DNA of 50,672 nucleotides from an uncultured Collinsella sp. (GCA_900552995.1 USBX01000001.1:1-50672), one strand, 5' to 3'. Shown: positions 1 through 50,672, numbered from the stretch's first letter. Translations and numbers: made by a program. The notes: generated by a model from the sequence alone, not told the origin.

Positions 1-55
1 CGATGATTTCAATCCTGCGGCTAGCCGATGTTCTTCGCAAATAAATGAGGCTTCC
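1..55 (+). repeat. 55-bp direct repeat, copy 1
   Basis: cgatgatttc...gaggcttcc is identical to 33779-33833 and contains the 3' end of CDS 33457-33822. Confidence 0.97.
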
Positions 56-71
56 ATGGCCATGCAGCGGT

Positions 72-350
72 CTAGTACTCCTTTACGGGATGCTCCTCGC
101 CGAATCCACCGTCGATGCCGAAGCGGCACAGTCTGTCGATTGCTCGAAGATGCTCGTCAATAGCAGCTGCAATTTTGGTGTCGATCTCGCTGTCATGGTC
201 GTTGAGGCCGCGAACTGCCTCGTCGGCGGCCATAAAGGCCTTGATGGCCCGTGCGAGCTGGTTCTTAAAAGCATCAACCTCCTCAACTGCGGCAGATCGG
301 TCTGCTATCTCGCGTTCGAGTCGTTGAACGATTTCCTGTGTGTTGCTCAT
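72..350 (-). CDS. Hypothetical helical protein (92 aa)
   Basis: ORF with a GGAAAGGA RBS upstream. Confidence 0.65.
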   Translation of the reverse strand: MSNTQEIVQRLEREIADRSAAVEEVDAFKNQLARAIKAFMAADEAVRGLNDHDSEIDTKIAAAIDEHLRAIDRLCRFGIDGGFGEEHPVKEY

Positions 351-612
351 GCTATTCCTTTCCCTCGGGTGTTTTACCTAATATATCGCCCTGTGCGGAC
401 ACGATTCTCGCTCACGACACGGCGGTAGCAAATATCACAAAGTCGCAGGTAGACGACTCAACAGGATTCGATTTACGGGGCGATTGAACCTAGGGTGGTG
501 GGATGTTCGCGACACCCATTTTCTGTGTCGTAAAACGCATCTGGTGAGGTCGTTTTTTCGGCCTTGACCTGCGTGGCGGCACTTTGTGGTGCTTTGGGTG
601 TGCCCTTAAGCA

Positions 613-1077
613 GTGTTTGCATCTACCAGCGCGCGAAACATTTCGACGGTAATTCGTGAAACAAATTGCGGAACTATCGCTCCAACGGGTGCTGCTGCCG
701 CTCAACGCGAGCGGTCAGCTTGGCCCCGCAAACGGCTACTCGCCCTTCATGGCCATACAGATGGCCACCTCCTGCTGGATGCGATCGAGATCGAGCGGCA
801 GCGCAACCGGATGATGCGTCAGACGATGGGATTTCGACATGCAGTTGTTGATGCGCACAACGGAGAGCTTGTTGCCGTGATGCGCAGTCCCGATGATGCC
901 TATGACTACTGCGACTATTTTGCCACGGCTCGTCGGGACGCCACTGTTCTCGATTTGTGGCTGAGATTTAAAACATCTCGCCTGTTTCAATGCGTTTTTT
1001 GGGTTTATAACTGTTCGCTTTTTCGGTTATGTCGCAGTTCACTAGTTCATTCATTACGTTCTTCATATCGTCTGTAA
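613..1077 (+). CDS. Hypothetical protein (start uncertain; 3' end runs into a repeat array)
   Basis: ORF track only; the middle part looks protein-like. Confidence 0.3.
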   Translation: MFASTSARNISTVIRETNCGTIAPTGAAAAQRERSAWPRKRLLALHGHTDGHLLLDAIEIERQRNRMMRQTMGFRHAVVDAHNGELVAVMRSPDDAYDYCDYFATARRDATVLDLWLRFKTSRLFQCVFWVYNCSLFRLCRSSLVHSLRSSYRL

Positions 1078-1650
1078 GTCAGTTATGCTGCGGTTACACA
1101 GCTCTGTTGTTGCGTTTTGTCGTAATTCAGCAATGGCATAGCCGGAGCTCGCCCGCAAGTGTCGTACGCTGCCGTACAAAACTGCGTTTCGGCCGTCCGC
1201 GTACTGCCAAGGCTCTGCCCTAGTACCCGGCGCCTGCGGCGGTTGTTCATATCTGAACTGCGACACAGCCGAACAAAGCAATTGCGACACTACGTAACTG
1301 TGTAATTGCTGAACTACGTGATAACGACAAAACTGAAAAACGTAACTGTTGAATTGCAGAACAATGAGCTAACGCCGCGAGTGCCGGGTACTAGGGCAGA
1401 GCTCTAGCGTGCGCCGCTTGCGGCGGTACGCTGCCGGGCATTTTGTACGGCAGCGTACGACTCTTGCGGACAGATTTCAGGGCCGAATAGTCCGATGTTC
1501 AATAGTTCTGTTATTACATGGTTACATAGTGCGGCTATTCCGCTTTGTCGTTATTGCGTTATGTCGCATTGTCGATATTGCGTAGTTCGGTTTTTCACTT
1601 TTTACGCCGTTCACTTATTCATTTGTTACATAGTGCTGCTATTCCGTGGC
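1010..1650. repeat. Three degenerate 8-bp-period arrays (middle one inverted) separated by long inverted repeats
   Basis: Units such as gttattgc/gttatgtc/gcattgtc/gatattgc; IR arms 1161-1181/1441-1461 and 1212-1231/1383-1402. Confidence 0.8.
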
Positions 1651-2187
1651 GTCACTTTTATGCCCACCGCGTGCGTATTCGACGGTGTGGGCAGCGTCTC
1701 CGAACACCTCGACTGCTGCCGCCACGAATTGCGGTGTGGTGCGCCTCGGGATATAGAAAGTTTTGTTACCGAACACGATTGCGATCCAGGCGTTACGGTA
1801 GATGAATTGATATGCCGCCTCTCTTGAGCGCTTACCGCAGCATTCCTCTGCAATCTCGTCGATCTGCCAGAGATGACCGAAGCCGACGATATATTCGGCG
1901 ATGTACGCGCTCGTCTTGATTCGTACGCGCCGCGGGCGGCGGTATGGAGCATAGCTGCTTTTCCCGGGGTCCGCTTTAACGGGCACGGAATAGACCTCGG
2001 CTCGAGCCTTTTCGGCGACCACGCGCCGCGCATCATCGAGGCTATAACGCTTGCACAGGCGCTCGCCGTCGTCGGTCGAGCACTTCACGGTGATTGACTT
2101 GATATGCGGCGCCAGATACTTGTACATCCATGCTCGCGACGCGCCGAACTCCCACCGCAGATCTTCAATACTCAAGAACTCATCCAT
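1639..2187 (-). CDS. Putative DNA-binding protein with Xis/MerR-like HTH segments
   Basis: FLSIEDLRWEFGASRAWMYKY and LWQIDEIAEECCGKRSREAAYQFI resemble excisionase-type HTHs; ATG at 2187 after GAGG. Confidence 0.5.
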   Translation of the reverse strand: MDEFLSIEDLRWEFGASRAWMYKYLAPHIKSITVKCSTDDGERLCKRYSLDDARRVVAEKARAEVYSVPVKADPGKSSYAPYRRPRRVRIKTSAYIAEYIVGFGHLWQIDEIAEECCGKRSREAAYQFIYRNAWIAIVFGNKTFYIPRRTTPQFVAAAVEVFGDAAHTVEYARGGHKSDATE

Positions 2188-2347
2188 CTTCTGACCTCGA
2201 TTTTCTGCCGATAAACGAGAAATCCCGCAAGAGACGCATACTTGTACCCCCATCGTAAATGTGTGTACAAATCTGCCGCCGACCCGGGCGGTTCGGCGCT
2301 TGCCAGGGCTCCGCCCTTGGACCGGGGAAGGATACTCGCGCGCCTTG

Positions 2348-2463
2348 TTATTACGATAACGGACAAGGGGGAAAAGGAGCCAGTTCTCAAATTATTACGA
2401 TAAAAGACACAGATACGGCGGCGTGCGCGGTGGTGCCAACGGGAGATTATTACGATAACGGAC
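2348..2463. repeat. Three TTATTACGATAA boxes (res-site/operator-like)
   Basis: Copies start at 2348, 2392 and 2447; quasi-palindromic TTAT-TACG-ATAA. Confidence 0.6.
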
Positions 2464-2663
2464 GCAGCGGCAAACCATGAATCGCGCCCCTGAGACGGTG
2501 CAAAATGGCCTTGTGAGGCCATTTTGCACGCCAGCTTCGTTCAACGTCAGACATTCAAGATGTCAGACGTTGAACCTGCGTCAAAGACGCAGCTGGGGCT
2601 GCTAGTTGCCTACAATCGCTCGCGTTACTCGCTTGTCCCACGCGTAGATGTCCGACAGTGCCG

Positions 2664-3680
2664 TCAGACATTGTCAAGCCAATGCTTCACAGGGATTTTT
2701 ACAGAATTCGTATCATTCTCGCTGCCAACCCTCTTGTACATCAAACCCTTAAAGTTCATGAAGGAGCAGAAGCATGTATGTTGATGTATAGGACTCGATC
2801 CTATACAAAGATATCGGTATATCTCCATTGCAAGCGCAGTTCCCACGAGACTGTTCGTAAAACAAATTGATCCCTTTGGCACGGGCATGTGGACTATGTT
2901 TTCTTCAGCTTGTTGGAGGAAAGAGAGATAGGATTTCATGTCGTTCTTCTTTTCGAGAATAGGCCCAATTTCCCCATCAGCTACTCCAACAGCACAAAAT
3001 GCACAGGGAATGTCCTTTTCTATACATGCTTCAAGAACTATTGACCTGGGATTGACCCCTTCCCCACAGTCTGCAGCGCAAACAAGCATTGAAGTCCTCG
3101 AAGGAACGCAACGCATGAGATCTTCGGCAGAGCGGACGTAAGACGCAACTGGATTAAGCGAAAGATCCGGATAGCGATTGACGAGTGTTTTGGAAACTGC
3201 CTCTACTTTTGCTTCTCCTATTTCGTCGGGACCAACAAGAAACTGACGATTTACGTTTGACCTCTCAACTCGATCCCCGTCGATTAATGTAAAATGCCGA
3301 ACTCCAGCAGCAGCCAAATGCTCCACCACCACCTGCCCTATGCCGCCCATACCAACGATGGCAAGATGAACGGCACCGATTTGCTTAAGTAACGTCAGCG
3401 GAGCGTCGGAATAATAAGACAAAAAGCGAGCTGTCCTCGAGCGGGGTGATTCCAGCTCGTATTCTTCAGTTTCTAGAAAACCAAGTTCGTTGAGCCTTAG
3501 CAAGAATCGTTGCTCGCGAGATTCAAGGCTCGTCTCATCTATCATATTTTGTTTGGCGAGCTGTTCAAAAAGATTCGTACTCAAATCAGAGATTTTGACC
3601 CTCACTCGCGATTTTAATCCTTGCAATATAAGTTCGTTGGAATCTCTCCTGATATAAGCACTATCGTTCCAATAGAACAT
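2664..3680 (-). CDS. ThiF/MccB/PaaA-family adenylyltransferase with N-terminal RRE-like domain
   Basis: VGMGGIG, IDGDRVERSNVNRQ and GEAKV motifs; N-terminal ~70 aa ending LLRLNELGFLE looks like a wHTH/RRE. Confidence 0.9.
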   Translation of the reverse strand: MFYWNDSAYIRRDSNELILQGLKSRVRVKISDLSTNLFEQLAKQNMIDETSLESREQRFLLRLNELGFLETEEYELESPRSRTARFLSYYSDAPLTLLKQIGAVHLAIVGMGGIGQVVVEHLAAAGVRHFTLIDGDRVERSNVNRQFLVGPDEIGEAKVEAVSKTLVNRYPDLSLNPVASYVRSAEDLMRCVPSRTSMLVCAADCGEGVNPRSIVLEACIEKDIPCAFCAVGVADGEIGPILEKKNDMKSYLSFLQQAEENIVHMPVPKGSICFTNSLVGTALAMEIYRYLCIGSSPIHQHTCFCSFMNFKGLMYKRVGSENDTNSVKIPVKHWLDNV

Positions 3681-4902
3681 TTAATATCCTTTCCCTCAAG
3701 CCTTCTTCTGGAAAAGTGTTTCGCATGAAGAAGGCGCTGGAGAGTCGTCCGATCGGCAGAAAACACGCAGCCTCGTCAAACAGTTCGACGGCTCTCTCGT
3801 TAAACTCCTGGCGCGAAATCATGCCAGAAAAATACCTGCTCAAAACCGATAAATACTTTTGGAGACGCATTCGGTTGCCCAAGCCCGTCAGTAGTGCGAG
3901 TTGATAGTAGATAAAAATAGGGTCATTGAAAGTATTCGGAATTAAAAGCAGGTGCACATCCGCCTGATCCGATTGAGGAGAGAAATAATCACTCGACATG
4001 AGCTTTGGATAATACCTGCCTGACGATGATAATTGAAGCGCTATAAGTTTTACAATCTTTTTATTGGGGTAGTATTTGTCGCATGAAATTGATAATTTCG
4101 CAGTTATCTCTCTTTGTTCATCGGATTTATTCACGCCGTAATCGAAGGAGGGGTCTTTCAGTTTCGGCGACAGAAGTCTTCTGATTGCCTCTGTGTCAAC
4201 GAGAGAGAGGATGTTCCTACGTCCTTCTTCGTCAGCGAAATAGGGAGAGTGCTTGTTTGAAAAAACGATAAAAGCCTCTATGCCAGATAATCCATGGTGC
4301 AGCCGCGCGCTCTTGCAATAGCGCTCAATTAATAAGGGCATGTTTGTATTACAGCTTGCCATGGTTCTTCCGAGAAGAAAACACAAGACGTCAATCCATC
4401 TATTCTCGATGCGCTTTATCGTCATAGTCTGAGTGCACGCAGCGCTGCTCAGTTTGACTTCCTGCCTTCCGATTCGCGTAACAGAAAAATCATTGACACA
4501 AAAATAGTGAGAAGAGAGGAGATGTAAAAATGGTCCCACCCTTCCTCCGGTCCGGAATGCAATGGACAGCGACTTTGCATGATTGCTTAGCGAATAGCAG
4601 TGACCATCAATTACATCTATTCTCAAAAAGAAAGTCTTTAGAAAGCCGCTGCAATTATGATGGACGTAGTCAAGCTTCCTCCCCAACTCGACAATATGCT
4701 CATTATCATGTCGACTTGTAAACCTAATCGTCCTGTCATCATATTCAACTTCGAAAAAAGGGGAATGAGGGCATCCCGATGCATCGAGTATTACTGGAAC
4801 CCCGGCGATACGCTGAATGATTTGTGACGAATAGTCATGTCCATCAAGAAGGCTCGACGCTTCGGGCAGCTCGTCAATCGATATATCAATTCTTGGAGAC
4901 AT
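3661..4902 (-). CDS. Hypothetical 413-aa protein in the RiPP-like operon
   Basis: Long ORF overlapping both neighbours; no motif recognised. Confidence 0.8.
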   Translation of the reverse strand: MSPRIDISIDELPEASSLLDGHDYSSQIIQRIAGVPVILDASGCPHSPFFEVEYDDRTIRFTSRHDNEHIVELGRKLDYVHHNCSGFLKTFFLRIDVIDGHCYSLSNHAKSLSIAFRTGGRVGPFLHLLSSHYFCVNDFSVTRIGRQEVKLSSAACTQTMTIKRIENRWIDVLCFLLGRTMASCNTNMPLLIERYCKSARLHHGLSGIEAFIVFSNKHSPYFADEEGRRNILSLVDTEAIRRLLSPKLKDPSFDYGVNKSDEQREITAKLSISCDKYYPNKKIVKLIALQLSSSGRYYPKLMSSDYFSPQSDQADVHLLLIPNTFNDPIFIYYQLALLTGLGNRMRLQKYLSVLSRYFSGMISRQEFNERAVELFDEAACFLPIGRLSSAFFMRNTFPEEGLRERILNVLLER

Positions 4903-6085
4903 GTATTCCTACCATTTTTAAAGAAACAACGGCGGTAATTGCTATCGCGATTGCGCCAATAACACCGAGCGCTATCTGAATGGGATATAACCCCAACACA
5001 TATCCAAATATGGAGAAAAACATTGCAGAAAAGAGAGCCCTTACCAGAGACGCGACGGAAAGGACCGTCGCGCGGAGATCGTCCGCTATCGCGTCTTGGA
5101 TTAAGTTTTCCGAAGTGATGTACACCACTTCTGGGAGAAAACAAAGCACCATGCTAAGGCCAAACAAACACAGCGGATTTGAAGCGAACCACGGAAGAAT
5201 CATGAAAAGACCGGCCTCGATTAGCATCGAGCCGAGCATGGTATTTCTTTTCCCGAAACGCGATGAGAAGAAATCTGCTGCAATGTAGGCCGTCGCATTT
5301 ACTGCATAGGATGCACCGAAAAAGATTCCTATTATGGAGACGGGAGCATCAAATGCGTCGAATACCAACTGATTCAAGTTGTAATAACTCCCATAGAATC
5401 CATCGAGCATGCTTGTGCCGATTAGAAGAAGCAACACCGCAAAAGCGGATTCTCCAATGCACCAGGTTTCGCGTCTGAAGACCTTGGCTACGTCAAACCT
5501 TTCCTCCCCAGAGTTTTTGGAATGGGTCGTTTCCATTCTCTCAATGGGATACAGAAGGAAAAGCTGCAGGAGATAGAAAACGGAAACGCATACGTAGAGG
5601 GCACTCCAAGATACTTGGGCAATGAATGATCCAAGTACGATTGCCACTCCCGTCGCGATTGATTGCGCGGCAAGCAGCCGAGCGTTGATGGTGAGGAAGC
5701 GCTCTCCTTGACCGGCATTTCGGGCAATTTCATATAAAAGTGCTTGTTCGGATCCCGATTGAAGGGAGTAGGCGAGTGCCTCAACAAGGGAAAGCGCGAC
5801 GAGAAAGGGGCCTGAGAGCAACAGCATGCCAGCCGTATGGAAGAAAAGCAGCAGCACGCCCACTTGAATCGAGAACTTCTTTCCAAAGAAATCGCCTATC
5901 AGCCCTGTTGGCAGCTCGAGGACGACCGTTGCAATGTTAAACAGGGCTTGATAAAGCGCGATTTCCGTGACAGACATTCCTTTCTCCGCAAGGAAAAGTA
6001 GAAACACTCCCCGATTTAAAACAAATCCCGCGAGAACGAAAAAGGCGGAATAGATGTGCAGCTGCGCAGTGGCATTCTTATTCAT
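4886..6085 (-). CDS. MFS transporter (putative exporter/immunity)
   Basis: About 12 hydrophobic segments; ELPTGLIGDFFGKK MFS motif; ATGA overlap with the rSAM stop. Confidence 0.92.
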   Translation of the reverse strand: MNKNATAQLHIYSAFFVLAGFVLNRGVFLLFLAEKGMSVTEIALYQALFNIATVVLELPTGLIGDFFGKKFSIQVGVLLLFFHTAGMLLLSGPFLVALSLVEALAYSLQSGSEQALLYEIARNAGQGERFLTINARLLAAQSIATGVAIVLGSFIAQVSWSALYVCVSVFYLLQLFLLYPIERMETTHSKNSGEERFDVAKVFRRETWCIGESAFAVLLLLIGTSMLDGFYGSYYNLNQLVFDAFDAPVSIIGIFFGASYAVNATAYIAADFFSSRFGKRNTMLGSMLIEAGLFMILPWFASNPLCLFGLSMVLCFLPEVVYITSENLIQDAIADDLRATVLSVASLVRALFSAMFFSIFGYVLGLYPIQIALGVIGAIAIAITAVVSLKMVGIHVSKN

Positions 6086-7746
6086 TTGGCACTCCTAACG
6101 ACTATTTTTGTCGGGGTGCTCGCCACTGATTCGAAGCCTGAAATGTTCATAGTCTCAATGAAGAGCTGATAAAGCTTTTGAACAGGGTATCGATAGAATA
6201 GGACATCCTGCGCTCTTTCTTCTCGACGAACTATTGCCAGCCGGTCGATTTCGAAACAAGAAACCGCATAATACACACCAGCTTGATCTAGAGTTGCCGT
6301 ATAGCTTTCTGCAACGGCAAATGCATCACGATCGCGACACATTTCAAAAATATCTTCAATGCTTCTACCATCTCGATGAATCATAAGGTAGGTTGCGAAT
6401 TTAAAATGGTTTATCAAATCAAAATACGTATCGGCACGCGCGAGCACGTCAAGAATGTCGTAATTTTCATTTCTGACTGTGTACAGATGATTGAAATGAA
6501 GAGGTGACAGGCTGTTTGGGTCAATTCCGGCAGCAAGTAAATCTAAGTAATACTGAGATTCTTTTACGATGATATAATCCTCTTTATTCACCCCTTGAGC
6601 AACATCAGTAAGAGGCTCTGGGCTCATATAGGAAAAGTCAACGTTTGACATAAAACTGGTCGACGCGACTTCTTGAGCAAGGGCAAGGGTGTCGAGTACT
6701 TCGGAATATGTTTCTTCTGGAAAACCGATGATAAAATTGGTTTCGAATCTCATGCCAGAGGAAATGATGGATTTTACGGTAGGAATTACTTTTTTAAGAT
6801 TCAAGTTTTTCCGGCAGATTCGCTGTATTCTTTGCGAGCCAGTTTCCAAGCCAACAAATACAGAGATACATCCGGTTGCCTTAAGTAGGCCAATGATCTC
6901 GGGAGTTATCGTATCGATTCGTCCCTCACAGTTGTATTTGAAATCATAATTCATTGCATATTTTTTGACTGCAAATTCAAAGAAGTACTTGTGCGATGCT
7001 AAGAAGTTATCATGATTATAGTTAATTGAAGAAAGAGCGCCGGTTTTTGCCATGCAATCGTAGACACGCTGCGAGGTTTCGAGCAGTTTGTCGACATTAA
7101 GAAATCGCGCTTTCTGACCGAGAAGCACTCTGGATGAGCAATAGTAGCAATTAAACGGGCAACCTCTACCTGCCTCAATGTTGACCACGTTCATGCCGTA
7201 TGAATTGGAGTAGTCGAGTTCCGGAAGGTTGTTAATGTCGTATTCAATCAACTCGCATAATCCAGAATCCCCGGTTTTAGAAATCGAATTTTTAGGTAAA
7301 TCGCCCTGAGCGCCGCAAGCAATATATTCGAGTAGAAGCGGGAGGGTTTCTTCCCCATCAAAGATCGATAGAAAGTCAACCTCGGGACAATCCTGAAAAA
7401 CCATTTCTCGAAGTGAAGTGATCTGGGGACCACCAAATATGATAACCGATTCGGGATGCGCCCGTTTAATAATCTTCGCTATCATGATGCCCCAGATATA
7501 AGAGGCGTTCATGATCGAAACACCAAAAACATGGGAGTCGATTGCTTTTATTTCGTCGGAGAACCACCGATAGATTTCTTTTGAAAAAGTCTTTTCTTCT
7601 TCGAGGAACTTACGCTGAAAGTCAATAACGTGAGTTGAAAATCCCGCTGCTTCAGAAACGGCCCTTAGATTCAAGATGGCCAGATTATCAACAAGGGTCT
7701 TCCTGTAGTGATTCACCGGATTGATCAGAGTGAAATCAACCTTCAA
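6082..7746 (-). CDS. Cobalamin (B12)-binding radical SAM enzyme
   Basis: N-terminal B12-binding domain (IIFGGPQIT), RGCPFNCYYC CxxxCxxC, GLETGS and FIIGFPEET motifs; TTG start with GAAAGGAG RBS. Confidence 0.93.
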   Translation of the reverse strand: MKVDFTLINPVNHYRKTLVDNLAILNLRAVSEAAGFSTHVIDFQRKFLEEEKTFSKEIYRWFSDEIKAIDSHVFGVSIMNASYIWGIMIAKIIKRAHPESVIIFGGPQITSLREMVFQDCPEVDFLSIFDGEETLPLLLEYIACGAQGDLPKNSISKTGDSGLCELIEYDINNLPELDYSNSYGMNVVNIEAGRGCPFNCYYCSSRVLLGQKARFLNVDKLLETSQRVYDCMAKTGALSSINYNHDNFLASHKYFFEFAVKKYAMNYDFKYNCEGRIDTITPEIIGLLKATGCISVFVGLETGSQRIQRICRKNLNLKKVIPTVKSIISSGMRFETNFIIGFPEETYSEVLDTLALAQEVASTSFMSNVDFSYMSPEPLTDVAQGVNKEDYIIVKESQYYLDLLAAGIDPNSLSPLHFNHLYTVRNENYDILDVLARADTYFDLINHFKFATYLMIHRDGRSIEDIFEMCRDRDAFAVAESYTATLDQAGVYYAVSCFEIDRLAIVRREERAQDVLFYRYPVQKLYQLFIETMNISGFESVASTPTKIVVRSAK

Positions 7747-7775
7747 CTTGAGCTCCTTTCTTTCGGGCGAATAGG

Positions 7776-7807
7776 AATCGCCTCCGTCACATTAAACGGA
7801 GGCGATT
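7776..7807 (-). terminator. Stem-loop between the precursor and rSAM genes (stabiliser/attenuator)
   Basis: Perfect 12-bp arms aatcgcctccgt/acggaggcgatt with an 8-nt loop. Confidence 0.7.
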
Positions 7808-7820
7808 GTGTTATCAGACC

Positions 7821-7940
7821 TTAGCAGCGGCGCTGTATAACCTGATCAACATCAATGCCGAAGTCCAGAAGTTCTTCAACAGTGATCTCGATGTCGGAAG
7901 CCGATTTATCGCTGGCCAGCTCGATTTCCTCTTTCTCCAT
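7821..7940 (-). CDS. Putative RiPP precursor peptide MEKEEIELASDKSASDIEITVEELLDFGIDVDQVIQRRC (39 aa)
   Basis: Manual translation; AAGGAGGTG RBS; acidic leader-like body with a basic/Cys C-terminus; first gene of the operon. Confidence 0.85.
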   Translation of the reverse strand: MEKEEIELASDKSASDIEITVEELLDFGIDVDQVIQRRC

Positions 7941-8596
7941 TTTCGTCACCTCCTTTTCATGTATGAGTTAAAAAACTAGTGGCTTTCTGGAAACAGCCAG
8001 GATCAATGCTAAACGATGATTTTAGATTCAACGTCGGGACCGGTTGTTTTTATGAATATGATGCCAATGCACGAACAAAAGCAGTTAGCCTTTTCAGCAC
8101 TGTTGCGGCTTATGCAATCACATGAGTCCTAGGCCCTTTCGACACCACCTGTATTGCGAATCAGCACCGCTGCCTTCCCGACTGAATATTGCCGTCAGGC
8201 ACCGCTATTAAATGCATCTCCAGGCACCCCGTTACACTCGTGCCGCCATGCGGTCGACTGAACGAGGAGGTTCAACATAGACGCGATCTGGGCCGACATG
8301 GGAGAGACCATCATGCGGCAGCGCTGCAGATGGAGCGCTAGCAATAAAAGGGCACAGGGACCAGCGTCTGCCAGATGCCCGCACACGATAACGGCGGTGC
8401 TGTTACGCGATATTCAGCAGTGCTTAAGCTATCAGATACTCAATCACACGCATGGCAGGGGTAACAGCACGGGTGTTCCTATAGTTTTGTCAACCGGGGA
8501 ATGTCGTTCGCGAGATCGAATCGCGAAATGCTGACGCCAGGCCTTTCGACCGGCGGACTCCAGCCTGTTCGGAGTGCTGTGCTTCGACTAGGTGGC

Positions 8597-8875
8597 TTAG
8601 GGCACCCTGTCCCGTATGATCGCGTAGGTGACCTTCAACCTCTTTCGCGTCAGCGCTTTGAGTGCCTTGCCGTGCGGTATGCCTCGTTCTCGGCACCTGG
8701 CGTAGTGGTCGCCTCATCTTCCCTCTGTCCGGGCAAGGCAGTTGCACGAGAATATGAGCAGGTTCTTCAGCCTTTTGTTGCCTTGGCGCGATGCCGTCAC
8801 CGAGGAGATCGAGGTCTCCGACTGGCGGTTGTGCGGCGCCAGGCCGCAGTACGACGCGAGCCTGTCGTGGCTTGA
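8597..8875 (-). pseudogene. IS110-family transposase C-terminal remnant
   Basis: SHDRLASYCGLAPHNRQSETS...SRQGNKRLKN...R*GDHY...KALKALTRKRLKV; internal TGA; N-terminal domain absent. Confidence 0.8.
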
Positions 8876-8897
8876 CTCGGCATGTTCAATCTGTTTC

Positions 8898-8989
8898 GTT
8901 AACTGAAATGCGTAAATCTGGTTAATCGAAAAAGCAAAATCTGGTTAAATGAAAACGGTAAATTTAGTTAAACGCGCTGGTAATCAATG
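8898..8989 (+). repeat. 4 x 23-bp-period degenerate repeats (GTTAA...AAATCTG)
   Basis: GTTAA at 8898, 8921, 8944 and 8967. Confidence 0.8.
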
Positions 8990-10264
8990 GTGAAGAATAT
9001 GCCAAAAAAGTACTACACTCGAATTATCGAAAATGAGCTCGACCAGATGCTAGGGATATTCGGTGCCGTTCTCATCGAAGGACCGAAATGGTGTGGAAAG
9101 ACAACCACAGCCGGGACCCGTGCGGCGTCCAGGCTCCTTCTCATGGATCCGTCGCGCAACTTCGAGAATCGTTTGCGTGCCGAGACGGACCCGGCGCTTG
9201 CCGTTTCCGGCGAGGTGCCGCGGCTGATCGACGAATGGCAGGAGGTTCCGAAACTTTGGGACGCGGCACGGTTTGAGTGCGACAACCGCGGCGGCGAGCC
9301 TGGCCAGTTCATATTTACGGGGTCGGCGACACCGCGAGACAATGAGCGGCCGATGCACAGTGGTGCTGGAAGGTTCGCTAAATTGCGCATGGATACCATG
9401 ACGCTTTTCGAACTTGGGAAATCTAGCGGTGCGGTTAAGCTGTCGAGCATTATTTCTGGCGAAAAGTTCAATGGCGCTTTCGGGTCGTTGGATTCTGCCT
9501 CGATTGCCGAGTGCGTTGTTCGCGGCGGATGGCCCGCGGCGGTCGGGCGCGATGTGCTGGCTGCGTCGGCGATGGCAAAACGTTATATCGGCATAGTTGC
9601 CGAAGAAGATTTGTCTCGTGTTGATGGCTCTCGACGCGATCCCGAAAAGGTCAAAGCTGTTATCGAATCGCTTGCGCGCAATGAATCCACTTTGGCGACA
9701 CTCAAGACGCTCGTAGCTGATCTTGGTGGAGAGGTATCGAGACAAACGGCGGCATCGTATATATCTCTTCTCGCTCGGGTCAGCTTCGTTCGCGATATTC
9801 CCGCATGGAATCCAGCAATGAGATCTCCTGTGCACTTAAGAGAATCAAAGAAGCATCATCTTGCTGACCCGTCACTGGCGGCCGCTGCGCTCGGGGCGAC
9901 TCCGGAGACCTTGCTGCTAGATTTCAAGACGCTTGGACTACTTTTTGAATCGTTGGCACTCCATGATTTGTGGGTCTATGCGCGAGCAAACGGAATGAGC
10001 CTCTACCACTATCATGATTCTCGTGATTTAGAGGTCGATGCAGTCATTGCGGCTCCTGGCGGGACCTGGATCCCAGTTGAAGTTAAGCTCAGCTCCGCTC
10101 AAATCGAAGAGGCATCTGACAATCTTGTTGCTGTCGAGGAACGTATGGTTGCCGCCGGAAACAACCCACCGGTTTCGAAAGTTGCAATCATTGGATTTGG
10201 TTCACAAGCCTATGTTACCGACCGCGGCGTCCAAGTTGTTCCGTTGGATGTGCTCGCGCCGTAA
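8987..10264 (+). CDS. AAA_14/DUF4143-type ATP-binding protein
   Basis: Walker A GPKWCGKT, IDEWQ, TGS, ADPSLA, FES, LEVD...VEVK. Confidence 0.9.
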   Translation: MVKNMPKKYYTRIIENELDQMLGIFGAVLIEGPKWCGKTTTAGTRAASRLLLMDPSRNFENRLRAETDPALAVSGEVPRLIDEWQEVPKLWDAARFECDNRGGEPGQFIFTGSATPRDNERPMHSGAGRFAKLRMDTMTLFELGKSSGAVKLSSIISGEKFNGAFGSLDSASIAECVVRGGWPAAVGRDVLAASAMAKRYIGIVAEEDLSRVDGSRRDPEKVKAVIESLARNESTLATLKTLVADLGGEVSRQTAASYISLLARVSFVRDIPAWNPAMRSPVHLRESKKHHLADPSLAAAALGATPETLLLDFKTLGLLFESLALHDLWVYARANGMSLYHYHDSRDLEVDAVIAAPGGTWIPVEVKLSSAQIEEASDNLVAVEERMVAAGNNPPVSKVAIIGFGSQAYVTDRGVQVVPLDVLAP

Positions 10265-10914
10265 TGCTGTGGGCGAAGTGAAATTAACGCCGCAGTTTTT
10301 AAATCTGGTTTCTGAGATCTAAAACGCGAAACTCAAAATATCATCAGCTTGATTTTCGGCCGATCCGAATCGCGCCCGCGCAAAAGTCAAAGCGACTCGC
10401 GCGGGCGTTTCGTTTTTCATTTCGGATTTCAAATTGATTCAAAACAAAACGGGAGTTTTGAAAATCGATAGCGACCGGAGGGAGCAATCATAGGCGGCTT
10501 GGCCGCCGCATGAAAATCGAATCGTTAATCCGAACCGTAATTCAAATCGCGTTACCTTTCGACAATCCAACAACGCTACGAGTCTCACCAAAGACTCTCC
10601 GCGTCATTGAAATGTCGAAAGCTGCCTCAACTTTTTCGCTGGCGTTACGAAAAACATTCGACAAAGTCGAAGGTTTGCGTCGCGGGCGCCGCAAACCCGC
10701 TGCGCGGTGATGCAAATACTCGGCATCCCTCGCATTCGCATCACCGCTTCGCTCTCGCTACAGCGAATCTCTAACACTCAGCATCCTTCGCGTTAAAAAT
10801 TCGCTTCCGCTCACGGTCTTCACGCAGTTACAACGCCGCGAGGCCTCTCGCTTGGAATGAGGCCTCTCATTCCACGTCTACACTGCGTTTCGCCCAATCC
10901 CCGTTCCGGAGATT

Positions 10915-10979
10915 GCAAGATGGGTGTGGGTGGCAACAAATGGGCCCATACGGGCCATTTGTTTTCCCACACATCTTGC
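10915..10979. promoter_or_regulatory. Putative oriT hairpin with MOBP-type nic-like CATCTTGC
   Basis: Imperfect inverted repeat gcaagatg...catcttgc about 150 bp upstream of mobC. Confidence 0.5.
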
Positions 10980-11128
10980 TTTACCACCTCTCACGGCGGT
11001 AAAGTTTTCGCGAGACGTTTTCAAATCGCGTCGGCGATTTTTAAGCACTCGAAAAGGAAAGCGAATCGAATAGCTGGTTTTGCACCGGAGGCCTCTCCGG
11101 TGTGCGGTTCATTTTCGAGGAGCTGTCC

Positions 11129-11653
11129 GTGAGTACGAAACGTCCGTTCACAGTCAAGGCAACGCTGAGTGAAGAAGAAAAGAAAACGCTTGTTGCGTTT
11201 TCCAAAAAGGCCCAAATGTCTGAGGCCGAACTGATTAGGTATTTCCTGCGTCCCGATGACGCGGTGACTCGCGGGGTCGATCTGACTGAAGACGAAGAGC
11301 GAACTGAGATGATTCGCATCCGGGTTTCGCCAAGTGAGAAAAAATCCATTGAGAATCGCGCTTCTGAACTCGGCGTGTCGATGTCGGCCTTCATGCGTCG
11401 CACTGCTCTTGTCGGGAGAGTCGAGAAAATCGATGTCGATCGGGCGTCGATCGACAAAATCTATCACGAGCTTTTGAAGGAAGGAACGAATCTCAATCAG
11501 CTCATGTACTTTTTGAACGCCCAAGGGCTTCCCGCGTACAACGAGAAAGCTGTTTTTCGAACACTTGAGAAGGTTTATCAAGTTGGGCGTAAGCTAGACC
11601 GTTTCATCGACGAGCTTGAAAAGCGCTATTTCGTCGGTGGTGATGTGAAGTGA
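11129..11653 (+). CDS. mobC: MobC-family relaxosome accessory protein (tandem RHH)
   Basis: IRIRVSPSEK...LGVSMSAFMRR and GTNLNQL motifs; GTG start after GAGGAG; overlaps the relaxase start. Confidence 0.85.
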   Translation: MSTKRPFTVKATLSEEEKKTLVAFSKKAQMSEAELIRYFLRPDDAVTRGVDLTEDEERTEMIRIRVSPSEKKSIENRASELGVSMSAFMRRTALVGRVEKIDVDRASIDKIYHELLKEGTNLNQLMYFLNAQGLPAYNEKAVFRTLEKVYQVGRKLDRFIDELEKRYFVGGDVK

Positions 11654-12849
11654 CTGTTATCAAACAGAAAAGAGTGTCGAGTGAGCGCTATGCAAAGAAT
11701 GTTCGTAAATACATCAACGGAAAAGATGCGATTGTGCGTGGTGGCTGGAACATCGAATGGAGCGACCACTGGTTTTCGAAAATGGATAGAACCAGAAAGG
11801 TTTTCCATCACGACAAACCGTCGAGAGCCGGAGTCAAAAACGTAATCATGCTTCATCAGATTCTCGCGTTTCTGCCCGAGGAGTGCAGCTGCAACGGAGG
11901 CAAGATGACCCCCGATGCATGTTTGGCCTACGCGGAGCAATGGCTTGCGAAGCACTATCCGCATCAACAAGTGATTCTCGCGTTGCATGAGGAAAGCGAT
12001 AAGGCGGGAAAACGCTACGCGGTCCATATGGCGATCAACCGTACCGATTTGCTGACCGGCAAACGTTGCGAGACTGGTGGGCGTCGCGGAAAATTCGAAC
12101 GCGCTTCATGGGTTCGTGAAATGGACAAGGCCTGGAATCTTACTCAACTTGAAAAAGGTAAGAGAAATTCAAAGATTCGAGATCGTCAGCCGCGCGATAT
12201 TGAAAAGGAGATTGTCGATCGGGGAGAGTACAGTTATAAAAACAATCTGCGCGAGCTGATCCATATTGCAATCGACGACTACCACCCGAAGAATATGGAG
12301 CAGTTCAAAAAATTACTTGCCTCGTGGGGCGTAGACATTTTCATCAAGAACAATCGAGTCTATGCGACAGATCTCGATATCAAAGAGGCCGGTAATCCAA
12401 AATGTACCTTCAACTTGACCCGTCTCGACGGGCGGTTCGCGTTGAAGTCGTTGCAGACGGCTTTCGGAAATAACGTGTTGGAAGCCGAGCGAGCCCTTCC
12501 ATACGAGAAACGTTGTGAGATTTACATCAAGCGTCTCAAGAAAGCATACTCGGCGTGGGTCGAGCAGGCGAAAGCGAGCAAGGGCGTCTCCTACAATTCG
12601 TTTCCTAAATTCATTGCACCGAAGTGTGATGAAGATCTGCTCGAAGATCCCGCCGTACGTGATGAGCTTCTTGCCCGGCGCGGTTACGCAAGGGAGATTC
12701 GCAACCGTTACGCCGGCGGCGTTGTCGATGCCGGCGACGACCGCGTTCGCGCCGCCGGCCAGGCGCACAGCGGTAGCGCCGTGTTGCGACAGATGGACGA
12801 TCGCGTCGTCGATCGCGGCGATTACGCTCGCGGCGACACGCCTCGCTAG
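11650..12849 (+). CDS. Relaxase/mobilization nuclease (MOBP-like)
   Basis: N-terminal Tyr (RKYI), HQILAF and LHEE...VHMAINR motifs; follows mobC. Confidence 0.88.
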   Translation: MTVIKQKRVSSERYAKNVRKYINGKDAIVRGGWNIEWSDHWFSKMDRTRKVFHHDKPSRAGVKNVIMLHQILAFLPEECSCNGGKMTPDACLAYAEQWLAKHYPHQQVILALHEESDKAGKRYAVHMAINRTDLLTGKRCETGGRRGKFERASWVREMDKAWNLTQLEKGKRNSKIRDRQPRDIEKEIVDRGEYSYKNNLRELIHIAIDDYHPKNMEQFKKLLASWGVDIFIKNNRVYATDLDIKEAGNPKCTFNLTRLDGRFALKSLQTAFGNNVLEAERALPYEKRCEIYIKRLKKAYSAWVEQAKASKGVSYNSFPKFIAPKCDEDLLEDPAVRDELLARRGYAREIRNRYAGGVVDAGDDRVRAAGQAHSGSAVLRQMDDRVVDRGDYARGDTPR

Positions 12850-12920
12850 CCTCGAACTGCCTGTCGGGGCGGAGTAAAGCGCTCATGCCCCGGTAGAGCG
12901 GTGAGGCATGAGTTACTGAG

Positions 12921-13200
12921 GTATACTATAGTTTCCGCAGGTAGAGGCATAAAAAAATGGCAACCCGCCCGCCGAAAAGACGGGCGGGCGTGATACCATC
13001 AAGATTGTGCTCGGGTGCTACCAACACCTCCGCACGGTGTAGAGGCGAGCTACCAACTCGCGTTTCTACTTGCCAGTTGTGCTAAAAACGCAAACAGCAC
13101 TCCTGGCACATCCAATGATAGCAGGGACCCGCAGGTCACGCTATGGATGACAGTTAGAAAACGCAAATGGGAGCCGGCTCGCACGGCTCCCGTTTTTTAT
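12921..13200. promoter_or_regulatory. Putative antisense-RNA/attenuator leader with two GCTACCAAC-loop hairpins
   Basis: TATACT at ~12922; hairpins in 13007-13069; terminator-like gggagccg...cggctccc-T6 at 13169-13198; opposite-strand TATCAT at 13115-13120. Confidence 0.5.
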
Positions 13201-14060
13201 GGGAGTGGACATATGCCGTTCCCGGTCGGCACGGGTTTAAGACCCGTTCAAAAAGGTAGCCAAGGGCTCGAATAATCGGAGACTGAGCTGTACAGGTTCA
13301 TTGTCCCGTCTCTACGGAGACTTCGACGGGGGTAGTGCCCTCCATGTGACCCCTGCGCCGCCTCGGCCCTTCTGGGCGGAGACGGCGTGCCGGATTCAGA
13401 GCGATTGTCCTGCTGGAAAACTGCAGGAAAGTAGGCGAACAGCCGAAGATCAGGAGTTGGTTGGATAGCCGTGTGGCAACACACGTGTCGCGGTGATAAG
13501 TCGCAACGTCAAGCAAAGAGGATCACGATGAGCATGCAGCCGTGACGGATTCTGAGCCCAACCCCGGGTTCCGCCATGTACGGGGGTGCCGGTGAGGACG
13601 GCCGGCGCGTTAAAACGAACGGTCCGGATGCATGGGCGTAGCCATGCGGAGTCCCGCGAGATCGTCGAGCAAAAGGCCAAGGGGCGGGTGAGGCTTTCCC
13701 AGCTGCAATGCTGGTTTCGAAGATTTAGGGAGGGTCCACGATTGTGCCCGGACTCTGTGGATGCTCCACCGCCTAACAATTCAACCACCAAGCTAATTAG
13801 ACCTCGCGACCAGTTATTACAATCAGCAAGTCATCAGCGCGAGGCGTGCCAACCGTCAGCCCTCAGCGCCGGCGTCGCTTCGCTCCCCGGGCGATGTAAA
13901 TAAGAGATATATAAGTCAGCGAGCTTCGCGAGCGGATCATAGGTGCCGTCAGGCACCGCATCAAAAGCGATTCGCAATCATTTCGGAATACATGTCGCTG
14001 GCGATGAGTGGACCTAGTCCAGACCTGTATCCGTACTAGGCGTTTCTAGAAATGCGCATG

Positions 14061-14126
14061 AGAAAGGGCCGAACCGAAGTGTCTGGCCGGACGCCAATTG
14101 TCCGGGAACTGCTTCGTTTCGACCCT
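14061..14126 (+). repeat. ~66-nt hairpin element, copy 1
   Basis: Near-identical to 32686-32752. Confidence 0.85.
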
Positions 14127-14405
14127 GCTTCATTCTACAGCCGCGTCATGTTTATGGAGATCAATTCGGCAGCTGCAATTCATTCGATTGTAAGATGAGC
14201 TGTCCTGGACGGCTCCCACTGTTGCGATCACGCCGCATGGATGATGGATGAACTCGCATGAGAACCCAAGCGTACGGTGGTTTTATCTGCCCAAAGAGGG
14301 TAGAATGACAACAGAAAACGACGCATCCCGTGTAAGCAACATGGAGCGCGGGCGGCCTAGTTTTCAGTCTTTGTTAAATGCCCGGGCTCCGACCCCCGGG
14401 CATTC

Positions 14406-14555
14406 TTATTTGCGCTTGTGGCGCAAATGCCGTCCACTGTCCGCACCGCGCGTACGCCTACGGACCTTAATCCGAACCTCATACGAGTTTAAAAACGCGA
14501 TGATGAACGTGCCGACCGTTGCAAGAGCGGCCAGCGCGTTAAGGAATTTCAGCAT
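14406..14555 (-). CDS. Type I toxin-like peptide MLKFLNALAALATVGTFIIAFLNSYEVRIKVRRRTRGADSGRHLRHKRK (49 aa)
   Basis: GGAGG RBS; hydrophobic N-terminus plus basic tail; 12-bp 5'/3' UTR complementarity; convergent TAGAAT promoter. Confidence 0.7.
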   Translation of the reverse strand: MLKFLNALAALATVGTFIIAFLNSYEVRIKVRRRTRGADSGRHLRHKRK

Positions 14556-14809
14556 ATGGTGACCTCCGATCAAATCGTCGGCCGCCCGCGCACGGAATGC
14601 GCCGTGACATCAATTCTAACCGAATCTGCGACTACCCCGGTTAACTGGTACACCTCTGTTATTGTTCAAATTAAACAGTCTCAAAAGGTATGCCTCTGGG
14701 CACTCGAGAATCGAACCCTCGATGCCGTGAACGTCGAGTGCCAAAACCCAGTGTCAAAACCTCCGCGTCAATTCCCATGGGAAAATCAAATACAAGGCAG
14801 GAGGCTGAA

Positions 14810-15394
14810 ATGACACGTTACGGATATGCTCGCGTGAGCACGAAAGACCAGAGGTTGGACCGCCAGATCGAGGCTCTGGTGAACGCTGGCGTGGCCTATG
14901 GCCATATCTACAAGGACAAGGTCACGGGTGCCCAGGACGGCGACCGGACGCAGCAGAAGCGCCTGTTCAAGAAGATGCGGGCGGGCGACGAGGTGGTGGT
15001 CGAATCCTGGGAGCGCTTGACCAGATCGACCAGGCAGCTGCTCAACTATGACCTTATGTTTCGAAACCTCGGCGTGAAGCTCACGTCCCTGAAACAGCCC
15101 GTGGATCTAGATACCGCATTCGGGCGCTTCGTGCTTGGCACCCATGCTTGCACCGCGGAACTTGAGCGAGATCTGATCAGGCAACGCCAGGCCGAGGGTA
15201 TCGCCGTCAAACGGAGCCACGGCGGCAACGTGGGTGGCAGGCCTCGCACTGCCGGCGTCAAAGCCGATGCTGCAGTAAGGCTCTATCTTGGAGGAGAGAC
15301 TCCTATTCCCGATATTTGCGCTGCGACTGGCGTCTCCAAATCAACGCTGTACCGCATCCTTCGTGAACGCGGATTGGTGGGCGTCAGGAAATAA
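14810..15394 (+). CDS. Small serine recombinase (resolvase/invertase)
   Basis: YGYARVSTKDQ, ERLTRS and C-terminal GGRP-HTH; ATG at 14810 after AGGAGG. Confidence 0.95.
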   Translation: MTRYGYARVSTKDQRLDRQIEALVNAGVAYGHIYKDKVTGAQDGDRTQQKRLFKKMRAGDEVVVESWERLTRSTRQLLNYDLMFRNLGVKLTSLKQPVDLDTAFGRFVLGTHACTAELERDLIRQRQAEGIAVKRSHGGNVGGRPRTAGVKADAAVRLYLGGETPIPDICAATGVSKSTLYRILRERGLVGVRK

Positions 15395-15619
15395 GTCCGT
15401 CTGTCGTTTCGCGATTTGCCTAATAGGCCCGAGTGCGGCGGCGTTACTATATAAGGGTGCGGTATTTCTCTAACCGAAAACCTGCGTGAACGCATGAATT
15501 GAGACGCCTTTTTAGAACTCACCGATCGCAGGAAAAAGACAACTCAACAGCGGCCGTGCATTGTTCCCAGCCATATGGCATGGCGGAGCCATGCCCGTTG
15601 TTGATTGGAGTGCCGCATC

Positions 15620-16312
15620 ATGGCCGAAAACCAAGTCCAGTCCGAAAAGAAAATGACCAGTCTGAATGTCTCATCGGAGACCCGTGACGCCATAAAGGAC
15701 ATCAGCACGAGCCTTGGTCTCTCGCAGGACGATACCGTCGCCCGCTTGGTCGATGGCTACCACCCTAACGCCACTCCCGGCGTGAAGGCTGCGCTCGACG
15801 CATCGGCCGTCCTCGATGAGGCGGTCGAGCGGGTCAAGCGCATCATTGTGGGCGCTGCCGAAGCTGCCGCGATGGAGGCTCGTGCTGCCCGCGAGGACGC
15901 CGACGCTGCCAAGAAAAGTGCAATGGAACAGATTCAGAGCATCAAATCTAATTGCGTCGAGCAGGTCGCCGCCATCAAAGAGAAATTCGAGCTGGATACT
16001 GCGAGCTTGGAGATTGAGAACGATGAGCTCCACGCCGCCGTCGCCGATTACCTCTCGCAGCTCAAGAAGCTCGATTCCGAGAACAATCAGCTCTTGGCAG
16101 AATCAGCCGCAAAAGACGATCGAATTGAAAGCATGAGGGGTGCGGTCGACGCCGCGGCCAAGGCTCAGGCCGATCTCAACGTCTCCCTCCTCGCCCAGCG
16201 TGACCTGATGGCCGAGGTCGCCGCCCTCAAGGACCGCCTCGCCGCCTCCGAGCAGCGGGCGGCCGTGGCCGAGGCCAAGGTCGAGGTCATGACCCAGACG
16301 AGGGGCGTGTAG
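15620..16312 (+). CDS. Coiled-coil protein with N-terminal RHH-like segment
   Basis: TSLNVSSETRDAIKDIS..LGLSQDD followed by a long Ala/Glu-rich heptad region. Confidence 0.7.
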   Translation: MAENQVQSEKKMTSLNVSSETRDAIKDISTSLGLSQDDTVARLVDGYHPNATPGVKAALDASAVLDEAVERVKRIIVGAAEAAAMEARAAREDADAAKKSAMEQIQSIKSNCVEQVAAIKEKFELDTASLEIENDELHAAVADYLSQLKKLDSENNQLLAESAAKDDRIESMRGAVDAAAKAQADLNVSLLAQRDLMAEVAALKDRLAASEQRAAVAEAKVEVMTQTRGV

Positions 16313-16314
16313 AT

Positions 16315-16524
16315 ATGTCCGACAAGCTAAGGCCGTCTCGCCGTGAGTTGATAACGGCAGGGCTAGTCGTCTTTTTGGTCACGCCACTCGTCTGGACTGT
16401 CATTGATGGTGCCGGCGCAAATCCGCTCACCATCAACGGTGTCATCACCCGTCAAAATGCCGTCTGGGCTTCGCTTACGGCAGTTTCAGTGGTCATGCTC
16501 ATTGGGGCTTGGCTGTTTGGCTGA
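16315..16524 (+). CDS. Small 2-TM membrane protein
   Basis: Two hydrophobic segments; directly follows the upstream CDS. Confidence 0.6.
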   Translation: MSDKLRPSRRELITAGLVVFLVTPLVWTVIDGAGANPLTINGVITRQNAVWASLTAVSVVMLIGAWLFG

Positions 16525-16558
16525 TGGCATTCAAAAACAATTAAGTTTGGAGTAATCG

Positions 16559-17068
16559 ATGGAGCATCTCTCTGTTAAAAAGGCAATCAACCTAGCTCGG
16601 AACTTTGGGGCTGCGGGTGTTCTGGCAGCCGCCCTAGTTATGACCTCTGGGTGCAGCCAGGCAGACGATTATCAGACGGCAGTTCAGGTCGCCGATTCTG
16701 ATAACGCGCAGGAAGACGGGGTTTACGGCAAGATGAAGTATTCAGTCACCGGCGTCGAGGTGCATGATTCCTCGACTGGCGATGGCGGGAAGGTTGTCGT
16801 TGTTCGCTGGCACGCCATTAACAACCGATCGGCAGATTCATGCGCTGTTGGTAGCTACATCACGGCTTATCAAAATAAGCAGATGCTATCTCGCGGGTTT
16901 GCTGCCGATTTGCAGGAAGATCACTTCTCTTCACAAGGGCTTGCGCCGGGAGGCGAATGCGACGGTGTGTCGATTTTTGACCTCAACGACATGTCTCCCA
17001 TCGAAGTGAAAGTCGACGGGATTGGTGCCGGGTCGAACTCCCTCGACCAGACTTTTGAATTGGAATAG
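16559..17068 (+). CDS. Lipoprotein (Ig-like, DUF5067-like)
   Basis: Signal peptide with TSGC lipobox; beta-rich; AYQN motif. Confidence 0.7.
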   Translation: MEHLSVKKAINLARNFGAAGVLAAALVMTSGCSQADDYQTAVQVADSDNAQEDGVYGKMKYSVTGVEVHDSSTGDGGKVVVVRWHAINNRSADSCAVGSYITAYQNKQMLSRGFAADLQEDHFSSQGLAPGGECDGVSIFDLNDMSPIEVKVDGIGAGSNSLDQTFELE

Positions 17069-17085
17069 TCCATATGGCGCCTAAT

Positions 17086-17126
17086 TTCTAGAAACCTTCT
17101 AGAGCGCTTCTAGAAGGTTTCTAGAA
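17086..17126. repeat. Inverted repeat containing 4 x TCTAGA at 11-bp period
   Basis: Perfect 18-bp arms; TCTAGA at 17087, 17098, 17109 and 17120. Confidence 0.85.
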
Positions 17127-17836
17127 GCGGGCGCAGCATCTTCGACCGACACGATGTCTCGGTAGATAAGGCGATGCCTGGCGTCACGCCACTCGTCGCC
17201 GTGGTAGTGGCCGAAGAACCAGGCGCGGTAGCCGAGCCGCCCGTCGAGCTCGCCAAGGAATCGCTGAAGCCGGTCGCCCCGATACTCGCGTCCGCGCTCG
17301 CGGCACAGCTCCTCTGCCAGGGCGGCAGGAGCCTCGTGGGTCACAACGCAATCGACCCTCCAGCCCACGCGGTCGAGCGAGGAACGGCAGTGTTCCGTCT
17401 CTTCCTCGCTCGGCATCTCCTCGGGCCACCAGCTCCTCCCCTCCCTGCGATACTGCCTGTCGTTGCTCGCGGCGCCGCCCATGGCAAGGACCGTGAGCCC
17501 GTCGATGTCGAACACCTCACCGCGCATCAGGTGCAGCACGCGCGGTCGCGCCTCATGGACGAGCCCGCCGTTCCACTCCCGCACCGGCAGCCCAGCCAGG
17601 GCGTGGTGGTTCTCATGGTTGCCGTCTACGAAACACGTGGTCCACGGCTTCGACTCGAACCAGTCGAGCCAGTATTTCTCGGCGTTGGATCCATCCCAGA
17701 CAAAGCCGAAGTCGCCGGCCACGATCACCGCGTCATCGCGCGTCAGGGTCCGGCCCAGCGGCCAATTTTTGAATGCAAACCGGCTGGACCCGTACTCGGC
17801 CCTGCCGTGCACGTCGCCTGTCACATAGACCGTCAT
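17099..17836 (-). CDS. Calcineurin-like metallophosphoesterase
   Basis: GDVHG, AGDFG, DGNHE, TH and GHYH motifs. Confidence 0.92.
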   Translation of the reverse strand: MTVYVTGDVHGRAEYGSSRFAFKNWPLGRTLTRDDAVIVAGDFGFVWDGSNAEKYWLDWFESKPWTTCFVDGNHENHHALAGLPVREWNGGLVHEARPRVLHLMRGEVFDIDGLTVLAMGGAASNDRQYRREGRSWWPEEMPSEEETEHCRSSLDRVGWRVDCVVTHEAPAALAEELCRERGREYRGDRLQRFLGELDGRLGYRAWFFGHYHGDEWRDARHRLIYRDIVSVEDAAPASRNLLEAL

Positions 17837-18561
17837 CAGTACGCACCCCACGGCAGGAGTTTGTCCCCGAGTCTCACGATCCGGTCATACAGCACCGTGT
17901 GCCGTTCGTCCGGGTTGCCGTCTCGGTGAAAATGGCCGTAATGCCAATGTTTATAGTCTAGGCGGTCCTCGAGCTCGTCGAGGAATCCGGTCAGCCGGTC
18001 CACATCAGGGCGTTCCCAGCCTGGGTCCGGGTAGAGCGTCGGCGAGAGCATGCGCGTCGAGCAGGTATGGGTGATGACGCAGTCGACCTTCCAGCCGACC
18101 TCGTCGAGCTTTGTCCGCGCGGTATCGAAATCGCGCTCGTCCGGGAGCTCCTGAGGCCACCAGCTGGAATACGGCACGCGGTATTCCCTGTCCACGCTCG
18201 TGGCACCGCCCATGGTGAAGACCGTCGAGCCGTCGAGCTCGAAGACCTCGCCGCGCGTCAGGCGCCGAATGGGCGAGGTGTCCGACAGGCGTTGCGTCAG
18301 CCCGCCGTGCCATAACTCCATGGGGCGCTCCGCCCAGTGGTCGAAGCGCTCGTGGTTACCGTCGACGAACAGCACGGTATAGGGGCGCGACTCCAGCCAG
18401 GCGATGTCGGCGCATTCCTCCGCAGAGAAGTTCCACGGAAAGCCAAAGTCACCGGCAACGATGAGATAGTCGTCGCTAGTAAGACTGTCGCCAAGTTTCC
18501 AGTTGCGGAGCTTTTGCATGTCGAGCCCACCGTGGATGTCGCCCGTCACATAGACCGTCAT
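17836..18561 (-). CDS. Calcineurin-like metallophosphoesterase (paralog of 17099-17836)
   Basis: GDIHG, AGDFG, DGNHE and GHFH motifs; likely start MTVYV at 18561. Confidence 0.92.
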   Translation of the reverse strand: MTVYVTGDIHGGLDMQKLRNWKLGDSLTSDDYLIVAGDFGFPWNFSAEECADIAWLESRPYTVLFVDGNHERFDHWAERPMELWHGGLTQRLSDTSPIRRLTRGEVFELDGSTVFTMGGATSVDREYRVPYSSWWPQELPDERDFDTARTKLDEVGWKVDCVITHTCSTRMLSPTLYPDPGWERPDVDRLTGFLDELEDRLDYKHWHYGHFHRDGNPDERHTVLYDRIVRLGDKLLPWGAY

Positions 18562-19196
18562 CGGATTACCTCTTCCCTCTTGTACGCCGCCAGCTCGCGC
18601 TCGACCTGCCTGTCGCCGGTCTCGTTGACCCACCAGGGCCATTTCACCCGGCCGCACGGCTCGTCGACTCCGGCGAACCATTCCCTCAGCTCGTCGAGGC
18701 TCACCGGGGAGTGCCCGTTGGCATCGCAACCGACGTCGTAGCGCAGAAGGCCCTGCTTGCGGTTGAACTCGTTGTACGCGCCGCCGCTGCTGTGGATGTG
18801 CCCGTGGAGGTGCCACGATCCATGGCTCATGCCCTGCCAGTCGGCCATGGGGTAATGGCACAGGATGATCTTCTGCCCGTCGATCTTGAGCACGCAGATC
18901 GGCGGCTCCACGGTGAAGGCGCCAGCGACCGCCGGCTGGGTCCAGTCCTTGTCGTGGTTTCCCGGGACGAGGTGGATGCGTCTGCAGGCGATCCGCTTGC
19001 GAAGCCCGTAGGCGTCCTGGGCGGTCATCTTGAATGAGAAATCACCCAGGATGTAGAGTTCGTCGTCCGCGGCGACCCTGCCGTTGATGTTGTCGACGAT
19101 GGCGTCGTTCATCTGCCAAATCGTCTCCCACGGGCGGTCGGTGAACTTCAGGACGTTCTCGTGCCCGAAGTGCGTGTCACTGGTGAACCAGATCAT
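18558..19196 (-). CDS. Metallophosphoesterase (SDTHFGH type)
   Basis: SDTHFGH, LGDF, GNHD, HYP, HGHIH and DVGCD motifs. Confidence 0.92.
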   Translation of the reverse strand: MIWFTSDTHFGHENVLKFTDRPWETIWQMNDAIVDNINGRVAADDELYILGDFSFKMTAQDAYGLRKRIACRRIHLVPGNHDKDWTQPAVAGAFTVEPPICVLKIDGQKIILCHYPMADWQGMSHGSWHLHGHIHSSGGAYNEFNRKQGLLRYDVGCDANGHSPVSLDELREWFAGVDEPCGRVKWPWWVNETGDRQVERELAAYKREEVIR

Positions 19197-19635
19197 TCCA
19201 TTGTCTCCCTGTCGCTAAAAACCGTTCTCCTTTGCGCAGTTGAGGAGACGTATTTTGAGCGACATGAGGCGTTCGAACCTCATGTTCTGTGCTCCAATCT
19301 GCCGGATTGTTCCAGCTAAAACTTTAAAACCTCGTGCGGATAGAAAACCTTGTCCCGTTTGTGGGGTCATAGTATAGGCACTGTTAGAACTAATAGCCCA
19401 AATCCGTTGCCAACTGGCCGCTATTAGCAACTATTAGGCCTTTTGGACAGCCGAGCTGACTAATAGCCGCTATTTGTTGGGCTGTTTTGCAACCACGAGC
19501 GCCACGAGCGCTGCCATGGATTCTTGATACGGCGCATCGACAACAGCAATGTCAAGCGGGTAGAATGGTGCCGACGGCATCCCAAGTTGTAGAGAGCTGG
19601 GCAGAGCCGTTGCGTTGGAAAGTTAGGTCATCGTC

Positions 19636-19761
19636 TTAACGACGGTGGCCTTTCTTTTTGGGCTTCGAACCCTGCTTGAGTGCCTTGGAAAGGCTGACAA
19701 GGGCCGTGAGGAGCGAGATCAGGGCGGTCAGGAGCTTCACGAACTCGGTGAAATCGGTCAT
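19636..19761 (-). CDS. Type I toxin-like peptide MTDFTEFVKLLTALISLLTALVSLSKALKQGSKPKKKGHRR (41 aa)
   Basis: GGAGGTG RBS; TM helix plus Lys/Arg tail; 5'/3' UTR complementarity; convergent TAGAAT promoter. Confidence 0.72.
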   Translation of the reverse strand: MTDFTEFVKLLTALISLLTALVSLSKALKQGSKPKKKGHRR

Positions 19762-19838
19762 GGGCATCACCTCCCATCGGATGGAGGGCTCTGCCCGGCA
19801 CAAGGGCTGCTGACAGCGCTGCTGATTCTAGCAGAGCG

Positions 19839-20108
19839 TCATTCTTCTTCGATCAATCCGTGCTCCACTCCCTCGCCGGAATCCAGCCTTTCCGCAGCTC
19901 GACGAAGGTGTTCTTGATTCCCGCGACCCCAAAACGGATCGTCTTCGCGCTCGTCACGGGCCTTGAGCTTGCCCCTGACTCTCTCGACGATCTTGTCAAT
20001 CACTTGCCGCCGAACCTCATCCTTAACTTCCTCGCCGATCTCCTCAAATTCCAACGCCGGTCCGTACATGCTCGGCCCTTCCCTGCTCGCGACCTGTTTT
20101 CCAGCCAA
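19839..20108 (-). CDS. Hypothetical protein
   Basis: ORF with protein-like composition; start uncertain. Confidence 0.4.
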   Translation of the reverse strand: MAGKQVASREGPSMYGPALEFEEIGEEVKDEVRRQVIDKIVERVRGKLKARDEREDDPFWGRGNQEHLRRAAERLDSGEGVEHGLIEEE

Positions 20109-20669
20109 GACCGTACTTGCTATTGCTTCTAATAGCCTGAACAGATCTTCGTTCGGCCACTATTAACAACTATTAGTCCAAATCATCCAGTCCACCAGCC
20201 AATAACCACCATTAGCCCAGCTAAACGACCAAAACAAATCGCCCGGTGCACGGAATCTGAACAGTCACGAGATGCGTTAAACTCAACATGCGCGGCCTGC
20301 CCCGCGTGGACAGTTACAGGGCCGGCAGCGTCGCCGGCCCTGTTGCCATTCAATCAGCTGCATAATATACAGGCAGGTCTCCCGAGTACTCCCATCGCCC
20401 TAGTGCGTTGCCATTCAAAGCAACGAGTAACGCTTGGGTAAGAGGGCCCACCTTCACTCTTGGTGAATCACTCGCCGCCCCTGTGCCCTTTTCGGCAATT
20501 TCCTGTACCCCTTTTGGAAACTCGAGTGCCTATCTGGCCGGCGAAAAGATTTAGCGAATTTAGGTGTACCACTTTGTGTTAGTTTGTATTTTAGACAGTA
20601 TTTGTGATACGCTTTGTTTCAATCAGTAGTGGTACGATTTCGCTTGTTCAACGAAGGAGGTAATTGTCT

Positions 20670-20828
20670 ATGGCAGTGGCCGAGGAGAAGAAAAGAATCC
20701 AGGTTACTCTGCCTCTCGAAATTTGGCGTGATCTCGATGACTACGCGAAGAGTCGCGGTGTAGCTAAGTCGTCTATGGCGGCGATCGCTATCGCCGAGTT
20801 TTTGGAGCGTGTTAAAGAGCAAAAATAG
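20670..20828 (+). CDS. CopG-like ribbon-helix-helix repressor (52 aa)
   Basis: MAVAEEKKRIQVTLPLEIWRDLDDYAKSRGVAKSSMAAIAIAEFLERVKEQK; AAGGAGG RBS; upstream of rep. Confidence 0.85.
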   Translation: MAVAEEKKRIQVTLPLEIWRDLDDYAKSRGVAKSSMAAIAIAEFLERVKEQK

Positions 20829-21016
20829 ATATGAAAAAAGCCCCCTAACCGCCAAGTAAGAAGGGCTTCTTTCATGTTCAAATGTGGCTTTCTGGCCTGT
20901 TACCTGCAATCCTAGCACACGTATGCTTCGATTTGGGCCCCTATGTTGAAGTACTACCAAAATACTATGGCATCACTTCGGCTGATGGCTAGATAGCCTC
21001 AACGAGAGGCTAGTTT

Positions 21017-21616
21017 ATGGATACCAAAAATTTAAAACCGGATGTGGGCGGTGGCTATCCGTGGGACACGGATAGCCACCCGTCCGGTCCCGCAAACCCG
21101 TCTGGAATGGGGACGGCGTCCGATTTCGCGAATCAGGCCGTCACAGATGCCGCCATGGCCAATAGTGAGAGTCACCGCGAGGTACTTCGCCGGGCATCGG
21201 ATGAATCGTCCCGTGTCGCCCACATGGTGCAGGATATGGTCAGCGAGAAGGTCGCGATCATCAAGCCGCCATGGATGCTCGAGCTCGGTCTGCCTAGGCT
21301 CGACACCGATATTATGGGGCGGATTTGGTCGTTCCAGCGCAAGGACGTCTACAAATCAACCTGCTACATCAGCCTTGCCACCATGGCGGCTGACGTCAAG
21401 TCGGATCGCTCGAATGTTAAAAAGAGAATCGACAAGCTTGTCGAACTCGGTCTTTTGATTAAGTCGCCGCGCGGGAATAACAAATCGGTTGAGTACCGGC
21501 TCGATATGACGGCGATCGCTAAGCGCAGACTCGAAGTCGAGGAGGGCAAGAAAAAGCAACGTGCTGAGAATTCGGCGAAACGCAAAGCTCAGTGGGACGC
21601 AAAGCATTCTGCCTAG
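21017..21616 (+). CDS. Putative replication initiator (wHTH)
   Basis: CYISLATMAADVKSDRSNVKKRIDKLVELGLL wHTH; flanked by copG and an iteron array. Confidence 0.7.
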   Translation: MDTKNLKPDVGGGYPWDTDSHPSGPANPSGMGTASDFANQAVTDAAMANSESHREVLRRASDESSRVAHMVQDMVSEKVAIIKPPWMLELGLPRLDTDIMGRIWSFQRKDVYKSTCYISLATMAADVKSDRSNVKKRIDKLVELGLLIKSPRGNNKSVEYRLDMTAIAKRRLEVEEGKKKQRAENSAKRKAQWDAKHSA

Positions 21617-21625
21617 TTTGAAGGG

Positions 21626-22130
21626 CTATGGGTTCATACAACCCATAGCCCTATTTCTTTTCCTTACAAACTATGGGTTAAACCAACCTACAGTCTAACT
21701 ATGGGTTGGTTTAACCCATAGTTAGACGAAAAATAATTTTATTGATAGGGGGTTAAATAACGGTTCTTCAGCAAGTCTATCGGTTAGGACAACCCATAGA
21801 CTTGCTCACAGGGATCGCGGATGCTTTTCTGTGACGGTAGAACTATGGGTTGAAAGAACCCATAGAAAATTTAAGCCACTTTTCCGGCTATGGGTTAATT
21901 CAACCCATAGAAAGCGATCGGAAAACGCCAAAAAGTACCGAAATAGTTATTTCAACCCATAGTTTGAGCCTGTGTTAACCTTGGCCAACTTATCAACTAT
22001 GGGTTGTCTCGCGAGACTATGGGTTGAAATAACCCATGCCAACTATGGGTTCAGTTAACCCATGCACTATGGGTTGAAATAACCACAACTATGGGTTGAA
22101 ATAACCACAACTATGGGTTCATACAACCCA
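21626..22130. repeat. Putative origin: about 13-14 palindromic iterons CTATGGGTT-N5-AACCCATAG
   Basis: Copies at about 21626, 21671, 21699, 21777, 21844, 21888, 21940, 21997, 22017, 22043, 22067, 22089 and 22111; some are half-sites. Confidence 0.85.
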
Positions 22131-22245
22131 CCAAGTCTGACTAGAGTGAATTAGATTCACTTAGTCTGAACTCAAGAGGGAAACAGAGAAATCCACCAGA
22201 AAGCATTTAATAATCGAACGATATACAAACAAGAAAAGCCATCGT

Positions 22246-22501
22246 CCTTGCCCTCCGCTCACTGCGTTCGCTCCGCGTCACTAACGCTCCTTGGCGCTCG
22301 CTACGCTCGCCCTCCGGTCGCCTACGGCTCCCTGCGCGTCGGCTGCGCCTCCTTGCCCTCCGTTCGGCTATGCCTCACTCCGCGTCGCCTTCGGCTCCTT
22401 GGCATGGCCTTCGGCCAAAAGTGTGGGGGCTAACGCCCCAGCTCCCCGACTACGTCGCTGTCAGCCCTCAGCGCCGGCGTCGCCTTCGGCTCCCCGGGCG
22501 A
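22246..22501. other. GC-rich multi-hairpin region, plasmid ssi/sso-like
   Basis: Repeated cgctccgc / gtcgccttcggctcc motifs; the 3' end is shared with 13855-13894. Confidence 0.4.
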
Positions 22502-22718
22502 ACTAATCCCACTTAGTTGCAAGCCCTACAATTCGGCAATGACGCCGAATCCGTTTTCCGGTTGATCTGGATACCGACATTTGAACAACCTCACTTCAAT
22601 TACCGGCAGGGAGCTACAGAATCGAAAATAAGACGTCCTATCGGTGAGGTTCGACCGTTTTCTCACTGATAGATAAAACGGGGTCTTAAATCGGCTCTCA
22701 GTGGCCAAGGTAAAAGAA

Positions 22719-22743
22719 AAACGGGCACCTTTCGGTGCCCGTT
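22719..22743 (-). terminator. Intrinsic terminator after the par operon
   Basis: aacgggcacc-tttc-ggtgcccgtt preceded by an A-run on +. Confidence 0.7.
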
Positions 22744-22750
22744 AACTCAA

Positions 22751-23050
22751 CTAGAACTCTTTTTCGGCCAGATAGCGATCGAAAAGCTCCCGAGCGATAT
22801 CCGATACGGACTTGTCCTCCTCGAGCGCCACTTGCTTCAAACGTTTTCGGTAACTCTCCGGAACGTACACGGACAGCTGAACAAGCCTCTCAGATGCCCC
22901 TTCAGCGCCCTTTTTGGGGCGCCCGGCTTTCCGCACCTGAGGAGCCGGTTTCTGGGGCTCAGATGCGCTTTCAACGATTTTCTGCTGCCTCTCCTCGGCC
23001 TTCTCCGCTGCGACGTCGAAGTATGAGGTCGCCTTTTTGAACTTTGCCAT
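22751..23050 (-). CDS. ParG-like RHH centromere-binding protein
   Basis: Flexible N-terminus plus VQLSVYVPESYRKRLKQVALEEDKSVSDIARELF; immediately after parA. Confidence 0.8.
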   Translation of the reverse strand: MAKFKKATSYFDVAAEKAEERQQKIVESASEPQKPAPQVRKAGRPKKGAEGASERLVQLSVYVPESYRKRLKQVALEEDKSVSDIARELFDRYLAEKEF

Positions 23051-23602
23051 TTACAGCACCTCTTCCAGCTCGTTCAGGATGTTTTCAATCGCCTGGGCGG
23101 CCTTGCCGTTTTTCGCGATCTCGTATACGGGCTTGCCCAGGGCCGCGCCCTGTTTGAATGCCGCCGCGGTCGGAACAGTGCCCAGCACGGGAAGGTCATC
23201 GGCCTCAAGAAGCTCGAGGAATTGTCTGTCCACGGTCTGGTTCGCCGCGAAGTTGTTGACGATGATTGCGAACGACAAGTCAGGATTGGCCTCGGTGATG
23301 ACCTTGATCGTGCGTTTCATGGGCTTCAGGCCCAGCGTGCCGGGCTGCACCGGGATGATTGCGATATCCGCATTCTTGGCATACTCGGCGGTGTCGTCGC
23401 TCAGGAAACCCGGCGTGTCGATGACATTCACGGCGTCCTCGTCGTCGAGCAGGTTCTTCTCGTGGTTCGCGCCGCCCTGAGGGTCGAGATTGCCAAATCC
23501 GACTTTGTGGCCGCGGCGCTCGAGACCCCAGGCGATCTCGTCGGCGAACGTCGTCTTGCCGACGCCGCCCTTCTGATTGACTAGCAGGATGTTCGTCGTC
23601 AT
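23051..23602 (-). CDS. parA: ParA-family ATPase (type Ib)
   Basis: NQKGGVGKTT, LDPQ and IDTPG motifs; start MTTN at 23602. Confidence 0.92.
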   Translation of the reverse strand: MTTNILLVNQKGGVGKTTFADEIAWGLERRGHKVGFGNLDPQGGANHEKNLLDDEDAVNVIDTPGFLSDDTAEYAKNADIAIIPVQPGTLGLKPMKRTIKVITEANPDLSFAIIVNNFAANQTVDRQFLELLEADDLPVLGTVPTAAAFKQGAALGKPVYEIAKNGKAAQAIENILNELEEVL

Positions 23603-23619
23603 GTCCTCCCCTTTCTGAA

Positions 23620-23737
23620 ATAGCATAGTCATATATTAGCACATTAACATATGACTATATTAAGTAATTCTAAGTCGCAGTTAGAAATATATGAGCATGT
23701 TAAGTAATTAGTATAGTACTACGTTAACGTGCTCATG
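23620..23737. promoter_or_regulatory. parS/operator-like AT-rich 8-bp-period repeats
   Basis: tagcatag tcatatat tagcacat taacatat gactatat; related motifs at 24671-24698 and 25041-25086. Confidence 0.6.
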
Positions 23738-24098
23738 GCTGTGGGTTGGTTTAACCTACGGTCATCAGATACGGTTACAAGGTCGCTGATTGCGAGACGG
23801 AGACCCTTCCGGCCGCCGACGCGGCGAGTGGGAACGCAAGGGTAAAAACGCATCGTCGCTGAACCAGCGAGTCAGTATTCTTTAGTTAGATGATGGATAT
23901 TGAAATTAATTAGCGAGATAATGTGCATATCGCATAATGTATGCGTTTCACCATGAGAGAGAGGGGTCTGTCATGAGCTGGAAACCGAGAAAATGCGTTA
24001 TTGCCGGTCTCGTGACAAGAGGTCCTGGCGGCGCCTTGTTTGCAACCGCAAGGGCATCGTACCGACTTTTCACTTGCCTGTTCTAAAAGGCAGTTGCC

Positions 24099-24338
24099 AT
24101 GCTGTCGCAAAATCAATCGAGATACTTGGACACAATCGGCTTTACCCTGCTCGCATCACTCTTTGCTAGCGACCTTTTGCTGAAACCGCCCAAGGAACTC
24201 GTTTCGCTTGCTATAGACTGCATTTCCGCCCTTTACTTTACGGCAACCCTAATCGTCGGACTAAAGGAGAGGAAAAAAGGCGCAGTCGCCGCATCCGCCG
24301 TATGCGTGATCATAACCATTGCATCATTCTTTATCTGA
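24099..24338 (+). CDS. Small membrane protein
   Basis: Three hydrophobic segments. Confidence 0.5.
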   Translation: MLSQNQSRYLDTIGFTLLASLFASDLLLKPPKELVSLAIDCISALYFTATLIVGLKERKKGAVAASAVCVIITIASFFI

Positions 24339-24675
24339 CACATTGGTGATTTAGGGGCGATATCGTAGGAATACGACCGGGAGAGTCGGGACCATAGGCT
24401 CCGGTAAGAACCTTCGCCATGCCCCACGCATCGAGCCCGATGATTTCCCCGCCGGACGCCCTGACGGTCACGGCCTCCGGCGTCCACGCGATTTCATCGT
24501 CCGTGAGGCGGATGGGTGTGACGCTGCCGGCGTCCATCCGCCTCACGACCTCATTCCGCTTATCGCGCCAGCCCGGCTTGAGCCATTTGATGACGGTCGG
24601 ACGCGAGACGCCAAGGACGCACGGGCGCAGCTCGAGCTCTAATACATGAGGTCCCAGCTTGTAATGCGTGAACAT
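24331..24675 (-). CDS. Hypothetical HTH-containing protein (possibly truncated)
   Basis: LGVSRPTVIKWLK HTH motif. Confidence 0.5.
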   Translation of the reverse strand: MFTHYKLGPHVLELELRPCVLGVSRPTVIKWLKPGWRDKRNEVVRRMDAGSVTPIRLTDDEIAWTPEAVTVRASGGEIIGLDAWGMAKVLTGAYGPDSPGRIPTISPLNHQCVR

Positions 24676-24777
24676 ATGACTACATTAACATGGTCATGTA
24701 TTACCGAACGTTATATGCTGAGCTGGATCCGCCCGTCTGTTATCTTGGGGGCGACAGTTTCTTGCAAGGAGGCAGCC

Positions 24778-25002
24778 ATGCTCCAGAGTGTCTTTGGATC
24801 CGATGGTCAGATCCATCTTGAGAACCAGGTCAGCAGCCGACGTTTCGACCTCACTACGGGCGAAGTGAAAACGGTCATCCCGACCGCTGGGAACATGAGC
24901 GCCGTTTTCGGCAAGGATGGCGTGGAGACGGAGATCCAGGTGGGGCAGATGCGCCAAACACTGGGCAAGCCTGGCTTCGATTGGCTGTTTAATAAGCACT
25001 AA
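24778..25002 (+). CDS. Hypothetical beta-rich protein (74 aa)
   Basis: AAGGAGG RBS before ATG 24778. Confidence 0.65.
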   Translation: MLQSVFGSDGQIHLENQVSSRRFDLTTGEVKTVIPTAGNMSAVFGKDGVETEIQVGQMRQTLGKPGFDWLFNKH

Positions 25003-25281
25003 CGATTGAGTTATTGCAGCATAATCGCAGCTATAAATAGGTGACCATATGACCATGCTAACATGTGCGCACAGTCATATGGTCACAGTTGTAGATCGGT
25101 TGAATTTGCGGGAGGTTTTGCCCGAAGAATCCGGCACCGCCGGATTCTTTTGGAACGGCCTCTCGTTTGATTGCTTTCCTATCGTTTGTTCCCAGACTGG
25201 GCGTCTAAAAAAGGCGGCTGAACCGGCCGCCCACAAATAAATAAACATTTACCGAATGTAAGAGGAGAGGAACGATGTACA

Positions 25282-25935
25282 TTACTCCCAGTGACCGGCG
25301 ACGTCGACAACCCAATGCTGTCCCGTAGCCTGCTGTTCATAATGTCCCTGGTCTTCAGATGTGGTATACGAATCATCTACAACGGATCCACCGATACCGC
25401 CGTTTTCGCCATCGTTAATAATCCAAGCGTAGGCGGCATCTTCGGAATCGAAGGGCCCTACCATAGTACCACCATGGTTGACCCAGAAACGAGGATGGCG
25501 CGTATACACTACATTCGGCACCCAGACCTGGCTGTAATCTGTCTCCCAGTGTCCCTGCTCGGCAACCCACTTCTTCTGGCTACCGCCGTTGGAAGAGGAA
25601 TTGTTGCTGCCGGAACTCTGCGAATTGCTGGAATTCTGCTTGGAGTCGGAGGAGTTTCCCTTGCTGTCAGACTTCGACGAGTCGGAAGACTTGTTATCCT
25701 CTTTCTTGGAGTCATCGGACTTCTGGTCCTTGTCGTCGGATTCTTTCTTCTCCTCGGTCTGGGTTCCAGAGGTTTGCGTCGCCTTTTCTTCGCTTGGCCT
25801 CTTTTTGTCTTTATTCTTTACCGCTGTGGCGGCCCTTTCCGTAGAGCCGCTTTCTTGCTTTGCAACGCTGGCACATCCAAGTTGAGGTGCCGAAAGGCAC
25901 ACCAGAAGCGCAACGATAATAGCCTTTGTTCTCAC
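25282..25935 (-). CDS. Secreted/lipoprotein with Ser/Lys/Asp linker and GHWE repeats
   Basis: GTG start after GGGAG; signal peptide with LGC; repeated QGHW/QGHY. Confidence 0.75.
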   Translation of the reverse strand: MRTKAIIVALLVCLSAPQLGCASVAKQESGSTERAATAVKNKDKKRPSEEKATQTSGTQTEEKKESDDKDQKSDDSKKEDNKSSDSSKSDSKGNSSDSKQNSSNSQSSGSNNSSSNGGSQKKWVAEQGHWETDYSQVWVPNVVYTRHPRFWVNHGGTMVGPFDSEDAAYAWIINDGENGGIGGSVVDDSYTTSEDQGHYEQQATGQHWVVDVAGHWE

Positions 25936-26000
25936 ACCGATCTCCCTGCCCATGAAACCGGGCGTTGGACACCAGCCGATATCCAACGCCCGGCTCGCTT

Positions 26001-29000
26001 TTACATCTGCTCGCGGCGCTTCTTTTGATCGAGGAAGACGCCGGCCGCCACGAGGATGGTACCGCCGATGGCGAACGTCTCGCCGATGAGTCCCGCGCGG
26101 TCACCGGTCTGGGCGAGGCTGCCGGGCTGGGCGGTATCCGTGCCGGCGAGGTGCTTCGGGGTGTATGCCGCCTGCTGCTTTGCCGCCTCCTCTGCCTCCT
26201 GTCGTGCGATCTCATCGGAAAGCTTCTGCTCCGCTGCGATGCGGTCGGACTTCGCCAACTCGTAGGCGGCGAGTGCCGCATCATAGCCAGACTGGAGCCC
26301 GTCTACCGCGGCCTGCTTCTCGTCCAGGATTGCCTTTGCGGGCGCGATCTTGGCACGTGCCTCGACGGCGGCGGCGAAAAGCGCGTTGAGGACGTCATCC
26401 GCGTTCGCGTCATGGCCGGAAGCAATCGCCGCGTCGGCGTCGATGGAGTTCAGCTTCGCCAGCTTGGCGTCTGCCTGCGCCTTCGCCTGCTCGGCGGCGG
26501 AGACCAGGGACTCGGCGGCGGCGGTATCCGCCTTCGCGGCATCGAGGGCGGCCTTGGTGTCATTGACGGCCTTTACTGCATCCTGCTCGCGCTGCTGTGC
26601 CTCTGCGAGCTTCGCGGCAAGACCGGTGAGGATGTCGAGGTTCGACTGTGCGTCCTCGAGATCGGTCTGGGAGCCGGTAAGCCTGTCGGCGGCAACGCCG
26701 GTGTCGGCCTTTGCGGCATCGACGGCACGCTGGGCATCCGCGAGGGCGCGTGCGGTGGCGTCCGCCTTTTGCTCGGCGGCGGCGAGGACGGTCGCCTTCT
26801 CGACCTGATCGGCTACCGCCGCGTCATGGACGCTCTTTGCTGTATCGACCGCCTTCTTGGCGTCGGCGACGTCCTGGAAGAACTTCGCGAGGTCGGCGTT
26901 CGCATCGTCCACGCCCTGCTGCTTAGCAGCGGTGTCCGCCTTGGCGGAATCCAACTTAGACTGTGCGGTCATTACGGCTGCGTTGGCAGCATCAAAGGCG
27001 ACCTGCTTCTGCTGGACGGTCGACTTTGCCGTATCGACTGCCGCGTTGGCGGCATCGAGGTCCGATTTCGCCGCATCAAGCTCGGTCTGGGCATCCGTGA
27101 CGCCCTGCTGCTTGGCGGCGACATCAGCCTTGGTGGCATCGACGGCACGCTGGGCATCGGCAACACCCTGCTTTGCGGCATCGACACCTGCCTGTGCGGA
27201 ATCCACCGCGACCTGCTTCTGCTGGACGGTTGTGGCGGCGCCGGCGGCTGCCTGCTTCTTGGATGCGAGATCGGCCTTGGCTGCGTCGAGTGCGCTCTTG
27301 GCGTTCTTAAGGCCGTTGATATAGGAGGTCAGCTTCTGCTCGTACTCGTCGACGGACATGGGGTTCATGTTCCAACCGGAGCCTGCCCAACCCAGGTTTG
27401 CGGTATCGAAGCTGTCGGTCTTCCAGCCGTTCATGGTTCCCTTGCTGCAGACCGCCATGCCCATATAGCCGATTTCAGGGCTGATGACATGCAGGTAATG
27501 ACCGACGGTTGCGGGATATCCGGCAACCTTAAAATGCTGATTGACATAGGATTCAATCCCACTATGCGACTTGTAGAAGTCTGTGGCATCCTTACCGATT
27601 AGACCGGTGACGCCATAGAGCTCCTGAACCGCCTGATCGAAGAAAGCTTTTTCTTGGTCCACCCACTGCGGTTTCGGATCGGTTCCATAGTTCCATGCGA
27701 GGTTTTCGCCCGTATCAAACTGCATGGAATGCCCAAACTTGACATCGGAATAGTTCGCGTTGGCAATCGCCGCCGCAATGAGCTTGTACGTGACTTGGAG
27801 CTCAGAGAGACCGACGGACTTGCGATACTCGTTGATGGACTTCATGTACGGGATTGCCGCGAGCATGTTGTCGAGACTAGTCGCGTCGAGGCTGTTCCCC
27901 ACCTCGGTGTAGTCCTTGTATGTGCAGTTCTGGATGATCTCGATGGCTGAATCGGCACCCATGGCACGGAAGAAACCGATGGCCCCCTGCTTGAGTTGCG
28001 CGCCGGCTGAATCGAGTTTCGCCTGAGCCTCGTCGACTTTCTGCTGCGCGGCGGTCACGGCGGCGTCTGCGGTGTCCTTTGCGGTCTTGGCGTTCGCGAG
28101 CTCTACATCGGCGGCTGCCTTGGCGGACTCGGCGTCCTTGACAGCCTGCTTCGCGGCATCCAGCTTGGCGACGGCGTCTGCATTCGCCTGCTTGGCCGCA
28201 TCGAGGTCGGCGTTCGCGGCATCGAGGGCGGACTGGGCGGCGTTCACACCGGATTCGGCATCGGCCGCGGCCTGCTGCTTCGCGGAGAGGGACGCCTGGG
28301 CATCATTCAGCTCGGTCTGCGCCGTTGCTGCGGCGGATTGCGCCTGCTCGAGCTCGGACTCGCACTGGGACTGTGTCGCTTGTGCGGCAGCGAGGGCTGC
28401 CTCCGCGTCCGCGACCTTCTGTTTTGCCGCATCGTACTCCGGGCCGCTCGCGCCTGCCTCCGCTGCGGCGAGGTCTGCTTTCGCCTTCTCGTAGGCGGCG
28501 CTGGCGGCTGCGGCCTTCGCATCCGCCGCGTCCTTGTTCTGCTGGGCTGCGGCGAGGACGGCATCGGCGGAATCCTTTGCAGACTGGGCCGCAACCAGCT
28601 TGGACTGGGCATCGGCAAGCGTCGCGTTGGCGTTGGCGAGATTGGCCTGTGCCCTGTCCACGGCAGCCTGGGCGTCGCGCACGGCCTGCTCGGCGGCACT
28701 GATTGCCTCCGGGGTGGCGCTTACGGCATCGGCCTTGGCTTTATCGAGGGCGTCCTTTGCAGACTGGGCCGCCTTGATGGCGGACTGGTACGCTTCGTCC
28801 TTCTCGGATGCATCCGCCTTGGCGTCTGCGAGACCCGCCTTCGCCTGCTCGAGGTCCTTGCCGGCGGCATCGGCGGCGTCCTTGCCCTCCGCGACCTGAC
28901 GGGCGTACTCGTCCATTGCCGCTCGGTCGGCTGCCGTACCGGCATTGACTGCAGAATCGTAGGATGCCTTGGCCTGGTCGCGGGCGGAAGCCGCCTCGTT

Positions 29001-29351
29001 GTAGGGACCGGCGGCCTCATCGTAGGATGCCTTGGCGGCGTCCTCCTTCGCCTTCGCCTCGTCGACTGCCTTCTGCAGGTCCGCGATGGTCTGTGCGGCG
29101 GATTTCGCGCCGGTACCGGATGCCGCGCCGGCGTGGGCGGCGATCGGCGACATCACGGCGGGGTGCTGCGTGCCCCCGTCACCGGTCTGGGCGAATGCCG
29201 TGAACGGTGAGATGAGGCTCGATCCGGTCATGGCGGCCATGGTCGCCGCGGTGACGGTCAGACGCGCGATCCCCTTCGGAGTGTGAATCTTTTTGTTTGG
29301 CAGTGCGGCGAAGTGATCGCCACCGGCAGCGAAGTGCTTTCCCTGGGTCAT
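26001..29351 (-). CDS. Sortase-anchored coiled-coil surface protein with central CAP/SCP domain
   Basis: Signal peptide, Ala-rich heptads, INEYRKSVGLSEL...GENLAW...GHY CAP motifs, LAQTG + TM + basic tail. Confidence 0.88.
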   Translation of the reverse strand: MTQGKHFAAGGDHFAALPNKKIHTPKGIARLTVTAATMAAMTGSSLISPFTAFAQTGDGGTQHPAVMSPIAAHAGAASGTGAKSAAQTIADLQKAVDEAKAKEDAAKASYDEAAGPYNEAASARDQAKASYDSAVNAGTAADRAAMDEYARQVAEGKDAADAAGKDLEQAKAGLADAKADASEKDEAYQSAIKAAQSAKDALDKAKADAVSATPEAISAAEQAVRDAQAAVDRAQANLANANATLADAQSKLVAAQSAKDSADAVLAAAQQNKDAADAKAAAASAAYEKAKADLAAAEAGASGPEYDAAKQKVADAEAALAAAQATQSQCESELEQAQSAAATAQTELNDAQASLSAKQQAAADAESGVNAAQSALDAANADLDAAKQANADAVAKLDAAKQAVKDAESAKAAADVELANAKTAKDTADAAVTAAQQKVDEAQAKLDSAGAQLKQGAIGFFRAMGADSAIEIIQNCTYKDYTEVGNSLDATSLDNMLAAIPYMKSINEYRKSVGLSELQVTYKLIAAAIANANYSDVKFGHSMQFDTGENLAWNYGTDPKPQWVDQEKAFFDQAVQELYGVTGLIGKDATDFYKSHSGIESYVNQHFKVAGYPATVGHYLHVISPEIGYMGMAVCSKGTMNGWKTDSFDTANLGWAGSGWNMNPMSVDEYEQKLTSYINGLKNAKSALDAAKADLASKKQAAAGAATTVQQKQVAVDSAQAGVDAAKQGVADAQRAVDATKADVAAKQQGVTDAQTELDAAKSDLDAANAAVDTAKSTVQQKQVAFDAANAAVMTAQSKLDSAKADTAAKQQGVDDANADLAKFFQDVADAKKAVDTAKSVHDAAVADQVEKATVLAAAEQKADATARALADAQRAVDAAKADTGVAADRLTGSQTDLEDAQSNLDILTGLAAKLAEAQQREQDAVKAVNDTKAALDAAKADTAAAESLVSAAEQAKAQADAKLAKLNSIDADAAIASGHDANADDVLNALFAAAVEARAKIAPAKAILDEKQAAVDGLQSGYDAALAAYELAKSDRIAAEQKLSDEIARQEAEEAAKQQAAYTPKHLAGTDTAQPGSLAQTGDRAGLIGETFAIGGTILVAAGVFLDQKKRREQM

Positions 29352-29490
29352 TGTGCTGTTCCATTCCTTTTCCGTGCCCTATCCGACTGGGCATCAGAGC
29401 GCTTTCCAATAGAGATAATTATGCGCCTTAACTGGGATTGTTGTATATAGTCCGTTGGCTTTTATACAACAATCCATGACTCTTTTTGTC

Positions 29491-29709
29491 ATGGATACGA
29501 CGCTTCAGAAATCATTCGGCATGAGATGCAAAGAGCTCCGCGCTGGACTCGGGTGCAGTCAGGAGCAGTTCGCCAATTTGATTGAAATGGATCGTTCCTA
29601 CTACGCGAGCATTGAAGTCGGGCGGCGTAATGTCAACCTTTCAAATCTCAAGAAGATTGCCGACGGATTTCAAATCAGCATTGCTGAACTCATGAGAGGC
29701 GTCAGCTAA
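29491..29709 (+). CDS. XRE/HTH_3 transcriptional regulator
   Basis: FGMRCKELRAGLGCSQEQFA...IEVGRRNVNL; palindrome atccatgac-N7-gtcatggat spans the start. Confidence 0.85.
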   Translation: MDTTLQKSFGMRCKELRAGLGCSQEQFANLIEMDRSYYASIEVGRRNVNLSNLKKIADGFQISIAELMRGVS

Positions 29710-29767
29710 ATTTATCCGTCTCATAGTTCACAGTGGGTCTCGTTGATTAGTGCCTTAAGAAAATGGA

Positions 29768-29859
29768 AATCGTCCCAACGAGCTATCGTCAATCGTCCCA
29801 ATAAATTACCGTCAATCGTCCCAATAAGTCATCGTTATTTGTCCCAACGACGCAGATAG
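29768..29859 (+). repeat. 4 x 23-bp-period repeats (AATCGTCCCAA)
   Basis: GTCCCAA at 29772, 29795, 29818 and 29841; TATAAT at 29864. Confidence 0.88.
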
Positions 29860-29897
29860 ACAGTATAATTTCAAGTGGATGATTGGAGGGAAAGGCG

Positions 29898-31163
29898 ATG
29901 GATAGGTATATAGGACGGTGCGTCGACTGCTTGGTCGAGCGCGACCTTGGCATTTTCGGTGCCGTGCTCATTCAGGGGCCGAAATGGTGTGGAAAGACAA
30001 CGACAGCCCAGAGATTTGCCGAGTCATCGTTATCTCTCTCCGACCCATCTGGCGGTTTTGCGGCCCTCCAGCTCGCTCGTCTCGATCCGGCCCAGGCAAT
30101 TGTCGGACCGACCCCGAGGCTTGTCGACGAATGGCAGGAGGAACCGAAGCTATGGGATGCCGTGCGATTCGAATGCGATGCCAGGGGAGGGGAGCCCGGA
30201 CAGTTCATTCTCACCGGATCTGCGACGCCGCGAGCCGAGAACCAGCCGATGCACAGCGGTGTGGGTCGAATCGCCCGTTTGCGGATGGATACCATGACGC
30301 TTTTCGAGCTCGGCATTTCGTCGGGAGCGGTCTCGCTTGGGGCGCTGCTCGCCGGCGATCCCGTTGCGGCGTCACTCGGATCCATCGCCGGTATCGCCGG
30401 TATCGCGGATTTGCTCTGCCGCGGCGGTTGGCCCCAAGCGGTCGGTAAGACGACTGCCGACGCGATGCGGATAGCCGCCGCCTATATTGACGGTGTTTGC
30501 GAGTCTGACGTTTCGAGGGCGGATGGAGTGAAACGCGACCCGGTTAAGGTAAGGGCCTTGCTCTCCTCGCTTGCGCGCAATGAATCGACCCTCGCCGGGA
30601 TGAAGTCCATCGAAAGGGATTTGGGCGTTGACGTCTCAAAGAATACGATTACCGGTTACATGGACGCGCTGCGCCGTATCAATATCGTCGACGATGTCCC
30701 CGCGTGGCATCCGGCTCTCAGGTCGCCGGTGAAGCTGCGGCAGGGCGCGAAGCGGCACCTTGCGGACCCATCGCTCGCCGTCGCCCTCATCGGCGCGGAC
30801 CCGGAGTCGTTGTCATCCGATCCGAAGACCCTTGGCTTGCTCTTCGAATCCCTTGTGCTGCACGATCTCAAGGTTTACGCGGCGGCCAGCGATGCGACCG
30901 TATCCCACTACCACGACGCTGACGACCTAGAGGTCGACGCGATTGTCCATCGCCGTGACGGCTCGTGGGTTGCCGTTGAGGTCAAGCTCGGGAGCCCCCA
31001 AGTCCCAGAGGCAGTGGAAAATCTGCTTCGACTCGAGCGAAAGCTGGTCGATCGCGGGGAGAGGCCGCCTGCGGCGAAACTCATCGTCATCGGGTTTGGT
31101 ATGCCGGCTCACGTAACTAGCGAAGGCATCGTTGTTGCTCCGGTCGATACGCTCGGAATCTAA
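29898..31163 (+). CDS. AAA_14/DUF4143-type ATP-binding protein (paralog of 8987-10264)
   Basis: GPKWCGKT, VDEWQ, ADPSLA and LEVD...VEVK motifs. Confidence 0.9.
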   Translation: MDRYIGRCVDCLVERDLGIFGAVLIQGPKWCGKTTTAQRFAESSLSLSDPSGGFAALQLARLDPAQAIVGPTPRLVDEWQEEPKLWDAVRFECDARGGEPGQFILTGSATPRAENQPMHSGVGRIARLRMDTMTLFELGISSGAVSLGALLAGDPVAASLGSIAGIAGIADLLCRGGWPQAVGKTTADAMRIAAAYIDGVCESDVSRADGVKRDPVKVRALLSSLARNESTLAGMKSIERDLGVDVSKNTITGYMDALRRINIVDDVPAWHPALRSPVKLRQGAKRHLADPSLAVALIGADPESLSSDPKTLGLLFESLVLHDLKVYAAASDATVSHYHDADDLEVDAIVHRRDGSWVAVEVKLGSPQVPEAVENLLRLERKLVDRGERPPAAKLIVIGFGMPAHVTSEGIVVAPVDTLGI

Positions 31164-31174
31164 AGCTATTTGCA

Positions 31175-31217
31175 TTTCCAGAAATCCTCTAGAAGGTGCC
31201 TGGAGGATTTCTGGAAA
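31175..31217. repeat. Inverted repeat with 4 x YCYRGA at 11-bp period
   Basis: 18-bp arms with one mismatch; similar to 17086-17126. Confidence 0.75.
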
Positions 31218-31238
31218 CAACCGGTATTTTGATCTGGG

Positions 31239-31700
31239 CTAAGAAAGGTTGCGGGTCCAAATTCCGTGCTGCGTGGAGCCGGTGATTTTGTTCAGGAACT
31301 CGCGCTGCTCCTCGGTTGCGAGGATGTAGGTAGAGCAGCCACTGAGCATCTGGTCGACGTCTGTGATTCCGGACGCCTCCCATCCCAAGATGCTGACGGC
31401 CTTGAGCGTCAGGCAGTTGAGGAACATGTAGGACGTGTTCTCGACGTTCGAGGCGTCAAGACGGTCGAGATCAAAAAGCTCCGTGACGCTTGAGCATCCC
31501 CTGAACATGCCCTCCAGGGTCGTGCAATCCGATGTATCGAGTTTCGATAGGTCGATTGGGTCAGACCGTCGAACAGGTATCTACCGCTCTCTGGATCCCA
31601 GGTATCCAGGACAACGACCTCACGGATTCGATTCCTGTAGGAATACCACGGTTGCTTTCCGCATTCGTCCGTGTGTGTACGGATGAATGCGGGGTTCGAT
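31239..31700 (-). pseudogene. BspA/DUF285-like LRR protein fragment, frameshifted
   Basis: PWYSYRNRIREVVV...YLFDGL in one frame; DLSKLDTSDCTTLEGMFRGCSS...YMFLNC in another. Confidence 0.7.
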
Positions 31701-31736
31701 ACCCCGGCGGCCTGATCGGCAGGCCGACGGGAACTC

Positions 31737-32165
31737 TCACTCCTCGATAAAAGCCGGCGCTCGGTTAGTTCTGCGCATCTTGAAATCGTCAGTTTCGTGG
31801 GAGACGTAGAGGATGCCGTCCATCCCATCTCGCGATGCATATGAAAGGTGAACAGAACCGCAATCCGCTCCATCATTGTCGAGAAGATCGAACGAATTCG
31901 GATCGCTCGTTGCGGCCAAACGACCACTCAGACAAGAGCCATCGTCATTACAGATTTGCCATTCCATGTCTTCGCCTGCAGGAATCGCCATAGACGTCCT
32001 GGTCGCGCCATCGTTGACATACATCCCGTCTATGCCAAAACCGTTTTCAGCGCCATCAATAAACGATTGCTCGGACCTATACTTCGCAAATGATGCACAT
32101 AGCACCATTGCAAGACAAAGTGCAAAGCCAACAATAACGATCTTTACGTAGCTCTTGGCTGTCAT
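31737..32165 (-). CDS. Hypothetical exported protein
   Basis: N-terminal TM segment; GAGGGA RBS. Confidence 0.7.
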   Translation of the reverse strand: MTAKSYVKIVIVGFALCLAMVLCASFAKYRSEQSFIDGAENGFGIDGMYVNDGATRTSMAIPAGEDMEWQICNDDGSCLSGRLAATSDPNSFDLLDNDGADCGSVHLSYASRDGMDGILYVSHETDDFKMRRTNRAPAFIEE

Positions 32166-32474
32166 GCCATCCCTCTTTTCGCTTGCCTAAAGAAATGCGG
32201 AAGAAGCTGTTCGTCGCGGCTTGTTTGTACGCCTTTCTGCCCCGGTTCGGTTGCTTAGGTTACTTGAGAGATCCTATATATGATGATTACCCATATGCGT
32301 AATATGAATTTCGAACATGTCGAAATCAATCAATGGTTGCGGGAGTTTCCGACCTCAGCGAAATGCCGCCCTATACCCACAGAATCAGACGGGTTTGACA
32401 TGTGCTAATGGACGCCAATGGCACTTGGTCGGCAACGGTCTTAGCCCATCGGCCCCAACAGTGTCTCCTTCTGT

Positions 32475-32576
32475 CGCGCCGCGGGCCAGGAGCACGGCGG
32501 TGGCGCCGTGCCGCGGCAGCTGGACGACCGCGTCGTCGACCGTGGCGATTACACTCGCGACGGCACGCCTCGCTAG
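32475..32576 (+). pseudogene. Relic of a relaxase 3' end
   Basis: RAAGQEHGGGAVPRQLDDRVVDRGDYTRDGTPR* versus the relaxase end RAAGQAHSGSAVLRQMDDRVVDRGDYARGDTPR*. Confidence 0.85.
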
Positions 32577-32685
32577 TTTGCCTCGCCCTATTGGCCCCAG
32601 CGCGTTGCAGTTCAATCAGCTGTTACAATTACCCACCCACAAAAAGCCCATCTAGCAGGTGCTTTGCTGTTATAGAGTCCTGGAA

Positions 32686-32752
32686 AGAAAGGGCCGAACC
32701 GAAGTGTCTGGCCGAACGCCAATTGTCTGGGAACTGCTTCGGATTCGACCCT
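32686..32752 (+). repeat. ~67-nt hairpin element, copy 2
   Basis: Near-identical to 14061-14126; followed by a T-rich tail. Confidence 0.85.
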
Positions 32753-32932
32753 CTTTTACTTTTGCCCACTCGGTGGACTTCGGGCTTAATGCTTAGGGGC
32801 GGGGATTTACCAAAGTGAAATTTCAATGGAAAGAAACCCAGCTGCAACAATTGCCCTGGTGAGGGACCGAATTGGCCATATAGATCTAAAATAGTCACGA
32901 TATACAAATGTCGAGAGACGTTGGGGATATAG

Positions 32933-33442
32933 ATGAAAAGAACTAAGGGTTTTCTTTTGTTGGTAATGATGCTGCTCGGACTGTTCTGCCTGGGTGGCCC
33001 TTCTTGGGCCGAGGCTGCCTGTCCTGAAGGTGAGCCTCAGCAGTCTTATACGGGCAGCCTGCTGATAACTGCTAAGGAGGGCGATGCCGACTCTCAGTCT
33101 GGGGTAAATCCCCTTGCCACTTTTGAGGGGGACGGCGGAACGGTCAAGCTTGACCATATTGGTAGCGGGATTTTGAGGTGGCAAGTTCTTCCGGACAAAA
33201 TTGCGAACGATCCCTTCTCTTTTGCTGGAACGATATATCTATACAAGGTTGTGAGCGGAAAACAAAAATACGTCGATTGCTATCCGACAAACGGGTCTGG
33301 AATTGCATTCACCGGCATTTCGGGGCAGATTGATACACATGTACGAAAGGGAACCTATGTGGTGCGTTGGGTTGGAGCTGCTGCAGGCCCGATATGGCTT
33401 GCGGTCTTGCGCCCCGATGTCCAAATAGGTTTCTCTCTCTAG
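32933..33442 (+). CDS. Secreted hypothetical protein
   Basis: Sec signal peptide (MKRTK...AEA); beta-rich. Confidence 0.75.
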   Translation: MKRTKGFLLLVMMLLGLFCLGGPSWAEAACPEGEPQQSYTGSLLITAKEGDADSQSGVNPLATFEGDGGTVKLDHIGSGILRWQVLPDKIANDPFSFAGTIYLYKVVSGKQKYVDCYPTNGSGIAFTGISGQIDTHVRKGTYVVRWVGAAAGPIWLAVLRPDVQIGFSL

Positions 33443-33456
33443 ACGGGAAGTTGCTC

Positions 33457-33822
33457 ATGGACGTCATATATGACGGAGATGACTGGGTCGATCATTATAC
33501 TTGGCGCCTGGTCGGCTCGGATGACAATGGGGATGTGGTGTTTGATGGACTATGTCCAAAGCATCTCCATCCTTTTGTCTCGTCGTTAATTGAGAGTTCC
33601 GCTCGTGTTGCCCCCTACAGCTCGGCATCGCTTCATGATACGGACGTTTTGAAGACCATAAGGGAATCAATTGACGAGGGCACGATGAGCGGCCCGCTGT
33701 TTTCTCGGCTTGTGGGGCTAGATGAGATTGGCTCGAAACGACTGCTTGCGGGCGAAAAGGTGGAACTCACTTATCGGTCGATGATTTCAATCCTGCGGCT
33801 AGCCGATGTTCTTCGCAAATAA
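33457..33822 (+). CDS. Hypothetical protein
   Basis: ATG 14 nt after the upstream stop; ends inside the 55-bp repeat. Confidence 0.65.
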   Translation: MDVIYDGDDWVDHYTWRLVGSDDNGDVVFDGLCPKHLHPFVSSLIESSARVAPYSSASLHDTDVLKTIRESIDEGTMSGPLFSRLVGLDEIGSKRLLAGEKVELTYRSMISILRLADVLRK

Positions 33823-33833
33823 ATGAGGCTTCC
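33779..33833 (+). repeat. 55-bp direct repeat, copy 2 / element-chromosome junction
   Basis: Identical to 1-55. Confidence 0.97.
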
Positions 33834-33849
33834 CTATTCAAAAACCGAA

Positions 33850-33924
33850 AACCCCGCCAAACGTGATTCCCCTAGGGAAAGCACGTTTGGCGGGGTCCCA
33901 GCGTGATTCCCTTAGGGAAATCAC
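33850..33924. repeat. REP-like double hairpin / terminator
   Basis: accccgccaaacgtg...cacgtttggcggggt and gtgattcccttagggaaatcac. Confidence 0.65.
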
Positions 33925-33957
33925 ACCATCAGACGAACAGCCCAGCCGAGCAGTTCG

Positions 33958-34431
33958 CTACTCCTCCCAGTAAGCATCTGCAAGCAGCTTAAAGCAGATC
34001 TTCTTGACCGGCTGTGCGCCATCGCCCGGGAACTCGAGCGTGGGCATGTGAGGCTCGCCGGCAACAAACAGCGCAAACTTGTCGTCAGCAAGATCGCCGG
34101 CGATCGAGGCGTCGGAATCGACTAGATCGTAGTCGTCCTTCTCGTCAAACTCCTGGACCAGCGTCAGGCTACCCGTAGCGACCTTAAAGGCCTCGCGACC
34201 CTCGACGTCAATCTGCAGGTCGTGATAGCGCTGATGCGTCTCATAGTGAGCCTCGGCCTCGGAGCGCGTCGTGGGAGCCATGACGTTCGCAAAGACCTTG
34301 TCGCCCAGAATCGGATGGCTGCCGACCTCGAGCTCCGCCGGATCGTTCTCCTCGAGCCAATCGATCAGCACGTCGAGGCCCTTGAGCATTCCGCGGTACT
34401 CCTCGATATCGCCCAGTGCACCGTAAATCAT
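33958..34431 (-). CDS. YhcH/YjgK/YiaL-family protein
   Basis: YETHQRYHDLQI, FALF..GEPHMP and VKKICFK motifs. Confidence 0.88.
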   Translation of the reverse strand: MIYGALGDIEEYRGMLKGLDVLIDWLEENDPAELEVGSHPILGDKVFANVMAPTTRSEAEAHYETHQRYHDLQIDVEGREAFKVATGSLTLVQEFDEKDDYDLVDSDASIAGDLADDKFALFVAGEPHMPTLEFPGDGAQPVKKICFKLLADAYWEE

Positions 34432-34463
34432 CTAAATCCCCTCTCGGATCGTTTCTTTGGCGG

Positions 34464-34598
34464 CTACTCGGCAAACGCGTTACCGACGCTGTTGCCACCC
34501 ACATACGTCTCGACCAGGGTAAGGGCGGGATTGAACACGACAGCATCGGCGTCGCGCCCCGGCATAATGCTACCGCACTTGTCGTCGACTCTAACCAC
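34464..34598 (-). pseudogene. Duplicated C-terminal fragment of nagA/agaA
   Basis: DDKCGSIMPGRDADAVVFNPALTLVETYVGGNSVGNAFAE* parallels the end of 37329-38498. Confidence 0.85.
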
Positions 34599-34635
34599 AA
34601 GCAAGCAACCGATGCCGAGGCCGCGGCACAAGCTC

Positions 34636-35571
34636 CTACAGCTCGGTCACGACAACGCCGTTGTAAACCTCATCCCAACGATCCATAACCAAGTGGCCGG
34701 TCATGGGATCCATGGCGTTGAGTTTGCCGCAGGTGTTGGCGGTACGCAGCACCGTCTCGTCATCCGCGCCAGCAGCAATCGCATGTGCGAAGCCGGCGAT
34801 AGTGGAGTCGCCAGAACCCGTAGCGTTAACGGCAGGAATATCGGGAGTCTTGGCGCGGAACGCACGGCCGTTATGGAAGCCCACGGAACCGGCGGCGCCC
34901 ATGGAAACGACGACCCAGGGGATATCGGAGAAGCGGGCATCAGAGGCGAGCGCGGCGCGGAGCTCGTCCACATCGTCGGTGGTAAAGCTCGTGCCCAGAA
35001 GGCCGTTGATCTCGGTCAGGTTAGGCTTAACCAGCTCGGGCTTAACTTCGGACTTAAGGGCGGCCTCAAGCGAAGCACCCGAGGTATCGAGCAGTACCTT
35101 GGCGCCGGCGTTCTCGGCAATGCCCGTGATCTTGGCATAGTAGTTCGCCTCGACGCCGCGGGGCAGCGAACCCGAGATGGTAACGACATCGGCCTTGCTC
35201 GCAAGCTCGGCGAACTTTGCGGTAAAGGCATCGAGCTCCTCGGGGGCAATCGTCGGGCCGCTCTCGAGCAGCTCGGTCTGGTTGCCGGCGTGAAGGATGT
35301 TGAGGCAAATACGAGTCTCGCCCTTGATGGGTACAAAATCATTCTTAATGCCGTTGGCGTCCATGAGCTCAGCCATGTAGGCGCCCATGTGGCCGCCGAG
35401 CAGACCGGTTGCCACAACGTCGTCGCCCAGCTGTCCCAGGACGCGGGCCACGTTGAGGCCCTTGCCGCCGGCGGTCTTTTCGGGCGTCACGCGGTTGACG
35501 TCGTCGATAATGAGCTCATCGAGCTGATAGCGCGTATCGACAGACGGGTTCATCGTAACGGTGAGGATCAT
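34636..35571 (-). CDS. lacC: Tagatose-6-phosphate kinase (1-PFK/LacC family)
   Basis: MILTVTMNPSVD, AGGKGLNVARV, KPNLTE and NATGSGD motifs; aga context. Confidence 0.88.
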   Translation of the reverse strand: MILTVTMNPSVDTRYQLDELIIDDVNRVTPEKTAGGKGLNVARVLGQLGDDVVATGLLGGHMGAYMAELMDANGIKNDFVPIKGETRICLNILHAGNQTELLESGPTIAPEELDAFTAKFAELASKADVVTISGSLPRGVEANYYAKITGIAENAGAKVLLDTSGASLEAALKSEVKPELVKPNLTEINGLLGTSFTTDDVDELRAALASDARFSDIPWVVVSMGAAGSVGFHNGRAFRAKTPDIPAVNATGSGDSTIAGFAHAIAAGADDETVLRTANTCGKLNAMDPMTGHLVMDRWDEVYNGVVVTEL

Positions 35572-35630
35572 TTTTAGCTCCTTATCTCGCAGGCTCCTTG
35601 TGCCTCGCGATACGAGTCGACAAAACGGAA

Positions 35631-36512
35631 TTACAGAATCTCAATCGTGAACGAGCGAACGACGGTCTCCTTAGGCTTGGCGACAAGGCAGCCGCGCTTA
35701 TGCTCAAGCACGTCATCCTCATCGGAACAGGTCGAAAGGCCGCCCCAAGGCTCAACTGCCACAAAATCGCCCTCGGGCTTACTCCACACAATGAGATACG
35801 GGAAACCCTCAAAGCTCAGGCGAACGCCCTTGTCCTCGCCCTTCTTGGAAAGCGTGACCTGACGGCTCTCGAGCACGTCAAAGATGGTCTCCGCAAAATC
35901 GAAGAGCTCATGCGACAGCGGCAGCGTCTTTCCCACCATGGGGTTCTTGGAGCGCTTGTCCACGTCAATCAATCCGGTCGAGGGTACGGCGGTACAAAGC
36001 TCCGCAGCCTCGTCTTTCTCAAAACGCAACTCGTAGTCCGTATAGGCCTCACCCTCGTCGAGCGGACACCTAAAGCCGGGATGACCGCCGATAAAGAACG
36101 GCATGTCCTCGGTGCCCTCGTTGGTAACCTCATAGGAAACGCGCACGGCGGCGTCCTCAAGCGTATAACGAGCAACAAGCTTAAACGGATACGGATAATC
36201 GCTCAGCAGCGCGGCGTTATCCTCGGATGCCAGGCACATAGCCAGCTCGTTTGCGCTTTGGCTCAACAGCTTCCACTCCTGCTTGCGCGCAAAGCCGTGG
36301 CGGGCGAGCTTCACATGATGCCCGGCAAACGTCATGGCGCTACCATCGCGCAAGCCTCCGCAAATCGGGAAGCAAATCGGTGCCTGGCCGGACCACACGG
36401 CGGCATCGCCCTGCCACAGATACTCGCGACCTCCAGCCTCAATCGAGGTAAATGAGCCGCCGGCCGTGGAGACCTTGATAGAAATCGAATCGTTGGAGAG
36501 AGCGTATTCCAT
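35631..36512 (-). CDS. lacX: Aldose 1-epimerase family protein (LacX)
   Basis: EYLWQGD..WSGQAP, HGFAR, GGHPGF and FVAVEPW motifs; start MEYALS. Confidence 0.88.
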   Translation of the reverse strand: MEYALSNDSISIKVSTAGGSFTSIEAGGREYLWQGDAAVWSGQAPICFPICGGLRDGSAMTFAGHHVKLARHGFARKQEWKLLSQSANELAMCLASEDNAALLSDYPYPFKLVARYTLEDAAVRVSYEVTNEGTEDMPFFIGGHPGFRCPLDEGEAYTDYELRFEKDEAAELCTAVPSTGLIDVDKRSKNPMVGKTLPLSHELFDFAETIFDVLESRQVTLSKKGEDKGVRLSFEGFPYLIVWSKPEGDFVAVEPWGGLSTCSDEDDVLEHKRGCLVAKPKETVVRSFTIEIL

Positions 36513-36668
36513 TGCCCATCCTTTCGAACAACTGCTTTTTGCTCGCAAGTACCCGTCTCGGCTCTGACCAAAGGACAAACCCGCACGTTCATCGATGCGT
36601 CCGGTATCCCAGCCATGCAACGGGGTACCATACAGACATTGATCTAATTACAGCTGAAAGGCCTTCTT

Positions 36669-37253
36669 ATGCGAACCATCATCCTTTATGCCTCACACCA
36701 CCACGGCAATACGAAAAAGCTCGTGGACGCCATCGTCGAGGCGCACCCCGAAATCGATACCCTCGACGTGAAGTCACTCGGTAAAAACGAGTACCCCGAC
36801 CTGCACGAGTACCATCTGATCGGCGTCGCCACGGGCATTTATTACTCCGAGATCGACAAAGATATGGCGCGCGTGCTCACTAACGTGCTGCAGCCGCAGG
36901 ACAAGGTATTTGGCCTTATGACCTACGGTGGCAAAAACAAGTGGTACGGCAAGGATATCGATGGCATCTGTCGCATGAGACAGGCCATCTTTATGGGTGT
37001 CTACGGCTGCCCCGGCTTTGATACGTGGGGGCCGTTCAAACTCACCGGCGGTGTCCAAAAGGGACACCCGACCGCTGAGGAAATTAAGGGCGCCGTCGAC
37101 TTCTTCGACAAGATCGAAGACGAGTATGGCGAGATCATCGTCGAAGAGTACGCCAAGCGCGAGAAACGTCTAGCCTACGAAAAGGAGCATCCTGCAGGAG
37201 GCCTGGTGGCCGGCGTTAAGCGCACGGCAAAGAAGATTGCTAACAAGCTGTAA
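36669..37253 (+). CDS. Flavodoxin-family protein
   Basis: YASHHHGNTKK; GFDTWGPFKLTGGVQKGHP. Confidence 0.85.
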   Translation: MRTIILYASHHHGNTKKLVDAIVEAHPEIDTLDVKSLGKNEYPDLHEYHLIGVATGIYYSEIDKDMARVLTNVLQPQDKVFGLMTYGGKNKWYGKDIDGICRMRQAIFMGVYGCPGFDTWGPFKLTGGVQKGHPTAEEIKGAVDFFDKIEDEYGEIIVEEYAKREKRLAYEKEHPAGGLVAGVKRTAKKIANKL

Positions 37254-37328
37254 CTGTGAAGGTGCTTTTGAGCGTTTAACCCATACGGCGGGTCCGAGCA
37301 GATTCGGGCCCGCCGTCTTTTTCTATCG

Positions 37329-38498
37329 TTACTCGGTAAAGGCGTTGCCGACGCTCTGGCCGCCAACATACGTCTCGACGAGGGTGAGCTCGTGGTCGAA
37401 CACGACAAAGTCGGCGTCGCGACCCGGCATGATGCTGCCGCACTTATCCTCGATGTGCGCGGAGCGTGCCGGCACCTCGGTTGCCATGCGAATGGCGATA
37501 TCGGCGCTGGCGATGCCCCAGTCGACGATGTTCTTGACGCCCTGGGCAAGCGTGAGCACCGAGCCGGCAATGCTCTTGCCGTCGGCGAGCCAGCACAGGT
37601 TGTCCTTCATGATGACGTCCATGCCACCACTGGTGTAGCTGCCCTCGGGCATGCCGCCGCAACCCAGGCAGTCGGTGATGAGTACCGTATGCTGCCAGCC
37701 CTTTGCCTGCAGCAGCGCCTTGATGGCGGCAGGGTTCACGTGCTTGCCGTCACAGATGATCTCGGCGTAGGTCTCGGGCGTAGACATGGCAGCGCCCACG
37801 ACACCGGGCTCACGGTGATGCAGTCCGCGCTGGCCGTTATAGGTATGCGTAAAGCAGCTGGCACCGGCGTTGATGGCGGCGATGCACTCATCGTAGGTGG
37901 CGTCGGAGTGACCGATACTGGTCACCACACCCTTGGCGTTCAGAGCAGCCGCATAAGCAGCGGCGCCATCGCGCTCGGCAGCCATGGCGCTCTTAACGAT
38001 GCGACCGCCCGCAGCCTCCTGCCACTGATCGAAGACCCCCTCGGAGGGGTCGATCAGATAAGCGGGGTTCTGCGCGCCCACGTGCTTCATGGTAAAGAAG
38101 GGGCCCTCCAAGTAGATGCCCTGAATGCGAGCACCGCAGAAGTCAGGACCGCGGCCTTCGTCAGCCTGGGCGATGGCGGCGCAGGCGTCCTTGATCTGCT
38201 CGACGCCATCGGTGAACGTCGTGGGCAGCCAACTGGTGGTACCACGACGGGCGAGCTCGGTCGAGCTGATATCGATGCCCTCGGGGTCGTTATCGGTAGT
38301 CGAGTGGTTGTAGAAGCCATGGATGTGAGTATCGACCATACCCGGTGCGATCCAGGATCCCGTGTAGTCCTTAATCTCGCAAGAGGGCTCGTCGGCCTGC
38401 CAGGCGCCAAAGACGCCATCCTCGACCATAAGATAGCCGCCCAGTTGCGGACCTGCCGGCAAGAAGAACTTGTCAGCCTTAATTGCGTACGTGCTCAT
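37329..38498 (-). CDS. nagA: N-acetylhexosamine-6-phosphate deacetylase
   Basis: PGMVDTHIHG, LEGPF, GHSDA, THTYN, DGKHV, ITD and AGS motifs. Confidence 0.93.
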   Translation of the reverse strand: MSTYAIKADKFFLPAGPQLGGYLMVEDGVFGAWQADEPSCEIKDYTGSWIAPGMVDTHIHGFYNHSTTDNDPEGIDISSTELARRGTTSWLPTTFTDGVEQIKDACAAIAQADEGRGPDFCGARIQGIYLEGPFFTMKHVGAQNPAYLIDPSEGVFDQWQEAAGGRIVKSAMAAERDGAAAYAAALNAKGVVTSIGHSDATYDECIAAINAGASCFTHTYNGQRGLHHREPGVVGAAMSTPETYAEIICDGKHVNPAAIKALLQAKGWQHTVLITDCLGCGGMPEGSYTSGGMDVIMKDNLCWLADGKSIAGSVLTLAQGVKNIVDWGIASADIAIRMATEVPARSAHIEDKCGSIMPGRDADFVVFDHELTLVETYVGGQSVGNAFTE

Positions 38499-38616
38499 AT
38501 GCACTCCTTGCTTCTAAAGCAGTTGACCGTGGTGATACTTATACCCGGTTCAAGTAAAAACAAAAAGCGCCCGCCCGCCGTTATGAGCGGACGGGCGCCC
38601 TTACAGGGGGACGCGA

Positions 38617-39783
38617 TTAAGCGGTGAAGGGGTGAATCGTCACGCCCTTAACCACGCGGTTGACCGTGCCGGTGGGGCTCGGCGTATCGGGCGTGTTGCC
38701 CACGCGCACGGAGTTGAGCAGGCTGATGGCCTGGGCAAACATCACGAACGGCAGGGCGAGGTAACCCTCGGGGAGCGCCTCATAGCCCTTAAAGGTGAAG
38801 GACTCACCCTCGTAGACAGTAGCGCCATCCTGCTGAACGGCAACGGTATGCTGAGCGATCTTGTCGCCACCGATCTCGTTGAGGATGTCGATGTCGTACT
38901 GACGGGTGTAGGCGTCGTTGTTCACGAATACGAAGACGAGCGTCTTATCGTCGACGAAGGACTTAGGTCCGTGACGATAGCCCATGGAGGTGTCGTAGGA
39001 AGTGGCAACCAGGCCATGAGCAAGCTCGAGGATCTTGAGCTGGCTCTCCTGAGCAAGGCCGCCAAAGGAGCCGGAGCCAAGGTAGGTCACGCGGTTGAAG
39101 TCGCCAGCGAGGTAGTCGGCAACCTCAGACTCGCGAGCGATGACTTCCTCGCCCATCTTGGCGATGGTCTCGACCCACTCGGCCTTCTGCTCGTCGGAAG
39201 CCTCGTCAAAGATGAGGGTAGAGAGCAGGGTCATGCAGGTGTAGGAGCCGGTCATGGCGAAGCCCTTGTCGTTGGCGCGCGGGATGAGCAGCGTCAGCGC
39301 ATTGGGATCATCGGCGGACTCGACGGCGAGCTTGCCCTCGGGCGCGCAGGTGATGTTGAGGAACTTGACGTTGTGGACGAGCTCCTTGGCAACGGCAACG
39401 GCGGCAAGGCTCTCGGGGCTGTTGCCAGAGCGGGCAAAGGAAACCACGAGCGTGGGATCCTCAGCGCGCAGGAAGTCGCGCGGGGCGCTCACGATGTCGG
39501 TCGTGGCGATGGGCTTAAAGTCATAGAGATCAGTGTTGCCGGCGTGACGCAGATACGGGGCGCAGGTATCGCCAACATAGTCGGACGTACCGGCACCGGT
39601 GAAGACAACGGACAGACGGCCCTCGCCCATAGCGCGAGCCTCGGCCAGAAAGGCCTCGATGGCCTCCTTGTTCTCGCGATAGATGTTGAGCGTATCACGC
39701 CAAAGCTCGGGCTGCTGAGCAATCTCGGCCGTGGTGATCTGGGCGCCGAGCTCGGTGAGCTCCTCGACACTCTTCTCGAACAT
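38617..39783 (-). CDS. agaS: Galactosamine-6-phosphate deaminase/isomerase (SIS domain)
   Basis: TGAGTS, SFARSGNSPES, FAMTGS, RHGPKS and PDTPSPTGTVNRVVKGV motifs. Confidence 0.92.
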   Translation of the reverse strand: MFEKSVEELTELGAQITTAEIAQQPELWRDTLNIYRENKEAIEAFLAEARAMGEGRLSVVFTGAGTSDYVGDTCAPYLRHAGNTDLYDFKPIATTDIVSAPRDFLRAEDPTLVVSFARSGNSPESLAAVAVAKELVHNVKFLNITCAPEGKLAVESADDPNALTLLIPRANDKGFAMTGSYTCMTLLSTLIFDEASDEQKAEWVETIAKMGEEVIARESEVADYLAGDFNRVTYLGSGSFGGLAQESQLKILELAHGLVATSYDTSMGYRHGPKSFVDDKTLVFVFVNNDAYTRQYDIDILNEIGGDKIAQHTVAVQQDGATVYEGESFTFKGYEALPEGYLALPFVMFAQAISLLNSVRVGNTPDTPSPTGTVNRVVKGVTIHPFTA

Positions 39784-39844
39784 TTCTAATACCTCTCTCT
39801 AGAAGTAATCCTCTGACGTGCAATTATACACTTCGGTTGGTTAT

Positions 39845-39858
39845 CTGGTAGTAACCAG
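39845..39858. promoter_or_regulatory. Putative GntR operator CTGGTAGTAACCAG
   Basis: Quasi-palindrome upstream of agaS; recurs at 44138-44150. Confidence 0.65.
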
Positions 39859-39897
39859 TTAAATACAAAGAATCATCATATGGAAACGATGCCAACA

Positions 39898-40629
39898 CTA
39901 GTCGCTACGCTGGTGGTAAACCTTGTATTTAAACTGATCGGCACGAGCAACCGAGAGCGTATACTCCACAACCTCGTTTGACTCGTTATACGTAGTCCTA
40001 ACCAAATCGAGCACAGGCGAGCCCTCGACAATTTCCAAAAGGTGGGCATCGGTGGGACGGGCTATGCTCGCATAGAACTCCTCTTCGGCCACACGTATTT
40101 TTTGCTGAAAGTCTTGCTCAATCACATCGTAAAGCGGCTTACGCTCCAGCAGCGGTCGCTTTAGGGACAGAAATTGACGAACCGGTAGATAGCTGCGTTC
40201 GACCATCATGGGCATGTTGTCGGCAGAACGAAGGCGCTTGAGCTTAAAAATGCGATCACCGATACGCAATCCCATATGCTCGGCCAGATTCTTATCGGCC
40301 TCCATCTCGCAAAACTCGAGAATCGTGGTCTCGGGGTCACGACCCATCGAGCGCATCTGCTCGGTAAAGCTGTAGGACTGCATAAGATTGGTTGCCTTTG
40401 CCGAACGGTCGGTCACAAAGGTACCGCGACCGTGCTGCCGAACCACCAGTCCTAAACGCTCCAGTTCCTGCAGAGCCAGGCGTACCGTAGTGCGTGAGAG
40501 ACCATAGCGCTCCGAAAGTTCGCGCTCGGAAGGAATCATGTCACCGGCGCGATATTCATGGTCAATCTTTTCGGTCAGAATATCGACCAGCTGATCGTAC
40601 AGCGGTTGCTTACGCGCTCCGATCGCCAT
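39898..40629 (-). CDS. GntR/HutC-family regulator (UTRA domain)
   Basis: IPSERELSERYGLSRTTVRLAL...GRGTFV plus a C-terminal UTRA domain. Confidence 0.93.
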   Translation of the reverse strand: MAIGARKQPLYDQLVDILTEKIDHEYRAGDMIPSERELSERYGLSRTTVRLALQELERLGLVVRQHGRGTFVTDRSAKATNLMQSYSFTEQMRSMGRDPETTILEFCEMEADKNLAEHMGLRIGDRIFKLKRLRSADNMPMMVERSYLPVRQFLSLKRPLLERKPLYDVIEQDFQQKIRVAEEEFYASIARPTDAHLLEIVEGSPVLDLVRTTYNESNEVVEYTLSVARADQFKYKVYHQRSD

Positions 40630-40814
40630 CCTATCCTCCCTTTTGCTCGAATTCGGCTAACTACCTAGGGTGTTAAGCATTATCTGTCTGCCACACCCGA
40701 ATCATCAAGAAAACAAAAGCCGCGCGCTCTTTCGAGCACGCGGCTTTTAACATACACATGGCTTAAGGGGTCGGGGTGTGAGCCGCGTAGGGACACACCC
40801 CTCAAGCTAGAGCC

Positions 40815-41896
40815 TTACCAGATGCTCGGCCAGAGACCAAGCGGGCCAGCGCCCAGGATGCCAAGAACGAAGAGCAGGAGAATGCCCTTGGTCGGGGTCC
40901 AGCTGTGCTTAGCGAACATGTAGTAAAGCAGCAGCGTAAGCATAAGCGGGACGAGCTTGGGGACGATGGTGTTGAGGGTGTCGGCAACAGAGAAGTTGAC
41001 CGGATCCTCGGTGACGGTACCGTAGGTAACGGACTCCATGCCATTGCCCAGATCGGTGACGCCGCACTCGACAGCGTTGCCGTCGGCATCGGAAGCGGTA
41101 AGGGCGTTGCCGTCCTTATCGGTCATGGCGATGGTACCGGCCTCAGCGGTCTCGGTATCGATGCCCTCCATACCGGTGAAGTTCTCGGCCTCCTTCTCGG
41201 AGACGATCACGGTAGTAGCGGAGAGGCCACGGGTGGTGCCATTGGGGATCTGGAGGTTAATCTGGGTGCGACCCATGGTGACGACCAGGCAACCGACGAC
41301 GAAGACGCCCATGATGGAAGCGGCACGCGTGAAGGCCTGCATGTTGGCGGTCAGAGCGTCAATAGCGCTGGTGCCAAGCTTGTAGGACCAGTTCATGAGC
41401 CAGAAGCGCAGAGCGAACTGGACGACGTTGAAGATCACCAGGAAGATGATCGGCGCAGCGGCATTGCCGTTGATGGCCATGTTGGAGGTGATGCCGGCCG
41501 TGATAGGCACAAGCGTCAGCCAGAACAGGGCGTCACCGATACCACCGAGCGGGCCCATTGCGGCGACGCGGACGGCGCGGATCGTGGGGATGTCAACCTT
41601 GTTCTGCTCGAGCGAAAGCACGATACCCATAACAAAGGTGACAAGGAACGGATGGGTGTTGAAGAACTCCAGGTTGTGGCTCATGGAAGCCGCGAGGTCG
41701 TTCTTGTTGGTGTGGATCTTCTCCAGACCGGGGATGATGGAGTAGAGCCAACCGGCGGCCTGCATACGCTCGTAGTTGAACGAGGCCTGCAGGAAGCAGG
41801 AGCGCCAGGCCATCTTGTTGAGGGTCTTCTGGTCGAGCTGCGGAGCAGGAGTGAGATCCTCGTAGTGCTCCGGGATCACATACTCATTAGATGCCA
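40815..41896 (-). CDS. PTS mannose-family IID (GalNAc/galactosamine)
   Basis: QASFNYERMQ, FFNTHP and MGPLGGIGD motifs; start MASNEY. Confidence 0.93.
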
Positions 41897-42687
41897 TCTT
41901 CGAAGTCACCTCCGTCAGAAACAGCTGCACCCTTCAGCTCGGTCTGCTGCTGGAAGTCCCAGAAAGCGATGCCGAAGCCGATGAGAGCGAGGATGAGCAG
42001 AGCAGGGGTTGCCAGCGAATCGTTGGCAACGGTGATGAGCGCGAGGCCAAAGCCCATGAGGAAGAAGCCCCACATATCGCGGTTCATCATAACCTTGAGC
42101 AGGACGGCGAAGCCGACGAAGCGCATCATGCCGCCTGCAGCGGAGAGACCGGTCTGCAGCCAAGTCGGGATGGCGGAAGCGATGGTCTGACCGATGGTGG
42201 CGCCAGCGATGAAGAACAGGGTGACGACGACGGCGAAGATCAGGCCGAGCAGAGCCATGGCGAAGTAGTTCAGACGCTCGATACCCTTGGTGTCAGCGTT
42301 GTGAGCCATGTTGTCCGCAGAGGACATGAGCGGCGACATAAGCGTGAAGACCAGGGTAACGCCGAGCTGACCAAGCAGAGCGAACGGAATGGCAAGGCCG
42401 ACTGCCGCGTTGGGCTCGAGGCCCGTAGCGATAGCGAGAATGGCTGCCATGATGCCGCCGATGACGGCGTTAGGCGGCTGAGCGCCTCCGATCGGCATGT
42501 TGCCGATCGTCATGAGCTGATAGGTACCACCCACGAGAAGACCGGTGTTGAGGTCGCCAAGGATAAGACCGATGACGGCGCCGGTGACGATGGGCTGATA
42601 GAGAGACTCGAGGAAGTTGAACTGGTCGATTGCCGCGACGAACGTGACGATGAAGACCAGAGCGACCTGGATGATCGAGTATTCCAT
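41887..42687 (-). CDS. PTS mannose-family IIC
   Basis: QPIVTGAVIGLILGD, IGGAQPPN; multiple TM segments. Confidence 0.93.
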   Translation of the reverse strand: MEYSIIQVALVFIVTFVAAIDQFNFLESLYQPIVTGAVIGLILGDLNTGLLVGGTYQLMTIGNMPIGGAQPPNAVIGGIMAAILAIATGLEPNAAVGLAIPFALLGQLGVTLVFTLMSPLMSSADNMAHNADTKGIERLNYFAMALLGLIFAVVVTLFFIAGATIGQTIASAIPTWLQTGLSAAGGMMRFVGFAVLLKVMMNRDMWGFFLMGFGLALITVANDSLATPALLILALIGFGIAFWDFQQQTELKGAAVSDGGDFEDGI

Positions 42688-42777
42688 CTTGCTCCTCCTT
42701 TCAAAATGTATGTACGCACTTTGGATTTCACGTACAGAATGTCAGGGTTTCATTCCTGACAACGTGGATCATGAGGA

Positions 42778-43260
42778 TTACGAGAAGAGCTTGCTCGTGT
42801 CCTCAACAGGCGTGCTCGGAACGCGCCTGATCTCCAACTCCACCCCCAATTCCTGCAGCTCTTTAAACGCAGCGACATCCTCGTCGTTAACTGCGACGGA
42901 GGTGGCGACTTGGCGCTTTCCTTCCGACATGTGCATGTTGCCGATGTTTACCTTCTTTATAGGCACACCGCCCTTGACGAGCGTAAGCACGTCTTCCGGT
43001 GTTTCGGCCACGATGAAGATCTTCTGGCGCGGGCTCGCCTTGCCAATGACGTCGATGGTCTTCTGCAGAGAGAAGAAACGCGTAGCGACGCCGGCGGGAG
43101 CGGCCATCTTCATGAGGTTCTGGCGCATGGTGTTGGTCGACACATCGTCGTTGGCGACGAGAATGAGGTTGGAGCCCAGGGTGGAGTTCCACTGGGTAGC
43201 GACCTGACCATGGACCAGTCGGTTATCGATGCGGGTAAGAAGAATGTTGGGTTCTGCCAT
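42778..43260 (-). CDS. agaV: PTS mannose-family IIB (AgaV-like)
   Basis: RIDNRLVHGQV; NIGNMH. Confidence 0.88.
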   Translation of the reverse strand: MAEPNILLTRIDNRLVHGQVATQWNSTLGSNLILVANDDVSTNTMRQNLMKMAAPAGVATRFFSLQKTIDVIGKASPRQKIFIVAETPEDVLTLVKGGVPIKKVNIGNMHMSEGKRQVATSVAVNDEDVAAFKELQELGVELEIRRVPSTPVEDTSKLFS

Positions 43261-43296
43261 GTTGATCAGCTTCCTTTCGTTATTTGCTGACGACAG

Positions 43297-43578
43297 TTAC
43301 TTGATCTCCTGAATCGCGTAACGCGAAACATCTACGACGGCTCCGGATCGGACTTTGATCTGGACCTTTTCGCCTTCGATGCCCTTGACGGTTCCGTAGA
43401 TACCGCCGGCGAAAAGGACCTCCTGACCCGGCTTGAGCTCCGTGTGCAGCTCCTTAAAGTACTTCTGCTTCTTCTTCATGTTGATTTGCGACCAGATGGT
43501 GTAAATCAAGCCCATGATGACAAGCAGGCCTAAAAGGGCGACCGAGGAGCTCAGGACGTTGGCTCCGAAATCGGCCAT
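43297..43578 (-). CDS. yajC: YajC-like protein
   Basis: TM segment plus LKPGQEVLFAGGIYGTV. Confidence 0.85.
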   Translation of the reverse strand: MADFGANVLSSSVALLGLLVIMGLIYTIWSQINMKKKQKYFKELHTELKPGQEVLFAGGIYGTVKGIEGEKVQIKVRSGAVVDVSRYAIQEIK

Positions 43579-44021
43579 TAGATGCCGTCCTCGTCGCCGA
43601 AGATATCCTCATCCTCGGAGCCGGCAACGGATGCGACCGTCTGGGCGGTGATGCCCGTCTGGCCAACGGTCACGGCCTGCTCGCCAAGCTCGGCGAGCGT
43701 GGCGTTACCGCGGAGGAACAGAAGCTCAATAACCATGGGAAGGTTGGTGCCGGTCAGGACCTCGACATTGTCGACATCCTGGGCGATCATCATCGACTGG
43801 TTGAACGGGGTACCGCCAAGCAGGTCGGTAAAGACGAGCACGCCATCGCACTCCTCGCGCATGGCGGTAATAGCGGCGCGGAGATCCTCACCGTAGGAAG
43901 CAGCCTGGTCGCCCTCGAAAGGAACAACGGTAAAAGCGGGCTGGTCACCAGCGACCATAGCGATAGCGCTTGCAAGGCCGGGTGCGAACTGTCCATGACC
44001 GGTAAGAATAAAGCCAACCAT
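43578..44021 (-). CDS. PTS mannose-family IIA
   Basis: ILTGHG, DLLGGTPFN and GTNLPM motifs. Confidence 0.93.
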   Translation of the reverse strand: MVGFILTGHGQFAPGLASAIAMVAGDQPAFTVVPFEGDQAASYGEDLRAAITAMREECDGVLVFTDLLGGTPFNQSMMIAQDVDNVEVLTGTNLPMVIELLFLRGNATLAELGEQAVTVGQTGITAQTVASVAGSEDEDIFGDEDGI

Positions 44022-44137
44022 TCAAATTTCCCTTCCGAAGGTGTGTACGATCTGAGTCCGATGATGTTCGGAAGCCAACGGGCAATCGCCCTTAAAGCTT
44101 CTTGGAAAGCGTTCTTTGAGAACCAGTGGTCTCTCAA

Positions 44138-44150
44138 CTGGTAGTAACCA
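44138..44150. promoter_or_regulatory. Putative GntR operator CTGGTAGTAACCA
   Basis: Same motif as 39845; upstream of the PTS operon. Confidence 0.65.
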
Positions 44151-44723
44151 CGTGACGTGTTGTTGTCACTATATCACCACAGAAGAGGTTGCTTTCGTTG
44201 ATTCATACAGTAAAACGTTTTTGCACCGCTCACGGTTAAAATTCGACCGTTTACCGCTCGTTAACACTTCTACCTGCGGGTTTGAAACCGTTTCGAAATG
44301 CTTTGGCAAAAGATCGGAACTATTTTTATGTCCAAACAACGCAAGGCGGCTAAAAATAGCGTGTAGAAAAAATGCAGGTCATTATGAAGATTTGTGAATT
44401 GGTCTTTTTGACTTAATACCAGTTAGAACCAGTTTAGAAATTATCGGTGAACGGTAGTTTTCGACCGCTCAGCGGTTATTTCCAATCGTTTGCAGCTCTT
44501 TTTCCATATGAATTAGGGAGACCCGATGATGCACTTGCGCGGTTGCGGGAAATTTCGATACTCGTCCATTCCCCACGTGCCAAACTCTCACTCCCTGAAT
44601 ATGCCATAAGCTCTCGCTATTCGTCTTATAAACATTACTTACTCTAATCTGTAATTGTTTATCGTTTATCGTTAAGTATGTTATATAATTTAAGTATCAT
44701 CCAAGACATTGGTTGGAGGAGCT

Positions 44724-45362
44724 ATGATCCGCTGGAACGTATCCAAATCGAATGAAGCCATCGACCGTGAACAGGCAATAGCCAATCTGAGGAAGCTCAC
44801 TCGCTACTGCAAATGGGCCACAATCTGCACCGCCGTGGCGCTCGCTCTGGGACTCCTCGCAGTCATTGCAATCTACGATCTACTCATATTGCCTAGCCTC
44901 TCCCAAGGGTTCTGTCTCCAATCCGTAGAGCTTGAGGCTGGCGAAGGGCCAATTCTCGCTCTCGTCGGCGCCGATGAACACACCCCTCTTATGCTTGTCG
45001 CGCACGACGGTCATACTGCCATAGGGAGCGCCATGATGACATGCCTTGCGTTTGCCATCGTGCTAAGCGCATACAGGTTTTTCTCCGCCATTGAAAAGGC
45101 GGGCAGGCCCTTTGACCTCGAATGCATCCGCATACTACGTCAAATAGGACATTTGTTCCTTATTGGCGGCGTTGCTGTGAAGCTTCTTGGTGCCATAGTC
45201 ACGGGGCTGATACTCTCAGGATTTGGCGGCAACTTTACGGATGCGCTTGGCGGCCAGCACCTCGACCTCTCTATGGTCTTTGCAGGCCTGATTATTAGCC
45301 TGATTGCCAGCGTCTTCCAGTACGGGTGTATCCTGCAAAAACAAGATGACGAGTTGCTCTAG
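44724..45362 (+). CDS. DUF2975-type membrane protein
   Basis: 4 TM segments; PF...IRILR and VFQYGCILQKQDDELL; paired with the HTH gene. Confidence 0.85.
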   Translation: MIRWNVSKSNEAIDREQAIANLRKLTRYCKWATICTAVALALGLLAVIAIYDLLILPSLSQGFCLQSVELEAGEGPILALVGADEHTPLMLVAHDGHTAIGSAMMTCLAFAIVLSAYRFFSAIEKAGRPFDLECIRILRQIGHLFLIGGVAVKLLGAIVTGLILSGFGGNFTDALGGQHLDLSMVFAGLIISLIASVFQYGCILQKQDDELL

Positions 45363-45371
45363 GGGGAATCC

Positions 45372-45608
45372 ATGATTATTCTGCGGCTTGACCGCATGCT
45401 CGCCGAACGCAAGATCTCATCCAAAGAGCTTGCGGAACGCGTGGGCATCTCCCAGGTCAATATGTCACGCATTAAGACAGGCAAGGTTTCTGCCATACGT
45501 TTTTCAACTCTTGACGCGATATGCCGGGCACTCGACTGCCAACCGGGCGATGTTCTGGAATACATACCTGACGATGAAGCCGATAGCCTCTTTGGGCTTA
45601 AAGATTGA
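45372..45608 (+). CDS. YozG-like HTH regulator
   Basis: IILRLDRML...AIRFSTLDAICRALDCQPGD. Confidence 0.92.
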   Translation: MIILRLDRMLAERKISSKELAERVGISQVNMSRIKTGKVSAIRFSTLDAICRALDCQPGDVLEYIPDDEADSLFGLKD

Positions 45609-45641
45609 TGGAAATTATTAAGCCTTCAGTACCCCCGACGC

Positions 45642-45675
45642 AAAAAGCCCGCTAGAACGGACGTTCTAGCGGGCT
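45642..45675. terminator. Terminator between convergent genes
   Basis: aaaaagcccgctagaacg-ga-cgttctagcgggct. Confidence 0.75.
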
Positions 45676-45718
45676 CAATCAGATATTTCGACTTCGTGCT
45701 CGAAAGCTCAGGCAATCT

Positions 45719-46804
45719 TTACGCAAACAGGCCGTAGATGCTGATGTTGGCCTTGGCGTAGAGGCCGTTAGCATACTCGGTCCACTTGGAGCTGGCGCTC
45801 GAAGCCTGCGAGGAGTACTGCTGATAGGCGGTGTAATAGGCGGTCATGGCCTGCTTATAGGTAGCGCTATCGGCAGTAAAGGCATCGTCGGCAAAGGCCT
45901 TAGCGTAGGTGCTGTCGGCGTCCTTCCAAGTGCCCTTCTCGCTATCCCACTCGTCACCGGCAAGGTTGATGATGTAGTCGGCGTAGTCCTTACTCGCGGT
46001 CTCCTCGTTGCCGTCAGAAGGCTCGGTCGGGGCGGTCGGCATGCTTGCGGAGCTATCGCCCACCTTCTTCTTGTAGAGCTTCTGCAGCGTCGCGGACTGA
46101 CGGACGATCTGCTTGGCCTGGTCCTTGGACACGCCATACTGCGTGGCCATGGTTTTGTAGTCGGAGGTGCCGATGGACTCCTCGGCGTACTTCTTCATCT
46201 CCTTGGAAGAGACGGTAATGCCCTCGTCCTCGGCAGCATCGAGCAGGATCTTGTTGCGCACGTAGGACAGGATGACGTCGGCAGACGGAGCGGCATAGTT
46301 GCCGTCGTCGTCCTTGACGGTGTCGAGGCTGTACTGGCTCTCGATGGCCTCGCGTGCGGTGATGTCACTCTTCTTGCCGTTGTAGCTGTAGCTTGCCACG
46401 GTCGAATCGAGCTGGTCCTCGGTCAGGGTCGACGAGCCGACACCCTTGCCGCCAAAACCACCATTGCCAATAAAGAAGCCAATCACGGCAGCGATCACGA
46501 CTGCAACCACAAAGGCGGCAATCATCGTCTTCTTGTGCTTGCAAGTGTGGTCATCCACGTCGGAGTCGTCGTCCTCGTCCTGCTCCTCGGGCATCAGATC
46601 CTCGTCAGCGGCATCCGCGGCAATCTGAGCCTCCAGACGGGCGTCCTCCTCCTCGGCCGTCGTACCGGCAGCAATGTGCTCGGCAGACGTACCGGTGACC
46701 AGGTCGATCTTCTCGTCCTCGTCACCGTCGGGGCCTTCGCCGCGCTCGATGATCTGGATGCCGTCGATCTCGTCCTTCTCGTCCTTCTTTTGAATCAGAC
46801 CCAT
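45719..46804 (-). CDS. Membrane-anchored SurA/PrsA N-domain-like protein
   Basis: Acidic N-terminus, TM segment, ILLDAAEDEGITVSSKE. Confidence 0.65.
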   Translation of the reverse strand: MGLIQKKDEKDEIDGIQIIERGEGPDGDEDEKIDLVTGTSAEHIAAGTTAEEEDARLEAQIAADAADEDLMPEEQDEDDDSDVDDHTCKHKKTMIAAFVVAVVIAAVIGFFIGNGGFGGKGVGSSTLTEDQLDSTVASYSYNGKKSDITAREAIESQYSLDTVKDDDGNYAAPSADVILSYVRNKILLDAAEDEGITVSSKEMKKYAEESIGTSDYKTMATQYGVSKDQAKQIVRQSATLQKLYKKKVGDSSASMPTAPTEPSDGNEETASKDYADYIINLAGDEWDSEKGTWKDADSTYAKAFADDAFTADSATYKQAMTAYYTAYQQYSSQASSASSKWTEYANGLYAKANISIYGLFA

Positions 46805-46930
46805 ATCGGTTACTCCTTGTTAGGAAACATAGTCCCCAATAGAATACGCCCGACGGAGCGCCGGGCGTATTGATTCTTAGGTTATACGCAAACACTTAAG
46901 TACTATTTAGGCGTTTGCAGCGTGCATACC

Positions 46931-48016
46931 TTAGGCCAGGTGCGCGATAACGGCATCGGCAAAGGCCTGTGTGCCCACGGCGCCCTCGACGGAGCCGGTC
47001 TGGGCACGACGCACGTCACCGGTAACTTGCTCGCCCTCGTCGAGCGTGGCAGATACGGCGGTACGGATACGATTGGCAGCGTCGTTCTCGCCCAGGTGAT
47101 CGAGCATCATCGCGGCGGAGAGAATCTCGGCCGTGGGGTTGGCGATATCCTGGCCTGCGATATCGGGCGCGGAGCCGTGCGTTGCCTCGAAAATGGCGCA
47201 GTCGGCACCGATGTTGGAGCCGGGGGCCATACCCAGGCCGCCCACCAGGCCGGCGCACAGGTCGCTCACGATGTCGCCATACAGGTTGGGCAGTACCAGA
47301 ACATCGAAGTCGTTGGGGTTCTGGACCAGGCCCATGCAGGTGGCGTCGACGATCTTGTCGTTAAACTCGATATCGGGATAGTTGGCGGCCACCTCGCGCG
47401 CAACGCGCAGGAACAGGCCATCGGTCGCCTTCATGATGTTGGCCTTATGCACGGCCGTCACCTTTTTGCGGCCGCAGCGGCGGGCGTACTCAAAGGCGTA
47501 CTCCACAATGCGGCGGCTCTTGGCGATGGAGATGGGCTTGATCGAGATAGCGGAATCGGCGGCGAAGGCCTTCTGACCCGAGCGCTCGACAAGCTGCGAG
47601 AGCTCCTCGACCTCGGCAGCCCCCTCATCGAACTCGATGCCGGCATAGAGGTCCTCGGTGTTCTCGCGCACGATGACCAGGTCGACGTCGCGGAAGCGCG
47701 AGCCGTCGCCCGGCTGCGACAGGCAAGGGCGCACACAGGCGTACAGGTCAAAGTGCTTGCGCAGGGCGACGTTAACGCTGCGGAAACCCGTGCCAACCGG
47801 CGTAGTAATGGGACCCTTGATGGCAACCTTGGTCTCGGCGACCGCATCGAGCACGTGCTGGGGCAGCGGCGTGCCAAACTCGTCCATGACACCGGCACCG
47901 GCCTCCTGGACGTTCCAATTGATCTGGACACCGGCGGCCTCGACCACGCGGCGCATGGCCTGCGTAATCTCGGGACCGATACCGTCACCGGGAATCAGGA
48001 CTACATCGTGCGCCAT
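46931..48016 (-). CDS. icd: Isocitrate/isopropylmalate dehydrogenase family (probably icd)
   Basis: [51 protein letters not shown] and HGSAPDIAG motifs. Confidence 0.85.
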
Positions 48017-48022
48017 AATCTG

Positions 48023-48721
48023 TTACTCCTCGTCTTCGGCGTCGTCAGATTTTTTAACGCTAGCACGCTTCTTCTTTTTGGAGAGATCCAGGCCAAAACG
48101 TTTAACAAGCATTTCGCAAATCTCGCTCGAACGGGCCTTGAGATAGCTGCCCTTACCGTTCTCGGCATCGAACTTAAGGCGCAGCGCAAGCTTCTCGGCA
48201 ACCTCGTCGTCGATCTCGCCCTGGCAAAACTCGTACAGGCAACCGAGCATGTCGCGATACTCAAGGTCGCCGTGGTAGCACTGGATGGCCTCGTCCAGGA
48301 TGGGCCAAGCCTCGCGCGAACGCTCGACACTCGTGGCACCCCACACGCACAGCAGGCGGAAGGCGGCATAGCGCAGCGTGGAGGAAATCTCGTCGAACAG
48401 TGCGGTCTCGGCGCCCTCAAAGGCATCGCCCAGCTGCTCGGGGCAGGTGGTGGCGAGCGCCGTCAGGGCATCGAGGGCCTCCCAGCGGGTCTGCGCCTCG
48501 GGGCGGTCGAGCGCCTCGATCAGCGCGGGCACGCAGGGCACGACGCGCTGCGGATCGCGCTCGGCAAGCAGGTGCAGCACGCGGGCGGCAAACTGGCGGA
48601 TACGGCGCGTGGGGCAGCCGAGCTCCTGGACCAGTCGATCGACGGCGTTCTCGTTCTCCTCTGCCAGCTGGAGCTGTGCCAGCTCCTCGTCGGTGAGCTG
48701 TTCGTCTTTGTTTTCTGCCAT
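48023..48721 (-). CDS. HEAT-repeat-like hypothetical protein
   Basis: Repeats such as ALIEALDRPEAQTRWEALDAL. Confidence 0.75.
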   Translation of the reverse strand: MAENKDEQLTDEELAQLQLAEENENAVDRLVQELGCPTRRIRQFAARVLHLLAERDPQRVVPCVPALIEALDRPEAQTRWEALDALTALATTCPEQLGDAFEGAETALFDEISSTLRYAAFRLLCVWGATSVERSREAWPILDEAIQCYHGDLEYRDMLGCLYEFCQGEIDDEVAEKLALRLKFDAENGKGSYLKARSSEICEMLVKRFGLDLSKKKKRASVKKSDDAEDEE

Positions 48722-48736
48722 AGTTACCTCTTCTTT

Positions 48737-49165
48737 TTATTTCTTGGCGTGCTTGCCAGCACCCTTGCTGTCATCGGTGACCGAGATGAGCTGTCGGTCG
48801 GCCGCGCCATTGCGACGTGCACGGCGGCGTTCCTCGGCATCGCCCGCGTCGGCGGCGGCGCGGTGAGCCTTGTTGACGTTAAAGACCTCGTCGTGCTTGC
48901 GCCACGGACCGACGGACTCGCCCAAGCTCATCTTACGGCCGGCGATAAAGCCGCCGAGCCAGCCGATCGGCGCAAACTGCACCAGCGGGAACAGCGAGAA
49001 CACCCAGGTCAGCAGGACGACTGCCGCCGCACCCGCAAAGTTGGCAATCCAGTAGTCGCGCTTGGTGATCACGCGCTTTTCGCACGCCCACTGGCCGCAC
49101 AAAAAGCCGATGTAAATCGCAAAGAGAAAGAGCACCAGCGCAAGCACCACGAACGTCCAGCTCAT
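48737..49165 (-). CDS. Hypothetical membrane protein
   Basis: 2-3 TM segments; start MSWTF. Confidence 0.7.
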   Translation of the reverse strand: MSWTFVVLALVLFLFAIYIGFLCGQWACEKRVITKRDYWIANFAGAAAVVLLTWVFSLFPLVQFAPIGWLGGFIAGRKMSLGESVGPWRKHDEVFNVNKAHRAAADAGDAEERRRARRNGAADRQLISVTDDSKGAGKHAKK

Positions 49166-49170
49166 GGGCG

Positions 49171-50250
49171 CTACTCCCCGTGATGGTGGCCGCAGCAGCA
49201 CTCGTGGCCGTCGTCATGGCCGTGGCCGCCGCAGCACTCGTGGTCCTCGCCGTGATGGTGGCCGCAACCGCACCCGTGGTCGTCGCCATGCTCGCCGCAA
49301 CCGCAGCCGTCCTCGTGAGCACCATGCTCTTCGGGACGATACTGCGACCAATCCAGACCGGCGGCGATGGCGTCGGCCTCCTCCTTGTAGAGGACCATGA
49401 TGGCCTGGGTGCCCAGCTTGGCGCCACCGATGGCGTCGAGCATGTCGTAGAGCGTAAAGGCCACGTCGGCGCCGGGCAGCGCAAGCTCGCGGTCATCGGC
49501 ATAGGCGAGCGCCAAGCGCAGGTCCTTGATGAAGTGCTCGACCATAAAGCCGGGCTTGTAGTCGCCGTCGAGCGCCTTGGGGGCCAGGCTCTCCATGGCG
49601 CCGGACTTGCCGGTGCCGCCCAGGATCATCTGACGGGTCTTCTCCAGATCAAGGCCGCTCAGCTCGGCAAAGGCCAGCGCATCGGCCATACCGACCATGC
49701 AGGCGCCCAGCGACACCTGGTTGGCAAGCTTGGCAGCCTGACCCTTGCCAGCGCCATCGAAGCAGCAAATATTTGCCGCAAAGGTGGAAAGGATGTCGCG
49801 GACCGGGGCGATGTCGTTTTCGGTAGCGCCCACGATAGCCGTAAGCGTGCCGGCGATAGCACCCGACTCGCCGCCGGTGACGGGGCAGTCAAACGCCATG
49901 CGGCCGGAAACCTGGGCGGCCTCGGCAATGTCACGGGCGAGCTCGGGCGAGCTCGTAGTGAGGTCGATCAGCACCGCGCCGGGCTTAGTGCAGGCCAGCA
50001 GGCCGTCGCCCGCCAGGTAGAGCTCCTCGACCTCGGAGGGATAGCCCACCATGGTAAAGACGACGTCGGCGTTCGCCACGGCATCTGCCGGCGTATCGGC
50101 CCAAACGGCACCGCGCTCGATAAGCGCGGCGGCCTTGGACTTAGTGCGGTTGTTGACCGTGACGGGATAGCCGGCGTCCAGGATGTGGCCGGCGATGGGG
50201 GCACCCATGATTCCGGTGCCGATGAATGCGACGGAGAGCTTGTTTGCCAT
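49171..50250 (-). CDS. NAD(P)-dependent beta-hydroxyacid dehydrogenase with His/Cys-rich tail
   Basis: FIGTGIMG, DCPVTGG, AKLANQ and FIKDL motifs. Confidence 0.9.
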   Translation of the reverse strand: MANKLSVAFIGTGIMGAPIAGHILDAGYPVTVNNRTKSKAAALIERGAVWADTPADAVANADVVFTMVGYPSEVEELYLAGDGLLACTKPGAVLIDLTTSSPELARDIAEAAQVSGRMAFDCPVTGGESGAIAGTLTAIVGATENDIAPVRDILSTFAANICCFDGAGKGQAAKLANQVSLGACMVGMADALAFAELSGLDLEKTRQMILGGTGKSGAMESLAPKALDGDYKPGFMVEHFIKDLRLALAYADDRELALPGADVAFTLYDMLDAIGGAKLGTQAIMVLYKEEADAIAAGLDWSQYRPEEHGAHEDGCGCGEHGDDHGCGCGHHHGEDHECCGGHGHDDGHECCCGHHHGE

Positions 50251-50348
50251 GAAACCTTTCCTTTTGGGTTGGGTGTTGTTACCAGGTTGAATACTCAGTG
50301 CCAGCGTTTCGGCCGTGACTTGAGGGCACTTGCAGCCGCAGCGCCTGT

Positions 50349-50630
50349 CTACTCACCGCGCACACGGCGCGCGATGCGGTCGGAAAGCGAGGCTTTCTCG
50401 GCACGGTTCTTGCCCCAAAACGCGCAAGCCACCATGCCGGGGCCCACGTGCGAGCCGATGGTGGGGCCCACGGAGCTGCGAATGATCGTGACGTCGGCGC
50501 AGCCCTCCTCCTTGCGGATGGCGGCCTCGAGCCAATCACCGTCCTTCTCGGCATCGGCCGTCATGATGGCGATGGGCATGGTGCGATCGGGCACGTAGTT
50601 CTCGCGGAACGACTTGAGGATGGACTTGAG
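50349..50630 (-). CDS. DegV-family protein, C-terminal part (truncated by the contig end)
   Basis: VGPTIGSHVGPG motif. Confidence 0.85.
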   Translation of the reverse strand, partial: LKSILKSFRENYVPDRTMPIAIMTADAEKDGDWLEAAIRKEEGCADVTIIRSSVGPTIGSHVGPGMVACAFWGKNRAEKASLSDRIARRVRGE

Positions 50631-50672
50631 CTGACTCTTATACACATCTGACGCTGCCGACGATAAGGCTCG
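50631..50672 (+). other. Nextera adapter read-through (artefact)
   Basis: CTG(A)CTCTTATACACATCT-GACGCTGCCGACGA plus an 8-nt index TAAGGCTC plus G. Confidence 0.97.

Follow-up and report, generated by a model that had tools for sequence, protein, structure and literature searches.

A probable RiPP operon of the ThiF-like-adenylyltransferase type, with a precursor ending in Arg-Arg-Cys, on a low-GC chromosomal island of Collinsella

The window analysed here is a stretch of 50,672 nucleotides from an uncultured Collinsella sp. (GCA_900552995.1 USBX01000001.1:1-50672). On its minus strand, between positions 2664 and 7940, a gene for a 39-residue peptide is followed by a hairpin and by four overlapping genes, which encode a B12-binding radical SAM enzyme, an MFS transporter, a protein resembling solute-binding proteins (SBP-like) and a ThiF protein (Table 1). 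The overlaps among the last four genes measure 4, 17 and 20 nt. The GC content of this segment is 0.450 (45.0%) against 0.599 (59.9%) for the 1.50-Mb genome, and a scan of 190 genome windows of 5277 bases found a single one with a GC of 0.46 or less (minimum 0.452). Coordinates, overlaps and base composition agree with an earlier note made from the sequence alone, which had described five co-oriented, AT-rich genes, the last four overlapping, headed by a 39-residue peptide gene. None of the five frames is broken in the window, and the same holds for most of the 18 full loci.

Table 1. Features of the operon and of the island that carries it (positions in the window)
Feature	Position	Strand	Description and basis
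Peptide gene	7824-7940 (stop 7821-7823)	minus	ORF, 39 aa, Shine-Dalgarno site
Hairpin	7776..7807	minus	13 bp, perfect; between peptide stop codon and radical SAM ribosome-binding site
B12-binding radical SAM gene	6082-7746	minus	554 aa; Pfam
MFS transporter gene	4886-6085	minus	399 aa; Pfam
SBP-like gene (earlier "orphan")	3661-4902	minus	413 aa; predicted fold
ThiF gene	2664-3680	minus	338 aa; Pfam
Island segment moving as a unit among other Collinsella	2671..10922	no strand	AAA_14/DUF4143 gene + RiPP operon; blastn, 23 Collinsella loci vs window
AAA_14/DUF4143 gene	8987-10264		Pfam

The operon is a low-GC island inside the Collinsella chromosome. The mobilizable plasmid proposed earlier was ruled out, as the window from 34 to 50.7 kb carries genes typical of a chromosome (PfkB kinase, aldose epimerase, mannose-type PTS IIC/IID, GntR, isopropylmalate dehydrogenase), another Collinsella (L016) has the same island on a contig of 2.37 Mb, and PLSDB gave no match in either DNA or protein searches.

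The precursor, MEKEEIELASDKSASDIEITVEELLDFGIDVDQVIQRRC, ends in Arg-Arg-Cys, and AAAGGAGG sits 7 nt upstream of its ATG. It is laid out as an acidic leader containing EELLD (22-26) and a core with Asp30, Gln33 and Arg37-Arg38-Cys39. The gene was found in all 18 Collinsella loci that reach this region. These carry five alleles whose changes are confined to codons 3-11 and codon 28; codons 12-27 and 29-39 are identical, and the surrounding island DNA is 93.8-99.8% identical. A homologous peptide occupies the same operon position in a Lactococcus-type cluster. Given this universal presence, the restricted changes and the distant homologue, the gene is not a chance ORF, and the conserved peptide on which the earlier note had made its proposal depend is found in both groups. 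Twelve columns are invariant between the window precursor and the Lactococcus-type homologue (M1, K12, E22-D26, D30, Q33, R37, R38, C39), and Cys39 is invariant in the aligned precursors. An Asp placed exactly nine residues ahead of the terminal Cys recurs in three precursors, those of the window (D30/C39), L024 (D21/C30) and L060 (D6/C15). The related precursor of L061 keeps Arg-Arg and has neither the terminal Cys nor this Asp, so that the two residues are co-present or co-absent in four precursors; an Asp shared at this position by three acid-rich peptides could be a coincidence.

The region after the peptide gene folds well (7745-7830, minus strand; -28.7 kcal/mol, z -3.37), and only one of 200 shuffles was equally good. 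Because the hairpin has no U-tract, it probably works as an attenuator or stabiliser and so determines the peptide:enzyme ratio. L026 has a hairpin with a T-run in the same place.

Loci with the SBP-like protein were confirmed in 24 of 149 pattern matches, 23 from Collinsella and one from Pseudolactococcus chungangensis, and three Lactococcus-type loci were found in metagenomes (3 of 372 pattern matches). P. chungangensis has the same gene order, a homologous precursor (EELLD, Asp -9, Gln -6, C-terminal RRC) and an Rgg regulator alongside. In L024 and L026 the order is Rgg, peptide, hairpin, B12-radical SAM, MFS, SBP-like and ThiF. Identities between the window and L026 are 32% for the radical SAM enzyme (full length, E 4e-100), 34% for MFS, 27% for the SBP-like protein and 33% for ThiF. 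In L060, a 15-residue precursor ending in RRC adjoins a ThiF/SBP-like/MFS trio with a two-component system alongside. Judged by these alignments, Collinsella (Actinomycetota) and Pseudolactococcus (Bacillota) share the gene set, the gene order and the precursor. Some copies are degraded: the radical SAM gene is split by an insertion of about 1.6 kb in L017 and broken in L024, and the SBP-like gene of P0003 is truncated and fused.

The last gene encodes a ThiF domain (Pfam, residues 96-307; 1.4e-32, 113 bits). In profile searches of the PDB, MccB ranks first (2.1e-26, from profile position 54), ahead of E1 enzymes and PaaA (1.1e-14). The protein has a GxGGxG motif (GMGGIG) at position 110, and its residues D134, R145, K158 and D204 are invariant among six relatives and align to MccB motifs, which indicates that ATP- and Mg-binding residues are kept and marks the protein, by homology, as an MccB/PaaA-like adenylyltransferase. 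It carries an N-terminal extension of about 95 residues. The profile alignments begin at MccB residue 62 and PaaA residue 83, inside the N-terminal peptide-binding domains of these enzymes, and the sole Pfam signal in this part is a faint ThcOx match (residues 8-51, E 0.087). The extension is a probable RRE; the "RRE-ThiF" of the earlier note holds for the enzyme and in part for the RRE.

The radical SAM protein contains B12-binding (PF02310, 15-138; 2.1e-8, 34.5 bits, cut-off 32.1) and Radical_SAM (PF04055, 191-356; 5.5e-16, 59.6 bits) domains, with CxxxCxxC at 196-203 (CPFNCYYC). No SPASM cysteine cluster is present in it, and its C-terminal 170 residues or so could be assigned to no family. 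On the strength of both domains and the cluster motif it is classed as a cobalamin-domain (class B type) enzyme, as had been proposed. The top NCBIfam match is ApyD (NF050148, 1.1e-49), but it spans only positions 25-390 of 645 of that model and, at 169.4 bits, lies far under the curated cut-off of 750, so that equivalog identity was rejected. C- and P-methyltransferases make up the best family matches, with PhpK and MCR Gln C-methyltransferase next after ApyD, and PDB matches are 9ccb, AprD4, CysS and TokK. The B12 domain does not prove methyl transfer: the nearest solved relatives include AprD4, which is a dehydratase, and the ApyD score is low. In a preprint (bioRxiv 10.1101/2023.10.30.564719), ApyD is described as β-methylating a Tyr adjoining the C-terminus. 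The two enzymes are alike in their N-terminal B12-binding domain and radical SAM core, and ApyD acts beside the C-terminus of its RiPP precursor. Unlike the window enzyme, in which no RRE was detected, ApyD is said there to carry one, and its partners MNIO and P450 are absent from the Collinsella operon.

The 413-residue protein had been called an orphan, and Pfam gave nothing above threshold for it or for the peptide. Its predicted structure places it in solute-binding-protein family 5 (OppA/DppA fold). The AF2 model, built on a 13-row alignment (pLDDT 82.6, pTM 0.77), matched 5za4 best in Foldseek (E 1.7e-16, TM 0.71; 174 matches at E<=1e-3) and 6lu3 in VIA (Z 24.2, rmsd 3.6 A, 378 residues), and 26 of 30 ESM Atlas matches fall in one set, which carries SBP_bac_5. 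The window protein does not reach the Pfam gathering score of PF00496; sub-threshold signals appear in the L024 orthologue (24.7 bits vs 32.4) and the L060 relative (17.1 bits). The likeness to SBP_bac_5 proteins (OppA, DppA, NikA) covers the whole chain, with Z of 21-24 over about 380 residues. In contrast to these, the window protein is about 90 residues shorter, shares 8-16% identity with them, lacks a signal peptide and lipobox (N-terminus MSPRIDISIDELPE, hydropathy maximum 1.3 over 15 residues), is accompanied by no ABC permease gene in the operon (Pfam), and is translationally coupled within a biosynthetic operon. It is presumed to be a cytoplasmic peptide-binding partner. A predicted complex with the precursor scored 0.50, against 0.01 for the best of three controls, which is weak support. 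In a benchmark, 58 of 80 solved complexes passed this mark, 7 of them with 0.60 or under, whereas of 110 mismatched pairs 2 passed, both with 0.60 or under. Contacts agree between runs to at least 47%, with a partner pLDDT of at least 55. This pass may reflect mere likeness to solved OppA-peptide complexes. No report of a role for SBP_bac_5 in RiPP maturation was found in the literature searched.

With the MFS transporter, also correctly named before (Pfam MFS_1, 1.9e-21), these components make the locus very probably a RiPP operon; the gene set and the homologous cluster agree with the RiPP-type system put forward earlier. By its sequence features the operon belongs with the ThiF-like-adenylyltransferase (TLAT) RiPPs, having a ThiF domain with intact nucleotide- and Mg-binding residues and an adjacent conserved short precursor gene. 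Pfam found no YcaO, LanB or SPASM family in the five operon proteins, and neither a C-terminal Asn nor an EEN core occurs in the precursor sequence; the earlier note had listed all these absences. Its statement that the system matches no class overlooked the GRC-type ThiF RiPPs (treated in the reviews PMC12250964 and PMC12596934), although the cluster itself is no GRC member.

Among characterised systems, the GRC type of Streptococcus pneumoniae comes closest. According to these two reviews, the precursor GrcA has 39 residues, and the RRE-bearing, ThiF-like GrcB joins its Glu35 and Cys39 in a thiolactone; the reviews conflict over which GrcA carboxylate is adenylated. GRC systems (GrcA-F, S. 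pneumoniae/oralis) share with the present one a 39-residue precursor ending in Arg-Cys (with Cys39 invariant here), a ThiF-like enzyme whose N-terminal domain binds the peptide (probable here), radical SAM tailoring and a transporter; Rgg control is shared by the Lactococcus relative, not by the window. GrcB's side-chain-to-C-terminal-Cys thiolactone would, by analogy, be the chemistry here. Membership was rejected on several grounds. The peptide ends in RRC and not GRC, Ile35 replaces Glu at -4, and the Thr -7 and His -5 of GrcA, as given in the review descriptions, are missing too. The invariant Asp -9 would yield a 10-residue ring, if formed, vs 5 in GRC. A single cobalamin-domain radical SAM enzyme stands against GrcC (epimerase) and GrcD/GrcE (dehydrogenase and standalone RRE), of which there are no equivalents; neither a second radical SAM nor a small standalone RRE protein was found in the operon by ORF calls and Pfam. 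Rgg is lacking, the SBP-fold protein is found in the window cluster, and the host is actinobacterial. "RRC" is missing from the 16 named RaS-RiPP subfamilies in the available part of PMC13361665.

Microcin C7 (MccA/MccB/MccC) is similar in that MccB is the nearest solved ThiF relative, the precursor is short and an MFS pump, MccC, serves export and self-protection. It differs in its heptapeptide precursor, vs a leader-bearing one of 39 residues here, and in MccD, MccE and MccF, which the window lacks, and the window adds a radical SAM enzyme and the SBP-like protein. As the precursor ends in Cys and not Asn, there is no succinimide/phosphoramidate route, and a microcin C analogue was ruled out. 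Pantocin A (PaaP/PaaA/PaaB/PaaC) offers a ThiF-like enzyme that activates side-chain carboxylates, a precursor of about 30 residues, an end product of small size and a transporter that provides resistance; this type was discarded because the Glu-Glu-Asn core and an Fe(II)/2-oxoglutarate (PaaB-type) oxygenase are missing, and Cys is the likely nucleophile here.

The best inference, drawn by analogy, is an Asp30-Cys39 thiolactone with C-methylation and MFS export. Through the EELLD region of its leader the peptide would dock on ThiF, at the N-terminal domain, on the SBP-like protein, in the cleft, or on both. ThiF with ATP would then adenylate a core carboxylate, most likely the side chain of the invariant Asp30, and the Cys39 thiol would capture the adenylate, giving a 10-residue ring (D-V-D-Q-V-I-Q-R-R-C), as in GrcB's joining of Glu35 and Cys39. 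The radical SAM enzyme would add at least one C-methyl to an unactivated core carbon, with Gln33, Arg37 and Arg38 as candidates. A host protease would cut off the leader, the operon encoding none of its own, and the pump would export the small product and shield the producer. A small, foreign, horizontally acquired island, chromosomally integrated and encoding a TLAT RiPP made in this way, is the best explanation, with roughly an even chance of being right in full.

The main chemical alternative is that ThiF adenylates the α-carboxylate of Cys39, which would be captured by a backbone amide (imide), an Arg guanidine, an external amine or a microcin C-like nucleotide transfer, leaving the thiol free or to be used by the radical SAM enzyme. 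MccB is the nearest solved relative, and of the five RiPP ThiF enzymes characterised, three (MccB, EnfB, IndF) activate the C-terminal α-carboxylate, not a side chain. Conservation of the precursor is moreover strictest in Arg-Arg-Cys, and the L061-type relative, which dispenses with Cys, suggests that Arg-Arg may be the key feature. The lack of a C-terminal Asn and MccD/E-like genes speaks against this, as does the joint occurrence of Asp -9 and Cys. Where a ThiF RiPP ending in Cys has been characterised, in a single case, the Cys serves as the nucleophile (PMC12596934). This route appears rather unlikely.

The thiolactone could also serve a different function. Instead of an antagonist, the product may be a signal peptide, for quorum sensing or otherwise, in the form of an AIP-like thiolactone of reverse orientation, and the MFS protein would then be just an exporter. 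Rgg_C lies directly upstream in the Lactococcus-type cluster, which fits a signal as much as a weapon, the L060 cluster has its two-component system, and signalling is proposed for GRC-type products in the reviews. The Collinsella island argues otherwise: tblastn found no homologue of the L026 Rgg in the window, and no regulator was seen among the island proteins scanned with Pfam. Microcin C and pantocin A, the two classical ThiF RiPPs with MFS pumps, are antibiotics. The distribution of the pump, presumed to be exporter and self-protection, is also relevant. In samples of 400 Collinsella genomes each, drawn the same way, an MFS orthologue (E<=1e-100) occurs in 124 (about 31%), mostly without other cluster genes, and 8 (about 2%) have the SBP-like gene in whole or nearly whole form; a further 101 retain only a scar of it, of at most 83 residues. 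By count, 101 MFS orthologue rows are full length without a stop. Two complete-looking chromosome contigs carry exactly window 4755-6200, with the MFS frame intact (399 aa), and dN/dS between lone copies is 0.13-0.16. That purifying selection keeps an exporter on its own in roughly 100 of 400 genomes speaks more for resistance than for signal export. The chance of a signalling role is rated as low; lone pumps could also be retained for a cause unconnected with this peptide.

It is very improbable that the peptide is a scaffold whose C-terminal Cys is tailored by methylation and activation and then released as a small, amino-acid-derived, pearlin/3-thiaglutamate-like metabolite for the pump to export. 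MFS pumps mostly carry small molecules, the conserved chemistry lies at the extreme C-terminus and no leader protease is encoded, but family profile scans found no PEARL/LanB-like, MNIO or peptidase gene in the operon, and conservation reaches ten residues upstream (Asp30, Gln33), which a one-residue product would not need. Least credible of all is a decaying island, or enzymes acting on a non-peptide substrate beside an incidental ORF: the degraded copies and the pump-only state of most Collinsella genomes would suit it, against which stand the intact frames, a peptide gene more conserved than its surroundings, and cross-phylum peptide homology with the same operon position and hairpin.

The combination of an RRC peptide, three likely modifying proteins and a likely export pump has not been described so far. 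Also new is the retention of the pump in about 31% of the sampled Collinsella genomes vs about 2% for the SBP-like gene, and because of this difference it is suggested that the pump confers resistance to an antagonistic product. As the pump alone is kept intact under purifying selection where the biosynthetic genes are lost, this product probably acts against other Collinsella.

The five-gene, low-GC operon that the earlier note had described at 2664-7940 is borne out throughout by the gene calls, the overlaps and the GC contrast (see the table). The precursor gene has a Shine-Dalgarno site, AAAGGAGG, and the hairpin behind it folds at -28.7 kcal/mol over an 86-nt stretch (z -3.37). The next gene, encoding the B12-dependent radical SAM enzyme (B12-rSAM), has its own ribosome-binding site, and the four genes downstream of the hairpin overlap by 4, 17 and 20 nt. 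GC content is 45.0% in the stretch versus 59.9% in the genome, where 1 of 190 windows of the same size lies at or below 46% (minimum 45.2%). No Rfam match was obtained at E<=0.1 for window positions 1-13000, and thus no cobalamin riboswitch, while a promoter and terminator scan performed no better than on shuffled sequence. The cluster occurs as Logan contigs in three RNA-library runs from one sample and in four runs, their type not recorded, from a second study; neither the length of the RNA-library contigs (up to 41 kb) nor their flat per-contig depth demonstrates transcription.

Positions of the features discussed in the window and in related loci
Sequence	Position	Strand	Feature
Window	7824-7940	-	Precursor gene, 39 codons, product MEKEEIELASDKSASDIEITVEELLDFGIDVDQVIQRRC
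Window	7776-7807	-	Hairpin, 13 bp, perfect, 3' of the precursor stop codon
Window		-	B12-rSAM, 554 aa, B12-binding domain and radical SAM core
Window		-	MFS transporter, 399 aa
Window		-	SBP-like protein, 413 aa
Window		-	ThiF-family protein, 338 aa
Window	1-55; 33779-33833		Exact direct repeat, 55 bases
Window	2671-10922		Insert with AAA_14/DUF4143 gene
Window	8987-10264; 29883-31163		AAA_14/DUF4143 ATPase paralogues
Window	11.1-12.8 kb		NikA and MobA/VirD2 relaxase
Window	14.7 kb		Serine recombinase
Window	23 kb		ParA-like ATPase
Window	25965-27602	+	Long open frame
Window	26001-29351	-	Long open frame, 1116 aa
Window	~34 kb to end		PfkB kinase, aldose 1-epimerase, amidohydrolase, SIS protein; mannose-type PTS IIC and IID, GntR regulator; isopropylmalate dehydrogenase, 3-hydroxyisobutyrate-type dehydrogenase
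L017 (Collinsella bin)	4254-5884		~1.6-kb insertion in rSAM gene; 450-aa frame on opposite strand
L024 (Pseudolactococcus chungangensis type-strain assembly)	5071-6773		B12-rSAM gene in 191-aa and 271-aa pieces
L024/L026 (Lactococcus type)	10140-11477		445-aa fusion, ABC-type ATPase fragment and GNAT acetyltransferase
L060 (Streptococcaceae)	2900-6438		Two-component system, 15-aa gene MVVTKDEARELTRRC with hairpin, ThiF, 423-aa protein, MFS
L061 (Streptococcaceae)	7760-13721		Precursor MIVEEKETRESTRRTVL, ThiF, 452-aa protein, 565-aa protein, MFS, SAM methyltransferase
L063; L064 (Collinsella)	6705-8149; 7896-9340		Pump gene intact, flanked by stubs of its two neighbours (rSAM, SBP-like); corresponds exactly to window 4755-6200
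L065 (Collinsella)	2126-3974		Cluster remnant, intact MFS gene, rSAM and SBP-like stubs

A peptide, whose retention in homologous clusters the earlier note had proposed to check, is kept both in the Collinsella loci and in a Lactococcus-type cluster. With the 413-aa family and one genome per species, 24 loci were confirmed out of 149 pattern matches, 23 of them in Collinsella and one in Pseudolactococcus chungangensis, and a metagenome scan added three further Lactococcus-type loci. All 18 Collinsella loci that extend far enough carry the peptide gene; the remaining five are contigs whose first base lies within or next to the MFS gene. In Collinsella the peptide gene has just five alleles, and their changes are confined to codons 3-11 or codon 28. 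The Lactococcus-type cluster runs in the order peptide, hairpin, B12-rSAM (565 aa), MFS, 401-aa homologue and ThiF, with an Rgg regulator before it and an ABC-ATPase/GNAT fusion after it. Its proteins share 27-34% identity with those of the window, and the rSAM match is full length (E 4e-100). Its peptide, MVNKNEVNSYKYEEELLDDVDLVQMSSRRC, shares 12 invariant columns with the Collinsella peptide, including EELLD, Asp30, Gln33 and the terminal Arg-Arg-Cys.

Some of these loci carry peculiarities of their own. The insertion in the rSAM gene of L017 is probably an insertion sequence. The B12-rSAM gene that is in two pieces in L024 forms a single 565-aa frame in L026 and L027, and the ATPase/GNAT fusion that closes the Lactococcus-type cluster has no counterpart in the window by tblastn. 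Another ThiF (P0011, 32% identical) has Coprococcus comes WP_347006937.1 as its cluster mate; no relative of this ThiF or of the SBP-like family was found among viral contigs.

Among solved structures, the window's ThiF has its best relative in MccB of microcin C7 (1.5e-14 for the sequence alone, 2.1e-26 for a six-sequence profile), and PaaA of pantocin A is matched at 1.1e-14. Both alignments start within the N-terminal peptide-binding domains of those enzymes, which makes the RRE that had been assigned to ThiF plausible, though it is shown only in part. The Gly-rich loop (110-115), Asp134, Arg145, Lys158 and Asp204 are invariant in ThiF relatives down to 30% identity, and by these residues the protein looks like an active adenylyltransferase rather than a docking scaffold. 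The radical SAM protein carries CPFNCYYC at 196-203 and is devoid of C-terminal SPASM cysteines. Its top family match is ApyD, at 169 bits versus a cut-off of 750, followed by PhpK and the MCR glutamine C-methyltransferase, so that the best matches are peptide or phosphinate methyltransferases. ApyD is described as catalyzing beta-methylation of the penultimate Tyr of its own precursor (bioRxiv 10.1101/2023.10.30.564719). AprD4 (a dehydratase), CysS and TokK are among the closest solved chains; methylation would be the likeliest function, with other functions possible too. An ESM Atlas search with its C-terminal 170 aa was uninformative (best score 0.78).

The 413-aa protein, previously an orphan, belongs to no Pfam or NCBIfam family. 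Word-index searches returned relatives above 85% identity only, to which a profile search added no distant ones, and a full HMMER scan recovered some twelve distant relatives (20-29% identity), of which P0016, P0018, P0027 and P0028 are from Logan, ENA or JGI contigs. An AlphaFold2 model from the single sequence (pLDDT 34.8) was superseded by one built with 13 aligned relatives (pLDDT 82.6, pTM 0.77). In Foldseek, this model matches family 5 solute-binding proteins (SBPs), the top one being 5za4 (E 1.7e-16, TM 0.71); there were 174 matches at E<=1e-3, and all 50 of the 50 listed are solute-binding proteins. VIA-align gave a Z of 24.2 and an rmsd of 3.6 Å over 378 residues, 26 of 30 matches in a language-model atlas belong to a single set that carries SBP_bac_5, and the Lactococcus orthologue matches PF00496 below threshold. 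The protein is devoid of a signal peptide and its gene is translationally coupled to its neighbours, and it is therefore predicted to be a cytoplasmic member of the peptide-binding fold. The predicted complex with the precursor scored 0.50 versus 0.01 for the best control, which weakly suggests precursor binding, although likeness to OppA may explain the score. A literature search returned no paper linking the SBP family-5 fold with RiPP maturation. One 494-aa copy (P0003, an ENA contig) shows 98% identity as far as residue 374, beyond which it runs into unrelated sequence with an ABC_tran Pfam match, at a locus that is apparently rearranged or degraded.

A wider module becomes apparent in the Streptococcaceae. 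Searching 401 sampled genomes with the Lactococcus ThiF gave ThiF-like matches in 44 and an orthologue in the source genome only. The 423-aa protein of L060 has a faint SBP_bac_5 match (Pfam E 0.003) and aligns to the SBP-like family in hhalign with 72% probability (E 3e-5). For the 452-aa protein of L061 the hhalign probability is only 13%; its putative kinship to the family rests on its position and on the shared motifs DDLPE and DYFPN, and its 565-aa neighbour belongs to no known family. From these two contexts, the combination of ThiF, SBP-like protein and MFS thus recurs, with the B12-rSAM as an add-on. The L060 and L061 precursors (15 and 17 aa) both carry E-x-R-E-x-T-R-R. In the three Cys-terminal precursors an Asp lies exactly nine residues ahead of the Cys, the precursor without a terminal Cys (L061) also lacks that Asp, and Gln at -6 is limited to the two clusters with an rSAM. 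Neither the HMMER family profile nor phmmer searches with the proteins of L060 and L061 detected additional SBP-like neighbours at 29 ThiF loci of Streptococcaceae (1.5-kb flanks); this negative carries little weight, because HMMER also misses the L060 protein that hhalign links. No GRC-ending peptide stood alongside any of these loci, and GrcB was therefore not recovered.

Five ThiF chemistries in RiPPs, namely microcin C, pantocin A, GRC, enterofaecin and indolylamide, are listed in two 2025 reviews (PMC12250964, PMC12596934). The closest type is GRC, in which, according to these reviews, the 39-residue precursor GrcA has a GRC C-terminus and the ThiF-like GrcB forms a Glu35-Cys39 thiolactone; it also comprises a pair of radical SAM enzymes, a standalone RRE, a transporter and Rgg control (PMC12250964, PMC12596934). 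The present cluster has this logic in common but fails on the features that define the GRC type. The claim of a system unlike any known class was too strong. "RRC" is not among the 16 streptococcal RaS-RiPP subfamilies named in PMC13361665. Literature searches returned no paper with both ThiF-like RiPP enzymes and cobalamin-dependent radical SAM, and nothing relevant for Collinsella aerofaciens with RiPP and radical SAM. "GRC-like" clusters from Lactococcus sp. RyT2, Macrococcoides and Clostridium tagluense are drawn in Figure 8 of PMC12250964, and the relative of Lactococcus type described above may already be among them. The present cluster is a real and conserved, apparently undescribed variant of ThiF-type RiPP systems, with a plausible mechanism.

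The operon had also been placed on a mobilizable plasmid, and this placement is wrong. The window is the entire contig, from a 1.5-Mb bin that is 68% complete, and ordinary chromosomal genes occupy it from ~34 kb to the end. Contigs whose titles name Collinsella aerofaciens or Collinsella sp. match the island at 93.8-99.8% identity, the same island lies on a 2.37-Mb contig in another Collinsella bin (L016), and PLSDB has no match to the DNA, the 413-aa protein or a related ThiF. The left 34 kb looks mobile. Six Collinsella loci (L009, L010, L011, L014, L015, L020) have base 1 joined to base 33833, and the 55-base repeat lies at both ends, so the first 33.8 kb behaves as a circularly permutable or integrating unit; the repeat may also mark the point at which the assembly of the contig broke off. 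In our reading, the left part is a mobilizable element that has integrated, or an island prone to recombination; it is not a plasmid, and the RiPP operon is a smaller low-GC insert inside it. The insert travels with an AAA_14/DUF4143 gene, and its position relative to the backbone differs in other genomes.

The two AAA_14/DUF4143 paralogues are ~69% identical over a 369-base DNA stretch. In L016-type genomes the RiPP island lies between sequences that adjoin each other in the window (31164 and 31648), beside the second paralogue, which suggests that recombination between the paralogues may move it. Elsewhere in the window, a stretch of up to 68% GC holds long open frames on both strands, and its 1116-aa frame matches no Pfam family.

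The SBP-like and MFS genes were each searched in an even sample of 400 genomes across the genus Collinsella. A complete or almost complete SBP-like gene is present in 8 of the 400, including the window's genome, and a further 101 retain no more than its first 83 codons, in most cases with a stop codon. The MFS gene occurs in 124 of the 400; by hand count, 101 of the listed rows are full length without a stop. L063 and L064, on chromosome-sized contigs, have identical breakpoints in unrelated high-GC chromosomal surroundings. Among lone MFS copies dN/dS is 0.13-0.16, not above the value for full-cluster copies. Retention of an exporter after pathway loss is the expectation for an immunity gene; on this basis an antagonistic product seems to us likelier than a pure signal. 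A testable prediction follows from the abundance of intact lone exporter genes: the product should be an antagonist of narrow spectrum, acting between strains of Collinsella.

A joint reading, which we hold to be rather unlikely as a whole, would have a cytoplasmic oligopeptide-binding fold replacing the RRE as a new precursor-binding partner for a cobalamin rSAM and ThiF, a 10-residue "reverse" Asp-to-C-terminal-Cys thiolactone with C-methyls, and, driven by this product, an intraspecies arms race in which about one third of lineages keep only the exporter as an immunity gene. A short precursor, a compact operon and simple expected mass shifts make the chemistry directly testable.

Collinsella is a prevalent human gut genus, and the cluster is a clear import into it from a low-GC donor; its cousin is found in a dairy lactococcus, with an Rgg regulator upstream as putative control. 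ThiF-like enzymes are an emerging RiPP superfamily, to which the cluster adds an uncharacterised branch pairing one with a cobalamin-dependent rSAM, as well as a solute-binding-protein fold without a described role in RiPP maturation. The arms race, if true, would take place within a common human gut actinobacterium.
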